DNA of 64,000 nt from Convolutriloba macropyga (taxonomy: Eukaryota). The translations under genes were made by a program, and so were the position numbers. Below, one piece after another: positions 1 through 64,000 of the stretch. The notes under the pieces were generated by a model. It saw only the letters and a list, made by a program, of their open reading frames with translations. It was not told where the DNA came from and ran no database searches. The stretch is taken from contig NC_134473.1 in the NCBI RefSeq assembly GCF_964194025.1, forward strand, positions 63,674,001 to 63,738,000, in the 5' to 3' direction. Every line of letters starts with the position of its first letter. Position 1 is the first letter of the stretch.

Positions 1-1
1 G

Positions 2-3000
2 AATGAGAATCACCAATCACATTTTGAACATATCAAAACTGTTATTGCAAACGCTACGGAAAATACTCATTTTAATCCAACACTGGAAACGCGCATCAAA
101 TGCGATGCATCTCGCCAAGGTTTAGGCGCGGCACTCGAACAATTAAACTGCGACGGGTGGAAAACAATAGCTTTCGCATCTCGTTTTCTTAATAGCAATG
201 AAGAACGTTATAGTGTAAATGAACTCGAATTACTTGGGGTGGTTTGGGCCATTGAAAATTTTAAATATTATTTATTTGGGAAAACCTTCACAGTTCTAAC
301 CGATCATAAAGCACTTCTTTCCGTTTTAAAAATACACCGCTCTAATAAATCTTACAACAGTAGATTAACACGATGGATTGACCGTTTGTTACCATTTGAT
401 TTTAATATTGAACATATTCCTGGTACCCGAATGGGCTTAGTTGACTATATTTCGCGACAACCAAATCAGAACGCTAAAAGTGTCAATCAATATGATGAGG
501 AATTTATGGTAGCAACAATTTCCCGTATTCGCGACGCGATTACATCTTTATTTTGTAACGCAAATAAAATTCCTTTCCAAAAGCGGCACATAACTAGTAA
601 TTATAAGCAACAAGTACATCCGACGCGAGTCCACTCTTGCAAACCTGCTAAAATTAGCGCGCATAATTCGAATGCCTCAATTAATTCATTCATTCCTCGA
701 GTACAAGTAAACAATTACAATTCTGAATTCATTTCTAACTTTAATTGCCGTGCAAATCAACTGCTCCAATCTGATACTACACCCGCAGCGCGAATCCCGT
801 CGCAAAACTCTAATTGCAATTTGATAGCTAGTTCCACACAACAAGTACTCCATATCAACATGTCAGCAAAAGAGGCATCACAAAGCAACCAATCAACTTC
901 ACCACAAACCCCAAGAGTGACATTTCGCACCCAATCCACTCCCATTTCATCTACTAGAGCCGGACCCAGCAACACCCAACCATCATCATCACCAGAGGAC
1001 TATGACATTGAACTTTCACGGGAAGAGGTATTCGAAAACAACTTAAACCAACTATTCACCAAATCCTTCCTAGCGGTACTAACAAGCAAAGACGCGGTGC
1101 TGAAAGAGATCCGCGATTGTGTGATGCAGGATGACGAAGCCCGCTGTAAAGAAGTGAGCGCATACATCCACTCCTTCTGGAAGGATCTACATGTAAAATC
1201 TGGGTGTCTGTGTGTTGACCAACGTGTGGCCATCCCGAATTCAATCAAGGAGGCGGTGCTTGAATCCATTCATATGACGCACCCGGGTAGTTGGGGGATG
1301 ATATCTCTCTCCCAATATGCATGGTGGCCCTACATGCATAGGGAAATTTTAGCAAAAACATCCGATTGCGCCCCGTGTACGGAAATTGGTAAGAATTTGA
1401 AACCTATTATACCAAAATCCAAATGGCATCCACACAAAGCTTGTCAAGAACCAAATGAAGAAATTCAAATTGATTTTGGGGGTCCGATAATTAATGATAA
1501 AGACAAAGATATTTACTTCTTAACATGTATTGACCGTTATTCAAAATATCCAACTGTTAGAATATTCGAAAATGCTAATGGGGCAAACGTAGTAAAATTT
1601 CTTCGTGATTATGCATATACTCATGGAATCCCGCGAACGATACGCTTAGATCAAGCAACTTGTCTTGTAAATAAACAAGTCACAAATTATTGTAACGAAA
1701 ATAATATTGACATTCTCGACGCTCCGGTTGGTGATCATAGAGCTATTGGATTGGTGGAGCGAATGATCCAAACAATTAAAAGACGTTTAGCCTGCATGAA
1801 AGCCGAAAATAAAGATACATTTTCTACAGCTAAAGCAATAAAACAAATAGTCTCTGATATACGATTAACTAAACAGAAAACAACAAAGATAACACCTTTT
1901 GAAGCTCATTTTGGTCGCCCTGCAAATACTCCCTTACGGAATATTAGCACACTTCCCTCAAGTAAAAACCTAACTTATGAAAAAATTGTTAATGACTATT
2001 TAGATGCTGAGACAGTTTCTCCGGAGGATTTGCTCGACGAAAATGGATGGATAAGTGCCAACAGAAGTGACACTGAGATAGAGAATAAGATGTGCCAGGC
2101 CTCCCTAGACGCAGGACAACGCTATCGAGAGTCAGACGTTAAAGAGTCCCGCTTTATAACGCACCCACAAATCACAGACCCTATCCCCAGGACCGAACAG
2201 TCCCTTAACGTCAAACTGGCTCGCAAATTACCGCAAAAGAAAAGAGCAAAACGACAACTGGCGGGCTTGTACGAAGTGCTGAAACCTGGCTCCTTCGTCA
2301 CCAAATCGTCACCAACAACGACGATAATTAACGAGCCCGGCAGAACTCCAGTGAAAGTCCGAGATAGCGACCTCGCAAAATTTGGGACTAAAGCAGAACG
2401 ATCTACCAACTTGTGGGTATACGCCCAAAGACGCCCTGCCCCGTACGAAAAAACTACAGAGTTCAAAATCGCGAAGCACAGTAATGATCTCAAGAAGCAA
2501 AAGAGGGGCGAAATCAAGATCAGACATCGCCAACGTGATACTACATCAGTAGTATCCTCTGTAAATTCAAATGTCTCGCGAGCATTAACAGTCCGCAAAC
2601 CAAATAAACCAGTTAAAAGACGCTTTACTGTTCCCACAGCTGATATACAAGAAGATGCCTCAACTCAAAACCAGCCTCTTATATCAATTGTACCGGCCCC
2701 ACCTACACCTACACCACAAGTACCTCCCGCACAAACACAGGACGACCAAACAAAAGGCCGCAAGCGCAATCGGCCTCAATTTTACGGCTTCACAGATGCT
2801 GACATCTCCCCTACAAGCTCTCTCGCCTCCACAAGTTCTACTCAGCCAAAGAAGCGCAAGACTAAAAAAGACAAGAAACAAACAACGAAGTCCGATTCAG
2901 TGGTAGCCCTCATACCAACGGCAGAACAATCTCGAATCCCGTCACCCCCCAGACCTGACTTACAATTGGGACATGTGTCACCACCGGATCCCAGAGTTCG

Positions 3001-3061
3001 ATATTTCGAATATGAGCAAGAACGAGAAATGTCGGTGTGGGATGCTGAAAATGAAATTTAA
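2..3061 (+). CDS. Ty3/Gypsy LTR retrotransposon pol, 3' part (RNase H, spacer, integrase, long C-terminal tail); 5' end outside the window
   Basis: Frame is open from base 2. RNase H motifs IKCDASRQGLGAALEQ, IAFASRFL, YSVNELELLGVVWA, TDHKAL, LTRW. Integrase HHCC finger (HMTHPG...CAPC) and DDE residues (QIDFGGP, IRLDQA, GLVERMIQTIK). RH-then-IN order is Gypsy-type. Confidence 0.95.
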   Translation, partial: NENHQSHFEHIKTVIANATENTHFNPTLETRIKCDASRQGLGAALEQLNCDGWKTIAFASRFLNSNEERYSVNELELLGVVWAIENFKYYLFGKTFTVLTDHKALLSVLKIHRSNKSYNSRLTRWIDRLLPFDFNIEHIPGTRMGLVDYISRQPNQNAKSVNQYDEEFMVATISRIRDAITSLFCNANKIPFQKRHITSNYKQQVHPTRVHSCKPAKISAHNSNASINSFIPRVQVNNYNSEFISNFNCRANQLLQSDTTPAARIPSQNSNCNLIASSTQQVLHINMSAKEASQSNQSTSPQTPRVTFRTQSTPISSTRAGPSNTQPSSSPEDYDIELSREEVFENNLNQLFTKSFLAVLTSKDAVLKEIRDCVMQDDEARCKEVSAYIHSFWKDLHVKSGCLCVDQRVAIPNSIKEAVLESIHMTHPGSWGMISLSQYAWWPYMHREILAKTSDCAPCTEIGKNLKPIIPKSKWHPHKACQEPNEEIQIDFGGPIINDKDKDIYFLTCIDRYSKYPTVRIFENANGANVVKFLRDYAYTHGIPRTIRLDQATCLVNKQVTNYCNENNIDILDAPVGDHRAIGLVERMIQTIKRRLACMKAENKDTFSTAKAIKQIVSDIRLTKQKTTKITPFEAHFGRPANTPLRNISTLPSSKNLTYEKIVNDYLDAETVSPEDLLDENGWISANRSDTEIENKMCQASLDAGQRYRESDVKESRFITHPQITDPIPRTEQSLNVKLARKLPQKKRAKRQLAGLYEVLKPGSFVTKSSPTTTIINEPGRTPVKVRDSDLAKFGTKAERSTNLWVYAQRRPAPYEKTTEFKIAKHSNDLKKQKRGEIKIRHRQRDTTSVVSSVNSNVSRALTVRKPNKPVKRRFTVPTADIQEDASTQNQPLISIVPAPPTPTPQVPPAQTQDDQTKGRKRNRPQFYGFTDADISPTSSLASTSSTQPKKRKTKKDKKQTTKSDSVVALIPTAEQSRIPSPPRPDLQLGHVSPPDPRVRYFEYEQEREMSVWDAENEI

Positions 3062-3440
3062 ATTCAAAAACTTAGTAAAACTATTTTAAACTCCATTCAT
3101 TTATTTAGTCTTGTTTCCGCTCTGCTAATCCACAAATAATGTTAATTTTACTTTGAATTCATTACAATTCATCTTCATTTGTTAGCTTTTAATTCTTTCA
3201 GTATTCGCCTTGCGAATCCACTCATTTCTGTTTGTGCACTTAAATAATTCAATACAATGTATTCATTTCACACGCTTAAATTATGACGCGTACTTGCTTG
3301 ACATTTACACCATTATTTAACATCAGTAGTACTTCTACATCTTAAGTTCATTGATGTTGTCTCATTCAATTTCATGTTTTGTGCAGATATTAAGAAAAAA
3401 TTGTAAATACATTAAAATTTTTTTTTTGTCACGAGGGAAA

Positions 3441-3836
3441 TGTGATACATATGGATACCTAATTATATATCGAAACCTCTATGTGTACTAAATTATTTAC
3501 CCTCTATATATATAATTATATCATGTGTTTTATAAACTAAAAGTTATGACTGCTATTTATTCACCTATACTAATATTCCCGATAGTCTACTAAATTATTT
3601 CATATTTTGTTCATATCGATTTATTACTAACAATCATAATCTCAATAATCAATCTGAATTCAAGTTGCTCTGCTTTTGCTCTTCATAATCCTAAGTTAGT
3701 CTTAGCAGTGGATCCGCATCGCGTTTCCAATAAACATAATTCACGCTACACAAGTAATTGTGTATTCGACTAGCAAATACTACTCAATTTGTAAGACAAC
3801 GCATTCGCACCGCGAATCCTAACTTATTCTGTGACA
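3441..3836 (+). mobile_element. 3' LTR of the Gypsy element
   Basis: Purine tract GAGGGAAA (3433-3440) immediately before TGTGA; AATAAA at 3729; candidate end ...GTGACA at 3836 gives TG...CA termini. The 5' LTR is not in the window, so the right boundary is inferred. Confidence 0.7.
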
Positions 3837-3849
3837 AAAGATATAACAG

Positions 3850-4130
3850 AATGTCAGTCAACTCTCTCGCAGCCAAATTATGTAAGTTAAGGGGAATTTT
3901 CTAACTTCTCAAAGCTATTTACCCGTTATCGTACATAAAATTGGCAGAACTTCTTGGCCTGCACCGTTTTGTGATGGTGAGTTTTAACGAGGGCACTAAG
4001 AGTAATTGACTTCTCAATCACCTTCTCACTTTTTGCACAAGGTTTTCTTTCCGTGCGTTATTTTGAGTATGATATGTTTTCATTTCATTCTGGTATGACA
4101 ATGAGAATTCGAGCAAAACTCTCAAGTATT
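3850..4130 (-). mobile_element. Decayed LINE RT C-terminal remnant
   Basis: Minus strand reads KYLRVLLEFSLSY, resembling the KYLGV.LD..L motif of LINE ORF2; frame is broken afterwards. Confidence 0.35.
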
Positions 4131-5104
4131 TAGTAGAATCACTTTTTTCGGAGAGAGCAATTGGGGACCGCACAGTAAATCGAAAGGCCAGTGGATTGAA
4201 AGTAATAGATTTTTAAAACTTTGGACTGTTGATAAAAAGTGAACAGAAACCGTTTAATATATTCCAATTGAAAACTTCACCCGTAACTAACTCTAAGACA
4301 AATTCAGTGCTGAGTCAGAGTCTAGCTAATTCAGTGAATCATTCCGAATTATCTTCTACTGAAAATTTTCTCGGAATTTTGTTCTGATTCAGAAGTTCAG
4401 AGATCACTTCACAGTTGGTTCTGAAATCCTTCTGAATCAGCACTAACACTGACAACTTCGCTGAAATTGTTCTGAATCCGTACTGATTGTCACTGAATCT
4501 TTGGTAAGGGAAGACTTTTTACTCATTCTTAAGCATGTGATTAGCTTATTTGACCATGTCTAATCTGCCCGCGGGACCCATTTTTAAATATCATCTTTGA
4601 ATTACCGCCCCACTTTTTTGCCTTCAATCTGCTGTCCTAGCCTCAGAGCAATTATTCAGAAGATAGAACTATTTCAAATTTTCAAGCTATCTTACCAACC
4701 AAGCACTTATATCGCACCAAAACCCCATTAATCAACAAAATTTAAAATTTGGAATCACATTTGATTAATATTATTATGAATTATCGTAATTCTAAGTCAA
4801 CATTACATCACAAATTCAACAACAAGTCTTGGAAAAGTTGCCTCAAAATAAGTTTATAGCTGAGCTGACGGTCGGTTCTGAAAGAAGCACAATATTGTAA
4901 TCAATTGATTTGCAGTTCCAGTGAGTAGGTATAACCATATTTGGTGTGAATGTATGGATCGTACATGGTTCTTTTTAGCAACATAGTCTAGATTGGAGTA
5001 GATGTCTGCTGTTGTAGCCGAAACTCCTGAAATGGCAACACTTGAAATAATAACTTGAAATAAAATCCCATAAAGTTGTAACAAAAGCGAACTTTCGAAA
5101 ACTC

Positions 5105-5220
5105 AAACCGACTAACGTCAGGCGAATTGCTCTCAAACGACCGGGGAGCGGTTGGCTTCGTCAGTAGCTAGGTACGGTTTAGTGAGGCTAGCTTTAGCTT
5201 AATTGAAAGAGCTATTTTGA
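5105..5220 (-). mobile_element. Family A non-autonomous Helentron/DINE-1-like element, hairpin end only
   Basis: CCGACTAACGTCAGG plus AATTGCTCTCAAACGA, near-identical to 11708-11810. Confidence 0.65.
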
Positions 5221-5560
5221 ATTTGAAAGTGAGAAAATTAAAAAAAGGAAAATATATCGCTGACAGACTTGGAGAGAAAAAACTACAGACCAAAACGATC
5301 CCAACCAAAAAAGTTATGATGTCCAAATCTATTTCTGTTTTGATAAAGGTCCACAAATAATTTCAATCAAGCAACACAGCATCATATCATTTTAGTTGGC
5401 GTTACCCCAATGCATTTCAGTTTGAGTTTAAAATCTCAAATCAATTCATCAAGGAATCAGAATTGTTCTCACGTAAGCCCTGTAAATAAATGAAATGAAT
5501 CGTTACAAAACTGTCCCATGTCTAAAATTACTTAGCACTGAGTACGTAGTCAAAAAGCAA

Positions 5561-5903
5561 ACATAAACCAAACAATGTCGGAAAAATTTCTCTCGAATGA
5601 CAGTGGTGGGGGCTTTTTTCATGTGTGCAAAACAGCAGACTAAGCTCGGGTTCGAACCCACACTTCTGAGTCCGCTTCCGTCACCTCGACGGAGGTATTA
5701 AACACTCGGCTATCAGGGCCTTGTCATCGTCTCGCTAACAATAGACTTGTTTAAACAATAGTCCGAAATCAAAAAGAAGTGCGTAAAAAAGTCACTTAAG
5801 ACGTCGAAGATTACTCTGAAGGAAAACGCAAAAACGGTCAAGCAAAAAATTTGCATTGAAAAGGCACGCTTTTTTATAATAATTGCTTCTCGAGGGCAAT
5901 TAA
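5561..5903 (-). mobile_element. Family A variant carrying a tRNA-like cassette
   Basis: Degenerate left end (ATGTCGGAAAAATTTCTCTCGAATGAC) and right end (CGGTCAAGCAAAAAATTTGCAT...AATTGCTTCTCGAGGGCAATTAA) match family A. Internal A-box TAGCCGAGTG and B-box GGTTCGAACCC on the minus strand. Confidence 0.6.
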
Positions 5904-6542
5904 AAAAAACAATGCTACAATAAATGACAAATATCGCGAGTTCCTGTATAATACTGGAAACGCATTGCAGACTCGTGCAACGAAAAATCAGAAATATGTG
6001 GCTTTATATTGTTGCGGTTCAGAGCAAAACTTATTGGTGGTGGGTCGCTTGGAGCAATTAATAACAAGCTATTGGTTAAGTTTAGTGTGTTCAGTAAAGT
6101 TGTTGCTGTCAAAGCTGACGCGGGTGAAGCTTGAGAGACAGCGGGTTTCGGGCAGACAGAAGGCAGCAAGGTTATGTGCCGAGGGGAAGGGGATCGTTTA
6201 GAGGACGGGTAGGTAACTTTGGAATCGTGGAGGGCGGCCACGGAAAAGAGGTGAAGGATGGGCTATGGAGAAGGAGCATAGCTTGCGGGTAGTTGAGGGT
6301 ATTTGTTTTGGTAGGGAGTGTCATGGAATCAAAACTTTTCAGAAGTTGCTAAGTACACTGAGTAAACGTTCTCTAAAAGTTAATGCCCAACTTTCATAAA
6401 AGAACCACTCAATCTTCAGTGATACAACTCAGCAAAAATGAAACTGAAGAATAACCGTATTTCTATTTGAGTCCAAGAAAAACCGCTAAGACAAATGATA
6501 GCCTCGCTGTGGTTTCGAGGCTTTTAGAATCAAAAATATTGA

Positions 6543-6905
6543 ACATAAACAACTAACGTCGAACCAATTGCTTTAAAAAAACCGGCAACCGGTTGGCTTC
6601 GGCACCATCAGTGGGTGGTGTGAGCGGAGTGCAGGGTGAGGGGCCAGGCGATGGGAGGATGGGGTAGGGTAGCGCAGGAGCTGAACGAGAGGGTGGTGCA
6701 AATTGCCAGCTTGGAGAAGGGTGGACGAAGGTTGACGGGGGGGGGGGGGTCAGAAGAATAAAAACCGCGGTCCACACCCTGATAATGTCTTCTCAAAACA
6801 GTTTCGGTAATGCGATAGACCTAAAAACTAGTAAGGTTCTAAGAGAGCTGCTCGGCCACTTAATGTCCTCCAGGGGCTACATGTTTATCCCGTTTTTGAG
6901 TAATT
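6543..6905 (-). mobile_element. Family A element, partial, G-rich interior
   Basis: ACTAACGTCGAACCAATTGCT...CGGTTGGCTTCG, then a G-rich tract and CTTAATG...GTTTATCCCGT shared with the 11705-12750 copy. Confidence 0.6.
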
Positions 6906-7419
6906 TGACTAATGGATGCAACTAACGGTATCTGCCTATTTGAAGCCCTAAACTAACAATAAATGTTTGAGGCAATTTCGAAGGATCTTTTTATGAGAGG
7001 GCATAAAATATTCGCAACTCAAGATGAAAGAAGAAAAGAATTGAGATTAAAATGTATAGGTTAAGTGACTGTGACGGCGTCATTGAGATTTTATTGTGCT
7101 AATAGAAAAGAAAATCGCAAAAATCTGGCTAAAATCGGAAAAACTGGCATTGCATTATTTGGCACTACAGAGTTTTGCATTTTTTGAGTTTGCATTTGTT
7201 TCCTTCTTTTGTGAGGTTGAGAGAGAGAGAGAGAGAGAGGGAGAACAAACTAAAGTAAATTGTGCATAAAATCAGTTTGACATAGCTTGTTCACGTTCTA
7301 CCTGCTAAACGTGAACTTAGCTAGAGAGATAACGCCTTGAGTAGCAAGAAAAAGAGATTGGGTTAATTGAGATAACCAGCTTCTTGATATTCAGACCAGT
7401 TTAGGTAATTAGCAGCACA

Positions 7420-7511
7420 CTAGGCTTGCAAGCAAGAGAAGATGGTTCCAATCCAGTAGAAGGCCGTTTTACTGCTTAGACCCCTTAACTCACAAGTCTG
7501 ATTTCCTCCTT
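7420..7511 (-). CDS. Terminal exon of a candidate Cys-rich glycoprotein gene
   Basis: AAAACAG acceptor at 7513-7512; phase-1 start; reads (E)GGNQTCELRGLSSKTAFYWIGTIFSCLQA-stop; phase matches exon 7993-8139. Confidence 0.6.
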
Positions 7512-7992
7512 CTGTTTTAAAGAATTAACAGTTCCTTAACAATCTAAAAATTTTCGGCTACTTGAGCTTCTTTTAAAAACTCAGTTTTCTTGTTTATCAC
7601 CTTTGGTTAAATTTTCACGGAGGCGTCTTACATCAATTTAAATTTTTGCAAATAATCAGGCTTTATAGCCAAGCAAAGTAAAAACCAAGCAAATCTCTTG
7701 GGCACGGTTTTTGATATTTTTTGAATTTCATAGCTCAAACAATAAAGAAAAGGGATAAAAATGGGTAAGGGTAATAATAAAAATTAGTGAACAGAAATTG
7801 ACGTGGAGTAATTTGCCTTGACTTTTTTAACCAACGGAATTCAGTACAACCAATTAGGTTATAAATAGTTCGATTAAATTTTTTTAAAGCATTATTTTCA
7901 TTTTTAAAAAAATTATTCCAACATCAGTTCAATTATATTCTCTGTTGTCAATTTGTATTAACACCTTATAAAAGCAAATATGATATAATTAC

Positions 7993-8139
7993 CCTTTGTA
8001 GACTGATTGAATTTGGCCAGAAACTGACGAGTACATTGAGAGTAGCATCGGCTGTACCCAGTTAAGTTTTCTGGAACAACATTGGCGGAGGCACAGCTCT
8101 CCATACACACTCCCCGTTGGAATTCATCATTTGTGTTGT
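7993..8139 (-). CDS. Internal exon of the candidate Cys-rich glycoprotein gene
   Basis: TTTTTAG acceptor and G|GTAATT donor; 147 nt, phase 1-1, open: NTNDEFQRGVCMESCASANVVPENLTGYSRCYSQCTRQFLAKFNQSTK; GC-richer than its flanks. Confidence 0.65.
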
Positions 8140-9392
8140 CTAAAAATTAAAATATAGTATAACTGACTGCACAAAAAAAGTTAAGCAAAATTCACCTGAA
8201 AAATAACATTAATTTACCAGAAACGTTAAGGCAATTTTGCCTAACTTGAACACTTATCTAAAATTCGACGTAAAAATAATTTTAAAGTAAAAGTGGCACT
8301 ACCTTAAACTTTACCTTAAAAAATCCTTCTTTTTACCTTAACAATAACTTACTTTTACCATAACTGTTATTGCTCTCGAACAAGAAAGAGTTTGGGTTTG
8401 TCTTAACTAAATTAGGCGTAGAGAAGCTGAGATGCTAGCTTCAGAGCCTGAGGATGAAAGCTAGTAGGGGGAGTAAAACTGTGGTTCTGGAGGCAGGTAA
8501 AAATGGGGGAGGGGCAAAAATTGTCCTAACAACTATGAATAACTGCCTCTTAGCAGCTTGAGTAAATCGTACAAATAGAAGTGGGTATGGGGTGTGCTCA
8601 TTGACATAATGTCTTCAAGCTTTACAAAAATATGCCGCTTCTTTCAACAAAAAATCAAATCATTTTAGTGAACGAAAGAACGTTCCAAAAGAAAACAGTC
8701 GAGCAAAAATTTATCATATGTAAAAGTATAACCAGTAAAAGCTCAGAAACGATTCCAATATTCGTTCAACATATTCGCTCAGTGTCGATCAACACAGATT
8801 CTGAACTCACCTTACCTATATATTACAAAAATCAGAAGTATCGACAAAAAGAACGAACTATTTTCAAAAACCAAATGTTAATTGCCAACTAAAACTATAG
8901 AACGCAGACAAAGTTTTCCGGAAATGAGACAAAATTTATGCATGGGTTGGGTGCAGCCGGGGAATGGTGTAGGTAGGGTTGGTGGTTGGGGTGGAGGGGG
9001 GGGGGGGGGTTAGTCGTTTAGGTATGGAAGAGGGAAAAGACTTCCCTTAATTACCTTTCGTCTTTAAATAATATGATGCTTGATGTTAGCTCTTCAAACA
9101 ATTCGAATAGTCATTATTCGAAAAAAGAAATGGAAAAGAGAAGTGAGGAAATCAAATCATGATCAGGAAAAATCTTTAACTTCAAGTCTGTCATACATAA
9201 TGATAAGTTATTGTTCCTTATGTTCATTTCTGCAGTAAATTTTAGTAAAATGTTTTTCTTTTCATATAAGGTATTTCACCACACTTTTCCCGAATGTCAT
9301 ATTTTTTTCTTCTATTTCGCTTAGCGGTTTCACATAAATGTCTAGGCTTAATTCTCCCGCACGGTGAATTCATATCTTGATCATGTTACAAT

Positions 9393-11515
9393 ATTTGTTC
9401 CGACCCTCTTGAGGGGGGAGGAACTATATACTCAAATGGGTTTTTTTTGTTCCGTGAATTTTGGCCGACCGATATGTTCATCGTAGAGAAATGTGCTTGG
9501 TATCATTAAAAAGCTCGTCCCGCGTAGAATTCGAAATTAAAAAGATTTTTTTAATTTCGTTTTTTTTCCGAGGAGGTATCGAGGTTTAAAGTTTCATGTG
9601 AACACTGGATATTTGGTTCACTTTTGTTCACTTTTACCGTAATTTTCGTTCGAATTAACGTTTTTTCTACGAAAAATTTAATTCAAAACTAAATTTCACA
9701 CCAAAAAGTAAATCAATTTTAGGTTTTTAATAGACGAAAGGAGATAATAAAGACTAGTTTCAGTCTTAGAGGGAAGTTTAATATATAAAAAAAAAATTCG
9801 AATTAGGTTTGGGAGCTCTTTTTTTTTTAGAAAATTTTGCAATCTTTTCGTTTTTTCAAGTCACCTAGAGACTACTAGACACTTTTAATATCGAAGTTCC
9901 GTTAATGACAAACCTGTTTCACGATCAAATGAAGCCCAATGAACAAAAAATTTGTTTCGAAGGGATCGCTCATGTTTTTTTTGGACTCGTATCTCAAATT
10001 TGGTATTTTCAAATGAAATTTTGATTTATTTTTTGACGTTTTACTAAAGTTTTATAATCCTATGGCATAAACTTGTTGACTAAAAGTGCAATAGATTTGC
10101 TAATGAGCATTAAGTGAACCTATCTAGTGCTGTGAGTGGACAGCTAATGGCTGTTAAGACTTTGAAAATAAATTTTCGAAAGTTCTTTAAAATTAGTAAA
10201 TCATAAACTTATTTTTGTGAACTGTAAGTTCGTCTCAGTAAAAACAGGATTGAACTCCTTCTTACCACTGCAACATAAGTTAATCTCATTGGCGGTTTGA
10301 TCAAATAACTATTGGTTATACGTCTTCAATGCCACAAGATTTCAAATTTTTTAAAAAATTTTTTGGACATTTCATTTTATTGGTTCATTTTGAAATCTTA
10401 TCACGTCATCCTAATATTGATGGCTACATCTTCCTTCAGTGAAGACGTCAAAAGGATCATAGATAAAATTTTCTGAGAAAAAAATATGGTTTAAATGGCT
10501 TCAACACTTTCTTCTCCCATTTTTCTAAAGAAATTTTGGTTTTTGCCTGTATTTGTTGTTTTTTTTCATAGTCATCAGACATATTGTGATGTCTTTTTGA
10601 TTACCTAGGCATCATAAACATCCTTTTATTCACATCGTGGCATAGCTGAGCGTATTCATTGAATTCCTATGAAAGCTTTTGAGTTTAATGGCTGTTAAGA
10701 CTTTAAAAATATTTTTTTTTTATTTTTTTTTGAACATAAATCAATCTTAAGCTTATTTTCGTGGATTTTAAGTCAGTCTCGGTAATGACAGAACCGTTTT
10801 TTTTATATCAGCAACAATTTATCTAGATAGCGGTTTTGTCTTCTAACTATTGGTTTTTTTGACTTCGGTGCACGAGATTTCATAATTTTTATAATTTTTG
10901 GATTTTTTTTAGTAATTTTGGTTCCTTTTGAAATCGTATTACATTATCCTAATATTGATAGCTCCCATTGGCTTAGTGAAGACGTTCAATGGATCGTTGA
11001 AAAAGTTTTCAGAGAAAAAAGCTTATGGTTTAAATAGCTTCGACACTTCCTTCTCTCAATTTTCTACCGAATTTTTGGATTTTGCCTGTTTTTGTAGTTG
11101 TTTTCATAGTTAATGACTTGTTGTAATGTCTTATTGATAAATTTTGAATGACAAACATCCTAGTCGTCACATAATTTAGGCATAATTTAGCGTATTAAAT
11201 GCCTTCCGTTGAAAGCTGTAGAATTTTTTGACTTTGATACTATGGGTTTTCTCAAAAATTTCGTAGTTTTGATGTATTTTTCTGTGCCATACGACTTATT
11301 GTGATGAGTTTTTGATGTCACATGAATGAAACCTATGATTGCTATTTCATCGAGGCAGAATTTAGTGTGTTTAATTAACTTAAAATGTAGCATTTTTTTA
11401 AAATTCAAACATCTATTTTTGTTATCTCTTCATTTGGTTGACAATTAAGTCAAAAATGTAGATGAGCTCGGGTCGGAACATCATGTGCGAACACACATTA
11501 ACGAGCCGCCTTGTT
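9393..11515 (+). mobile_element. Family B non-autonomous Helentron/DINE-1-like element, about 2.1 kb
   Basis: GTTCCGACCC at the 5' end, its inverse GGGTCGGAAC at 11470-11479, then hairpin ATGTGCGAACACACAT and GAGCCGCCTTGTT. Ends are homologous to 17512-20117 and 40487-43084; interior has degenerate tandem units. Confidence 0.7.
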
Positions 11516-11704
11516 CAATTTTATTCTCAAACTTAAAGTGTAATTGTAGTTGAGAATTCGCTCCGCGAGATACAAATGTAATATCTCCCAAATGCAATTT
11601 CAAAGCAAAGTTTGTGTTGCTTATTTGGTTACCGCACTCGCCGATCAAAATCAGTGCACTTAAATAGTACAATTACATAACAGTTACATAAAAAGGTACA
11701 ATTA

Positions 11705-12750
11705 CATAACCGACTACCGTCGGCTGAATTGCTCTCAAACGACCAGCGAGCGTTTGGCTTCGTAAGTAGCTAGGCACGGTTTAGTGAGACTAGCTTTAGC
11801 TTAATTGAAGGGGCGTGAGGTGAGCGTAGCGGGGGGGGGGGGGGGGGGGGGAAGGTGAGAGGTGGGTCTTTGGCTGCACAGGGCCCTTACGGCCTGAACA
11901 ATGTGCAGTGGTGGGGATTGGGTTGGGGGAATTGGGGTTGGGGGGATGAAGTGAGGGGAGGGGGGGGGGGATTATCACTCAAAGTGATGTTAATGCTCAC
12001 CGCCCTTCACACCAAAAATGTAATTAGGTCTCCAAAACAGATTCTGTGACGTGTCCGGACAAAACAGTCCCAGACAAAACAGTCCCAGACAAAACAGTCC
12101 CAAATTGCAAAATATTCCCAGACAAAACAGTCCCAGACAAAATAGTCCCAAGAAACCAGACAAAACAGTCCCAGACGAAATAGTCCCAAATAAAATGTAC
12201 CTAATGCCATTATACCCAATGTACTTTGAAATGTTCGTTCAATAATCCGACAACAAATTAGCAGTCGCTATTACCCGTATGTTTTAACATACTTAATGGC
12301 CATGGCCATGCCTCAGCGGCCCGTGGGACTTGATATGAAACTATCACAACCGAACATGGGATTAAATTATCCGCTTGTTAAATCATATGTGTGAGAGCTA
12401 TAATAATGGCCTTGGGACTATTTTGTCTGGGACTGTTTTGTCTGGTTTCTTGGGACTATTTTGTCTGGGACTGTTTTGTCTGGGAATATTTTGCTATTTG
12501 GGACTGTTTTGTCCGGGACTGTTTTGTCTGGGACTGTTTTGTCTGTTCACCTTCTGTGAACCGCATACTTGGAGATTAGTGATCCGAAAGGCTCTAAGGG
12601 AACTTAATGCCCGCTGGGCGTTACCTGTTTATCCCGTCTTTGAGGACGAAAAGTGAAATTGGTCAGATAAAAAATTGTTTAAGCAAAAAATAGCATAAAA
12701 AGATCAACAGGAATAATATAATGCCACACATTTAGTTTCAGAGCAATTAA
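11705..12750 (-). mobile_element. Family A element, both ends present, interrupted by a foldback insertion
   Basis: Hairpin CCGAC-TACC-GTCGG (11710-11723), subterminal repeat AATTGCTCTCAAACGA (11727-11742), inverse GTTTCAGAGCAATT (12735-12748). Confidence 0.7.
12050..12551. mobile_element. Foldback/MITE-like element with modular TIRs of about 140 bp
   Basis: Arms built of the 15-bp unit CAGACAAAACAGTCC (about 12055-12190) and their reverse complement (about 12412-12545); flanked by direct repeat TTCTGTGA (12042-12049 and 12552-12559). Confidence 0.85.
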
Positions 12751-13914
12751 TTACAACATAACTAGCCAGATGAGGCTTCAATTTTGTGATCCAAGTTATG
12801 TGCTTTCATTAACTCAATTTATTTTCAGTTCCTAATACATTGGTTCTCAATTTCACGGGTAAATTTAAGGCCTGCAGCCATTAGGGGGGGGGGGGGGGGG
12901 AGTGACGAGTTTTCAAGCAGGCGTGCATTAATTTAATTAAACAAACCATTGTGGATTAAAACTTTTTCTCGGCCTGCATTATTCGAAATACTATCTTTAT
13001 TCGTAGTTATCTATTTCGCTTGGCTCGTTTGGCCGCCACACTTGTGCCATGGTTATGCATAGGTGGCCCTTGGGACTTCATACAGAATTTCCGCAACCGA
13101 ATTAGATCAGTATAACCAAAAAATATTGGATTGGCACCCCAAAATTTGGATTATCACGCATATTACTTTAATGCTCTCATCCTTGCGTGAATGTTTTGAG
13201 CTGATGCAGAAGAGAAATATCACTGATGTTGAGAGGTAATGGTTAACTGTGAGATGCTGTTTGAGGATATTATTCAACCATGGTTAGGCCCATCCTAACA
13301 ATGATGAACCCTGTCTAGAACTTAGATCGTCTCCCGTTTGTTGCCACATTAACGCCAGTCGAATTTAGATCGTCTCCTGATCAATGCCAGTCGTCCCGTT
13401 TGTAATTTTTATCACCAGGCAAACAATTTTAAAACGGGAACTTACCAAAAAGACAGTTTTAACATTTACTTAAGTTTCACAAAACTTTATCATTTTTTCC
13501 GATTTAATCATCCATCGGTTTCGGAAAACTTTGCATATCGAAAAAATATTGCAAGAATTTTTCCTCAAAATTTGCACGCCTGTATCTCTACATTTGAGCG
13601 ATATGTGAGCGTTGTTAGTACCTGACTCATATGTCACACCTTGTGCTTCAAGGAGACCAGCTCGCAACCAAGAGTCTTTAAGGACACCAGTCGCGACCAA
13701 AAGTCTTTAAGGAGACTAGCGCCCGAAATAATATGAGGAAAAGTTTTCCAATGGTCTTTTGCAATGCATTTATGCACTGCTAGAGGTCTCTCGCACCATT
13801 GCTGCATGTTATGCGAACTAGTATGATCCATTTTTATACATTTTAACTTAGAATAATAATTGTAAAGATTAGATTGTTATTAGTTTAACAATGATCAGCA
13901 AAGGCAATTTATAA

Positions 13915-14010
13915 ACATAACCGACTAAACGTCGAAATAATTGCTCTCGAACGACTAGTGGGAGCTCTAATCAATTGCAGCTTGCTTCAGTCGGGGGGGG
14001 GGGGGGTGGA
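13915..14010 (-). mobile_element. Family A fragment
   Basis: ACATAACCGACTAAACGTCGAAATAATTGCTCTCGAACGAC followed by a G run. Confidence 0.6.
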
Positions 14011-15417
14011 GCCTAAATGTGACTAAGAAGTTCAATGAGTAGATTTGGCTTGTCAAACTTTTACTGGGGAGCTTATCAGTTGATTCTTTGGCACCATTTT
14101 TTTTAAAATTAACGCAATTTGTAGTATCGCTTTTTATTATATAACTTTCATCTTCCTAATACATGATTAAAATTAGACGAGAAGTTTTCATCATATCTTT
14201 TTCAAACCACCACTATTAAACCACATTAATTCATAGATAATTAATGGCAATTTCATTGTGGATTGCTTCAAACTTGGAGGAAGGCTGCTCTTTGAAAGTG
14301 TAGGTTTGCTCTGCTATGGACTCTACTGGAAGTCACCGAGGACCCTTTATCAAGAACAATGTAGTTGTTCGATATGTCGAGCCAGAAATTTGAAGTGGTT
14401 TCGGCATAGTCACATAACCTTGCTTAAAACACGGAACGAGCACTTTTTGAAAAGACGAAAATTAAATGGAAGTCAACTCCTGGCAAAGTATATAGAAACT
14501 TCTTGCACGTGAGTGTTTTAGCAATATAAAGTTACTGGAGCACAGTTGGTTCACTAGCCAGATTAAAAGTGAACAACTAAAATCAATTTTTGTTGGCTCG
14601 GTTTACAAGTGAGCTTTAGTTTGAAACTGTGCCTGCCTTAGTTTTTCCTGCTGAAAATTGAGATGGAAGAAGCACTTTTCATTGGTAACAAACAAGAAGT
14701 AAAAGAGAATTTTGAATTGAAAATTTGAAACTAGTCAGACAAAAATTTTAGACAAAAAGAACATACACGACTACAACTTAGATAATAACTTTTTTAATTG
14801 CCTAAAAACAATGTTTAAAATCTTCATTGAGACAAGAGATTGGATGTCAAAGCTGTTTTTGCGTCAGGTTTTTGTTTTGCGTCAGTTTTTTTTTCAATTA
14901 AGAAATAGAAATTTTTTTACGGTCAATATACTTGTACGGCGTGCGATAAGCAATTTTGTAAATTTTGAAAAGCAATTCTGTGAATTTGATAGGCAGTTTT
15001 GGAGTGGTTTTTTTATCAGCATACCTCGAAGGCAAATTTAAATGAGCAGTATTTAGAGGGCATTCGGGAGTGATTTTTCAGTTATGAAATTGCCAATTAT
15101 TGGAACCAAAACGATCATGATGTCGGTTTAAAGACTTAAACCGACATCGCTTTGGCCGAAAAAGGTTTGGCTTAAAAATTACTGGATCTATTCTGCTCGA
15201 CATATAGCTTTTACGGATCCAAATCCAACCCCCCCCCCCCCCCAGACGCACCTAATATTTTTCATTTTAAACTGCTATATAACATATATAACAACACATA
15301 ATTTGATAGTTTGTAATTAAGGTTCAGAAAAAAACACGGGGCGGGTATTAGACAGAATGGAGCCCAATTGGCTTACATTTATGATTGTGAAGTAATATGT
15401 TTATATAGGAAACTGAC

Positions 15418-15610
15418 TAATGGGGTAAGAAGTAGAGTTGATTAGGAACATTGTTTTCCTGTAGACACAGTCTTTCAATGTAACGGAGGTCACATTGATA
15501 GTTGAGTTGAAGAAGGGCAGTGTCGCACAAGTGTGATCAACTTGATACTCCCACGAAGACGAATCCACACAACACAACAACAACAATACAAATTGATTAT
15601 CTGTACCTTG
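15418..15610 (-). CDS. Upstream exon of the candidate Cys-rich glycoprotein gene (start exon not found)
   Basis: C-rich tract plus TTTCAG acceptor (15612-15611); GTCAGT donor at 15417; ends in phase 1. Reads QGTDNQFVLLLLCCVDSSSWEYQVDHTCATLPFFNSTINVTSVTLKDCVYRKTMFLINSTSYPI. Confidence 0.5.
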
Positions 15611-17511
15611 CTGAAACTTGGGGGAGGGGGGGTGGAGGGGTAACAACTGGTAACAACGGGATCTACTCTGCACCAATACCCCCAGCCTAATGCGCCTATA
15701 GCTTTACGGGCCCAGGCGTAAAAGTCATATAACAAAATAAAAATTTTAAGTGGGGGTCATAAAAAACACTGGGGGACTAAATTCCTGAAAAGATCCTGCC
15801 TCCCATTGGAATGAGTCATATCAATGGAATGACACATACATGACACATCAATACTTTCTATCTTTTTTCTTCCATTACAAGCATCTACTTACAAATGAAG
15901 TGCTATGTAAGTAAGTTTTTATCGCAACATAAAAACCAAACAATTATTTGCAAAAATTTGCAAACTTTCCATCAATTTAGCTGACAAAGCCTTCTGATTA
16001 AAAATTGAATTCACCTAAACATGTTTGTTAACTATTAATAAGAACATAAGCGTATATGTACTGCAAAATATTCCTAACGTCAGACATCTAAGGAATCACT
16101 GGAAATTTTATAATCCATTTCAACACGATTTTGATTTCTTCCCACCAAATTGTTACTAGTATTTTGCTACAAACATCTTAGCCCATTAATTTGTGAACCA
16201 AATTTTATTATTTGACTTTTAAAAAAGTCTTTTGAGGAAAAAGGGTGAACACCATATCACAAAAATAAGGTATTAGAGGCTCTTAATTTCCAAAAGTAGA
16301 CATTTGCAATTGTTGTGAGCCAGCTGTGAGAGTTAATCGGCGAATAAGAAATAGAGTTGAAAATAATTGACTTCAATAGAGATGAACTTTTGGAACTGGA
16401 ATGTTTTATAATCAGAACGCAATTTTCAAAAATAAAAATAAATTTATTATAGTATTTTGACTGCTCAAATAAGATCCAACAAACTCGCGAACTCAAAATG
16501 AGGCTGCCTAAAGCGTAGAAATTTAAATAACTAAGTTTCAAATTCCTGTAATGAAAATAAATCAAGAACAGTTAAATTTTAGTAGAGCGAAAAACAGTTT
16601 AAGAATTACGAACAGTTTAAGAATTCTCAATGTTTTCAGATTTAATGCAATGTGAGACACAATTAATTATTTGCAAAAAATAATTTAAAAAATTTAAAAA
16701 CTTTGAATGACCATAGCTGTTAAAGCTTTCTGATGACAATTGAATTCACCGAACCGTTTTTGTTAAAAGTTTTTTATCAAAGGATTGGGTGACCTTTATA
16801 TACGCTGAAAAATAAGTACGGACTGACATAAAAAGGCAATTAAGCAAATCTTTTATTGGTTAAAAGTATAGAGTTTTTCTATGCTCAATTTAAAAACACA
16901 ACTTTTCCCATTCCTAAATCTCGGGTGGATACATTATGGCCTTAACTTTACCTGTTGAGACGCAGAGTTGCCTGCGCATTCGATGCAGAGGTATACCCCA
17001 AAATTTCCGCCTTAGTAAAATTGGCTCGAAAATTAGTTACATACAATGAACGAAATTAGGTGACATCCTTTGTATCTTACTTTTCGCAAAAGGGGTTCCG
17101 CCAATTTTGCAAAATAAAAGAACATTCGGTGCGAATTTAGGAACTTCTAAAATTTCAGTTACTCCTTTATTTTATTCTATCAGGAAAATATAGCTTATGA
17201 CTTAATCAGGGTGCAATATTTCAAAAATATCACCGCTTGTCAAGTCTAAAGTTTTCTATTTAACTCTAAAATTTGAGTTCAGCTTTTTGGCACAGAACTT
17301 CTAGGATTAAGATGGTTGAGCGACCATTATCTATTGAAAAATAAAAGAAGGAAACTTATAAGATTTATAGGTCCGGTCTATGATACTACTCCCAATTGGT
17401 CTCGAAAATAATTGTGATTAATTTTTCTTTTAACTGGTAGTACAATGGATTTTTTAGCAAATATCAAAAAACATGTTCTTGGACGAGATTTTCAAAACAA
17501 AAGTTTGGATT

Positions 17512-20117
17512 GGTTATTCCTTCGACCACTCTTTAGGGGGAGGGGGGGGAGGAACTATATACTCAATTGGATTTTTTTGGTCCGACAATTTTGGCCGATC
17601 GATATATTCATCGCAGATAGTTGTGAGTGGTATCATCAAAAAGTCCATATTGCGTAGAATATGGATTTAAAAAGATTTTTTAAACTTAGTTTTCTAGAGA
17701 GATCTATCCAGGTTTAAATTTTTGTGTATGATGAGATTGATTTGCACATTTTCCGGAAGTTTTGTCTCAAATTTATCATTTTTGTTCAGACATGATAAAA
17801 ATGTTAACAAAAGTGTTAATGGTTTGATTTTGAAAGACAAAAAAGTATTGTTGCGCATTTGATTTACTTTTTTGGCAAAAATTTCGGCAATATATTTCAA
17901 AATTCAGCCTTTTTCATCAAAAAAAGGACGAAATGAGCTTTTTTATTTCACTCTGATTAAGTTTTCTGAAAGTATACACCCAAAAACTACTAATACAGTC
18001 TTTGTAAACTCAAAAGTGGGTTATTCTTACTTTGGTTTTTATTGAGAGTGCTCTGTAATTAAAATTTTGCCGTTTATTTGCTAACTTTACTCGTTGATTA
18101 TCAAAAACGCAGCTTTTATTTTCGATTTTTTAACTTACAAATTATCTTTATCTATAACATTAAAAAAAATATGTGTTCCTAATGGATGAAAAGCATTAGC
18201 AGGGATATTTTTGGACCAATCATTACTGTTACAATACAAAAATATTTCGGATTGTAATCAGTCGGTCTTTCTAAAGTTTGATCTTTTTTATATTAAAAAG
18301 AGAACAGAACATTTCAAATCAAAGCTCACGGGTGATAAGTGCAATTAGCGTCCTAAGCAACTACAAATGACTATATCTAGTTTGTCACTTGAAAGCTTAT
18401 TTTGGTTTTGACTTCTAAAATTATTTGTTTTTAAACGGCTTTTGAAATTTATCACTGTTTTTCTCTTAATTTGGTCAAAATTTTAGCTAATTGTCGGCAA
18501 AAAAGAGAGTGTCTTCTTTCTATTGAAGTCAAAATTAATATTTGTAGCGGTTTTACGCGTTAAGTTATGATTTACTGGCCTTGACACCACCACATTTCAC
18601 AAACTTTTTTGACTTTTAGGCATTTGCCCATTTTTCAAGCTTTATCTCGTTTTTTCACAATGTGATATTGTTGGCAGTTCAAATAACACATTACTGGCAT
18701 TCCAAATAGGGCACCATTAAACAAATCAAAATCTTTAAAGGTACAGAATATGGTTGGAACGGCTGCGACACCACTTTCTCGAAGAAATTAATTGAGTTTT
18801 TTACTTTGTCTATAACTGCCGTTTTCTCTTTGTCTTTTTGTCGTGCGAAATTTCCTGGAGAATGACAGGTCTCACTGGCTTTTTAAGGAAGATTAGAAGA
18901 GCCTATTTTCTATTTTGAGTAGATGGCTGATGGCTTTGATGACTTTGAAAACGCTTGTTTAAAAAAAGCAAAAAAAGCACTTCACAACTTCGCTTTTTGG
19001 TCTTTTTTATGTGTTTTTGTTACCTGGTCTCGTTGAATAAAGACAAGATATGACATTATTGGCGTCAAGAGAAAGCGTTAGTTTACAAAATATAAAGATT
19101 TTTTCAAAGAATTCGTAATGACAGCAACGGCTTCGACACGGTTTTTCGAAAAAAAAAGTAAATTAGTTTTTGATTTTTGTCTATATTTGACTTTATTCTT
19201 GTAAACCTAAGACATTATCTGAATAAATACAGATCGCATGGGCTTCCGTTGGACAAATAAACGAATCCACCTATTTATTTTTATTCTGCAACTAATGGCT
19301 TTCATGACTTTGGAAGTAATTGTTTTCGAAAAACACGAAAATATTTCTTAAGTTCACCACTTTTTCGCAATTTTGTCAAATTTTTTACCTAATCTCATTA
19401 ACGATCCGTCACATACCATATTATTGGCTTTCTAAGAACATATGTTGAGGGGCAGAAAAAGTATTTACGCTTGGACAGCGTTTTCTCACAAGTTTTATTT
19501 GAATTTTTGTTTGTTGTCTCTATTTGTTGTTTTTTTTTGTAACGGCAAGAACAATTGCATAAAGACAGGTCCTAATTACCTCCCATATAGGCATTAGGGA
19601 TATTAAAACGTTTTGATAATTTCAGTTGATTTCTAATGGTTTTCCATTTTTTGAAATTAATTGTTCTTAAAAAATATAAGCGAATTTTTTAACTTTGCTG
19701 TTTTTTTTCCTTTTAGTCTAATTGTAACAGAGCCTTATTATGGACTGGTTTCATATTTTTCAAGTAAAATATAAATTAATTTGCTCAGTTTCAGTTTCAT
19801 CTGACGCTATCTTGACTTTGTGATTAAGTTTTTTTTTAAAATGGACATAAAGTTTTGGATAAAATTAATGTTTGTTCTTGTTGTTTGATTTTGTTGTACT
19901 TCTGGCCTCGCTTTCTTAAAAACGGCAGATCTTATCATTCTAATGCGGCAATTTTTATTCCACTGAAGTATTTGCGTTGGAGGCGATATTTTTGCTCACA
20001 TACAATTTTTTGGAAAATTATTTGGTTTTCTGGGGTTTTCTATCTGTTCTCATATGGATCTGCGGGGTCGGAACTTCGGAACTTTATGTGCGAACGCACA
20101 TTACCGAGCCTCCTTGT
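17512..20117 (+). mobile_element. Family B element, about 2.6 kb
   Basis: GGGAGGAACTATATACTCAA head; 3' GGGGTCGGAAC, ATGTGCGAACGCACAT hairpin and GAGCCTCCTTGT; colinear with 40487-43084. Confidence 0.75.
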
Positions 20118-21552
20118 ATGGTTTTCTATAATTGGATTTGACAACTGCTCAGTTCATCCATTTAGCTATCAATATAAGACATTTTGCGACGTTGAACCAT
20201 ATCATAAGAAAATCAAGGAAAACACAAAATGAACTAAAAAAGAAATTTGACAAAGAGGGGGTAATGAGGGTGAGTTTAATTTAAGAAGTGGGGAAGTTAC
20301 TTTTTTCAACAAGTACATCATTTTGGGGAAATTTAGGTGTGGCAATTTAAAATTGTGTTCCACTTTAAAATTGCCCATTTTTTCCCCAAAGTTGAACACA
20401 ATTTTGCCGATTATTGGGGCAGATTATTCCTATGGGTTAATGCATTTCTATTATAATCAGGTTCTGTTATAATTGTGTTTTGAATTGTCCCAAAGTGTAG
20501 TTATATAATTGTCGTTTAAGTTAAGTTTTCGAACATTTTGAGTTATGAAGTCAACTCAACTCGGGAAGGGAATATGCTTCCAAAAAAACTGTACCGGTAA
20601 ACATGTTAATTGCCACCCAAGTGCACTTGCTATACTGACAAGATTGCTGGATGTTCAAATGAAAACAAAAAAAAACAAATTTGGATTGTTGTTACAAGGT
20701 TCTTAACAATAGCAGGAAATTTATTGTTGCAATTTTGAGCGTAAAATCTTTTTTCAGGTAAGTGCACCTGAGTCAGTTCAGGTAAAAACAATGACTGAAC
20801 AGCATTTCAGGTGCTTTCAGGTATCTGTACACTTGAATTACCAGAACTTAAATTACCTGAACAGAGTTCAGGCAATTTTGCCTCAACTTTTTTAGTCTGT
20901 TTATCTCAAAGATTACATCTTTAGGGGAGAAATTTAAAGGTGGCAACTTGAAAGGGTGTCAATAATTGACCCATTGTTGACGCAAAGTTGGACGCAATTT
21001 TCCCGGTCATAGGGTTAAGATTGCTCGGACTATTCATACCCCCCCCCCCACCCCAGCTAAATGGGAGATAACTTTTACCACCCCCCCTTCACAGCAAGCG
21101 TACGTACGTGCTATTTTTTGCATATTAACGACTAACGTGATATATAACAGTACATAAATTGTTAGTGGTATGATCATAGAAAAACAAGAGTGAGGGGTGG
21201 AGGATAAATCCAATTGTTAATATGTGTCGATGTAACTCAAATGTATTCCGTATTTTAATCATATGTTGATATATTTGTGTTATGTGTTGACTGAAATAGT
21301 AGTCGTAGGTGTAGTCCAAGTTCAGCACAGCCATGTAGTCTTTATACACTTCTAGGGTAGTGTAACAGGCAGTCCTTCTTGTCCTGTTGAAGTTGCTGCT
21401 GGGTAGTGGGGATGTGAGATTCCTTGTGACGTCATCATCACACAACTTTGCCATTTGTTGACCACCCAAGGACGCGCGAATACACGCGACAATAGTACCT
21501 GTCAAACAGTTCAACACACATTCTCTATCTATGAATCTTGGCTGGTGTGATC

Positions 21553-22009
21553 TGTATAAAGGTGTAAAACAACACACTTTCGTTGAAGATTCAGTTCAAT
21601 CTTTTTTCGTATTATGTAGCAAACGGTCAGAATCCACTATAAATCATCATGAAGCAACGTATTATAACGCATTATTATTAGTAACGATCAAGCCGACATA
21701 TTTTCTTAGACCGCAAAGTTTTTTTTGCTCATTTCACTGGTATCATTCTATTTTTGATACTTGAGATCAAAGCCGGTCACCATTCTGCACCGATGAATTC
21801 AAAAAACGCAAAATTATTGAGCCGAATCTTGTCTTATTTGATAGGTCTTATGATTAGATTTACTTGAAATTATGTTAAACTTTTTCGGAACTTTGTAACT
21901 ATATTCGAGCGTATTTTATTCAATTGGAATGATTTCTATGCGTATTTAAAATACTAGAATCTGATTGGCTGATTACAATCTCTCGCTGACATCTATTAAC
22001 TTAGTGACA
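21553..22009 (-). repeat. 3' LTR of the Bel/Pao element
   Basis: Starts TGTCACTAAG and ends TATACA on the minus strand; aligns by eye to 26724-27127. Confidence 0.85.
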
Positions 22010-25000
22010 ATTTTCGGCCTAGAGGAGTTGAGAGAATGGGTATTAATTTTACAAGCGGGAGGACGACCGATCCGGTTGACGTGCGCAGTACGGCGGAGCG
22101 CGAGGCTGTCTGAACCGTAACGTAGTTCAGTGATCAGAGCAGTAGGGTAGTGTTATTTTGGGTTGGTCTCTTCTACTACCCAAACCAAGTCACCGGTATT
22201 TAGGTGTTGCTCGGAAAGCGTCTGCTATTTAGAATGAAAGTTGAGCGCCGGTACGTACTCTTCGATCAAATGTGAAGAAATAACGTTAGCGTAGAATGTG
22301 AGCGGGCGTACCGCTTACGGTGATTAAACTCATCTACGCCAATGATGGACGGAATTGCAGTTGCTTGGTTACCAAGTAGAAAAAGATTAGGCGTTATTGC
22401 TCCCAGCTCGGACAGTTCGGCGCTTACGAGCGTTAATGGGCGTGCATTAAGTGCGTATTGCACAAGACAGAAGGTAGTGTTCAACACATCGTCAGTGAGG
22501 CGACGAGTACAAAGGATTGTGTTAATTATCCACTTATAACTACGTACTTACCTCTTCCCTATGCCATCTCGGTGAGGCGTGCTGAGCGGGTTGAACCTCC
22601 TTTTAATATTTTATGGGAAAGATCCGCTTCAATATTGATAGTATTCCACTTTTTGGTATTCTCGCGTAGTTCTTTTTCCGCGCCAACGAAGTCCGTACAC
22701 ATGTTCTACCAAGTTTTTGCAGGTGTACCCCGATGGGAAACAAACTGCTCGACTCAAGTTACGCACGAACTGGCGTCCCTGGACAGAACAATTTCAACAT
22801 GAATGGCACGAGTAGTCTAGCATGTGAAGAGAAAACCCCTTCTATTAAAACGTAAAACAGGCCGAAGTAGTCGACTCCGGTGATAGTGGAAGCAAGAGAC
22901 TGGTATTCGAGTATTTCTACTGGGAGGTCAGCCATGATGAGTTGATTAGTGGCAGCGCGGAACATTCAATACGTGACGCAGTTTGATTTAATCGAACCCA
23001 GTGATGATGGTATTTTAAGGATGGCGTAACGTTCCAGTAATTTAGCTCGCAGATAGTCAATACGTTGATGACGATTTTTTCCATGGATATGCCAAGGAAC
23101 TAGCTTTACAAATACATGGTATGCGTCAAGAACGGTAGGAAGTTTTTTATCCAAGTCAATTTCGACCAACCGTTTGATGCGGTCAGCCGATCCAATAAGA
23201 CTATTTGGTCCAATGAAGGAGAAAATGGGGCAATATAGCTACTCAATTTAACGGATTTTTTCCGGTGATCTTTCCTTTCGGAAAAAAAGACTCTCCTTGA
23301 ACCTTGAATGAGATACTGAAGTTGACGCTCGGCTTCGCCAAGCTCAAGGGGGTCTTTTGTACTGTCATCGACAATACGGTAGCATTCATGCGAGGGTAGG
23401 AGCCGGAGTATGTAATCTGTTTTTCTTTGCAATTTTTGAGATTACTTGTGGGGGTGGTTTCTTAGTTGAATTAGTTACAAATGCGGCCAATGATGTGTTA
23501 GTATCATCATTTGTTTGGTTTCGATGCCGAGTTTGATGTTATAAACTACATCAGCGCTTGGTTCGAACGGGAATTGCTTAGTTCTTAGGAACTCCGGGCC
23601 CATCACCTAGCTACTTGATTGCAAATCCTCAGCCGACATAAAACGAGTACCGGTGTCTGCCGGGTTGTCACTTGGGGCAACGTGGTTCCATTTGTCAACG
23701 CTAGTGTAATCTAAAATCTCGAAAAAATGGTTAGCAAAAAATATCGGATTCTTGATTGTAGAGTTAAGCCACTGCAAGACAGTATTTCTGTCAATCCACG
23801 TGATAAACCTGTTGGCATTCACTGTGACTGCTCGACTGATATCCTGTTTTAACCGGGCGACCAGTAGCACTGCCTGTAATTCCAGCTTCGGAACTGTCAT
23901 TCCCCTCATAGCCACTACAGGAGTTTTAGACAGGACAAATGCAAGCTCTGGTTGAGGCGCACTCGAAGTATCTACTTGAATTCGGAGAAATGCAAAAGCA
24001 TTGAACACTTCTTACGAACTATCACCAAACATGTGTAGTTCCAGGTATTCAAAGTTTTCCACAGAAATAGCTCCTCGGCATAGTGATTTCCGCAAGCGTG
24101 GGTAGTTCTACACTCCATTCGAGGAACTTTTCATGGTGTTTTTTGGTAGCTCTTCATCCCGATGCAGCCCGTTGACACGCCAGATGTCCTTTAGTAACAG
24201 TCGGGCACTAACAGTCCCACTTGAAAATTGAGATAAAATACCTTAAAGACTAGGCTCAGTAATAAGCTATCTGTTAAAGACTTAGTTAATCTACTGGAAG
24301 TACTTGGACTCACAACTAGGGTATCATTGTTGTGATCCAATTTCAACGCAAGCACACGCGTAGACTCCTCCTTAGATGACGCGATTATTTTTGATTCGGT
24401 GGACTGTGGAGACCCATCAAATTGATTAGCCAGATTTGGGGCATGGCTTACAAAGTCAACCCTCTAAGGGATAAGACGCACTGATTCCTCCGATCTATTG
24501 AGAGCCCTCTCAGGGGACTCCCCAAATCTAGGTAACCAGCCGTTTAGAAGTTTTCTGAGACGGCGTTGCCTCCGGGTACCGACCAAAGCTGTTTCGGGCT
24601 TTGCATTGCAACGCATAGATAGCGCAAGTGGGCGAGTCTTTAGCCACGAAAATTTGGCTCGTGTACTTTTACATCACAGTATTTGTCGGGTGGTCCTCCC
24701 GCCACAAAAAGCGCAGTGATAAGTGGTCACAGTCAAGCACACAAACGTGGAACAATATACCCTTGATATCTGCGGACACAGCATATTGAGGTTGACGAAA
24801 CGTGATTAGTACATGGATTAGGTTCTGGAGCAAGTCGGGACAACTGAGCAGAGATTCGTTCAAAGATGTGCCGTGGAACTGCGCTGCACTTTTCAGTACT
24901 CTACGCACTTTCCCTGTTTTTTCGGGTTGATTACGGGATGATGTGTTAGGTAACATTCATAATCTGACCGCTGCTCGACCATGTGAGCTATTACTAAATA

Positions 25001-26707
25001 ACATTTTCAAGGTCCTCGCTGATGATTTTTGCGTAAATATCTGTTAATGTTGTGTCTCTTGGGGGCTGATTCTTAACGGATTTAGGACCATTGACTAAGA
25101 GTAGTTATTCGGGAGCTGGATATTGCCATCAGCCTGCATTATGTCATATCATTGGCCATAATGAAAAGCTGTTGCTTCAAGTACTTCATGCGCGGGAGCA
25201 TCATCTGCGGATCATGGGTCATCCTGCTTGTGCATGCCGTACAATTCCATACAGTACAACTTAAGCTGACAAACTAGTTCATGGTTCTGTTTAACATTGG
25301 CTTTGACGGGAGTGCGCCAGTTGGAACCCAACCTATGGGCATGCGAACAGCGAATGATAAAAAATATTCGTCGGCTGAAAAGTACTCTAATGAGCGGATC
25401 GCATGGTAGACATCCTGTCCAAGTATTGTCTCAATGTCTCCATAGCTTAACCATACTAAATCTAGGACGGCCAGATGTGGTTAAGTTTCTTGCTTGGACT
25501 TAAAGTCAATTATGTTGGAAATTGCGTTTAATGTTTCCATTGCACAAGGACGCACAGTAAAAGCTTCGAAGTCTTGATCTTTATGAAATGTAAGAGTAAA
25601 TTGGACCACTTTTGAGTCAGTTACCTCTTCTTAATTTATACCGTTGACGATCAATTTTAATGAGGTGTCTTGCAAACCGAGTTTAGCTGCGAGACTATTG
25701 GACACCCAAGAGTTACTGCAAGCGGTATCGCAGAAAACCAATGCTTTGGTAGTTTTTCCAGAAGAATTAGTTACTTCTTATTCTGTCACCTGAAAGAAGA
25801 CTTTGATATCCGTGACAGAAGTCAAAGTGCTCGTTTTGCATGTTTGCAGTTTACCGGAAGATGGTTCACTACTACCCGCACTTGACTTCGAATTTTTGAT
25901 TTTGTTAACTGAGGGTTTAGCTGGAAAAGCCCTTTCAGCTCCCTGAAGCAAGGCGTTATGGGAGCTATCGCAGCCATGTTCTTTATACTTACGGCGACTT
26001 GTGCACTGCCTGAACATAAACTTATTACGCAAACCAGAGAAACAGAGCTTTGCTTTAGCTACAACTTCTGCTCGCTGCGTGTAGTCTTTTCTTTAAATAC
26101 ACGACATTCCCACAGCCGATGGCTGTCATTGCGTACAATGCAGCTCTGGATAGTTATCGTTTCTTCTGATGACTCATTTGATGCGCATTTGCAGCAAAAT
26201 CCTTTGATGCAACTTTGGTCTTTGTTGTTGAAAGTATAGAGTGACCATGACTATTCCATGTTAGGTGATAATTTCTATACGTAAGTTTTGAGAAGCGCAA
26301 CACTCTTTAAATCCGAATCATATGAGAGCAATTTAAAGACCTCAACAAAACCTGAATTGCTTCAAGAACAATTAATGATGTTAACCGGCGTTGAGCCAAA
26401 TTTACGTTCAAAAATTTTTAATGCTTATTCGTACATTGCGCCGCAGTAGGCAAACTCAACAATATGTGTTTTAGTTTTTTCAGTTACGGGGGTATTGGGG
26501 TAAGTCAATTTTAAATCATCAGTTAAAGACTTAGGGTCAATTGCACTTCATGCGTTGACCATATCATTCGTGCCACTGTAAGGGGCCCCCACAGTATTGT
26601 GACAACTTCAGTTCGGGTAGCATGTCAATCCTCTTGCTGGTAATTGCGTCAGCCATTATTTTAACAAATGTTCCGTTTTCCGCTGCTGGCACCGGTGGTG
26701 TGGCACG

Positions 26708-26722
26708 CGAGTCTCGGCACCA
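26708..26722 (-). other. Primer-binding site, tRNA-His type
   Basis: TGGTGCCGAGACTCG just after the 5' LTR; one mismatch to TGGTGCCGTGACTCG, the complement of the eukaryotic tRNA-His 3' end. Confidence 0.7.
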
Positions 26723-26723
26723 A

Positions 26724-27127
26724 TATAAAGTTGTAAATGAACACTCTTTCGTTGTAGATTCAACTCTATCCTTTTTTGTATTAAGTAGGAAACGATCATA
26801 GTATTGGTAAAGATCTAGCCGACAAATGTTTTAGACGGCAAATTTTTTGTTCATTTGACTGTTATCAGTTTTTTATAATTGAGATCAAAGCCGGTCACCT
26901 TTCTGCAACGATGAATTCAAAAAACCGAAAATTATTGAGCCGAATTTTTTCTTATATGATAGGTCTTATGTTTAGATTTACTTCAAATTGTGTCAAACTT
27001 TTTCGAAAATTTGTAAGTATATTAGAACGTTTTTAATTCAATCAGAATGATATCTATGCGTATTTAAAATACTTGAATCTTATTGGCTGATAATAATCTC
27101 TTGCTTGCATCTATTTACTTAGTTACA
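26724..27127 (-). repeat. 5' LTR of the Bel/Pao element
   Basis: Starts TGTAACTAAG on the minus strand; many substitutions and a deletion of about 45 bp relative to the 3' LTR. Confidence 0.85.
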
Positions 27128-28227
27128 TCTTCCGGCCTAGAAGAAAATGATTTATCCTCATCGGATAATTCAAACAAAATTATCCGCTAATTGTGTGGGT
27201 TTCCGAGCAAAATTCTTATATAATTTCAACACATTGAATCACATTAAACATATAATTACCCGTAGGTTGGCGGCAGAGCAAATCAGCGCTGAATCAGTCT
27301 AGAGACATTCTGTTTTTCTGCATGGCAAGTACTCTGTTCGTGTCCCAATTTACACTGGCTAGTCTTCATTTTTCAGTAAAATTCACAGCATGAAAAAAAG
27401 TATGTTCAGCCTAACTCCCACCAACAAAGTTTGCTTTATATGCAATTTGAATTTCCGCGTGGGTACTTGTAAAAGTTAATTAGCCTAGCAAGTTGTAACT
27501 ACTATATGCTAAATGGGCTTTGAGGTAATTGCCAGCAAACCAGCTTAAATAAAAAGAATTTTTATACAACTATTATAATTAGCATTTATAAGCTACAAAA
27601 GTGTGACATTATTCTGCTGATTTAATATTGGGATGAGCAATTTTCAGACTATAAAGGTTAAATTTAGCCTGTGCGAACTATATGACCTCAATATAATCGA
27701 AATTAAGAAAGACTGCACATAAAGAAACTCAGAAAATCTGGAGATGTAATGTTTCAGAACTGATTTAAGTTCTTACCCTTTAAATGTGGTGGTTCAGAAC
27801 TGAAATTCTCTGAGACTCAAGTCCGGGTGCGTAAGATTGTTATGCTTACATCCGCAGTCAGACAATTTCCTACACATTTTCCAAATTTTTAATGATTATC
27901 TTGCAGTTTCCGTTCATACCTAACACACCAGAGTGAAAAAAGTACTTGTCAAAACATTAAAGCAAATCCTTTTAGTTGTTATCTGGAACTTGTTACTCTG
28001 ACTGCAGACCTTTCCAAATATAAAAAAGAGAGCGAAACATTTTACTTTTCGGCTTGAATTTCTGTACAGTTTTGTGATAATTGCGGTTAATGTTTCGTTA
28101 TATATTATTCAATTCCAGCGTTAAAATGACGATAATCTTGCATACAATTTCCTCAAATTATATAACTTCTCCACTACAAATATGTTGAAAATATATACAT
28201 CTCTCGGTTTGTTCAGAAGCTCAAACC

Positions 28228-30570
28228 TTTAGCCACTAGCTAGCTTCTCCTCGCTTCATCGTCCTCGCATCGTTGTATACGCCATCAGCCACTAGCTGGC
28301 TTCTCCGGGCTTCATCGTCCTAACATCTTCGTATATTCCATCAACCAGCAGCTAGCTTCTCCCTTCATCATCCTCGCGTCGCCGTGAGCGACTAGCTAGC
28401 TTGGGCCCGCTTCATCAAGCTCTCGTCTTTGTATACGCCGTGAGCCAGCATCTAGCTTCTCCTCGCCTCATCATCCTGGCATCTTCGTGTATGCCATCAG
28501 CCACTGGCTACCTTCTCGCTTCATCATCCTCGCATCTCCGTATACGACATCGGCCACCAGCTAGCTTCTCTTCGCGTCACCATCCTCGCATTGTCGTATA
28601 TGCCATCAACCAGCAGCTAGCTTCTCTTCGATTCAACATCATCGCATCTTCGCATACACTGTGAGCCACTAGCTAGCTTCTACCCGTTTCATCATCATGG
28701 CATCTTCGGATACACTATCAACCAAAAATTAGCTTCTCCTTGCTTCATCATCCGCGCATCCTTATATATACCATCAGCCAATAGCTTGTTTATTCCCGTT
28801 TTATCATCCTCGAATTTTCGTTTGCGCCATCAGCCTTTAGGTAGCTTCTCCTCGCGCCATCATCCACGCAGCTTCCTATACGCCATCAGTAACTAGCTAG
28901 CTTCTCCTCGCTTCATCATCTTCGCATCTTTGTATACACTATGAGCCACTAGATGGAATCTCCTAGCTTCATCATCCCCGCATTTTCGTTTGCGCCATCA
29001 GCCACTAGGTAGCTTCTCCTCGCATCATCAAACTCGCATCTACCTATACGCCATCAGCCACTAGCTGGCTTCTCCTGGCTTCATCGTCTTAACATCTTCG
29101 TATATGCCATCTACCACCATCAGCTAGCTTCTGCCCGCTTCATCATCCTCGCGTCTTCGTATACGCTGTGAGCCAGCACCTATCTTCTCCTCGATTCATC
29201 ATCCTGGCATCTTCGTGTATGCCATCAGCCACTGGCTACCATCTCGCTTCATCATCCTCGCATCTCCGTATACGACATCGGCCACCAGCTAGCTTCTCTT
29301 CGCGTCACCATCCTCGCATTGTCGTATATGCCATCAACCAGCAGCTAGCTTCTCTTCGATTCAACATCATCGCATCTTCGCATACACTGTGAGCCACTAG
29401 CTAGCTTCTACCCGTTTCATCATCATGGCATCTTCGGATACACTATCAACCAAAAAATAGCTTCTCCTTGCTTCATCATCCGCGCATCCTTATATATACC
29501 ACCAGCCAATAGCTTGTTTATTCCCGTTTTATCATCCTCGAATTTTCGTTTGCGCCATCAGCCTTTAGGTAGCTTCTCCTCGCGCCATCATCCACGCCGC
29601 TTCCTATACGTCATCAGTAACTAGCTAGCTTCTCCTCGCTTCATCATCTTCGCATCTTTGTATACACTGTGAGCCACTAGATAGAATCTCCTAGCTTCAT
29701 CATCCTCGCATTTTCGTTTGCGCCATCAGCCACTAGGTAGCTTCTCCTCGCATCATCAAACTCGCATCTACCTATACGCCATCAGCCACTAGCTGGCTTC
29801 TCCTGGCTTCATCGTCTTAACATCTTCGTATATGCCATCAACCACCAGCAGCTAGCTTCTGCCCGCTTCATCATCCTCGCGCCTTCGTATACGCTGTGAG
29901 CCAGCACCTATCTCCTCTTCGATTCATCATCCTCGCATCTTTGTATATGTCATCAGCTGCTGGATAACTTCTCCTCGCTCCATCATCCTCGCATCTCCGT
30001 ATACACCATCGTCAACTAGCTAGCTTCTCTTCGTTTAATCATCCCCTCATCATCGTATATGCCATCAACCAGCAGCTAGCATCTTCGCATACGCCGTAAG
30101 CGATTAGCCAGCTTTTACCCGCTTCATCGTCATGGCACTTTCGGATACACTATCAGCCACAAAATAGCTTCATCATCCTTGCATCCTTATATACATCATC
30201 AACCCCTAGCTTGTTTCATTTCGCTTCATCATCCCCGAATTTTCTTTTGCACCATCAACCACTAGGTAGCTTTTCCTCGCTTCATCATCTTCGCATACAC
30301 TGTAAGCCACTAGATAGAATCCCCTAGTTTCATCATCCTCGCATTTTCGTTTGTGCCATCAGCCACAAGGTAGATTCTCCTCGCGTCATCATCTTCCTAT
30401 ACGCCATCAGCCACTAGCTGGCTTCTCGCTTCATCATCATCGCATTTTCGTTCGGGCCATCAGCCACTAGAGGTAGCTTCTTCTCGCGTCATCATCCTGG
30501 CATCTTCGTATACGCCATCAGTCACTAGCTAGCTTCTCCTCGTTTCATCACCCTCGCATCTTCGTACGCA
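28228..30570. repeat. Satellite 1: 56-bp monomer with a 13-mer (728-bp) higher-order repeat
   Basis: Consensus ATCAGCCACTAGCTAGCTTCTCCTCGCTTCATCATCCTCGCATCTTCGTATACGCC; variant GTGAGCCAGCA recurs at 28440, 29168 and 29896. Confidence 0.95.
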
Positions 30571-30574
30571 ACTT

Positions 30575-31426
30575 CCTTTGACGAATTAACCCCTGACTAA
30601 AATTGCTATAGAAGAGTGGGCTGCAACGGGCTGCAATGGGAGGACTTTTGAGGAATTACCCCCCCTGACTAAAATTGGCCAAATTGCCATGTAAGAGTGG
30701 GCTGCAATGGGCCGCAACGGGAGGACTTTTGAGGAATTACCCCCCAGACTAAAGCTCACAGGTAAGAGTGGGCTGCAATGGGAGGACTTTTGAGGAACTA
30801 ACCCCTGACTAAAATTGCCATGTAAGTGTGGGCTGCAATGGGAGGACTGTCGAGGAATTACCTCCCCTGGCTAAAATAGCCATGTAAAAGTGGGCTGCAA
30901 TGGGAGGATTTTTGGGGAATTACCTTCCCTGACAGAACAGAAATTGACATGTAAGAGGGCTGAAATGGGCAGCAATGGGAGGATTTTTGAGGAATTACCC
31001 CCTGACTGAAAATTCCATATAAGGGAGAGCTGCAATGGGAGGACTGTCGAGGATTTACCCCCAGACTAAAGCTCACAGGTAAGAGTGGGCTGCAATGGGA
31101 GGATTTTTGAGGAATTACCCCCCCCCCCCTGACTCAAATTTCTATGTAAGAGAGAGCTGCAATGGGAGGATTGTCGAGGAATTACCTCCCCTGGCTAAAA
31201 TAGCCATGTAAAAGTGGGCTGCAATGGGAGGATTTTTGGGGAATTACCTTCCCTGACAGAACAGAAATTGCCATGTAAGAGGGCTGAAATGGACAGCAAT
31301 GGGAGGACTTTTGAGGAATTACCCCCTGACTGAAAATTCCATATAAGGGAGAGCTGCAATGGGAGGAGTGTCGAGGAATTACCTCCTCTGGCTAAAATAG
31401 CCATGTAAGAGTTGGCTGCAATGGGA
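30575..31426. repeat. Satellite 2: monomer of about 60 bp with a 5-mer (about 324-bp) higher-order repeat
   Basis: TTTGAGGAATTACCCCCTGACTAAAATTGCCATGTAAGAGTGGGCTGCAATGGGAGGACT; matching variant runs begin at 30849 and 31173. Confidence 0.92.
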
Positions 31427-31429
31427 CCA

Positions 31430-31756
31430 AAAATGTAAAATGGTGTCAGGGTGAGGGGGTAATTTATTCAGAGGCGGAAAAAGATGTAAGAATTCGGCTG
31501 CCAAAGGGAGGGGGGTAAAATGGTGTAAGAGCAAGGGGTTATTTGTTCAGCGGGGTTAAAAAGAGGTAAGAGCTGCGCTGCCAAGGGGGTAAAAAAGTGT
31601 AAGGGTGAGGGGGTAACTTGTTCAGAGGGGGTAAATTGAAGTAAAAGTTGGGCTGCCAAGGGGGTTAAAGTGGTGTATGAGTGGGGGGATAATTTGTTAA
31701 GAGGGGTTAAAATGATGTAAGAGTTGAGCTGCCAAAGGGGATAAAATGGTGTAAGC
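31430..31756. repeat. Satellite 3: degenerate units of about 75 bp
   Basis: About four copies of GGGGTAATTTGTTCAGAGGGG..AAAAGATGTAAGAGTTGGGCTGCCAAGGGGG.AAAATGGTGTAAG. Confidence 0.8.
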
Positions 31757-34700
31757 GACTGCAGCATGACACGCGCTCTAGATGGTTGCAAAAAAGAGCA
31801 CCCACTCAGTTTATTCCACTGCCTGAGACCAAAGTATGATCAAAAGCATACGAGTTGATTTTTTTCCAGTGCCGCGGAAGCAATGAAATATTATACATAG
31901 CAATAAATATAGGAGCAATTTTTATCGAAATTAAAAGATTGAATCTTATTTTTTTAACTGTTCAAAATTGCATCTCCTGCACTCTTCCCTTTCGCATACA
32001 CCTGCACCCTTCGTAAATAAACTTGAATAATAATTTGAAACTTGAAGTTCTGATGCGACCTTCACATCATATCTTACAAGTCAGATACGTTTTACAAGTG
32101 ACATTAACTATACTTACCAGCAAATATACCTATCAGTTGGTTGCTTTATTTTAATATGTTTTAACTGTTTCTATTGTCACAAGTATTTGAATAATTTTTA
32201 ACCTTTTCGAAAAATGAAACACCTTCTTGTATTTCCAAATTTCTACCATGAAAAAACTTGACTACACAAAGAAACAGTTATTTTTATTTCTTCTCACAAA
32301 CAAAATTTTGAAAGTATCAAGGAGAATAAAATCTATCTGCAAATTGAGAGTAAACTAGGTTTGTATATACCATTTAATTTATTAGAAATAGTACGCCAAG
32401 ATCTACCGAAGTGGGGTGGGGTAGTTCTAAATAAAAAGAAACTGCTAGCCTTGAATATTGACCGGCCCATTGTTATCAAGAAAGAAATGACACTAGACTA
32501 ACCAATTATTAAGTTTCGAGACATCATTTCGTGATTCTGCGGATAAATAATGCCCAATTTCTCGAAAGCTCAGCAACATTAAATTGAATCTTTAAATTGA
32601 ATCTTTAAATTGAATCTTTATCTTGGGTGGAAAAGTACTGATGAGCAGATCTAAGAAAACTACTGTGCACGGGTGGTAATGTATTAATTATTTATGCTTT
32701 GAAAACCTTTTTTTACGGTGAAATTGAAAACGAAACCGCTGTCTACTAGCTCACTTTAAATGAGCCAGATAATGGGTCATGTGATCGGGGGAGCTCTGTC
32801 TCAATCACTAATTTTAAATGAGCGTTAAACTAAAATTTAACCAAACAAATGACTAAAGCCAACTTAAAACTTAAGAATTCCCCAAATTTCATTTCGAAAA
32901 TGGATAGTTTATCAGTTAAAGTTGTGGATTACAAAATTGAAAATTTATTCCATTATAAGAACAGACTATAGTTTTAATGCTTGATTACGACAAAAAGCCA
33001 AGAGTATTTTAAATAGTTCCCCAACGAATGCAACAATTTCATAATGTTTTTGAACACTATATAAGAACAAAATATATAAGAATTCTTCACAAACACAGCA
33101 AAATAATGTAGGATATCTTTGTGTTGCATGTATGGAACCGTTTTTGGTTCTTAGGTATAATGCTAAAAAAGCCACAATTGGTAACAGACTCTGGTCGATA
33201 ACAAGAAAGGCCTCATAATAGTCTGCTTGAAAACAACGCCAGCAGCACGAATTCGTGGAAATTTGTACTGTATTGTAAGTAAAGATCACATGCTATGTTT
33301 CTACATGTGTTCTTAATTACCTTTGTGAAATGCGCTTACGTTCGCGACTTTGAGAGAAATAACGACTTCAGCAGCGAGAAAACGTAAGTGTAATTCAAAC
33401 GAGTAAAATTTGAAATAATATTTGTAAGTTTGCATGAATAACTAGAGCGAGAATCCTTTGATTGGAAAAAAAACTAACAAAATATTGCGAGCATAATTCA
33501 CAAACTTGTAAGTGTAATACACAGACAGACCCTTTAGAGTACTTGTTGAGCCGTGTACAAAATCGTCGTCAATTAGACTATGATGCTTCAAGTTTTTGAA
33601 AACCATTTTTTATTATGCATGTTTTTATATTTCATGTTCTTAAGTTTACGCCCGATATTTCGAAAATGAAAATTTGCAGAAGCTACTCGTTTCAGTTCAT
33701 TTTTCCTGTAATTATTATATGCGCATTTTTTAAAGTGCTAAGCTACAAAAAAATAACCAATTTGTGATTTATACAATGCTTGAAAAATATTGTAATTAAT
33801 TCAATGCTTATCAAAAAACGATAGACGAATGTGCGGTAGTGCGGCAAAAGGCATTTTGAAAAAGATGGTTTTGCTTGGCTTGTTAAAACCGGAATCTGTT
33901 AATAAATGTCACGCAGCAATTTTAATCTATGTAAATCATTTAAATTCATTATTCGCAGGGAGTGGTTTCTACAATTTATACTGAACACCAGAAATAAGTT
34001 GGCGCCCTAGTTTTTTTGAAGTAAGAATTCAATTTTCGAAACTAAATGAATGAATTATTAATCGTTCCTTCAAAAATTTAATATCGCCATATTTAATGTT
34101 GCTTCGTTTCCTGACTTTGCTTTTCGATGAACATCAACTTTTTGAGGTCTAATTGCTCAAATGGCTTGTGCTTTTTGATGTGTCGGATCAACTTGCTAAT
34201 TTTTAATTGCGTTTTGACTTATAGAGAAGTATTAAGTATGAGTAAGAGTATGAACTTTGACGCCCGAGGGAATGAGTGTCCTGACACGAAGGTTAATGCC
34301 AAGCCCAATGTGACTAAGATTTATGATGTAAATTGCTTAGAGACCCCAAAGCACGCACGTGAAACAGTACGTGCTATATGAACTTGCTAATTTTTTGGCC
34401 CTTTTGTTAATTTTGTGGCCTTAACTACATTAGCATTCATTGTTTTTAAAATAAGAAATGAAGAAATAGTTGTTGGAAATAGGGAGATTACCCTAGAAAT
34501 TTTGATATAGATTAGGAAATTTTGATCGCGCAATTTGTCGACTGAGGTGCTAGTTGAACAGACACCACTTTTATAACACTCGTATACAAAAACGGGTATC
34601 TAATTTTCCTCAATTTGCAAACTCTTGACACAACTTGCTGTATTTTTACCCCAAGCTTCTCAGAATAAGTTACACCATAATTTTTTTCTCCCGGGGATTC

Positions 34701-37700
34701 GTACCAAGTATTCGGGAGCAATCATCCTCAACTCAGGGCAGTAAGTCACTCGGGCCGATAAAATGTATGTTCTAGCATATGGGTAGAGAATCAACAGGGT
34801 AAACAAATGAGGCACTTGACAAAGAGACAAGTCAGATTTTGGTAGTGCAAAATAGCTCGCAAAAAACACACTAAAGGACGCTACTGAATAAGGCAAAAAA
34901 CTTGGGCGATTGAGCAGTAAAGTTATTAAAGCCTTTCTCCTTTGTTTTTCATGACTTAAATATAATCTAATTGACTAAGTTGAGCACTAACCTCAAGATT
35001 TTTCTTCCTACCTATTTTTTTGCTTAATTTTAACAGCTGTTTCAACGCATACAAAAACAGCTACACTTGATAAAAAAGCTTTGTTGCTTTCTACTTTTGT
35101 TGCTTTTGACTGACTAGTACAAATTAGAATACTGCTTTCAACAAGCGTTTTTAATTGTTTCACCTAGCCGTCGTCTTCAATTTTCTAATAACTGAACATG
35201 TCAAGAAACAGTGGTCTAACAAACACTTACCTAAAATTTTTGTGTATATTAGACTCCCGATTTTGGCCCTATCCATTAATTAATTAATTGAGATGAGGCA
35301 AAAGACCGAGTGAAACCATCAATAACGTGTGTCGAAAGCAGCCCAAGTTGAGGTCCCAGACCGAAAGTGTCTATGTCCAGACTTTCATGCGCGTCCAGAC
35401 TTTTTGCGTTCACCACTTTCGTGCGTTCATCAGACCATTTGTGCGTTTATGTCCAGAATTTTGTGCGTTTTTCTTTGTTTCCAGACTATAAAAATTCGAA
35501 CTCACGACACCCCGTGCGCTTATCTGGGTCTGGCTTTCGGTCTGGGACCTGAACTTGGCATTAGTCAAATTTCCAATAGTTAATCAAAGTAGTGTCCAAA
35601 ACAACAGTGCTTATTTTTACAAGTGTGCTCGTTTTTTGCTTATTGCAATAATGTAGCCAGCTGTTTTACGAACAAAACTGCTCATTGACAATATAAACAT
35701 TATGCCAACTGTCCCGTAGTACAACCTGATATTCGACGTAATAGCCCGTATCATAGGGCAGTTGACATAGCAGTCAGCAGTTGACATAGCAGTCATGTAA
35801 TTTTCGGTTTTGCTGATAGTACTCATCGGAAATGTGATGTAATAGTGCTTTTACGGATAATGGGAATCATTGTTAGTATTATAATGGTCACGGTATTGCT
35901 CACGGCGGTGCTGCGAATTGACTCAAAAATCAAGTATGTGTTTTCAGCCAAATTAACCAACCTTTGTGATTAATTGGTTAAAGTAAAGTCGGACCGTCGA
36001 CTGAAGGCATCAAAATATAAAGAAAAAAACAGCAGAGGTCCGGACCTGCAAGTCAAAAAATTTTGATTAACTAAGTATAGGTCATAACAAAATCTTTGTC
36101 ACCAGAAGGACTTAGTGCCCTGACACGAAGGCGCTTGCTTCCGAGTGCTGGACACGACCCCCGATTGGGACTAAGATTTTGTTCTAACGTATTTAGAGAA
36201 CCAAAGGTTCGAAAGTGTTGAATATCATTTGAACTTGAACTTAAAGAGTACAATTTTGCAGATTAGTGGAAAAGTTTTCTTAAAAATATACAGGAGTTGA
36301 AATAAACCTAATGTCTCCGTCTTCGATGGCGCAGCAGCCGATTATTTACACTGATTGGATTCATGCCTCAAAAATTTGATTTCTAACTATGACTAATGTT
36401 TTTGCCCTAAACTTAGTTTTCTAAATTAGGATAATAAAGTTAGGGCAAAAAATTTGACTTTTACCTCTTTAAGTCTAAGTCCAGTCTTCCAAACTAAGCT
36501 CTCTGCCTCAAAGTTTTAGTGACCGCTGAAATCGTACTCTGGATTCTCTAAAGAAATAACTGTCCCAAGATTGGACTTTGAATTGATTTGAAAAATCCGA
36601 TGAAAAACAAAAGCCCCCCCCCCGCGCGAGAAACCGAATTTTTGTTAAAGCATCGTTTTATCAATTCTGAATTTTGTTTCTAGTTTAAAGGCTGATCTGG
36701 TTGAAAAATCTAAAGATCAATAATTACGAGACTGTGTTGTAGTGCCATCTTTGTTGACGAAAAATGTGAACGCATAGGTGTTTATTTGAACTTTTTGAGT
36801 TCATAGCCAGTTGATCAAATTAAAGTTAATAGCAACCGGGAAATCAAGACACGCATGAGCTTTTTATAAAAAATGAGGTAGCTTTTAAAACCGAAAAAAA
36901 TTAATAGTACGAAGAGACACTTGAAAGTTTGGTTCAAAGGAGTACATTTTATTGACGAGAAAACATTAAGAAAGAAAAAAACACTATTATGAAGAAAGTT
37001 GACCAGCCATTAATGTAAATAATGAGTACTTAAATTCACGTCATGTATCTAAAACATTTGACATCTCTTCGATTTTTATTTCCTAAAATGGGGTTTTTCC
37101 AATGCAATAATCTAAGCGATAGATTTTTGTTAAGATGTTAAGATGCAATTAGAAACCAAGAAAAATTAAACTAGATTAAACCAAGAAAGATTAAACTATT
37201 GCAAAGATTTTCTAATAGTCACATTGTCCTTCGAACTTTCAATGATCAATTTATCTCATTCGGAGAAATGCTTTCTGGTATTTTAGGTAAAAATTTTACA
37301 AAAACACTCCCCAAAAGTATTCGACCGAGCAGATATAATTTTGTTAGTGAAATGACAGAAAAAGCTGGCAAATTTAAGTGGACACAATTAATAAAAACAA
37401 CAGTCAGTATTAAAGTGATATTTTTTCAAAATCAAATCTTGTCAAAATGTGCTTTTCGTCATCGCCAAAATATCACTTACAAAAAAGGGCGAGGAAGAAC
37501 TGGCAATAGCTATGTGAAGCACTGACAATAGCCAATGAAACGATACACTGGTTAATATTGTATATACTATAAGTAAAATATGAACACAACAAGTTTAATT
37601 AAGGGGACAATTAAATCTTGCAGTAAATGAGATATTCTGAATCAGCAGCAGATATTTTTTCCCAAAGCTCTCTTTAATAGATTTATATGCATTCTCTAAC

Positions 37701-38874
37701 TGGCATATTTTTTCAAAAAGCTTTAATTTTGGAGAAACAAAACGCAAAAAACTTTGAAAAATATCTGTTCTCTTGATTTAATCTGTTTGATCAATCAAAT
37801 CCAGGTGTGAAGACAAAAACATTTGCAATTGTAGAATAATAGGAGACTATCAATCAACTGAAAACGAGGCTTTCAATGGACAAGTTCAAAATCTGTTTTA
37901 AAATTTGAATTTTTTCTATTAAAGTTTTTCTCTTTAATTTAGAAAAACGATCTGAAAAGTTAACCAATACTTTTGCAAATTTTCAACAAGAAAGTTTTGT
38001 GTAAAATTTTTTTTTATCTGAAGTTCATTTAATTACCTTTGCATTAGTAAACTTCTACAGATACTAATTCGTAGACAACTTTAAAGCTGAAATCGTCCCT
38101 TGAAGCAATTCAAAGCACTTAAAACTTTGAGTTTTGAATCTAAAGGATCATCCAAATTAAATTTAGGAGGCTGTCATTGCAGGCTGTCTTTGACGAGTTT
38201 GCCGAAACCTGAGTACGATTTTTGTTAATTTTCCTCGCAGTAACAAAATTTCATGAAAACGCAATAATAGTTTTCCAGTTCGAGTTTGTCTATTACTGTA
38301 AATTTTGCCATCAAAAGAAATCGAATCAAATTAACTGCAAAAAATTACCAAAACTTGAAGGTAACAAGTTGAGATACTTTCCGTCAGCATTGTTTCACAA
38401 TATTTTTTCAAATCCATAATTTGATTGGAGTGGAAAACAAAAAAGCCCAGCTTCTATAATTGGTTTTTGTGTTGAGTCCAATTATTTGACACTATTACTT
38501 AAATAAACAGCTAAACTTAATACCACAACACAGCTGAACTTAATTCTATAGCAGGATTATTTGGAAAAATCGATGATCTGAAAAAAAGCCAGAAAAACCG
38601 CAACAATTCTTAAGAAGCTCCCGTGAATCTATCAAGTTTTTGAAAAGCAGTCTCAAGCAATGCCCTTTTCTTAAAAGAAGACGAAGTCTTTGTCAGCAAC
38701 CCATGCACAGAAAACTATTCAAGCAGAAAACTTATTAGCAGCAACAGATCGTTCTACATCTTAATGTGACGAGTTACCAATTCTTAAGTTAATAGAGGTT
38801 ATCACCTGACATAAGATCATCACGTTATCAACTCATGTCAAATCTCGAGTTAGTGGTGCAGCACCAGAAACACA

Positions 38875-39230
38875 AAACGACAAACGTCGATTGAATTCCT
38901 CTCGAACGACAGGTGGGGCAATCTAACTAGGGGGCCTCTAGAAATTTTTTATGGGTGCAAAAAACAGCATACCCCACAGTTCGAACACCGGGCCAAGATG
39001 CCGGTGTAACATCTTAACCAATAAGCTACAATGGCTTTGAGTCTTATTTGCTCACAATCGATTTTATAGTAGCAAAACTTCATTTCAGAAAGAGAGCAAC
39101 TTAGATCACAAAAAAGAACTCAAGCGTGAAAAAAAAACAACTCAAAAAGTCAAAGATTGATCTAGAACAAAAGCACAAAAAACGGTCAAGCAAAATTTTT
39201 TTAAAGACGTGCGAGTGGAAAACAATTGTA
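38875..39230 (-). mobile_element. Family A variant with a tRNA-like cassette
   Basis: CGACAAACGTCG hairpin plus AATTCCTCTCGAACGAC; AAAACGGTCAAGCAAAA near the other end; A-box TAGCTTATTGG and B-box GTTCGAAC on the minus strand. Confidence 0.6.
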
Positions 39231-39544
39231 AATACATATCCCAATCGCCCCAGCCTATTGTCACCTAGGAATTTTCGTGCGCTCGCCAGATTTTCGTGGT
39301 TTCATGTCTAGACTATCACGTGTTCGTTCAGATCCAGGTTGTTAGTTAATGTAACCCCCCCCCCCCCTCGTTCATTCATGTTGACTGCTCTTATCACTAT
39401 TCAGTTTGACACCTCAACAACTTAAGACAAGAGTGAACAAGACTGTATTGCCAACACATCCTCAAATACTCAAGAATGGAATTACACATCAGCAAAAAAC
39501 AGCAAAGTCTTGGCTTTCATCTTGTGGACGGTCACAGCTCGTTC

Positions 39545-39811
39545 TCATGGTTTGTAGACGTAGGTGAGTCGAGGCATATGCTTCTCCTTCTTCATCTGTT
39601 TCTTCGTCTTGATTTGCAGTTCCTTCTTATTCAGCGCCCTCCTCTTTGCCCTCGTGAGTTTCGGTCTCAAGTCAAGAGGAATAAGCTTCTTGTTCGCATA
39701 TTGTTGTGCAACTGCTCGCTTCTGTTTGTCCGTCATAACTGTCAAAATTCTAGCGATGGACTTGCGCACAGTTTTGATTTTCGCCAACTTGCTTTGCACG
39801 CCTCCAGTAAC
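39545..39811 (-). CDS. RPL35: 60S ribosomal protein L35 (uL29), coding exon 2
   Basis: TTGCAG acceptor; VTGGVQSKLAKIKTVRKSIARILTV...PLDLRPKLTRAKRRAL...KTKKQ matches uL29; TGA at 39547-39545. Confidence 0.95.
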   Translation of the reverse strand, partial: VTGGVQSKLAKIKTVRKSIARILTVMTDKQKRAVAQQYANKKLIPLDLRPKLTRAKRRALNKKELQIKTKKQMKKEKHMPRLTYVYKP

Positions 39812-40486
39812 CTGCAACACTTCTCCGGGTAAATTGTAAGCAATAGCTTAATGAATTCTAATTTTAAACTGGTTTTACCAAAATATTTTGGATGGGAAGT
39901 TTTTTTGAAGGATCTCTTGCATTTGTTTTCCTAAAATGACCTCTGTACCCGTTTCAGATGAAAACTCAAGATATTAACTGTAATCAGTCGTTAAACAACC
40001 TCAAACTTTAACCGGCTTTCACCAATGAATCAAAAAATCTTTTCTGTTTGTACCCCCCCGTACGTTATTCACCCCAGTTACAGAGCACGTGTCATTACAT
40101 AGTAAATCCAATGTCAAAATATAGCACGTGCATCGGGGGTGCAAGTAATATGCACCCACTAAGCGCTGGGGGACGGGGGGCATAACGGAAATATAATCGG
40201 AGGTAGTTATTTTCGAGTTTTTTATTCAAATGACCACACAAGGAAAATCTGGTCATTTCAACAGATGATTTGCATACCGACTGTTATTGTAACTTCCATA
40301 ACAAATTTTAAAAACGCGCGCAAAACAAGATTGATTATGAACTGCAAAATTGAAAGTGCACTTTTGCACGATTTAAACATTAGATGATCCTTATTACATT
40401 CCAAAAATACATTGATGCAAAAAGGCATGATTTATCAATATGCACAATTTGCTGCAAGTATCTTTTTTTTCTTTGCTCTTTCTGAT

Positions 40487-43084
40487 ATTTGTTCCGAACC
40501 CTCTTGAGGGGGGGGGGGGGGGGGGGGGGTTCAGACAATTTCGGCCGATCGATATATTCATCGTAGAGTTGAGACTGGTATCATTAGAAAGCTTGTCCAG
40601 CGTCGAATATGAAATTAAAGAATTAAAGAGATTTTTTTTTCATTTTCGTTTTTTACAGGGAGTTATCGAGGTTTAAAGTTTTCAGAAAATAGAGTGAATT
40701 CCGTTGATTTTATCCACGTTTTCCGGATTTATTGACTAAAACTTCGCCAATTTTATTAAAATTTGTTAAATTTTTCTTGAAGAAAGTGTTGTTGACTTTA
40801 TTTGTAAAGACAGAAAATTTTGTCGGCTATTTTTATTAAATTTTTTGTCAAAAATTCTAGCTAAATATTTCAAAATTAAGACTTTTTCATCAAAAACAGC
40901 ACGAAATAAGCTTCGTTAGTACACTTTGATTAAATTTACAGGAAGCACACAAACAAACAATACTATCACAATCTTTGTAGACTCAAAAAGGGGCTATTTA
41001 TACTTCAAATTCTGTTCAGACTGCTCTGTAATTAAAACTTTGCCGTTTTTTGCTAACTTTATTTGTTGATTATCAAAAACGCAGCATTTAATTTTGATTA
41101 AAACTAACAAAAAATCTATATCTATAACATTCAAATAATTAAGTGTTTTTATTGGACAAACAGCATTAGCATGGCTAGTTTTGGACCAATATTGGACCGG
41201 TATAATCCAAAAAGAATTCGGATTGTAATCAGTCGGTCTTTTTTATAAAAAAAACTTGATCTTTTTTATATTAAATAACAGAACATTTTCAACCGAAGCT
41301 CACATAAGATAGGTTCAACTGGCTTCCTAATTAGCTTCACAATATTGTATCTAGTTTATTACTTGAGAGCTTATGGTCGTTTTGACTTTGAAAGTATTTG
41401 ATTTTAAAATAAATAATTGCTTATTGAACTTTGCCTCCATTTTTCTCTTAATTTGGTAAACTTGTAGCTTATTGTCAGCAATGAAAGAATGCAAATTTAA
41501 TCTTTATTTCTACTGAATTCAAATTCAATCTTGATTGCGGTTTTACGCCTTAAGTTATGGTTTTCTCGCTTTGACACTAATTTCATTTTTTTTTAAATAT
41601 TTAGGCATTTGCCCATTTTTCACGTTTTCGAGTTTTGTCACATTATCACATTATTTACAGTTCATATATCACATTATTGGCGTTCAAAAAAGTGCACAAT
41701 TGATAATATTAAAATTAAAATGCCTAAGGATATAGATTATTTTTTTAACGGCTTCGACACTATTTTCTCGAAATATCTAATTGAGTTTTTAAAATTTTGT
41801 CTTTAACTAAGTTTTTACTTTGTCTTTTAGTCGTATGAAACTTCCTGAGCACTGACCAGGTTTCATTGGCTTCTCAAGGAAAAATAGATTAGTCGATATT
41901 CTGATATTTGTAGATAGCTGAAGGCTTTCATGACTCTGAAAACAATTTTTTTCCAAAAAAAACACTTTAACTTCACAATTTTGTTCCGTTTATTGTGTTT
42001 GTTAGCTAGTCTCGTTAATTATAGGCCAAATATGAGATGTCAAAAGTGATTGGTGTCACGCAATCTAATGTTTTTTAAAGAATTCGTTATGACTTTACTG
42101 GCTTCGACACGGAAAAAAAGAAAATTAATTATTGGTTTTTGTCATGTTTGACGTTCTTTTTGTAGACGAAGAACTATTCTGGATAATTGCAATTCTCAAG
42201 GGCATCCTTTGGAAGAACATACGAATCTATTCAATTATTTCATATTGTAATTAATGGCTTTCATGTCTTTGGAAATAGTTTTTTTCGCAAAAAAATAAAG
42301 TATTACTTAATTTTGCATTTTTTCCATTTTTGTCTACTTGTTACATAGTTTCATTAATGAGAGGTCACAATTTCGGTGTTCGGAGAAAATACTGAGGACC
42401 AAAGTATGGCTTTACGGCTTCGAAAGCGTTTTGTGCCAAGTTTTAATTGATTTTTTGTTTGTTGTCTATTTGTTGTTCTTCTTGTAAATGCATAAAAAAA
42501 AGAAAACCGAAAGTTCTTAATTCCTTCTATCGAAGCATTGGTAATCGTACACCTATAGGATATTTTAGTTGATTTCTAATGGTTTTGATTACTTTGAAAT
42601 TAATTGTTTTTAAAAAATAAGCGAATTTATCAACTTTACTGTTTTTGTTCTTTATTGTCTAATTGTAACCAAGCCTTATTATGGACTAGTGCCATATATT
42701 TTCTGGTGAAGTACAAGTTATTTTGTTTAGTTTCAGTTTTATCTGACGCTATCTTGACTTTGTTTTTAAGTTTTGTTTTTTAAAACGGACATGAAGTTTT
42801 TGATGTAATTAATTCTTGTTGTTGTTGTTTAATTTTGGTGTTCGTCTTGACCCGCTTTCTTAATATTGGCACATCTCATCAACCTAAGGCACCATTTTTT
42901 ACTCCACCACTGAGTTATTTGCTTTGGAGGCTATCTTTTCGCTCATACACCAAATTTTTTTGAAAAATACTTGAATTTTTGGGCTTTTCTATCTGTTCCT
43001 CATTTGGCAGACAATTATGCCAAAATTGTGGATGAGCGGGGTCAAAACCTTATGTGCAATCGCACATTAGCGCGTCTCCTTGTT
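40487..43084 (+). mobile_element. Family B element inside the RPL35 intron
   Basis: TTGTTCCGAACCCTCTTGAGGG head; GGGGTCAAAAC plus ATGTGCAATCGCACAT tail; colinear with 17512-20117. Confidence 0.75.
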
Positions 43085-46000
43085 ATAATTTACCTTCATA
43101 AACAAACATTCAAGTCCATAGATCACTTAAGAACAAAAAATTAAACAAAACTGACTAATGTAGGGAAAATTAATTTCTCTCAAGCGACAGGCAGTGGAAA
43201 ATTGTTCCTCAATCTAGCCTTGGAAGGGGCATAACATCAAAGTGGTATAAAATGGTGGTATCAAATCTTATTATAGAACACTGCTAAAATTTCAAAGACA
43301 AAACCAATTTCAATGCAGTTTTGATTTGACTGATCTGAGTACTAAATGAATGAGAGCAATGGATTTCAAAGTTGGTATCTTTTCCATTTCGGAGTAACAC
43401 GACAGCGTTGAAAATAATTAAACTTCCACCAACTTGATCCAAAATTTCAATCAGACCGCAATTCTATTAAGTATAACAAACTGAAACCCCGTTAGCCATA
43501 GAGAGCTTCTGTTAGAAATATTATGTACACTATGTCCGCTCCTGCATCAGTAAAAATAGATAGTTGAATCGCATCACTTCAAGAAAATGAAGGTTTTCTC
43601 TCGTTTTTACCACAAGAACAGCTGAAAAATGTTGACCTGTATGTTACAATCATTAGCATGTTTTCACAATAAAGTCAATCATCTGAGAAGACAAAAAGCT
43701 GCATAACAGAAAGAAATCTATGGCATTCCATCTGTGGCATTTGCTGGATAACAATAATTCTTTAGTGCTTCTAAACGCTGTATTACAAACGGTCAGTTTG
43801 TTCAGGTTGGACTAATGGCTTTGGCCTGATTAAAAATTTTGGTTAATTAAAAACTTTGGTTAATTAAAAATTTTGGTCTAAAAATGAACCATAAAAGCAT
43901 AGTCTTCCGATTGAGATAACTCACCAACCAATCTGAAAAGGCAGCTAACAGTTACAATTGTCTCAACCTATGACCAACTAAAATCACTAAAAAAACTAAA
44001 ATAGTGCTGTTTTTTAGATGGATTGCAATATTGTTTTGCTATTTATTAGAGCTAAATGACCATCATTTGGCAAAATTACCACTGCGTCACAAAAACAACG
44101 ATACGCTACGGAGCTGGAATTATTTCTCAGTAATGTAATATTCCCATTGGGTACAATCAAATAACTGGAAATGAACTTTATTCACGGAGGACAGGGAATT
44201 AACCGAAGAAAATTCCCTGTCCTCGGTAATTCCCGAGGACAGGGAATTACCCGCGCGGCTAATAGAATCATCAACCAGGTATAAAAAAGGGAGAAAGGAA
44301 AACTGAAGGGAGGAAGGAAAAGAACTCTGCAATGAGTTCGACCAAATATTGGATGCACATTTTGAGCGTAGTCTGAAATTTTCGGTTTTCCAAGACAAGT
44401 ATCTTATCTAGAACAGATACATAACAGAACAGATAGATCGTTGCTGTTATGCAGTTCCAAAAACGTGCGTAAAACTTTAACTCTCTACAGCGCAAACTCA
44501 ATTTTAACCTTGAGAATTCTTCTTAAGCAATGCTACACTTAAACATAGAGAAAATTTACAGGTTATTGAAAACTTTGACAACTGCTTTTTCTTTTACTTA
44601 TCATGGAAACTTTGAGTGACTATGAGGAAAACCAATGTGATGTTGACCCGGATCCCGAACTACAAGACATCACTGACGCTGTCTAAGACGAAGCAACCAA
44701 GAAGGCACTAATGGAATCGGCCGTAAGATGCAGAAAAACAAATTGAGGACAACGAAATGTTTGATCAAGTTTTCAATTTGAACAACGACATAAATGACAG
44801 ACTGCGAGAGCAAAAGTACAGCAGCAAAGATTCTCTTGTAAAAAAACCCGCACTTCAACTCAAGAGATTCCGAGAAACTTTTCATGAATTTGAAAACTTT
44901 TTATGAGTATCTAAAGCTGGGCCTGAAAGAGGAAAACCTCAAAGCGTTTCATGTATTATCCCCCCCCCCCCCGAAGAAATCTACCAGACAACTTGATCCC
45001 CCCTGTGATCGTAACGTTTATTTCTTTCCGAGAAAAAGAGACAGCATATAGGCAAAGAAAACGTCAAGCCAGGCCCTAAGAAAAATTTTTACCCGAAAAA
45101 CCCTATCAAAAACAAGCAAATCTATTTAAATAAGAGACTGCCAGCCATTGAAAACATGATAAAAAACTAAAGAGAAAAACTATATTACTTCAAACTAATA
45201 AGTGCGTTGTATCGGTGCTATGTTTAGATCCTAAAGATCAAAATGGTGTAACCAAAATAATGATACCGGTAAAAAATGCTGACGAAGTGAACAACTTGAA
45301 CAACCCGGTCAATAAGAACCTGCCAAAAAACCACTTCCTTCAGGCAATCCATTCAAAAAAAACTTCCTCTCAACAAAAGTGAGGCCGATAAAGCAAAGGA
45401 GATCCTTGAAAAACTATCGCCCGAGCAAAAAAAACTTCTTCCGTGATAATTTTCTGTATGAACAGTTTTAACCCCACAATTGTATGCAGTAAAAACGTCA
45501 TTACTATGTACATAATGTTGAATGTCTTAAAAAAACTGCGAGCGCTGTTAACAAGATAAAAACTTCAAGTTGAGAAAAATTTTGGGTCCAACTAATAAAA
45601 AAATTTCATGTTCGGCTCAATTTGATACTAAACTTCTACAGAGCTATTCAGATTTTTAGAACTAATAAGTTCATTTTTGGGGAAAAACTAATGATAAAAA
45701 ACCGAAATTTTACGCAAAAATTTAAAAATTTTGGGATTTGAACATCATGGAAAAAATTCAAAAATGATAAAACCCAATAATTTGGCAAAAATCTCAATCT
45801 TTGGTTCTTGAGATTTTTTGAAGCACACCGAATTCATGTAAAAAAATTAAAAAACGATCAAAAAACCAACATTTTTTAAAAACAGCAAAATTTCTGGGTT
45901 TTTGAAATTTTTCAAAAATCGTTGGATCACCGAAATCATTGGAAAAATTGAAAAATAATGAAAAACCAAAATTTCTTGCAAAAAACCTTTCAGATCTTTG

Positions 46001-46249
46001 GGATTTTTGCGATATTTTGAAAATCACCAAAATCGATAAAATTCGAAAACGATCAAATCAACCAGTTTATTTTGCAAAAAACCTCAAATTGTTTGAATTA
46101 TTGAGATGAAAACCTCACCCTTTTAGTTTTTAGAAAAATTTAAAAACTCACTAAAATTATTTATAATTCGTGATTGATCAAAAATAACAAAATAAGGTAA
46201 TTAGGTGAATATAAACACTAAAATTTTTTAGGAAGAATTTCTCAAAAAA

Positions 46250-47300
46250 ACAAACCATGCCATCAGAGCGCGTAATAAAGGAGCTTTAGCCCTGCTGCTG
46301 TTCTTGCAGAACATAAGATCATTGGGTCCAAACTACGATGAGCTTATCGCAACTTTTGAGGCCAACCAAATAATGCCACCTTTTTGGCACTAACAGAGAC
46401 CTGATTGAAAGATTACTCAAACAACCAATTGTTCTGCAACAAAAGTGACGATTGTGTGCAATGCTCCACAAACGGATAGATAAACATTCCAAAATCTTCT
46501 TTTGGAACATCTCTGTCATAGGCCAAAAAATCACATTTTATGCGGGGACTTAAATATAGATTTCTCAAAAAATGATAAAAAAACAGAAAATTTTCTTAGG
46601 GAATTGGGCTCACTAAACCTATACCTAAAATCAAAGAAAAACGAGCACACAAGAGCAAGCATCAGAAGCAACTAAACTCTAGATGTTTTATTCTCAAATT
46701 TTGAATGTGAAACAGGTGCTAAAAATAAAAGTGTCAGAACATTACGGAGTAAGTGACCTTAACGATTATTTGAGAGTAAGTGACCTTAACGATAATCAAA
46801 ATAACACCATAGAAGATGAACAAGAAAAACAGAGAAACTGGAATGCTCTCAATAAGCTTACTAACTCTCTGGAGTTAAATGTTGAACTGTCAAAAGATAA
46901 TTTTTTTCGATTATGCACAGCGGAGGAAGGAATACGCAATCTTGAGAAAATTATAAATAGAACTTTGGATCTTACAACTCCAAAAAAATCATCAAAAAGA
47001 AAAAACAAAACTGGATTACCAACGAAGCCAAAAATGCTTGTTCGAAGAAACAATGTCTTTGGAATAAGTTTTTGCAGTCCAAGTCATAAGAAGTAAAAAA
47101 AAAACAATACAACTTGCAGAACAAAACAAGAACACTAGTAAGAAACGCCAAAAAACAACTCCAAAAAATTTTTGAAAAACAAAATGATTCTAAGAATAAA
47201 AGTTTTAATAGGTATCTGAATCAAATTTGCTATCCGAATACAAAAAAATCAGAAATCACGAGCACAATTGACTCTTTTTGAATCTTTTCAAAAAAGATTC
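46250..47300 (+). mobile_element. Decayed LINE, AP-endonuclease region, in the RPL35 intron
   Basis: GDLNIDF at about 46544, TR...LD and SEHY-like motifs, then WITNEAKN linker; many frameshifts. Sequence from about 44600 may be its ORF1. Confidence 0.6.
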
Positions 47301-47369
47301 AATTGACTCAAATGAATCTTTTCAAATGAAACAGAGTGTGGTAAGTCACGAGTCAAGCGTGAAACTCGT

Positions 47370-47780
47370 GACATATGAAAAACCAAAAACTTTAAAGTTA
47401 AAGCAAATTTAAAAAAACAGCAGGACAAGTCCTGACCTACAATTTGAAGAATTTTCAACGCAGACAAAGAAGAAGCTTTCAAAAATTTTAATTGACTTAA
47501 CCTAAAACCAGACAAATAATAGACTATGGAGGGGATAACTATTGAGAAAACCATTAACATAAAAAAGTAAAAAAAGTCAAATGGCAAAAAATAACAAGCC
47601 AAATTAATTGTGTTAAAACACCGTATTCTCAGTCTACTTTAAAATTAGAGTTGGAGCATTTCACGCCTTATTGGCACTCGCTTTTTCACCCCACTTCCTG
47701 TTTCGGCGTGACCAAAATCATCACCTTAATCTGAATTCAAAAATCATGAAAATGTGTGAACAAATCTTACAAAAAACATA
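47370..47780. repeat. Family C modular repeat, copy 1
   Basis: AGCAGGACAAGTCCTGAC and TTCCTGTTTCGGCGTGACCAAAATCA shared with 51195-52115 and 58170-59715. Confidence 0.75.
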
Positions 47781-48733
47781 GCCGGAAACGCCTCACAAGA
47801 ATAATTTATGAGGCCTTTTTGCAAACAATCACCCTTTGAAATAACTAATGGCCACTAGAAAGCTCAAAAAATTAGGAAAAAGGCCGAAAGTCAAAAATAG
47901 TTGTAGTTGGAAATTAGCCAAAAATATATTTAAAATAAAAAGGTACAAAAGCTCAATTAAACTTTTAGATAATATAAATACAAAAATATTTTTCTTAAAC
48001 AATTGAGAACATTATTAAATTGCTACAGAGATAGGCAAGCTACCCGGCGGTAATATTTCTTAACTTTGAAAAGCGAATTTCTCAACAAAAAATGTGCTTT
48101 AGACCAACAAAATTGTTATTAATTGATAATCAATGACGCCTACAAGCAATTAAAGTAAAAAAAAAACCACACAATAGAAGGCCAAAAATACATGAAATTA
48201 CTTAAAAAACCGCAAAATTGTTAAAGACCTGCAATATAGCAAAGCAGGTTGTTGACCACAATTTTACAAAATGCTATCAACCTATTTAGCAAAAATGGTC
48301 AGTATCAACGAAAAAATGATTGAAAAAGCCGCACGTGAAAAAAAAAGTTTGTTTTTCACACCTCAATTTTTCACACCTCAATTTTTCGCTCTAAAACAAT
48401 GGTATTAAATAATCACTCTTCTCTCAGCTCTTCAGATCTTTTCAGCAGCAAAACCAAATTTTAGCAATGACATTTCCTGTTTCAATTTCACTGCAAAATT
48501 GATTTAAAAAAAGACACTTCTTCAATACTCCAATACTAAGAGAGCATTGAAATAGGGATAATCATAGAAAATTATTCTGTGTTTGACGAGCTTTCCGGTG
48601 ATACCAGTCTTTCCAGGTGTGATAAACCAATCGGACAAAACAAAGCGTTAAGAAGACTGCTGAGGATGTTGTTCTTCCCATGAGAGGGGGTGGGGAACAA
48701 AAGTGAAAATAACGAAAGGAAAAAATAGAGTAC

Positions 48734-48844
48734 CTGGCTAGTGCGGAGCTGTTGCAGCTCCTCTTTAAGAGTGTCTAACTCAGTTTTGAGCTCTGTCTTG
48801 CCCATGCCTCGCATGGCCACTGTTGTCAACTTCTTCTGGGACAT
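48734..48844 (-). CDS. RPL35: 60S ribosomal protein L35, coding exon 1
   Basis: MSQKKLTTVAMRGMGKTELKTELDTLKEELQQLRTSQ followed by CAG|GTACTC donor; phase-0 join to exon 2 gives 125 aa, the expected size for uL29. Confidence 0.9.
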
Positions 48845-48852
48845 CTTAATCA

Positions 48853-48943
48853 CTGCAACGGATCAACACAACCCAAATCTGAAAAAAAACAACACTCACA
48901 CGCATGTTGTATCTATTCTGTTTCGGCCCCAGTGTTTTTTATA
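48853..48943 (-). promoter_or_regulatory. Possible TATA box and short 5'-UTR intron of RPL35
   Basis: TATAAAAA at 48943-48936, GTGAGT donor at 48899, TTGCAG acceptor at 48854-48853, eight bases before the ATG. Confidence 0.35.
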
Positions 48944-49410
48944 CCCCGTCACCAACTGTGTATTGTTATATAACACGTTACTATGTAAAAAATTAGCACG
49001 TGCGTCTGGGGGGGCGTAAAAGATAGAAGCCCACTAAGTAAGCTAGGAGGGAGGGAGGGAGGGAGGGGGGGGGGGGGGGGGACAGAATAGATCCTGCACA
49101 TTTAAAGACTCGATACCCAGAGCTTTGTCTGCTAACGCATTTCGCATTAAGTAGGAAAATAGGGTGAGAACACAAATATGGTATTGATTGTCAGAACTGT
49201 CATTCTGCTTTAGTTATGACAAAATTTTGTTCCATGGCCTCTAAAAGCCATTGTCCGACTTTATTGTCAGCTACCACCTTCCGGCATGCCAAATGTTACA
49301 ATCAACCGATAGCTTCACAATAGTGCTAGCTTACAGATGACATCAATTTTTAAAATTTATATGAAAAAAAATTCAGGAACGAAAAGAAAATAGGCATTAT
49401 CGAGATGAAA

Positions 49411-51084
49411 TCATAAAGTGTTTGGAATGGGATCTTTGTAGTCGCTGTTTTCAACCAGTCTATGCACTGGGGGACTCTTAGGTCTGATTTCTTCAATTCG
49501 GTCACTGCAGCCAGTCAAATGACCATCCGGAATTGATTTACCATCTGGCTCTTTTGAGAACCAACTTGCATATTTCACTGGGTCAAAATTATTTCCAGTA
49601 ATATTTGGACCGATTGTCAACCAGCCTGGTCTAATATCTCTGTCGGAGCCAAATAAATGCAAACGTCTTCTGCCGAGACAAAAGTGCTGGATAATTTTAA
49701 AGATTTCTTCTGGTTTTTCGTGGCTCAAAAATTCTGGCTCTTCTGAAAGAATCAAGTCAAGGTCTGTATTCGCATGAATGAAATCACCATCTTGGTTACG
49801 CTTTACAGTTCCTCGGATGCCAACTAGACAATGCTCTTTTGTCCTGTGAAAGAGGGTTTCAGGTTCGAACCTGCGCGGAGTATCTCGATTTAAAGAATTG
49901 GTTTTAATCCAGCAAATATCTTCACATCGTCGATAATTCCAGCTGTGAATACATTCTCTGCAATCGTCAACGTTTTCAGACGTTCCACACCACATGAAAA
50001 TAAATCCCCGACTTGAAGAAATTGCCTCAATGTCCAAACGCGACAATTCGTCGAAAGTCCACTGCTTTAATTTTGGATCAGAGCTTTCAGGACTATATCC
50101 ATTGACCAAAGGCGCTGAAATCATGATCACATCAAAAACAGATCTCAGTTTTTTCAAATTGAATTTCTCGAAGTCACAGTTCATGTACATTGGCGGCGTG
50201 TTTGTAGAATTGACCAAATCGTCTTTCAAATAAAGAAGCTCCCGCAACTTAGGGTATTCTCTAAACCGATTATCATAACCACTGTCGTGAACAAAGTTCT
50301 GGGGTCTCAAATCAGAATCCACATAATGCTGTGAGTAATCATTCGAAGGTTTCAAAGAAGGGTTAAATTTTCTACGAGGTGATTCATCTTCGTTGTCTGA
50401 GTTCGCCTTTTCTGTTGATACATTCAAATCGTTGCCAGCTTCAGAACCATCGCCACCCTTTTCTGTGACCACACCAGATATTGTGACAAGCTTTTTACCC
50501 TCCGAGTCAAGGCTTGGAAACTTCCACGGATTTGACTGTTCGAGAAACTCGTCAACGACATCACGCACATTTCTCTCCTGTCTAGGAAAAGAAGAATTGC
50601 ACATAGCAACCGCAGTTTCGTATTTATCAACATCGTACTCTTTAGTTAACGCATTTCGCCGCACAGCGGAGCGTCTTTTGAGTTCGCTTAAAAAGTCTGG
50701 GATGTCCAGAATCAACGGATCATCAGGACCCCCAGTATCGGAGGCGTATTTGGGAACCACATTCACATCAATAACTCGTTCACGCCTTTCATATCTGTGA
50801 CCTGTCGGTGATCTCGACCGACTTCTGTTGTACCTTCTTCTAGGGTCGTAACCTCCCCTATCACCCCCATGAAATCGACCTCTGAACCCACCACCAAATC
50901 TACCTCCTCTCGGATAGTATGGTCTGCTGCCTCTATACCCCCATCCGTAAGGTCGAGGTGCGTAAGGACGAAATCGTTCTCGATTGTGGTAATGATGATA
51001 ATCTCTATCGGGAGGTCCATCATATCTGGGTTTGGAGAAATGTTCACGTCGCGAGTCATCATCTCTCTCATTAAACTCTGGCAT
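49411..51084 (-). CDS. METTL14: m6A methyltransferase non-catalytic subunit METTL14 (MT-A70 family), single coding exon
   Basis: Diagnostic motifs NDYSQHYVD..RPQNF, YPKLRELL..KD, RRCEDICWIKTN, TKEHCLVGIRGTVKR..DGDFIHAN, HFCLGRRRLHLFG, RPKSPP. First ATG at 51084; the track start at 51126 is TTG. Confidence 0.96.
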   Translation of the reverse strand: MPEFNERDDDSRREHFSKPRYDGPPDRDYHHYHNRERFRPYAPRPYGWGYRGSRPYYPRGGRFGGGFRGRFHGGDRGGYDPRRRYNRSRSRSPTGHRYERRERVIDVNVVPKYASDTGGPDDPLILDIPDFLSELKRRSAVRRNALTKEYDVDKYETAVAMCNSSFPRQERNVRDVVDEFLEQSNPWKFPSLDSEGKKLVTISGVVTEKGGDGSEAGNDLNVSTEKANSDNEDESPRRKFNPSLKPSNDYSQHYVDSDLRPQNFVHDSGYDNRFREYPKLRELLYLKDDLVNSTNTPPMYMNCDFEKFNLKKLRSVFDVIMISAPLVNGYSPESSDPKLKQWTFDELSRLDIEAISSSRGFIFMWCGTSENVDDCRECIHSWNYRRCEDICWIKTNSLNRDTPRRFEPETLFHRTKEHCLVGIRGTVKRNQDGDFIHANTDLDLILSEEPEFLSHEKPEEIFKIIQHFCLGRRRLHLFGSDRDIRPGWLTIGPNITGNNFDPVKYASWFSKEPDGKSIPDGHLTGCSDRIEEIRPKSPPVHRLVENSDYKDPIPNTL

Positions 51085-51194
51085 AACTACTTCTAATTCA
51101 TATAGAACTGAAATATCAAAAATCAACTGGTTTAAGGGCTAAATGTAAATTAATCAATGCCCATAGTGAATAGTTTCAACATTGTTTGTTTAAT

Positions 51195-52115
51195 TCATTA
51201 AACATAGCTGGCAGATTGCCAGAAAATAGCCGCAATAGATTCGTAGATCGGCAGTCTAAAAAACAGTAAAAAAGACAGACCAAAAAAATTAGTCTTTTCA
51301 TTGAAGGCTGATCTGTTATATATTTTGATTAAAAATCTGTATAAGTTATTGCTGCCTCTATTAGCTGATCTCAAATAACCTTCACTTAGAGTGACACACA
51401 CGCATTTGACCTTATCTCTTTGAATTAAAGTAAATAAAAGTCAATTTCAAAGTGAGGAAGTCATTTTTGAGAGTGAGGTAAGTCAAGTATGACCAAAAAT
51501 TTAATCATGCGCATGAACAAAAAACTCGCTCCACTAAGAGCGAAAAATGACGTCACACATGAAATTCAGTTGAAATTGCATGAACGAATGAACAAAAAGT
51601 GGCTTTGACGTCATATGGTCGTAACAAAAATCATGACGAAATAAAAAAAACATAGCAGGGCAAGTCCTGACGTACAATTCAAAGAATTTTCATTGACTAA
51701 ACAGAAAACTAGACCTAGAACGGAATATGAATGGATTGGGAAAACCATTTAGAAAAAAATCCGATCCAAAAAATCGAAAAAACAGTTAAAATCAGAGTGA
51801 AATTGCCGCATGTGAACAAAAAACCACTACCGAGAAACCGAAATTTTGTTCAAACACCGTTTTCTCACTCCACTTTAAAATTATAGCGAAAAAAATTCAC
51901 GCCACAAAACCACTCGCTTTTTCGCTCCATTTCCTGTTTCGGCGTGACCAAAATCACTAGTCCAATTTGACTTCAAAAATCATGAAAATGTGTGAACAGA
52001 TCCTAAGAAAAGACAGCGCCCCAATACAATTCAAATTCTTTGAATTGTAAAAACCAAGAGAAGGCCAATAATAGCCCCAGCTATCGCTGTGCGGCTATTA
52101 AAAAAAATACTAGCC
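51195..52115. repeat. Family C modular repeat, copy 2, directly upstream of METTL14
   Basis: Blocks homologous to 58170-59715; TGACGTCA at 51548 and 51606. Confidence 0.8.
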
Positions 52116-52463
52116 ATTTTTAAAGAGCTTGCCAATTCAAGTAATCTGGCATTGAAAACTTTTCCTTTTCTATGTTCTCTAGGACTGACTTTACTTAGGA
52201 TGAAATTAGAAATGAAGGCGTAGAGTAAAATTTTTACTGTCATAAAAAAATTTTTCTGACCTAATATTTCAGAAAAGCTGATTTTGAGTAAACCAGTTTT
52301 CAATTAGTTAAAAAGATGTTACACTTTTCTGGTTTTTTATAGATTAATTTTTTGCTGCGACATATCAGAATGGTCAACCAGCCAAATAGTGTTCTCCCAC
52401 AGTACTAAAAATAGTGATGATGACAATACGCCACATAACAGCTGAAGTGCGGCATCAACAAAA

Positions 52464-52464
<1 letters not shown>

Positions 52465-52496
<32 letters not shown>

Positions 52497-52535
52497 AAGA
52501 GATGGAATGAGAGTGAGAGAGAGTGAAAGAGATAG
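52465..52535. repeat. (GATA)n(GA)n microsatellite
   Basis: Seen directly. Confidence 0.9.
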
Positions 52536-53069
52536 AACGTGAACGAGAAAGGAGAAACCCTAACCGACAGAAAGAAAAAGATAGCAACATTTTCCATGGT
52601 GGGATTCGACTCTGTTTTCTAGCCTTGTCAGTAAATAAATCATAGAAAAAAGCTGAGAAAGGCAAAATTACAAACAAGTTTTCAATTTCACAGTAAAAAA
52701 AGTTCAAAGCCATGTTTTGTCTCAAAAGTTCTGTCAAGTAACCCATGTCCAAGACATAAAAAGATTCGTTGGTCAGTAAGGGTAGTTAAGCTCAAAAAAC
52801 TATAAAAAATATTTAAAAATTTTGGAAACAATTCCAAATTTTAACAAATTTTGCTTAAATTCAAGACATTAATATTCTAACTATTCATTGTCTCAAGAGA
52901 CTATCCAGTATACCTGTTTCAAACATAAAAAAGTTTCACTGGCTCACAAAGATCCATACACTTGGAACATGAAAAATTTCCCAAAAATTTGAGAAAAAAC
53001 TTAAATTTGATCCAAAAATTACTGAGATCGGAGTAATAAAAAACATTGATCATCATTCTATTAACTCTA

Positions 53070-53920
53070 GAAACTATGCGGCAGCTTATCATCAAACCTT
53101 GGAGGAGGTCCCAGGCCCCGTGGTGCCGGAAAAAATTCGAAGACATGAATAAATTGCAAATATTGTAAAACATTACTTGAAATCGTGATATTAAAATCTT
53201 TTATAAAAGAGTTTGAAAAAAGTTTTAAAAAATTGCTTGAATTCGTGATATTAAAATCTTTTACAAAAGAGTTTTATAATAAGGTTTATAAAAATTGCTG
53301 AAACTTGTGATATTAAAAAAAATGAAAAATAATCCATGACCAGCAAAAATTTTCCAGTAACTTATTATCAAGCCCTAACGGAGGTTTCCTGACCCTTGAG
53401 GCTCAAAAAAGCATGAATAATGACTATAAACTTTTTAAAAAAATGAGAGAAATTGCCCAAAAAACGCTAGAAGTCGTTATGTTAAAATCTTGCAAGACAT
53501 TCTATTAGATCTAGAAATTATACAGTAACCTATTTTCAAACCCTAGAGGAGGCTCCTTGCTTCTTGAGGCTGAACAATCTAAAAAACTAAAAATTTTCAA
53601 AAAACTTAAAAAATTGCTAAAATTTGTGACATTATAAAGTTGAAAAACTATCCCATGGCCAATAAAAATTTGTCAGCAACTTATTATCAAACGCCTTTGG
53701 AGGTTTTCTGGCCCCTGGGTCTGGAAAAACCTGAATAAGGAAAAATAAATGTCAAAAAATTGAAAACGCACGTTTTGTCAAAAAAAGATAAAATTCGTAA
53801 TGTTTAAATGTTGAAACCATTCTATTACCACAAGAAATTATGCAGTAACCTTTCATTAAAACCTAGAGGAGTTTCATTGACACCTAGCTCTAATAAAAAT
53901 CAAAAAAAGTCAGATGTTGA
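53070..53920. repeat. Degenerate tandem array, units of about 160 bp
   Basis: CTTATTATCAAA...GGAGG...GTGATATTAAAA motifs recur near 53085, 53360, 53530, 53680 and 53850. Confidence 0.6.
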
Positions 53921-53964
53921 AAAAGCTTGAAAAAAATTGTGCAAAAGTATAAATTTGCGTGTTT

Positions 53965-54302
53965 TTAGCGAGCGGTTGTTCGTCAGTAGCTAGAAACGGT
54001 AGGGGGCGGGGGGTACACCGACGGCTGATGGGGGTGGGACAACAGCGGGGTGGAGGGTAAACAGCGCGCGGGGATGGGGCAATAGTGGGGGGATTAACGG
54101 TGGAGCGGTTTTCAACCTCTAATAACCGCCCTTCACACCATAACTATAAGTCTCAGTAAACAGTTTCTGAAAAGTAAACAGTTTCAGCTGAAACAGAGCT
54201 GAAAGTCAAATGGGTCAGACGAAAAATCGGTCAAGCGAAAAATTGCATAAAAAACTGACAGGACTAATATAATTGCTACAAACTTCGTTTGAGAGCAATT
54301 AA
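53965..54302 (-). mobile_element. Family A element with an intact subterminal-repeat stem-loop end
   Basis: AATTGCTACAAAC-TTC-GTTTGAGAGCAATT at 54271-54300; left part GCGAGCGGTTG..CGTCAGTAGCTAG matches the copies at 5140 and 11745. Confidence 0.7.
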
Positions 54303-54319
54303 TCAAGGCATCAATGATT

Positions 54320-54321
<2 letters not shown>

Positions 54322-54381
<60 letters not shown>

Positions 54382-55693
54382 AAGGCTTTAGGATTTAAAC
54401 ATTAATAAATCCAACGGTTTGTTAGACCCACATGAGTTCAGTCCAAAGGTAGTTTTAGTTTAGTCTAGTTTTTTCCAGTTATTGCAGTGGTCACATTTGC
54501 AAACAATTCGCCAAGTTCATTTGTCCCTCTTGTCATATTTTCTCAGAAAGTAGTCCCAGTAGATTTTGGAGATGGTGTCTTTATTGAGATATTTTCCGTA
54601 GCTGGTGTACACTCTGATAATAATATTGTATAATAATTTTGTACGATGGAAGAAGTTTTCATCGGTTTTGTAGAGTCGATTCGTTCCGATCGTCAGTTCC
54701 CCTCTTGTATGCTGTCGAGTTTTATCTTCGGTGACTCTAGGTAGATCAACAACAACGTCGTATTCGTTTCTATCCAATGATATCAGAAGCAGGAGATTGT
54801 GCATTTCGACATATAAGCTGAGAGGCAGCAGCTTTAGCTGTAGAAGTCGATCTTTGTATTCAAAACTTGCATTCAGTATCCACTTGGTAGCAATTTCCTG
54901 CACCCTTTCAAACTTCGCAAGATTCGACTTGTTCGGCTGCCATGCTTGAGAGCAGTAGGTCAGGACTGGCACAACGTAACCAACGTAAGAATTTAGCTTA
55001 CTGTTTCGCGTGCTGTTTGTAGACAGGTTTCGTTTCAGTTGGAACAGTGCACTTAATCCCTTCTTCGTTCTCGTGGTACAGTTATCGTTCCACGTGAGAT
55101 TTGAGGTGATCCATAGTCCTAGGTCGCGTTGAAGATTCGTCGGTTCAATTTCAAGGTTGTCTATTGCTGCTGTGAAAGTGCCTTTTATGTTGAGGAGCTT
55201 GCATTTAGAGGTGTTCAGTTGCATTTTGTTTTCGGAGCACCAATTCTGTATAGTCATGGCACCAATCGTGTCGCTCAAGTAGGAGCTTATGAGTTGCAAC
55301 AACTTTCCGCCAATGTCAAAGGACTGGAGTTTCAGTATAAGCAAGTCATGCGGTACTTTATCGAAGGCCTTAGCAAAGTCGAGATACAGAATTGTCAGGT
55401 TGTCTACTGTGGGGTCATCGTACTTTTGGTAAATTGAATCAAGGTAGACCAACAATTGTACCACTGCTGACCTATTTTTTCGGAATCCATATTGGTTTTC
55501 GTGTAGGCGGTGTTGGCAAAACTTGTATAGTGTGTTGAAGATGAGACGCTCAAGGACTTTTGACACACAGCAGAGTAAACTCATTTATGAACAGCAGAAA
55601 GAGCAGTGGTCCGAGAATGGAGCCTTGTGGAACTCCACTGCTGACACTTACTGGAGTGGATGTTTCCGCATTTATTTTAACATATTGCTCCCT
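54322..55693 (-). mobile_element. 5'-truncated, internally rearranged LINE (CR1/L2/Jockey-like RT) with an (ACT)n tail
   Basis: SLLCCVSKVLERL, QYGFR, YLDFAKAFDKVPH, GVPQGSILGPLLF, RDLGLWI; short 3' UTR then about 20 ACT units (54322-54380); the (Y/F)ADD segment is missing. Confidence 0.92.
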
Positions 55694-55919
55694 AACGCAC
55701 AGAAACAAAAGAAAATTGGCAATAGTTGGCAGCATACCAACACACTAGGAAACGCCACAGACACTAAGGATATAAAGATTCTTCAGTAAACAATAAATTC
55801 CATTTTCATAAAAAAAAACTGAGCGAACCCTTTCTCTTCATCACAGAGGACTGAAACAAATTATCAAATATCAAACCCACAGAACAATATCGACATTATG
55901 CGACAAATAGATGATAAAA

Positions 55920-56268
55920 TTAAACGTTCGAACAAGACCCAACTGCAAAGTCATACAAATGCTCATTGAAGTCAAACTGTATTTGCTTCGCACACTTGGC
56001 TACAAATTCATACTTGGCAATGCACATGTATTTTGGCTGATCCAGCATTTCAGCGCCATGACGCACCAGATAATTTTTTGAGACCAAAGAAGATATCTGT
56101 GCAAATAAATTAGCAAGCACGCATCTTTCGGGCTCTTCGTGAATTGCGTAGAAAATTGCAAGAAGTCGTTCAAGGACAAATGCCTTTGGTCCCATAACGT
56201 GGTTCAGTTTGTTCACATTGACCTTGGCATTTGTCGGCTTCTTACTCATTCGTTGTTTCACGAAGAAC
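55920..56268 (-). CDS. ORC5: Origin recognition complex subunit 5, last exon
   Basis: TTTAG acceptor; FFVK...NHVMGPKAFVLERLLAIF...NLFAQISSLV...LDQPKYMC...HLYDF matches the ORC5 C-terminal domain; TAA at 55922-55920. Confidence 0.93.
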
Positions 56269-58169
56269 CTAAACAAAGAGATTAGGGACCATTTTGACTT
56301 TCTGTATAATTCATGATAGTCCGCAGAATAACTGCTATACGTTTTTAGCTGTACAGTTTTTTGTAGCGTCTGAAAGCATGCCACAGTGATCACATAATCT
56401 CCCTCCAAAAATTCTTTTAAAAAGCTATTGTCACATTAAAAAGAACTCATTCCCAATGAAACTTTAAAGCTGACATATTGATTCATTTTAAATCAATTAC
56501 TTCTGTTCGAAAACAGATAATTCGACGACCGACTAATGAAATTTTCTCCAGCTATAAAAATCCCGAAAATAATAAATCCGCCTCTTTGAGTCGTAAAAAA
56601 CAACCGTCCACTAATGCTTCTCTCTCAGTTCTGAATGGCAAAACATAGCCCAGGGAAATCCCGAAATGAACCAAAAGGTGGTCGTCATCAACAAACACCT
56701 TCTCGAGCCTTACTGCGTCACGGTGCCTCTCTTAGAAGTTACCAAAGATTAGCACGTTCTCATCGCCACATGTGGAGGAAGCTAAGGAACATTAAAGGAG
56801 ACATTAACCAATCAGAATTGAGGACGGACGTGATATTTGGTTCGGTTGTAATAGATTCATATCAAGTCTCCTAGGCCACTGAGGCATGGCCAAATGGGTT
56901 AATCGAGTTACATAATTGTGCGTCCCACTTATGTTTGCATACAGCAATTATCTCAGGTAATTCTGCTATTAAGCGAAATTTTTGACTTTTTAAAACCAAA
57001 CGTTCAATTTGGATTCAATCGGGATTCAATTTTTAGAAAAACAATTTCACAAAAGTTCAGTAGCGTGTGAAAGCATACCCCTGTGATCCAATAAATTTTA
57101 TCGTCTAACAAAATTTTAACCAATTATTGTGGCAGATAACATTAGCATTTTTTTCTCGGCAAATATCTCAAACAATATGCAGGGGAAGAATTAGTTCGGT
57201 GTAGGTAAAATGGGGTTAGTTGGTGAGTTGCTGCGTAAGAGTACGTGAACGTGGGTTGAAAATGTAATAAAAAAACCCAAAACGTTGCAAAAACAATTTA
57301 AAAGACCGACACAAGCAAACTCCTGATTAAAAAAAGCGTCTTTTGACAGCAACTAACAAAACAAAAGCTTCCACAGAGAGAATTTTTTCATTAGGTCCAT
57401 TGAATCTGCACAAAGTATCACACTAAAAATTACTACTCATGTCAACAAGCAGTAGAAACAAAATCACTGCCGTTTCTTTTGTCCGCCAAAATTGTTCAAA
57501 AAACACATCAATTTTTCCTAGCCTGAAAAATTTCTTTCAAACTTTGCAACAAATGAATTAAAATTCGGAAAACGAGTCAATCGTTCCTGCAAAAAATTCT
57601 ACAACCGATAATCCTCTTAACATCTCAAATAAAAACATAGTCGGCCAATCTCCAGACAATAGCTGCGATAACGTCCTACGCCGTCATTCCCACAACAAAC
57701 CGAAAACATACCGGGCAGATTGCCGGAAAAAAGCCACTATTGATTCCCATAACCAAGATAAGGATTGAAAGAAGAGAAAAAACTAATCAAAAAATGATTA
57801 TTGTACAAACAATTTTAAGTGCGAACTAGTTTGATGTCATTTTGGAGCTGAACATACTTCGGTTTCATAAGAGAACGACATAGGAGCTAGAATCAAAACC
57901 AATAAGCATTAGGGATGGTAACTAAGAACAAAGTTTGAGTAACGGGCATCAAAAATTGGGCTTTATGGGTTTATCCCGTTTCTATTTCTGACTTCAATTT
58001 TTACACTGACTCTGTTCATTTTGAATTGCTTTGCTGAGCAATTGATGCTCAAAATCACTTTTAGCAGAATGAGAGAAGAGGGAAACTAGCCTAGAGAAGT
58101 AAAAAAGATTTCACGCAAAATGTTGAAAAAGCGGCAAAATGAGGTAAAGCGAAACATTTTTTTGTTCGA

Positions 58170-59715
58170 CGAAGTAAAAAAAACATAGCAGGACAAGTCC
58201 TGACGTACAATTCAAAGAAAATTCATTGACTAATCAGAAAACTAGACCTTAAACGGACTATTACTGAATTGTGAAAACCATCTCTAAAAAAAACAGACCG
58301 AAAACATAGCTGGAGATTGCCAGAAAGAGCCGCAATAGCTTCGTAGATCTGCAATCCCAAAAAGATAGTAAAAGACGAAAACTTTTTCATTAAATGCTGA
58401 GGGGTTATGTTTGATTATAAAACTGTATAACTCGTTGCTGCTTCTTATAGCTGCTCTTAAGTAACCTTCAATTAGATTGACATACATTCGCCTGACCTTA
58501 TTAAAGTAAACAAAAATCAATTCCAAAGAGAGGAAGTCATTTTTGAAGGAAAAGTTACGTGTGACTAAAACTGTAATCACGCTAATGAACAAAAAATTCA
58601 CTCCAATAAGAGTCAAAAACGACGTCACGCACGCAATTCAGTTGAAATTGCACGAACGAATAAACAAAAAGCAGATTTGTCGTGACGTCATACGGTGTTC
58701 GTAACATAAATCTTGACGAAATAAACATAGCCGGGAAAAAAATCCGGAAGCGATTCGAAGCCCCGGAACTTCACAGACAAATCCGTAATTGCCGCTGAAA
58801 CGATTACCATGTGTCTTAAATTTTTAAATCTTCGAGTCATCAGACTTGAGTGGAAAAAAGGTAACTAACTTGCTGCTTCTATTAGCTGCTCTTAAATAAC
58901 CTTCAATTAGAGTGACATACACTCACTTGACCTTATCTCTTTTAATTAGATTTAAAACAGTCATTTTCAGAGAGAGGAAGTCATTTTTGAGAGTAAGGCA
59001 AGTCACTTGTGACCAAAAATTTGATCATGCAAATGAACAAAAAAACTCGCTCCACTAAGAATGAAAAATTACGTCACGCACGCAATTCAGTTGAAATTGC
59101 ATGAACGAATGAAAAAGCAAATTTGAAGTGATTGTGACCTCATATGATCGTGAAAAAAATCTTGACAAAATAAAAAAAACAAGAGAAGGTCAATAATAGT
59201 TAAAAAACAAGAGAAGGCTATCGCTGTGCAGCTATAAAAAATTTAAAAAAACAGAAAATCAATGTCAAAATGCCGCGTGTTTACAAAAATCCACTAGCGA
59301 GAAATGGAAATTTGGTTCAAACAAAAAACTAGGCCTAGACTGAACTATAAATGGATTAGAAAAACATTTAGAAAAAAATACTATCCAAAAAATCGAACAA
59401 ACAGTAAAAATCAGAGTGAAATTGCCGCATGTGAACAAAACCTCACTAGCGAGAAAGCGAACTCTTGTTCAAACATCGTTTTCTCACTCTACTTCAAATT
59501 AGACCGAAAAAATTTTACGCCGCAAAACACGCTTTTTCGCTCCACTTCCTGTATCGGCGTGACCAAAATCACTTCTCCAATTTGACTTCAAAAATCATAA
59601 AAATGAGTGAAGAGGTCTTAAAAAAAGAGAGCGCCCCAATACAATCCAAATTCTTCGAATTAAAATTTAAAAAATAGGAGCGCTATAATATCCGGCTGAG
59701 AAGCTGACGCGGCTA
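58170..59715. repeat. Family C modular repeat, copy 3 (permuted, partly duplicated) in the ORC5 intron
   Basis: Same blocks as 51195-52115 in a different order; the ACGTCACGCACGCAATTCAGTTGAAATTGCA block occurs twice (about 58622 and 59071). Confidence 0.8.
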
Positions 59716-60178
59716 TTATTTTTCTACAAATTGTAGTGGATCCAAAACAGGTAATTCAAAGATCGACTAATAAACTTTCTCCAGCTAAAAAAAATCGAGA
59801 AAATAAAGACGCCTCTTTGAGTCGTAAAGACCAACTCTTTGAGTCGTATAAACCAACCTTTCTAGTCGTAAAAAAAGTCACAATACCAGATTTTGACTTG
59901 CACGAACATTCGGCAATTTCAAACTTGTAAATTTGTTTCGAGCAAGGTTAGATCTCTGCAGAAGCACTTCCAACTTCTGGGCTGCAATTCTCGAGGCGCT
60001 ACGCGGTGCTAAACAAACGTCAGACATTATCGGTGACTTAAAGCAGAGTCACCTAGCATATACTTTAAGGTACTGATATAGATTTTATATATTGATATAG
60101 TTAGCGAAAAATGTCAAAGGGACTTGAAAAAGTTTCCTGTTTTGACCTTCTACATTAAGACTGTTTTGGCAATGTTAC

Positions 60179-60719
60179 CTTGTGTCACTGGTAGGCGGAT
60201 TGTAGCTGGCCAAGTAAGCAGCCACAATGATGAAATTACTGTCGTATGGAAGAGTGTCCTCTGCCACTCGGTCACGCGGGTACGGATCCAGACAAGCCAA
60301 TGTGGATCCTCCAGTTGAATCAGAACCGGCTTTCGTTATCACAACCGGTTCAAAAAGAGTCCAAAGTCGTCTTAGGTCCCGAATTCCGCATAAACCGTCA
60401 TTGAGTGGTCGGAGAAACGTACTCAAATGCTTATGAATCAACTTTCGCATCAGGAAAAGATCAGGATTGTACAAATATACGAGCCCAACCATTGATTTAA
60501 TGTAAAAGCTTAACACAGTGCTGTCAACATCGTTGTGGATAAGGTCTCTCGATATTATTTCCACACATTCGTCCTGTGTGTACATGTCTAAATGAATATG
60601 AACGGGAAGCGTCTGGGAGGGTTGAAGGAAATAGTCGGGCTGACATCGACTCACAATAACGATTGATACCTTCTGATTAGTTAGCTCCGGTAGTGAGAGA
60701 AGCTGTGACGACTTTTCAT
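60179..60719 (-). CDS. ORC5: ORC5, penultimate exon; earlier exons not found in the window
   Basis: TTGCAG acceptor at 60721-60720; LLSLPELTNQKVSIVIVS...LPYDSNFIIVAAYLASYNP..D.R; AG|GTAACA donor; the split Arg codon AG+G joins in frame to the last exon. Confidence 0.92.
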
Positions 60720-61799
60720 CTGCAATTTATTAAGGTTTCTCTCATGTTCAATAAGCAAATTGTTCCACGATCACTTGTTCAGAGTAAGTTTACTCAAAAT
60801 ACACAAGTATAAAAAATTGCGTCCTTTTTCTAGCGATCGTTCTATGCGTATGCGGACCATTTATGGCAAAAAGGACAACCTAGTGGCAAAAACATTGATT
60901 ATTTTAGTGTCGGGACAATTTACCCAATGCCATCATACCCAACTTGCGATTTTACCACATGCAATTTTACTCAATGCCAAAATACCCTAAATACCCTAAG
61001 TATCCATCCCATAACTAATAAAATCTGAATATTTAGATACCCGTCAACAATAAAAAAATATTAAGAAATCACTTGGTTTAAACAGACGCAAAATTACCAA
61101 AATGTATTAATTGAACAGCATTTGATCAAAATAAATTTGAGGCATCATTTTGAGCAACATTTTGACAAAAAACTTAACCCATAAAATTAGTGATTTTAAT
61201 TGCGGTACGTCAAGAAAAATAGATTGACTTTGATCATTGACGGCAATGATTTCCACAAGGAATTAGAAACGAAAACAACGCATTGGAACTGTTCAAAATG
61301 GAACTCACACACATTCAAATTGACTGCCATTATTGCAAACGAACAATTATCAACCACGAAAAAAAAAGAACATAACCATGAAATTATTCGAGAGCATGGT
61401 AATACATCGAATAAAAATTAATTTCACAAAAAACAAATTACAAACGAAAAATGGCTAAAAACGGTTATCTATATGCGCCATTCTGTCAAAAAAACTTTTC
61501 AAAGTGAAACTCATTCACTTAACGCAGCGCATATCAAACTCCGGCTCAGAAAAAAATAGTTTACACGGCAACTTTACTAACTTTCTCTTTTAGGTCACAA
61601 CGCCATCTGAACGAACAGTACTTTCGGTAACAAGAAACCTCAAGAAAACCAATACTCCTCTTCGGGTCGTAAAAAAACCAAGAGAAGGTCAATAATAGCC
61701 CCAGCAATCACTGTGCGGCTATTAACAAGAACATAGTACTATGATGGTTTACGTCGATGTACTGTATGACCATGCTACTGTAAAAATCTATAGTATTTA

Positions 61800-63480
61800 C
61801 CTATATAGTAATGTCTTCAGGTTCTCTACTAGTCATTCGTTCCTCCAAAATTCAACGTCAAAACAGCGTTACTTTTGTCAATTGCAAGTTGAATATTTGG
61901 GCAATAATTTGTGCTTTCACAAAATCGACAAAGAAATTTGTGTCACTGAAATTTAATTCTGTCCGGAGACTGTTGATAAGAATGCAAAACAGGAGGTCCA
62001 AGTCATGCACAAATTTCCTTTAATGCACAAATTTCCTTTGAACCAGACATTTCGTTTTAGCAACGTTTGATATTATGACATTTTGTAAGTTCTACAGAGC
62101 TTATATGCTCAAGTCCTTTTCGAAGTTTAAGGATTTGAATACTAGTATCAAATCATCCGCAACAACCCATGGAATTGCATCGACAAAAACAGTGTAGATC
62201 ATTAAAAATGGCGAATATTAAGGGGCGAATACAGAACCCTGGGGTAAGCCACGTTGAACCGGTAAAAAATGCAGATAAGTGACTTAAAGGTAACCAGTTG
62301 GTGACAGTTGCCTAGGTAAGAATTAAAAATGTCAAAATGGTAAAGCAACCTGACAGGATTTTACGTAACCAAAGTTGATGCAGTAGAGAATCTTTGCTTT
62401 GGCTACATTATTGAAAAGAATTTCAAATAATGCAACAAACTGAACAATTGCTCTTTTATGTGACTGAAAGCCAAACTTATTGGAATGAAATTTGTTTCTA
62501 ATCTTGGGGTAAACAATGTTGAAGATAATTCACTCAAAAATAAGTCTTCTTAGTGTCCACAATCTAAATGAAGTTGATTTCCTGGGCCAGCTGCAATTGC
62601 TTTTTCATTTGCTCACCAGAGGTCGAATGTTGTCACTGCTGTTCTCAGCGGGAACTGGGTCAGGTGTGTTATGCTTTCAGGGGTCCACATTCGCACAGGG
62701 GCTATCCACTTCTCCCCATTTGTGCAGGGTCTCTCGGCATCTCCCTGCTTCTGCTTTGAGCCTGTTCAGTCTTTTCCATGAGAGCTGCCCTCCTGGTGGT
62801 ATGCTTTCCTCTAACGGTGTTAGGTTTTCTCTTCTCAGTCCGTTCAAGAGGTTCCATTTTTTGTTCTGAAGTTATGGCTATTTTCACATGCTCGAGCTCT
62901 GCTTAGGAAGCTCTGTCGGGATTCTTAGCCGCCTCGGTGTCTGTTTATGGCCGTACATCGGGTGTCTTTTGTCGGTCTCCTAATTCCATTTTTTCTTCGA
63001 GTAGCTGCTTCCCTCCTTATCTCCGGTGGGCTTATTCCGGCCAGTGCGAGGAGTTCGCTCATCTTCGTGATCTTAGTGCAACCTGTGATCCTCCGGCAAG
63101 TTTCATTCAGGACTGTATTCACTTTGTTACAGTGACTGGAGCGCGACCAGACAGGGAACGTGTATTTAGCTGCAGAATAGCAGAGCTGAACAATAGGGGT
63201 CTCCACGTGGCGACCCGGGCTCTGGAAAGATTGTTCCGATTTGTGTACCAATCTCTACACCATCACAATGAAATGAAGTAAAAAAATTAAAACTATAGGA
63301 AGAAGTCTAATTGGTTTAGATCTACCTTTGTGAAGAGGTCTCATCAGCTGTTTTCCACAAATTGGGAAACACTTCAAATAAATGTGTTAATCAGAAAGTT
63401 GCTAAAGAAATTGGACCAGTTTTAGGATTTTGACTGGTAAAGAATCATTTGCGTCGTAGGCTTTTCATTTTAGTAGTGAA
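61800..63480 (-). mobile_element. Old LINE RT remnant interrupted at about 62545-63255 by a younger LINE 3' fragment
   Basis: Outer remnant: PIRLLP, IIFNIVYPKIR..KFGFQ, GLPQGSVFAP, FVD. Inner fragment: CYSAAKYTFPVWSRS..LNETCRRITGC..LAGISPPEIRR and WKRLNRLK..GRCRETLHKWG. Confidence 0.75.
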
Positions 63481-64000
63481 AAGAGTTGAAAACATTACAA
63501 GAAAATTGTAGGCGTGACTTCTGATAACGTCGGTTTATTGATAGCTTTCTTCAGTTGATTGCATAATTTGGAAGGATTTACATTACTTCGATTACAAGTA
63601 TTGATCAGAAAGTTCCTACGGAGATCAGGGCAGTTTAAGGATTTTGACTGGGAAAGAAGCATTTGCTGCGTAGGATGAGTAATTGTCAGCGCAAAAAAGC
63701 TTTTAATTTTAGCAGTAGAAAGTGTTAAAAACATCAGATAAGAAAATTGTAGGCGGGACACTTCTGATACGTCGATCTATTGATAGTTTTGTTAAAGTTC
63801 TTGCAAAAAAAAAACAAATTGAAACTAATTGCCACAATACTGAGGTCTCACAATCTGATTCTTTATTTTGAAACTGTTTAGAAAACTGGTGTCGCCTAAT
63901 GAGAGAAAAAATTGGAAACAGTCATTTTGAATTGTAGTTAATGAGCTGCTCTAGAGCCAATCTAATGCGCTTCTATTATTTTTCTCGGACCTGATACAGA

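What the first reader, a model, noticed from the sequence alone, without database searches (positions are those of the whole stretch)
7420..15610. Hidden spliced gene for a small Cys-rich, heavily N-glycosylated protein
Seen: three minus-strand exons with canonical AG/GT ends and matching phases join to ...FVLLLLCCVDSSSWEYQVDHTCATLPFFNSTINVTSVTLKDCVYRKTMFLINSTSYPINNTNDEFQRGVCMESCASANVVPENLTGYSRCYSQCTRQFLAKFNQSTKEGGNQTCELRGLSSKTAFYWIGTIFSCLQA-stop. It has a signal-like hydrophobic stretch, eight downstream Cys including two CxxxC pairs, and seven N-x-S/T sequons (NST, NVT, NST, NNT, NLT, NQS, NQT) spread over all three exons, one created only by a splice junction. I do not recognise the family and did not find the ATG exon. 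Inference: a lineage-specific secreted or surface protein with transposon-filled introns.
Basis: partly seen in the sequence, partly recalled or inferred. Interest (0 to 1): 0.7.

Follow-up and report, generated by a model that had tools for sequence, protein, structure and literature searches.

The report
Annotated orphan Cys-rich acoel gene

Summary
The three minus-strand pieces, their AG/GT borders, matching phases, peptide, 8 cysteines and 7 sequons are all there. The genome is Convolutriloba macropyga.

A search of 1.84 billion proteins with exon B alone found one true hit: RefSeq XP_075248132.1, "uncharacterized protein LOC142341126". Its CDS maps to 15451-15418 | 8139-7993 | 5026-4857.
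- The gene is therefore not hidden.
- RefSeq starts at an ATG inside exon A, downstream of the signal-like stretch.
- RefSeq ends in a different, TM-like last exon.

There are no homologues, paralogues or Pfam families, so this is a single-copy orphan. Exon B folds as a confident twin-CX3C helical hairpin.

Synonymous codon use, sequon density, the open frame upstream of the RefSeq ATG and a very strong acceptor at 15611 favour a 5'-truncated annotation of a small secretory glycoprotein. None of this is proof. Only DNA runs were served, so no junction read was seen.

The scan noted another annotated acoel Cys-rich orphan elsewhere in this genome (s1-204426). It is not this gene.

The parts
15418..15610 (-). 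The 53 codons 15610-15452 carry the signal-like hydrophobic core, 2 further Cys and 2 sequons, and lie upstream of the annotated start.
   Evidence: The 53 upstream codons are open by chance with P about 0.04-0.05. The synonymous-codon score of exon A is +2.26 bits, reached by 6-12% of chance frames.
15611..15640 (-). Candidate 3' splice site of an unannotated upstream intron: a C/T-rich tract ending in tttcag directly before exon A.
   Evidence: The pyrimidine fraction is 0.80, the 98th percentile of all AG sites in the window. Its use in RNA has not been shown.
7993..8139 (-). Exon B, identical to RefSeq CDS exon 2. It holds the twin CX3C motif (C-x3-C, 15 residues, C-x3-C) and the NLT and NQS sequons. 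The splice junction creates an N-N-T sequon.
   Evidence: (100% identity to residues 13-60 of P0001). AlphaFold2 gives a helix-loop-helix with mean pLDDT 84.7. Single copy.
8140..15417 (-). It contains a 2.1-kb high-copy element (9395-11515) and a foldback inverted repeat (12051-12550).
   Evidence: and 14 (word depth 1e4-1e5 over 9274-11000).
7420..7511 (-). It is not in the RefSeq CDS and lies inside RefSeq intron 2. At best it is an alternative last exon.
   Evidence: Against it: the acceptor pyrimidine fraction is 0.50, the 47th percentile. For it: synonymous-codon score +2.9, reached by 3.6% of chance frames; AATAAA at 7095, 325 nt after the stop.
4854..5026 (-). RefSeq last coding exon (56 full codons plus TAA at 4856-4854), with a TM-like stretch near the C-terminus.
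   Evidence: 100% identity to P0001 residues 61-117; acceptor ccatttcag. Single copy. The best 19-aa Kyte-Doolittle window scores 1.47. Synonymous-codon score is only +0.19.

Best explanation
This is a real, single-copy, spliced orphan gene of Convolutriloba macropyga, already annotated as LOC142341126.

Shown:
- Intron 1 (15417-8140) and the donor after 7993 are those of the RefSeq model.
- The encoded core is a twin-CX3C helix-loop-helix with unusually dense N-x-S/T sequons.
- It has no relatives anywhere.

Inferred:
- The annotated CDS is 5'-truncated. Translation really starts in a short, unannotated ATG exon spliced onto the strong acceptor at 15611.
- The hydrophobic FVLLLLCCV stretch then acts as the core of a signal peptide, and the protein enters the secretory pathway.
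- There its six ectodomain cysteines would form three disulfides, two of them stapling the hairpin, and the sequons would be glycosylated.
- The protein stays on the membrane through the TM-like segment of the RefSeq last exon (5026-4857).
At most it is a minor alternative GPI-like end.
For: Gene and junctions:
- P0001 = XP_075248132.1 is 100% identical over exon B.
- It maps to the window with canonical GT-AG introns.
- Its initial CDS piece is only 34 nt, before a 7.3-kb intron. That structure points to transcript-based rather than ab initio modelling (inference).

Coding:
- The synonymous-codon log-odds of A, B and C together is +8.0 bits. This is reached by 0.8% of chance triples, or 1.5% when GC-matched, and lies within the range of real coding segments.
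- A twin CX3C occurs 0-1 times per roughly 65,000 aa of chance frames.
- AlphaFold2 predicts the hairpin at pLDDT 84.7. Its loop (18-24) sits where C11-C35 and C15-C31 would pair.

Secretory reading:
- There are 4 sequons in the 60 residues that RefSeq itself calls coding. That density is seen in 0 of 6964 windows of intracellular coding segments and in 0.4% of chance frames.
- The frame is open for 84 codons upstream of the RefSeq ATG (P about 0.014-0.018).
- Only one ATG, immediately followed by TGA, lies between 15727 and 15452. Three ATGs lie in 15760-15452, against 5.4 expected.
- The acceptor at 15611 is in the 98th percentile.
- The 9-residue hydrophobic core scores KD 3.5, while the 19-residue window scores only 0.9. 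That is signal-like rather than TM-like.

Last exon:
- The RefSeq acceptor is at the 85th percentile and that of exon C at the 47th.
- RefSeq's end gives an even number (6) of ectodomain Cys.
Against: - No RNA read was seen. The only runs served were genomic: one contig spans 7254-9415 without a gap.
- No initiator ATG exon was found. There are 92 possible phase-0 ATG mini-exons upstream and none stands out.
- RefSeq, which had RNA-seq available, did not extend the CDS.
- The full-codon score, which includes amino-acid composition, is intermediate at -2.3 bits. It lies below all 42 kinase/Ras test chunks.
- The protein language-model recognition values are low, 1209 and 2211.
- The donor of exon A (gtcagt) has C at +3.
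- The other individual (X4) differs in exon B at 2 sites, one synonymous and one Tyr-to-His inside the second CX3C. That density matches the flanking intron, so there is no sign of constraint, on very small numbers.
Confidence: 0.45

Rival explanations
1. The RefSeq CDS is right as it stands. The product is a 117-residue protein without a signal peptide, starting at ATG 15451. It has a helical hairpin and one TM-like segment 9 residues from the C-terminus, which is a tail-anchored topology. The reader's upstream 53 codons are 5'UTR that happens to be open, the sequons are never used, and exon C is intronic.
For: - This is the only public model.
- The ATG at 15451 is the first in-frame ATG, with A at -3.
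- The region upstream is almost free of ATGs, as 5'UTRs are.
- This stretch is open in two frames at once, so its stop potential is low.
- The TM-like stretch lies close to the C-terminus.
Against: - An 84-codon open frame upstream has P about 0.014-0.018.
- A 98th-percentile acceptor sits exactly where the signal-like stretch begins.
- The sequon density is unlike intracellular proteins of this genome.
- The TM-like window scores only 1.47, and its exon has near-neutral codon use at +0.19.
Confidence: 0.25
2. The locus is transcribed and spliced but not meaningfully translated. It would be a young or de novo transcript in transposon-rich DNA whose ORF, cysteines and sequons are chance features picked up by the annotation pipeline and by the reader.
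For: - No homologue or paralogue anywhere and no Pfam family.
- Chance chains with the same composition are common under exhaustive search.
- The full-codon score is intermediate.
- Recognition values are low.
- Exon B varies between individuals as much as the introns do.
Against:
- The twin CX3C is in register with a confident predicted hairpin.
- Sequons fall at the loop and the ends of the helices rather than in their cores.
Confidence: 0.2
3. One reading: exon B is spliced to exon C (7511-7420), giving a roughly 145-residue secreted protein with a GPI-like tail. RefSeq's last exon would then be a minor or wrong choice.
For: - Exon C has the best synonymous-codon score of all pieces (+2.9).
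- It continues the Cys and sequon pattern (N-Q-T-C).
- It ends in a hydrophobic tail directly before the stop.
- It is followed by AATAAA 325 nt downstream, whereas the nearest signal after RefSeq's stop is ATTAAA about 600 nt away.
Against: - It is not in RefSeq.
- Its acceptor is no better than a random AG.
- It gives an odd number (7) of mature cysteines.
- The tail hydrophobicity is weak for a GPI signal.
Confidence: 0.1

Closest known systems
RefSeq LOC142341126 / XP_075248132.1, uncharacterized protein of Convolutriloba macropyga
   Same: Same locus, same strand, same intron 1 (15417-8140), same exon B and same donor after 7993.
   Different: It ends in exon 5026-4857 instead of 7511-7423.
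Disulfide-stapled helical hairpins with C-x3-C...C-x3-C: plant alpha-hairpinins and scorpion CS-alpha/alpha kappa-toxins (own knowledge)
   Same: Two CX3C motifs on the two arms of a predicted helix-loop-helix. These are small Cys-rich proteins, in most cases secreted.
   Different: There is no sequence similarity. Here the hairpin is embedded in a longer glycosylated chain with a membrane-anchor-like end. Disulfides and secretion are unproven.
Small Tim proteins of the mitochondrial intermembrane space (Pfam PF02953, twin CX3C)
   Same: A twin CX3C with a 15-residue spacer, within the 11-16 range typical of small Tims (own knowledge), and a helical hairpin.
   Different: No Pfam match even at E = 10. 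Sequon-rich, with hydrophobic ends. Not a member.
Small GPI-anchored or type-I Cys-rich surface glycoproteins such as Ly6/uPAR (CD59-like)
   Different: No match to any Pfam family. The predicted fold is helical, not three-finger. The anchor type is unresolved.
Earlier scan finding s1-204426: acoel-specific secreted Cys-rich two-domain gene in the same genome
   Different: Another chromosome piece. Six-frame searches of the genome with exons A, B and D found only this locus, so the two are not detectably related.

Membership tests
RefSeq gene LOC142341126 (same gene) | Encodes the exon-B peptide and joins it to ...YPI through intron 15417-8140 | tested here: met
   P0001 is 100% identical over exon B, and its residues 1-12 map to 15451-15416.
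RefSeq starts at 15451 and ends in 5026-4857.
Small Tim / zf-Tim10_DDP (PF02953) | Match to the family profile | tested here: not met
   hmmscan of exon B and of P0001 against Pfam found no such family, even at E up to 10.
Small Tim / zf-Tim10_DDP (PF02953) | Twin CX3C separated by 11-16 residues | tested here: met
   The spacer in exon B is 15 residues. The motif alone does not define membership.
Disulfide-stapled helical hairpin (alpha-hairpinin / CS-alpha/alpha type fold) | Helix-loop-helix with one CX3C on each helix, in register | tested here: met
   AlphaFold2 single-sequence model: helices at 2-17 and 25-46, loop at 18-24, pLDDT 84.7. The cysteines are at 11, 15, 31 and 35.
Disulfide-stapled helical hairpin (alpha-hairpinin / CS-alpha/alpha type fold) | Two disulfides (C1-C4, C2-C3) in an oxidising compartment | not testable with these tools
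   Needs protein chemistry.
Secretory protein with a cleavable signal peptide | Initiator Met followed by a short n-region and a 7-15 residue hydrophobic core | tested here: inconclusive
   The hydrophobic core is present (KD 3.5 over 9 residues). There is no in-frame ATG in the open frame, and 92 untestable upstream ATG mini-exons exist. No signal-peptide predictor was available, and the joined model was not submitted anywhere.
N-glycoprotein | Sequon density above background in a lumenal or extracellular segment | tested here: met
   There are 7 sequons in about 143 aa, against 0.0078 per aa in chance frames and 0.0044 per aa in kinase/Ras segments. Sequon occupancy itself is not testable here.
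GPI-anchored protein | C-terminal small-residue omega site, short spacer and hydrophobic tail, in an exon that is really used | tested here: inconclusive
   The tail of exon C averages KD about 1.3 over 14 residues. The exon is not in RefSeq and has an average acceptor.
Tail-anchored membrane protein (rival reading of the RefSeq CDS) | No signal peptide and a single TM within about 30 residues of the C-terminus | tested here: inconclusive
   The RefSeq protein has a 19-residue window of KD 1.47 that ends 10 residues before the C-terminus; the full 20-residue TM-like segment ends 8-9 residues before it. This is just under the usual TM threshold.

The most novel reading that the evidence does not exclude
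The public model is truncated. The real product would be a lineage-specific, signal-peptide-bearing, heavily N-glycosylated surface protein built around a disulfide-stapled helical hairpin. Its two alternative last exons (7511-7420, GPI-like; 5026-4854, TM-like) would switch the kind of membrane anchor. Such a young surface glycoprotein in a photosymbiotic acoel could act at the host-alga or host-microbe interface.
Probability: 0.1. Interest if true: 0.45.

Novelty: already known. Interest (0 to 1): 0.2.

Why it matters
- For the scan: a reader without tools recovered a true 7.3-kb intron and a coding exon from raw sequence. That is a useful calibration.
- For biology: the gain is small. The locus is already in RefSeq as an uncharacterized orphan.
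- What could matter is the indication that the annotated start is wrong. If so, a small secretory glycoprotein with a simple twin-CX3C hairpin is being listed as a signal-less 117-residue protein.
- Such errors hide lineage-specific secreted proteins. These are the class most often tied to symbiosis and defence in poorly studied animals such as acoels.

Tried and rejected
- RNA evidence. The look-up of sequencing runs with exon A returned four runs of one study. Laid on 5200-11000, they proved to be genomic, with contigs running through exon and intron alike.
- Pfam on every piece and on P0001: nothing.
- PDB sequence search with P0001: nothing.
- ESM Atlas with exons A and B: no usable hit.
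- Word-based search of 5.8 billion proteins with the exon-A frame and with P0001: only P0001 itself.
- Hits P0002-P0006 of the representative search are sums of weak matches to tandem-repeat proteins, not relatives.
- The look-up of encoding contigs for P0001: no record served.
- Whether missing transcript-derived proteins mean no expression. The METTL14 control shows that the collection holds only NCBI/ENA genome-derived proteins for this species, so the absence says nothing.
- Training a coding model on secreted proteins.
- A first chain-enumeration script timed out. A second was not length-normalised and was discarded.
- Exons were searched one by one by reference. The only spliced protein used was the database's own P0001.
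Full report
**Observation.**
On the minus strand the three pieces are exactly as described.
- A is 15610-15418. It follows tttcag and is followed by gtcagt.
- B is 8139-7993. It follows tttttag and is followed by gtaatt.
- C is 7511-7423, with TAG at 7422-7420, and follows aaaacag.

The phases fit (1+2 bases at each joint). The frame of exon A is open for 100 codons (15703-15404) without any ATG before 15451.

**Organism.**
The window is C6:63674001-63738000 of a 1,175,981,408-base assembly. The protein found below is named for Convolutriloba macropyga. The genome note for that acoel gives 1,175.98 Mb and mentions a whole-animal directional poly(A) RNA-seq run (PMC13650328). An earlier scan note had already called this genome an acoel (s1-229337).

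**Is it more than chance?**
Taken alone, the composition is not convincing.
- This AT-rich window has 38 open frames of 100 aa or more, nearly all non-coding.
- I enumerated every AG/GT-bounded three-piece chain of at most 150 aa. Chains with at least 6 sequons and 10 Cys turn up in 30 of 60 Markov-null strands.
- With a hydrophobic start and tail as well, they turn up in 2 of 60 null strands, and in 0 of 60 when a twin CX3C is also required.
- A smaller first run had 1 of 6 null strands pass. The real window holds one more such chain, near 47200/40400/38140.
- Across a 1.2-Gb genome, that rate would yield hundreds of chance look-alikes.

**The decisive result.**
HMMER with exon B alone against 1.84 billion representatives gave one genuine hit: P0001, 117 aa, 100% identical over all 48 residues. 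The other five hits are summed weak matches to tandem-repeat proteins.

P0001 is XP_075248132.1, [quoted passage not shown]. It sits on a 75.67-Mb contig and is the sole member of its cluster. tblastn places it at 15451-15418, 8139-7993 and 5026-4857, followed by TAA. Both introns are GT..AG.

It follows that:
- a chance chain would not hit both ends of a 7.3-kb intron;
- the gene is not hidden;
- RefSeq starts at an ATG inside exon A, so only the last 11 codons of A count as coding;
- RefSeq joins exon B to a different last exon, and exon C lies within RefSeq intron 2.

From my knowledge of NCBI's pipeline, not checked here, purely ab initio Gnomon models without protein hits are not released. 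A 34-nt initial CDS piece before a 7.3-kb intron also looks transcript-derived. The model is therefore probably RNA-supported, but I could not see the evidence.

**RNA.**
Laid on 5200-11000, they are genomic: single contigs run from 7254 to 9415 through exons and introns. No junction was tested. The fourth run is another individual. In exon B it differs at 8096 (AGC to AGT, synonymous) and at 8044 (TAC to CAC, Tyr to His inside the second CX3C). That density is like the flanking intron, and the numbers are too small to read.

**Orphan status.**
- Six-frame searches of the whole genome with exons A, B and the RefSeq last exon find only this locus.
- The exons are single copy at the DNA level.
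- There is no Pfam family, no PDB relative and no Atlas neighbour.
- No other protein shares words with it among 5.8 billion clusters.
- For this species the collection holds only genome-derived proteins, as the METTL14 control shows. Missing transcript-derived entries therefore say nothing about expression.

**Coding potential.**
I trained on 49 uninterrupted kinase and Ras segments of this genome (9855 codons) against 1130 chance frames of the window.
- The synonymous-codon log-odds are +2.3 (A), +2.9 (B) and +2.9 (C) bits, +8.0 together. Only 0.8% of chance triples reach this (1.5% when GC-matched), and it is typical of real coding segments. The likelihood ratio is about 10.
- The score that also includes amino-acid composition is intermediate at -2.3.
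- Five lectin and CAP segments of this genome also score far below kinases, so that shortfall is expected for extracellular proteins.
- RefSeq's last exon is near neutral at +0.19.

**Structure.**
AlphaFold2 on exon B alone gives helix 2-17, loop 18-24 and helix 25-46, with mean pLDDT 84.7. Cys 11/15 and 31/35 are in register across that loop, as in disulfide-stapled helical hairpins. The sequons fall at the N-terminal end, in the loop and at the C-terminal end of helix 2. A twin CX3C occurred 0 times in 66,023 aa of chance frames and once in 61,499 aa of a reversed-sequence null.

**Where does the protein start?**
- The 53 codons between the acceptor and the RefSeq ATG are open with P about 0.04-0.05. 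The full 84 upstream codons are open with P about 0.014-0.018.
- Exon A follows an AG with a pyrimidine fraction of 0.80, the 98th percentile of all AGs in the window.
- The hydrophobic core is signal-like: 9 residues at KD 3.5, while the 19-residue window scores only 0.9.
- The 60 residues that RefSeq itself calls coding hold 4 sequons. That is never seen in 6964 windows of intracellular coding segments and occurs in 0.4% of chance frames.

Against the extension:
- No ATG exon can be identified. There are 92 phase-0 candidates in 6.4 kb. The unique 1.9 kb just upstream holds, for example, 15848-15840 with donor GTATGT and 17125-17081 with donor GTAAGA, but none is testable here.
- RefSeq did not extend the CDS.
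- The stretch is open in two frames at once, so its stop potential is low.
- It is also nearly free of ATGs, as a 5'UTR would be.

**Which last exon?**
- For RefSeq's exon: it is in the public model. Its acceptor is at the 85th percentile, against the 47th for exon C. It gives six ectodomain cysteines, an even number. It ends in a TM-like stretch (KD 1.47) followed by eight polar residues.
- For exon C: it has better codon use. It continues the N-Q-T-C pattern. It has a hydrophobic tail at the stop. AATAAA lies 325 nt downstream, whereas the nearest signal after RefSeq's stop is ATTAAA about 600 nt away.
- I rate exon C as the less likely of the two, and possibly an alternative end.

**Introns.**
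"Transposon-filled" is partly right. Intron 1 holds a 2.1-kb non-coding element (9395-11515) with many copies at 92-96% identity (word depth 1e4-1e5). It also holds a foldback repeat with 139-nt arms. No transposase or reverse transcriptase lies in it.

**Verdict.**
- Best reading (0.45): a real orphan gene whose annotated CDS is 5'-truncated. It would encode a small secretory, membrane-anchored glycoprotein with a disulfide-stapled helical hairpin.

**Method note.**
Exons were searched singly by reference. The only spliced sequence used was the database's own P0001.

**Earlier scan findings.**
The scan noted a comparable, already annotated Cys-rich orphan elsewhere in this genome (s1-204426). 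It is a different gene.

Noticed in passing
window 9395-11515: A 2.1-kb non-coding element with sharp ends. More than 40 scored copies are 92-96% identical, there are about 19,000 first-look candidates, and word depth in genomic runs is 1e4-1e5. It looks like a very young, very abundant non-autonomous transposon, and it contains an internal 538-nt duplication.
   Followed up: partly
window 12051-12189 and 12412-12550: A foldback inverted repeat. The 139-nt arms are built of 15-nt tandem units, are 96% complementary and are separated by a 222-nt spacer.
   Followed up: no
window 28231-31755: A 3.5-kb block of satellites with 56-nt, 62-nt and 76-nt units. It has strong GC skew (-0.38) and raised GC content.
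   Followed up: no
window 4300-4523: A roughly 200-nt high-copy element (about 80% identity, at least 1990 candidates) that lies 330 nt downstream of the RefSeq stop codon. It may sit in the 3'UTR of the gene.
   Followed up: no
window 2-3058 (+), 23109-24011 (-), 54520-55584 (-), 17544-20117: The gene is flanked by retroelement remains: a Ty3/gypsy pol fragment (RNase H, integrase), a BEL/Pao peptidase fragment, a reverse-transcriptase fragment next to ORC5, and an older 2.6-kb repeat (72-78% identity).
   Followed up: partly
window 55923-56435 and 60178-60726 (-): Two exons of an ORC5 homologue (Pfam ORC5_C), separated by a 3.7-kb intron.
   Followed up: no
genome-wide, loci L005-L034: Most protein-kinase domains of this genome lie in single uninterrupted open frames, some over 1000 codons long. 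Many genes are therefore intron-poor, like the intron-less METTL14 at 49414-51084.
   Followed up: no
window about 47200 / 40400 / 38140 (-): A second three-piece chain meets the same composition criteria (sequons, Cys, hydrophobic ends). It was not examined and may be chance.
   Followed up: no
window 7994-8001 onward (-), read-through of the exon-B donor: If the donor after 7993 is not used, the frame runs on for 13 more codons and ends in a short hydrophobic tail before TAA. An intron-retaining transcript would therefore still give a complete small ORF.
   Followed up: no

Follow-up and report, generated by a model that had tools for sequence, protein, structure and literature searches.

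The locus lies in a 64,000-nucleotide stretch of the genome of the acoel worm Convolutriloba macropyga (contig NC_134473.1, positions 63,674,001 to 63,738,000), hereafter the window, and is occupied on the minus strand by an orthologue of METTL14 (Table 1). Both the list of open reading frames (ORFs) and the translation show this frame to be uninterrupted over 557 codons from the ATG at 51084, with an in-frame stop codon 17 codons further upstream. The only Pfam domain in the ORF is MT-A70 (PF05063; residues 317-493, E = 2.6e-48), which scores 164.7 bits against a family cut-off of 23.9 bits. The top PDB match by phmmer is human METTL14 (E = 8e-116, query residues 132-540 against human residues 5-402), and METTL3 gives a weaker match (E = 1.6e-27). 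All named full-length matches are METTL14 proteins. Over nearly its whole length the protein resembles METTL14 more closely than METTL3 or METTL4, and in the phylogenetic tree it nests within animal METTL14. Judged from its sequence, this ORF is a genuine METTL14, the non-catalytic RNA-binding partner of METTL3 in the m6A writer.

The MT-A70 core is 53-56% identical to that of canonical animal METTL14 (human; PDB 6ttp_B and 5il0_B), with which the acoel protein also shares the first helix, an RPKSPP motif containing the equivalent of S399, a degenerate catalytic motif and the presence of a METTL3 partner gene. In an AlphaFold2 model built with a 57-sequence alignment, pLDDT mostly exceeds 85 over core residues 246-540, and a helix is predicted at residues 128-149 with pLDDT values of 81-89. 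This helix contains the DFLSELKRRS segment and is the counterpart of the canonical METTL14 first helix, the PDB alignment opening at query residue 132 opposite human residue 5. The catalytic motif reads SAPL where EPPL is canonical (SPPL in one orthologue) and, in the alignment to 6ttp_B, the equivalents of human R245, R254, R255, K297, R298 and S399 are retained whilst R249 is replaced by His. The protein therefore combines a degenerate catalytic motif with retained basic residues of the RNA groove. Beyond SAPL and the R249 substitution, it differs from canonical animal METTL14 in an N-terminal extension of ~128 residues that is disordered and rich in Arg, Gly and Tyr, in the absence of C-terminal RGG repeats, in a conserved (D/E)YKDPIPNT C-terminus, in its single exon and in its long stem branch in the tree.

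Table 1. Features of the METTL14 locus in window coordinates, with the evidence on which each was delimited
Feature	Position	Strand	Evidence
METTL14 orthologue, complete single-exon CDS, 557 aa plus stop	49411..51084	-	ORF list and translation, Pfam, PDB
N-terminal extension, residues 1-128, not in canonical animal METTL14, predicted disordered	50701..51084	-	Alignment, AlphaFold2
Extension core rich in Arg, Gly, Tyr and Phe (residues 47-93): RG, RGG, RG, RGG six residues apart, R-x(2-5)-PY, basic run, RS repeat	50806..50946	-	Composition, motif scan
RSRSRSP, residues 87-93; RSRS(R/K)SP in 4/4 species	50806..50826	-	Alignment, motif scan
Equivalent of the canonical METTL14 first helix, residues 128-149	50638..50703	-	PDB alignment, AlphaFold2
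Conserved METTL14 core including the MT-A70 fold, residues 246-540	49465..50349	-	Alignment to 6ttp_B, orthologue alignments, AlphaFold2
Short C-terminal tail, residues 541-557, in place of RGG repeats	49414..49464	-	Alignment, pN, no RG
AATAAA, candidate polyadenylation signal, 146 nt past the stop codon	49260..49265	-	Consensus match only

The genome contains a single METTL14 locus. Its only other MT-A70 locus is an orthologue of METTL3 that is divided into several exons, lacks an RG-rich C-terminus and lies on a different chromosome from METTL14 (G000:C16:40139257-40140512; L008 7257-8512, minus strand). WTAP-like (C10 and C1) and VIRMA-like (C5) genes are also present, together with two YTH loci (C2 and C15), and the m6A pathway of C. 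macropyga otherwise appears complete from its gene content. The gene order ORC5-METTL14-RPL35, with all three genes on one strand, is the same in the window and in the acoel Symsagittifera roscoffensis. In the window, the ORC5-like exons upstream of METTL14 are located at 55923-56270 and 60178-60720 (minus strand), and the RPL35 (Ribosomal_L29) exons downstream at 48731-48853 and 39548-39814 (minus strand). The latter are separated by an intron of ~8.9 kb, and RPL35 of S. roscoffensis is called as one exon of 125 amino acids. The window also contains very high-copy repeats at 51180-52100, 47684-47867 and 48788-49155, in which word depth in DNA contig sets reaches 10^4 to 4x10^6 compared with ~40-60 for unique DNA. 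One of these repeats opens ~100 bp ahead of the METTL14 ATG. At ~49040-49090 there is a poly-C/CCCT tract, and a microsatellite-like (GA)n/(GAGA) tract at 52440-52560, upstream of the repeat block.

Single-exon orthologues of this METTL14 were identified in S. roscoffensis (L004) and in two ENA assemblies (L006 and L007), which with the window makes four genomes. The closest named protein is the METTL14-like protein of S. roscoffensis, with 73% identity in a full-length BLASTP match and 78% identity when aligned by MAFFT. Together with the shared gene order, this marks the window as DNA of an acoel related to Symsagittifera. All four orthologues have the start MP(E/D), the extension and the new tail in common, and in each of them a stop codon lies in frame 6-17 codons upstream of the conserved start. 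The public gene call in L007 begins at an internal Met, and the open frame runs upstream from there to the conserved start. Within the extension, pS is saturated at 0.70-0.77, both between the window and S. roscoffensis and between the two ENA species, which implies that C. macropyga and S. roscoffensis are not very closely related. The corresponding pN values are 0.26 and 0.11 for the whole extension, and 0.13 and 0.10 for its Arg/Gly core. This combination of saturated pS and slow protein change identifies the extension as coding. The substitution pattern further indicates that the extension is under purifying selection and that its architecture is conserved in four related species. Five of the six variants found within the METTL14 coding sequence among sequenced individuals are synonymous.

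These comparisons bear directly on the possibility that the unusual architecture is an artefact of the gene model, the extension being 5' UTR or intron ahead of a later start codon, or the entire locus a retro-pseudogene. The human METTL14 gene has many exons, and the intron-less state of the C. macropyga gene would fit such an origin. However, the WTAP-like and YTH genes of the same genome also have large single exons, which makes the lack of introns weak evidence of retroposition. The frame stays open across synonymous saturation in four species with an extension pN far below pS, the start codon is conserved with stops upstream of it, and the gene is the sole METTL14 copy and lies in conserved synteny. 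In addition, the next Met of C. macropyga METTL14 after residue 1 comes only at residue ~163, so that initiation at a later AUG would miss the conserved first helix. An artefact of this kind is consequently hardly credible, and sole copy, synteny and constraint together speak against a retro-pseudogene, an idea that was rejected. Four sequencing runs of one study gave genomic-DNA-like coverage over 47500-53000, with even depth across intergenic DNA and no splice-like joints in METTL14. A search for transcript-derived protein fragments over METTL14 residues 1-200 found none. In the window (51085-51100, TTAG) and in L006 (230-244) and L007 (5710-5724; both TTCAG), the conserved ATG is preceded at a distance of 4-9 nt by a pyrimidine-rich stretch with a terminal AG, which was not seen in S. 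roscoffensis. On its sequence pattern, this stretch could be a candidate 3' splice or trans-splice acceptor of an intron in the 5' UTR.

Relative to human METTL14, the PDB alignment leaves ~127-128 additional residues at the N-terminus. This agrees with the preliminary description, which had placed an Arg/Gly-rich extension ahead of the first helix: residues 1-125 (50710-51084) contain both the stretch that it quoted and RSRSRSP. Arg, Gly, Tyr and Pro abound in the extension, which carries two RGG and two further RG units followed by RSRSRSP. Residues 40-95 consist of 25% Arg, 25% Gly, 12% Tyr and 12% Pro, with a net charge of +12, and pLDDT below 50 over residues 1-104 of the AlphaFold2 model predicts disorder. 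The blocks conserved in the alignment are the RG-x-Y/F units, RSRS(R/K)SP and an RRE(R/K)-x-(V/I)D...VP-x-Y-x-SD-x-G run that leads into the helix. Each of the four extensions contains R-x(2-5)-PY matches, which the scanned canonical METTL14 proteins all lack, but the positions of these matches are not conserved between the two species pairs. No paralogue of the extension was found in its own genome at E <= 0.01, and a search of the ESM Atlas provided no usable look-alike.

In the motif classes of Thandapani et al. (2013; cited in PMC5855951), RGG/RG motifs are grouped as tri-RGG, di-RGG, tri-RG and di-RG. The spacers in these classes reportedly measure 0-4 residues. A motif scan places the RG and RGG units of the C. 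macropyga extension six residues apart, and under the 0-4 residue rule they fit none of the di/tri-RGG or di/tri-RG classes. The extension of S. roscoffensis has one tri-RG match, the two ENA orthologues have four overlapping tri-RG matches each, and the tails of vertebrate and Nematostella METTL14 belong to the tri-RGG class. By motif count and spacing, the extension falls short of the canonical tail as an RG region: the C. macropyga copy has two RGG and two RG units, vertebrate METTL14 tails six or seven RGG. Thus, the RGG region that had been proposed for the N-terminus does exist as an Arg/Gly-rich region, although the C. macropyga copy does not have the spacing that defines RGG/RG motifs. 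In common with the RGG/RG regions of FUS and hnRNP proteins, the extension is disordered, rich in Arg, Gly and aromatic residues and net positive, and its ENA orthologues are tri-RG. It differs from those regions in the six-residue spacing of the C. macropyga RG units, which belong to no class, and in having no RRM or other RNA-binding domain alongside.

The RSRSRSP element had been likened to SR-type splicing factors and had suggested a link between methylation and splicing. SR proteins combine one or more RRMs with a long RS-rich domain, whereas Pfam finds no RRM in this protein and the motif scan confines its RS repeat to RSRSRS (residues 87-92). The three dipeptides do not constitute an SR-type RS domain, and nothing in the analysis ties them to splicing. 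A reading in which the RS element and the RG region recruit the m6A writer to the splicing machinery, in the manner of SR and hnRNP proteins, can draw on the conservation of RSRSRSP and on the existence of RS-rich METTL14 relatives, namely plant MTB with 10-35 RS/SR dipeptides. Despite this, it is considered quite improbable, as three RS dipeptides fall far short of the length of an RS domain and the protein has neither an RRM nor any domain beyond MT-A70.

At the other end of the protein, RPKSPP occupies residues 534-539 and is followed by exactly 18 residues, free of RG dipeptides, and then the stop codon. This agrees with the preliminary description, in which the protein stops 18 residues after this motif without RGG. 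The C-terminal RGG repeats that are usual in most animal METTL14 proteins are thus absent and a short tail is found instead, whose ending, (D/E)YKDPIPNT(L/I), is conserved across the four acoel-type METTL14 sequences and occurs nowhere else in the alignments. The pN of this tail is 0.12 between the window and S. roscoffensis and 0.02 between the two ENA species, and its ending may represent a putative short linear docking motif. An alternative 3' exon, which had been raised beforehand as a possible source of a C-terminal RGG tail, was sought across the window, and a six-frame scan of its whole length revealed no further open stretch rich in RG on this strand, the minus strand. As RPL35 moreover starts ~560 bp downstream, such an exon is unlikely. 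C-terminal RGG repeats are also missing in flatworms, Oscarella and plants, from which it follows that the RGG tail does not define the METTL14 family.

In the tree, the four acoel-type sequences form a clade (support 100/99) within animal METTL14, on a stem of 0.84 changes per site. The extension and tail most likely originated once, as a package, in the ancestor shared by all four, which is also the parsimonious interpretation. Among animals, the comparison covered the 116 non-acoel proteins found among the best 120 METTL14 matches, nearly all of them from animals and ranging from cnidarians to vertebrates. None of these 116 proteins has an N-terminal RG cluster: N-terminal RGG is zero except for one protein with a single copy, and N-terminal RG never exceeds one. 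In most of them, the tail contains 3-12 RG. The tail has also been lost repeatedly with nothing gained in its stead, in Macrostomum, the trematodes Paragonimus and Opisthorchis, the cestode Echinococcus, the sponge Oscarella and the acanthocephalan Pomphorhynchus. These animals resemble acoels in lacking a C-terminal RG tail, but have only 0-2 RG at the N-terminus, and among them and the acoels an RG-rich N-terminus was gained in the acoel clade only. A further well-supported METTL14 clade without an RG tail is represented by P0053, P0077, P0078, P0092, P0095, P0116, P0117 and P0120 (from ENA, Logan and JGI). Its members end in a conserved C-terminus of the M(L/I)(Y/F)(R/K)KRF type, another lineage-specific replacement of the RGG tail.

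Beyond animals, an exhaustive search of 50%-identity representatives identified many METTL14-type proteins with an RG/RS-rich N-terminal extension and a C-terminus that is not RG-rich. These include MTB, the streptophyte METTL14 orthologue also named 'methyltransferase-like protein 1', of Adiantum, Juncus, Zostera, Amborella, Impatiens, Zingiber, Victoria and Hibiscus, a set that besides Amborella covers a fern, monocots, a water lily and eudicots. The same layout is found in the charophytes Chlorokybus and Spirogloea and in the diplonemid Namystynia, whereas METTL14 of Paulinella has an RG-rich N-terminus yet also keeps C-terminal RG/RGG repeats. Acoel METTL14 is therefore similar to plant MTB in layout, with an RG/RS region at the N-terminus and no RG-rich C-terminus. 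However, MTB extensions comprise 460-930 residues, compared with ~128 in the acoel, and contain many more RS and RG together with Pro/Gly/Met-rich tracts, the RS/SR dipeptides in their N-terminal regions numbering 10-35. As the acoel clade is nested in animal METTL14, this likeness is convergent rather than inherited, and the tree does not place acoel METTL14 in the MTB lineage despite its MTB-like layout. The suggestion that an N-terminal RGG region might already be widespread among orthologues thus holds for plant MTB, where it is the rule, and for some protists, but not for the other animals sampled. Across the proteins surveyed, the N-terminal RG layout is new for animals and not for the METTL14 family. 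Literature searches returned no paper that treats METTL14 of acoels or that comments on the RGG/RG region at the N-terminus of plant MTB.

In human METTL14, the C-terminal RGG repeats make contact with substrate RNA and their deletion abolishes activity because RNA binding is lost; the protein has no functional nuclear localisation signal (NLS) of its own (PMC5855951). With this in mind, we consider with moderate confidence that acoel METTL14 lost its RGG tail and gained the N-terminal extension as a counterpart RNA-contact arm. In this scenario, the ancestral C-terminal RGG tail would have been lost in the acoel lineage, leaving the short conserved (D/E)YKDPIPNT tail, and a disordered Arg/Gly/Tyr/Pro-rich extension of ~100-128 residues bearing RSRS(R/K)SP would have been gained before the canonical first helix. 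As a flexible arm rich in basic and aromatic residues, the extension would supplement the METTL3-METTL14 groove with unspecific affinity for RNA, and it would be a likely substrate of arginine methylation. The RNA-contact arm would then be tethered from the opposite end of the same fold, in parallel to plant MTB. The proposal that the acoel protein is a rewired writer, in which a lost module has been replaced at the other end, is consistent with the orthology, the absence of the tail and the conserved N-terminal extension, although its notions of a module that 'moved' and of an SR link are not supported.

Taken literally, movement would mean that the sequence coding for the ancestral C-terminal RGG repeats had reached the 5' end of METTL14 by transposition or duplication. 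Both regions are Arg/Gly-rich, and gain and loss fall on the same long stem branch. Against this, no similarity could be detected between the two low-complexity regions, the second phmmer domain scoring -13 bits, and the extension is rich in Tyr, Pro and Phe at a spacing of six residues, in contrast to the dense RGG of canonical tails. The genome contains no paralogous segment, and low-complexity regions arise easily de novo. Relocation is for these reasons regarded as very improbable. The lack of similarity to canonical tails, coupled with the lack of a genomic paralogue, makes loss plus independent gain the simpler account, and on these comparisons loss of the RGG tail with independent de novo gain at the N-terminus appears likelier than relocation.

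That some animal lineages lost the RG tail without any RG gain means that replacement is not obligatory, and the acoel extension may serve another role. It could be mainly a localisation or regulatory module that confers its own nuclear import, or targeting to speckles or condensates, through the PY-like motif and a phosphorylatable RSRS(R/K)SP, where human METTL14 instead rides on METTL3. This reading is possible, if rather unlikely. In its favour are the R-x(2-5)-PY matches in all four extensions and their absence from the canonical METTL14 proteins scanned, the conservation of RSRS(R/K)SP and the lack of a functional NLS in human METTL14 (PMC5855951), and the several animal lineages without any RG region indicate that replacement of the RNA contact was not compulsory. 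On the other hand, PY matches are expected from an Arg/Pro/Tyr-rich composition and differ in position between the species pairs, and a localisation role is itself compatible with RNA binding by the extension. An improbable, more far-reaching version holds that acoel METTL14 is autonomous, the extension combining RNA binding, PY-type import and an RS phospho-switch in one module that would allow METTL3-independent nuclear entry and contact with RNA or splicing factors, and (D/E)YKDPIPNT docking a lineage-specific partner. If this is true, an early-branching bilaterian lineage would have a rewired m6A writer.

The acoel METTL14 layout is a modest lineage-specific variant, common to related acoels and plant-like, and constitutes an incremental point on one protein in a little-studied clade that reveals no new mechanism. 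Acoel METTL14 nevertheless provides a natural test of whether a disordered RGG module is independent of its position, as it keeps the fold, lacks the tail and bears an Arg/Gly-rich region at the opposite end. Taken together with plant MTB and the animals that lack RG altogether, it presents the charged disordered appendage of METTL14 as evolutionarily mobile and, in places, dispensable. Such comparisons are useful for the design of minimal m6A writers and for the reading of RGG-directed regulation, including methylation by PRMT1 and PRMT5 and binding of SMN.
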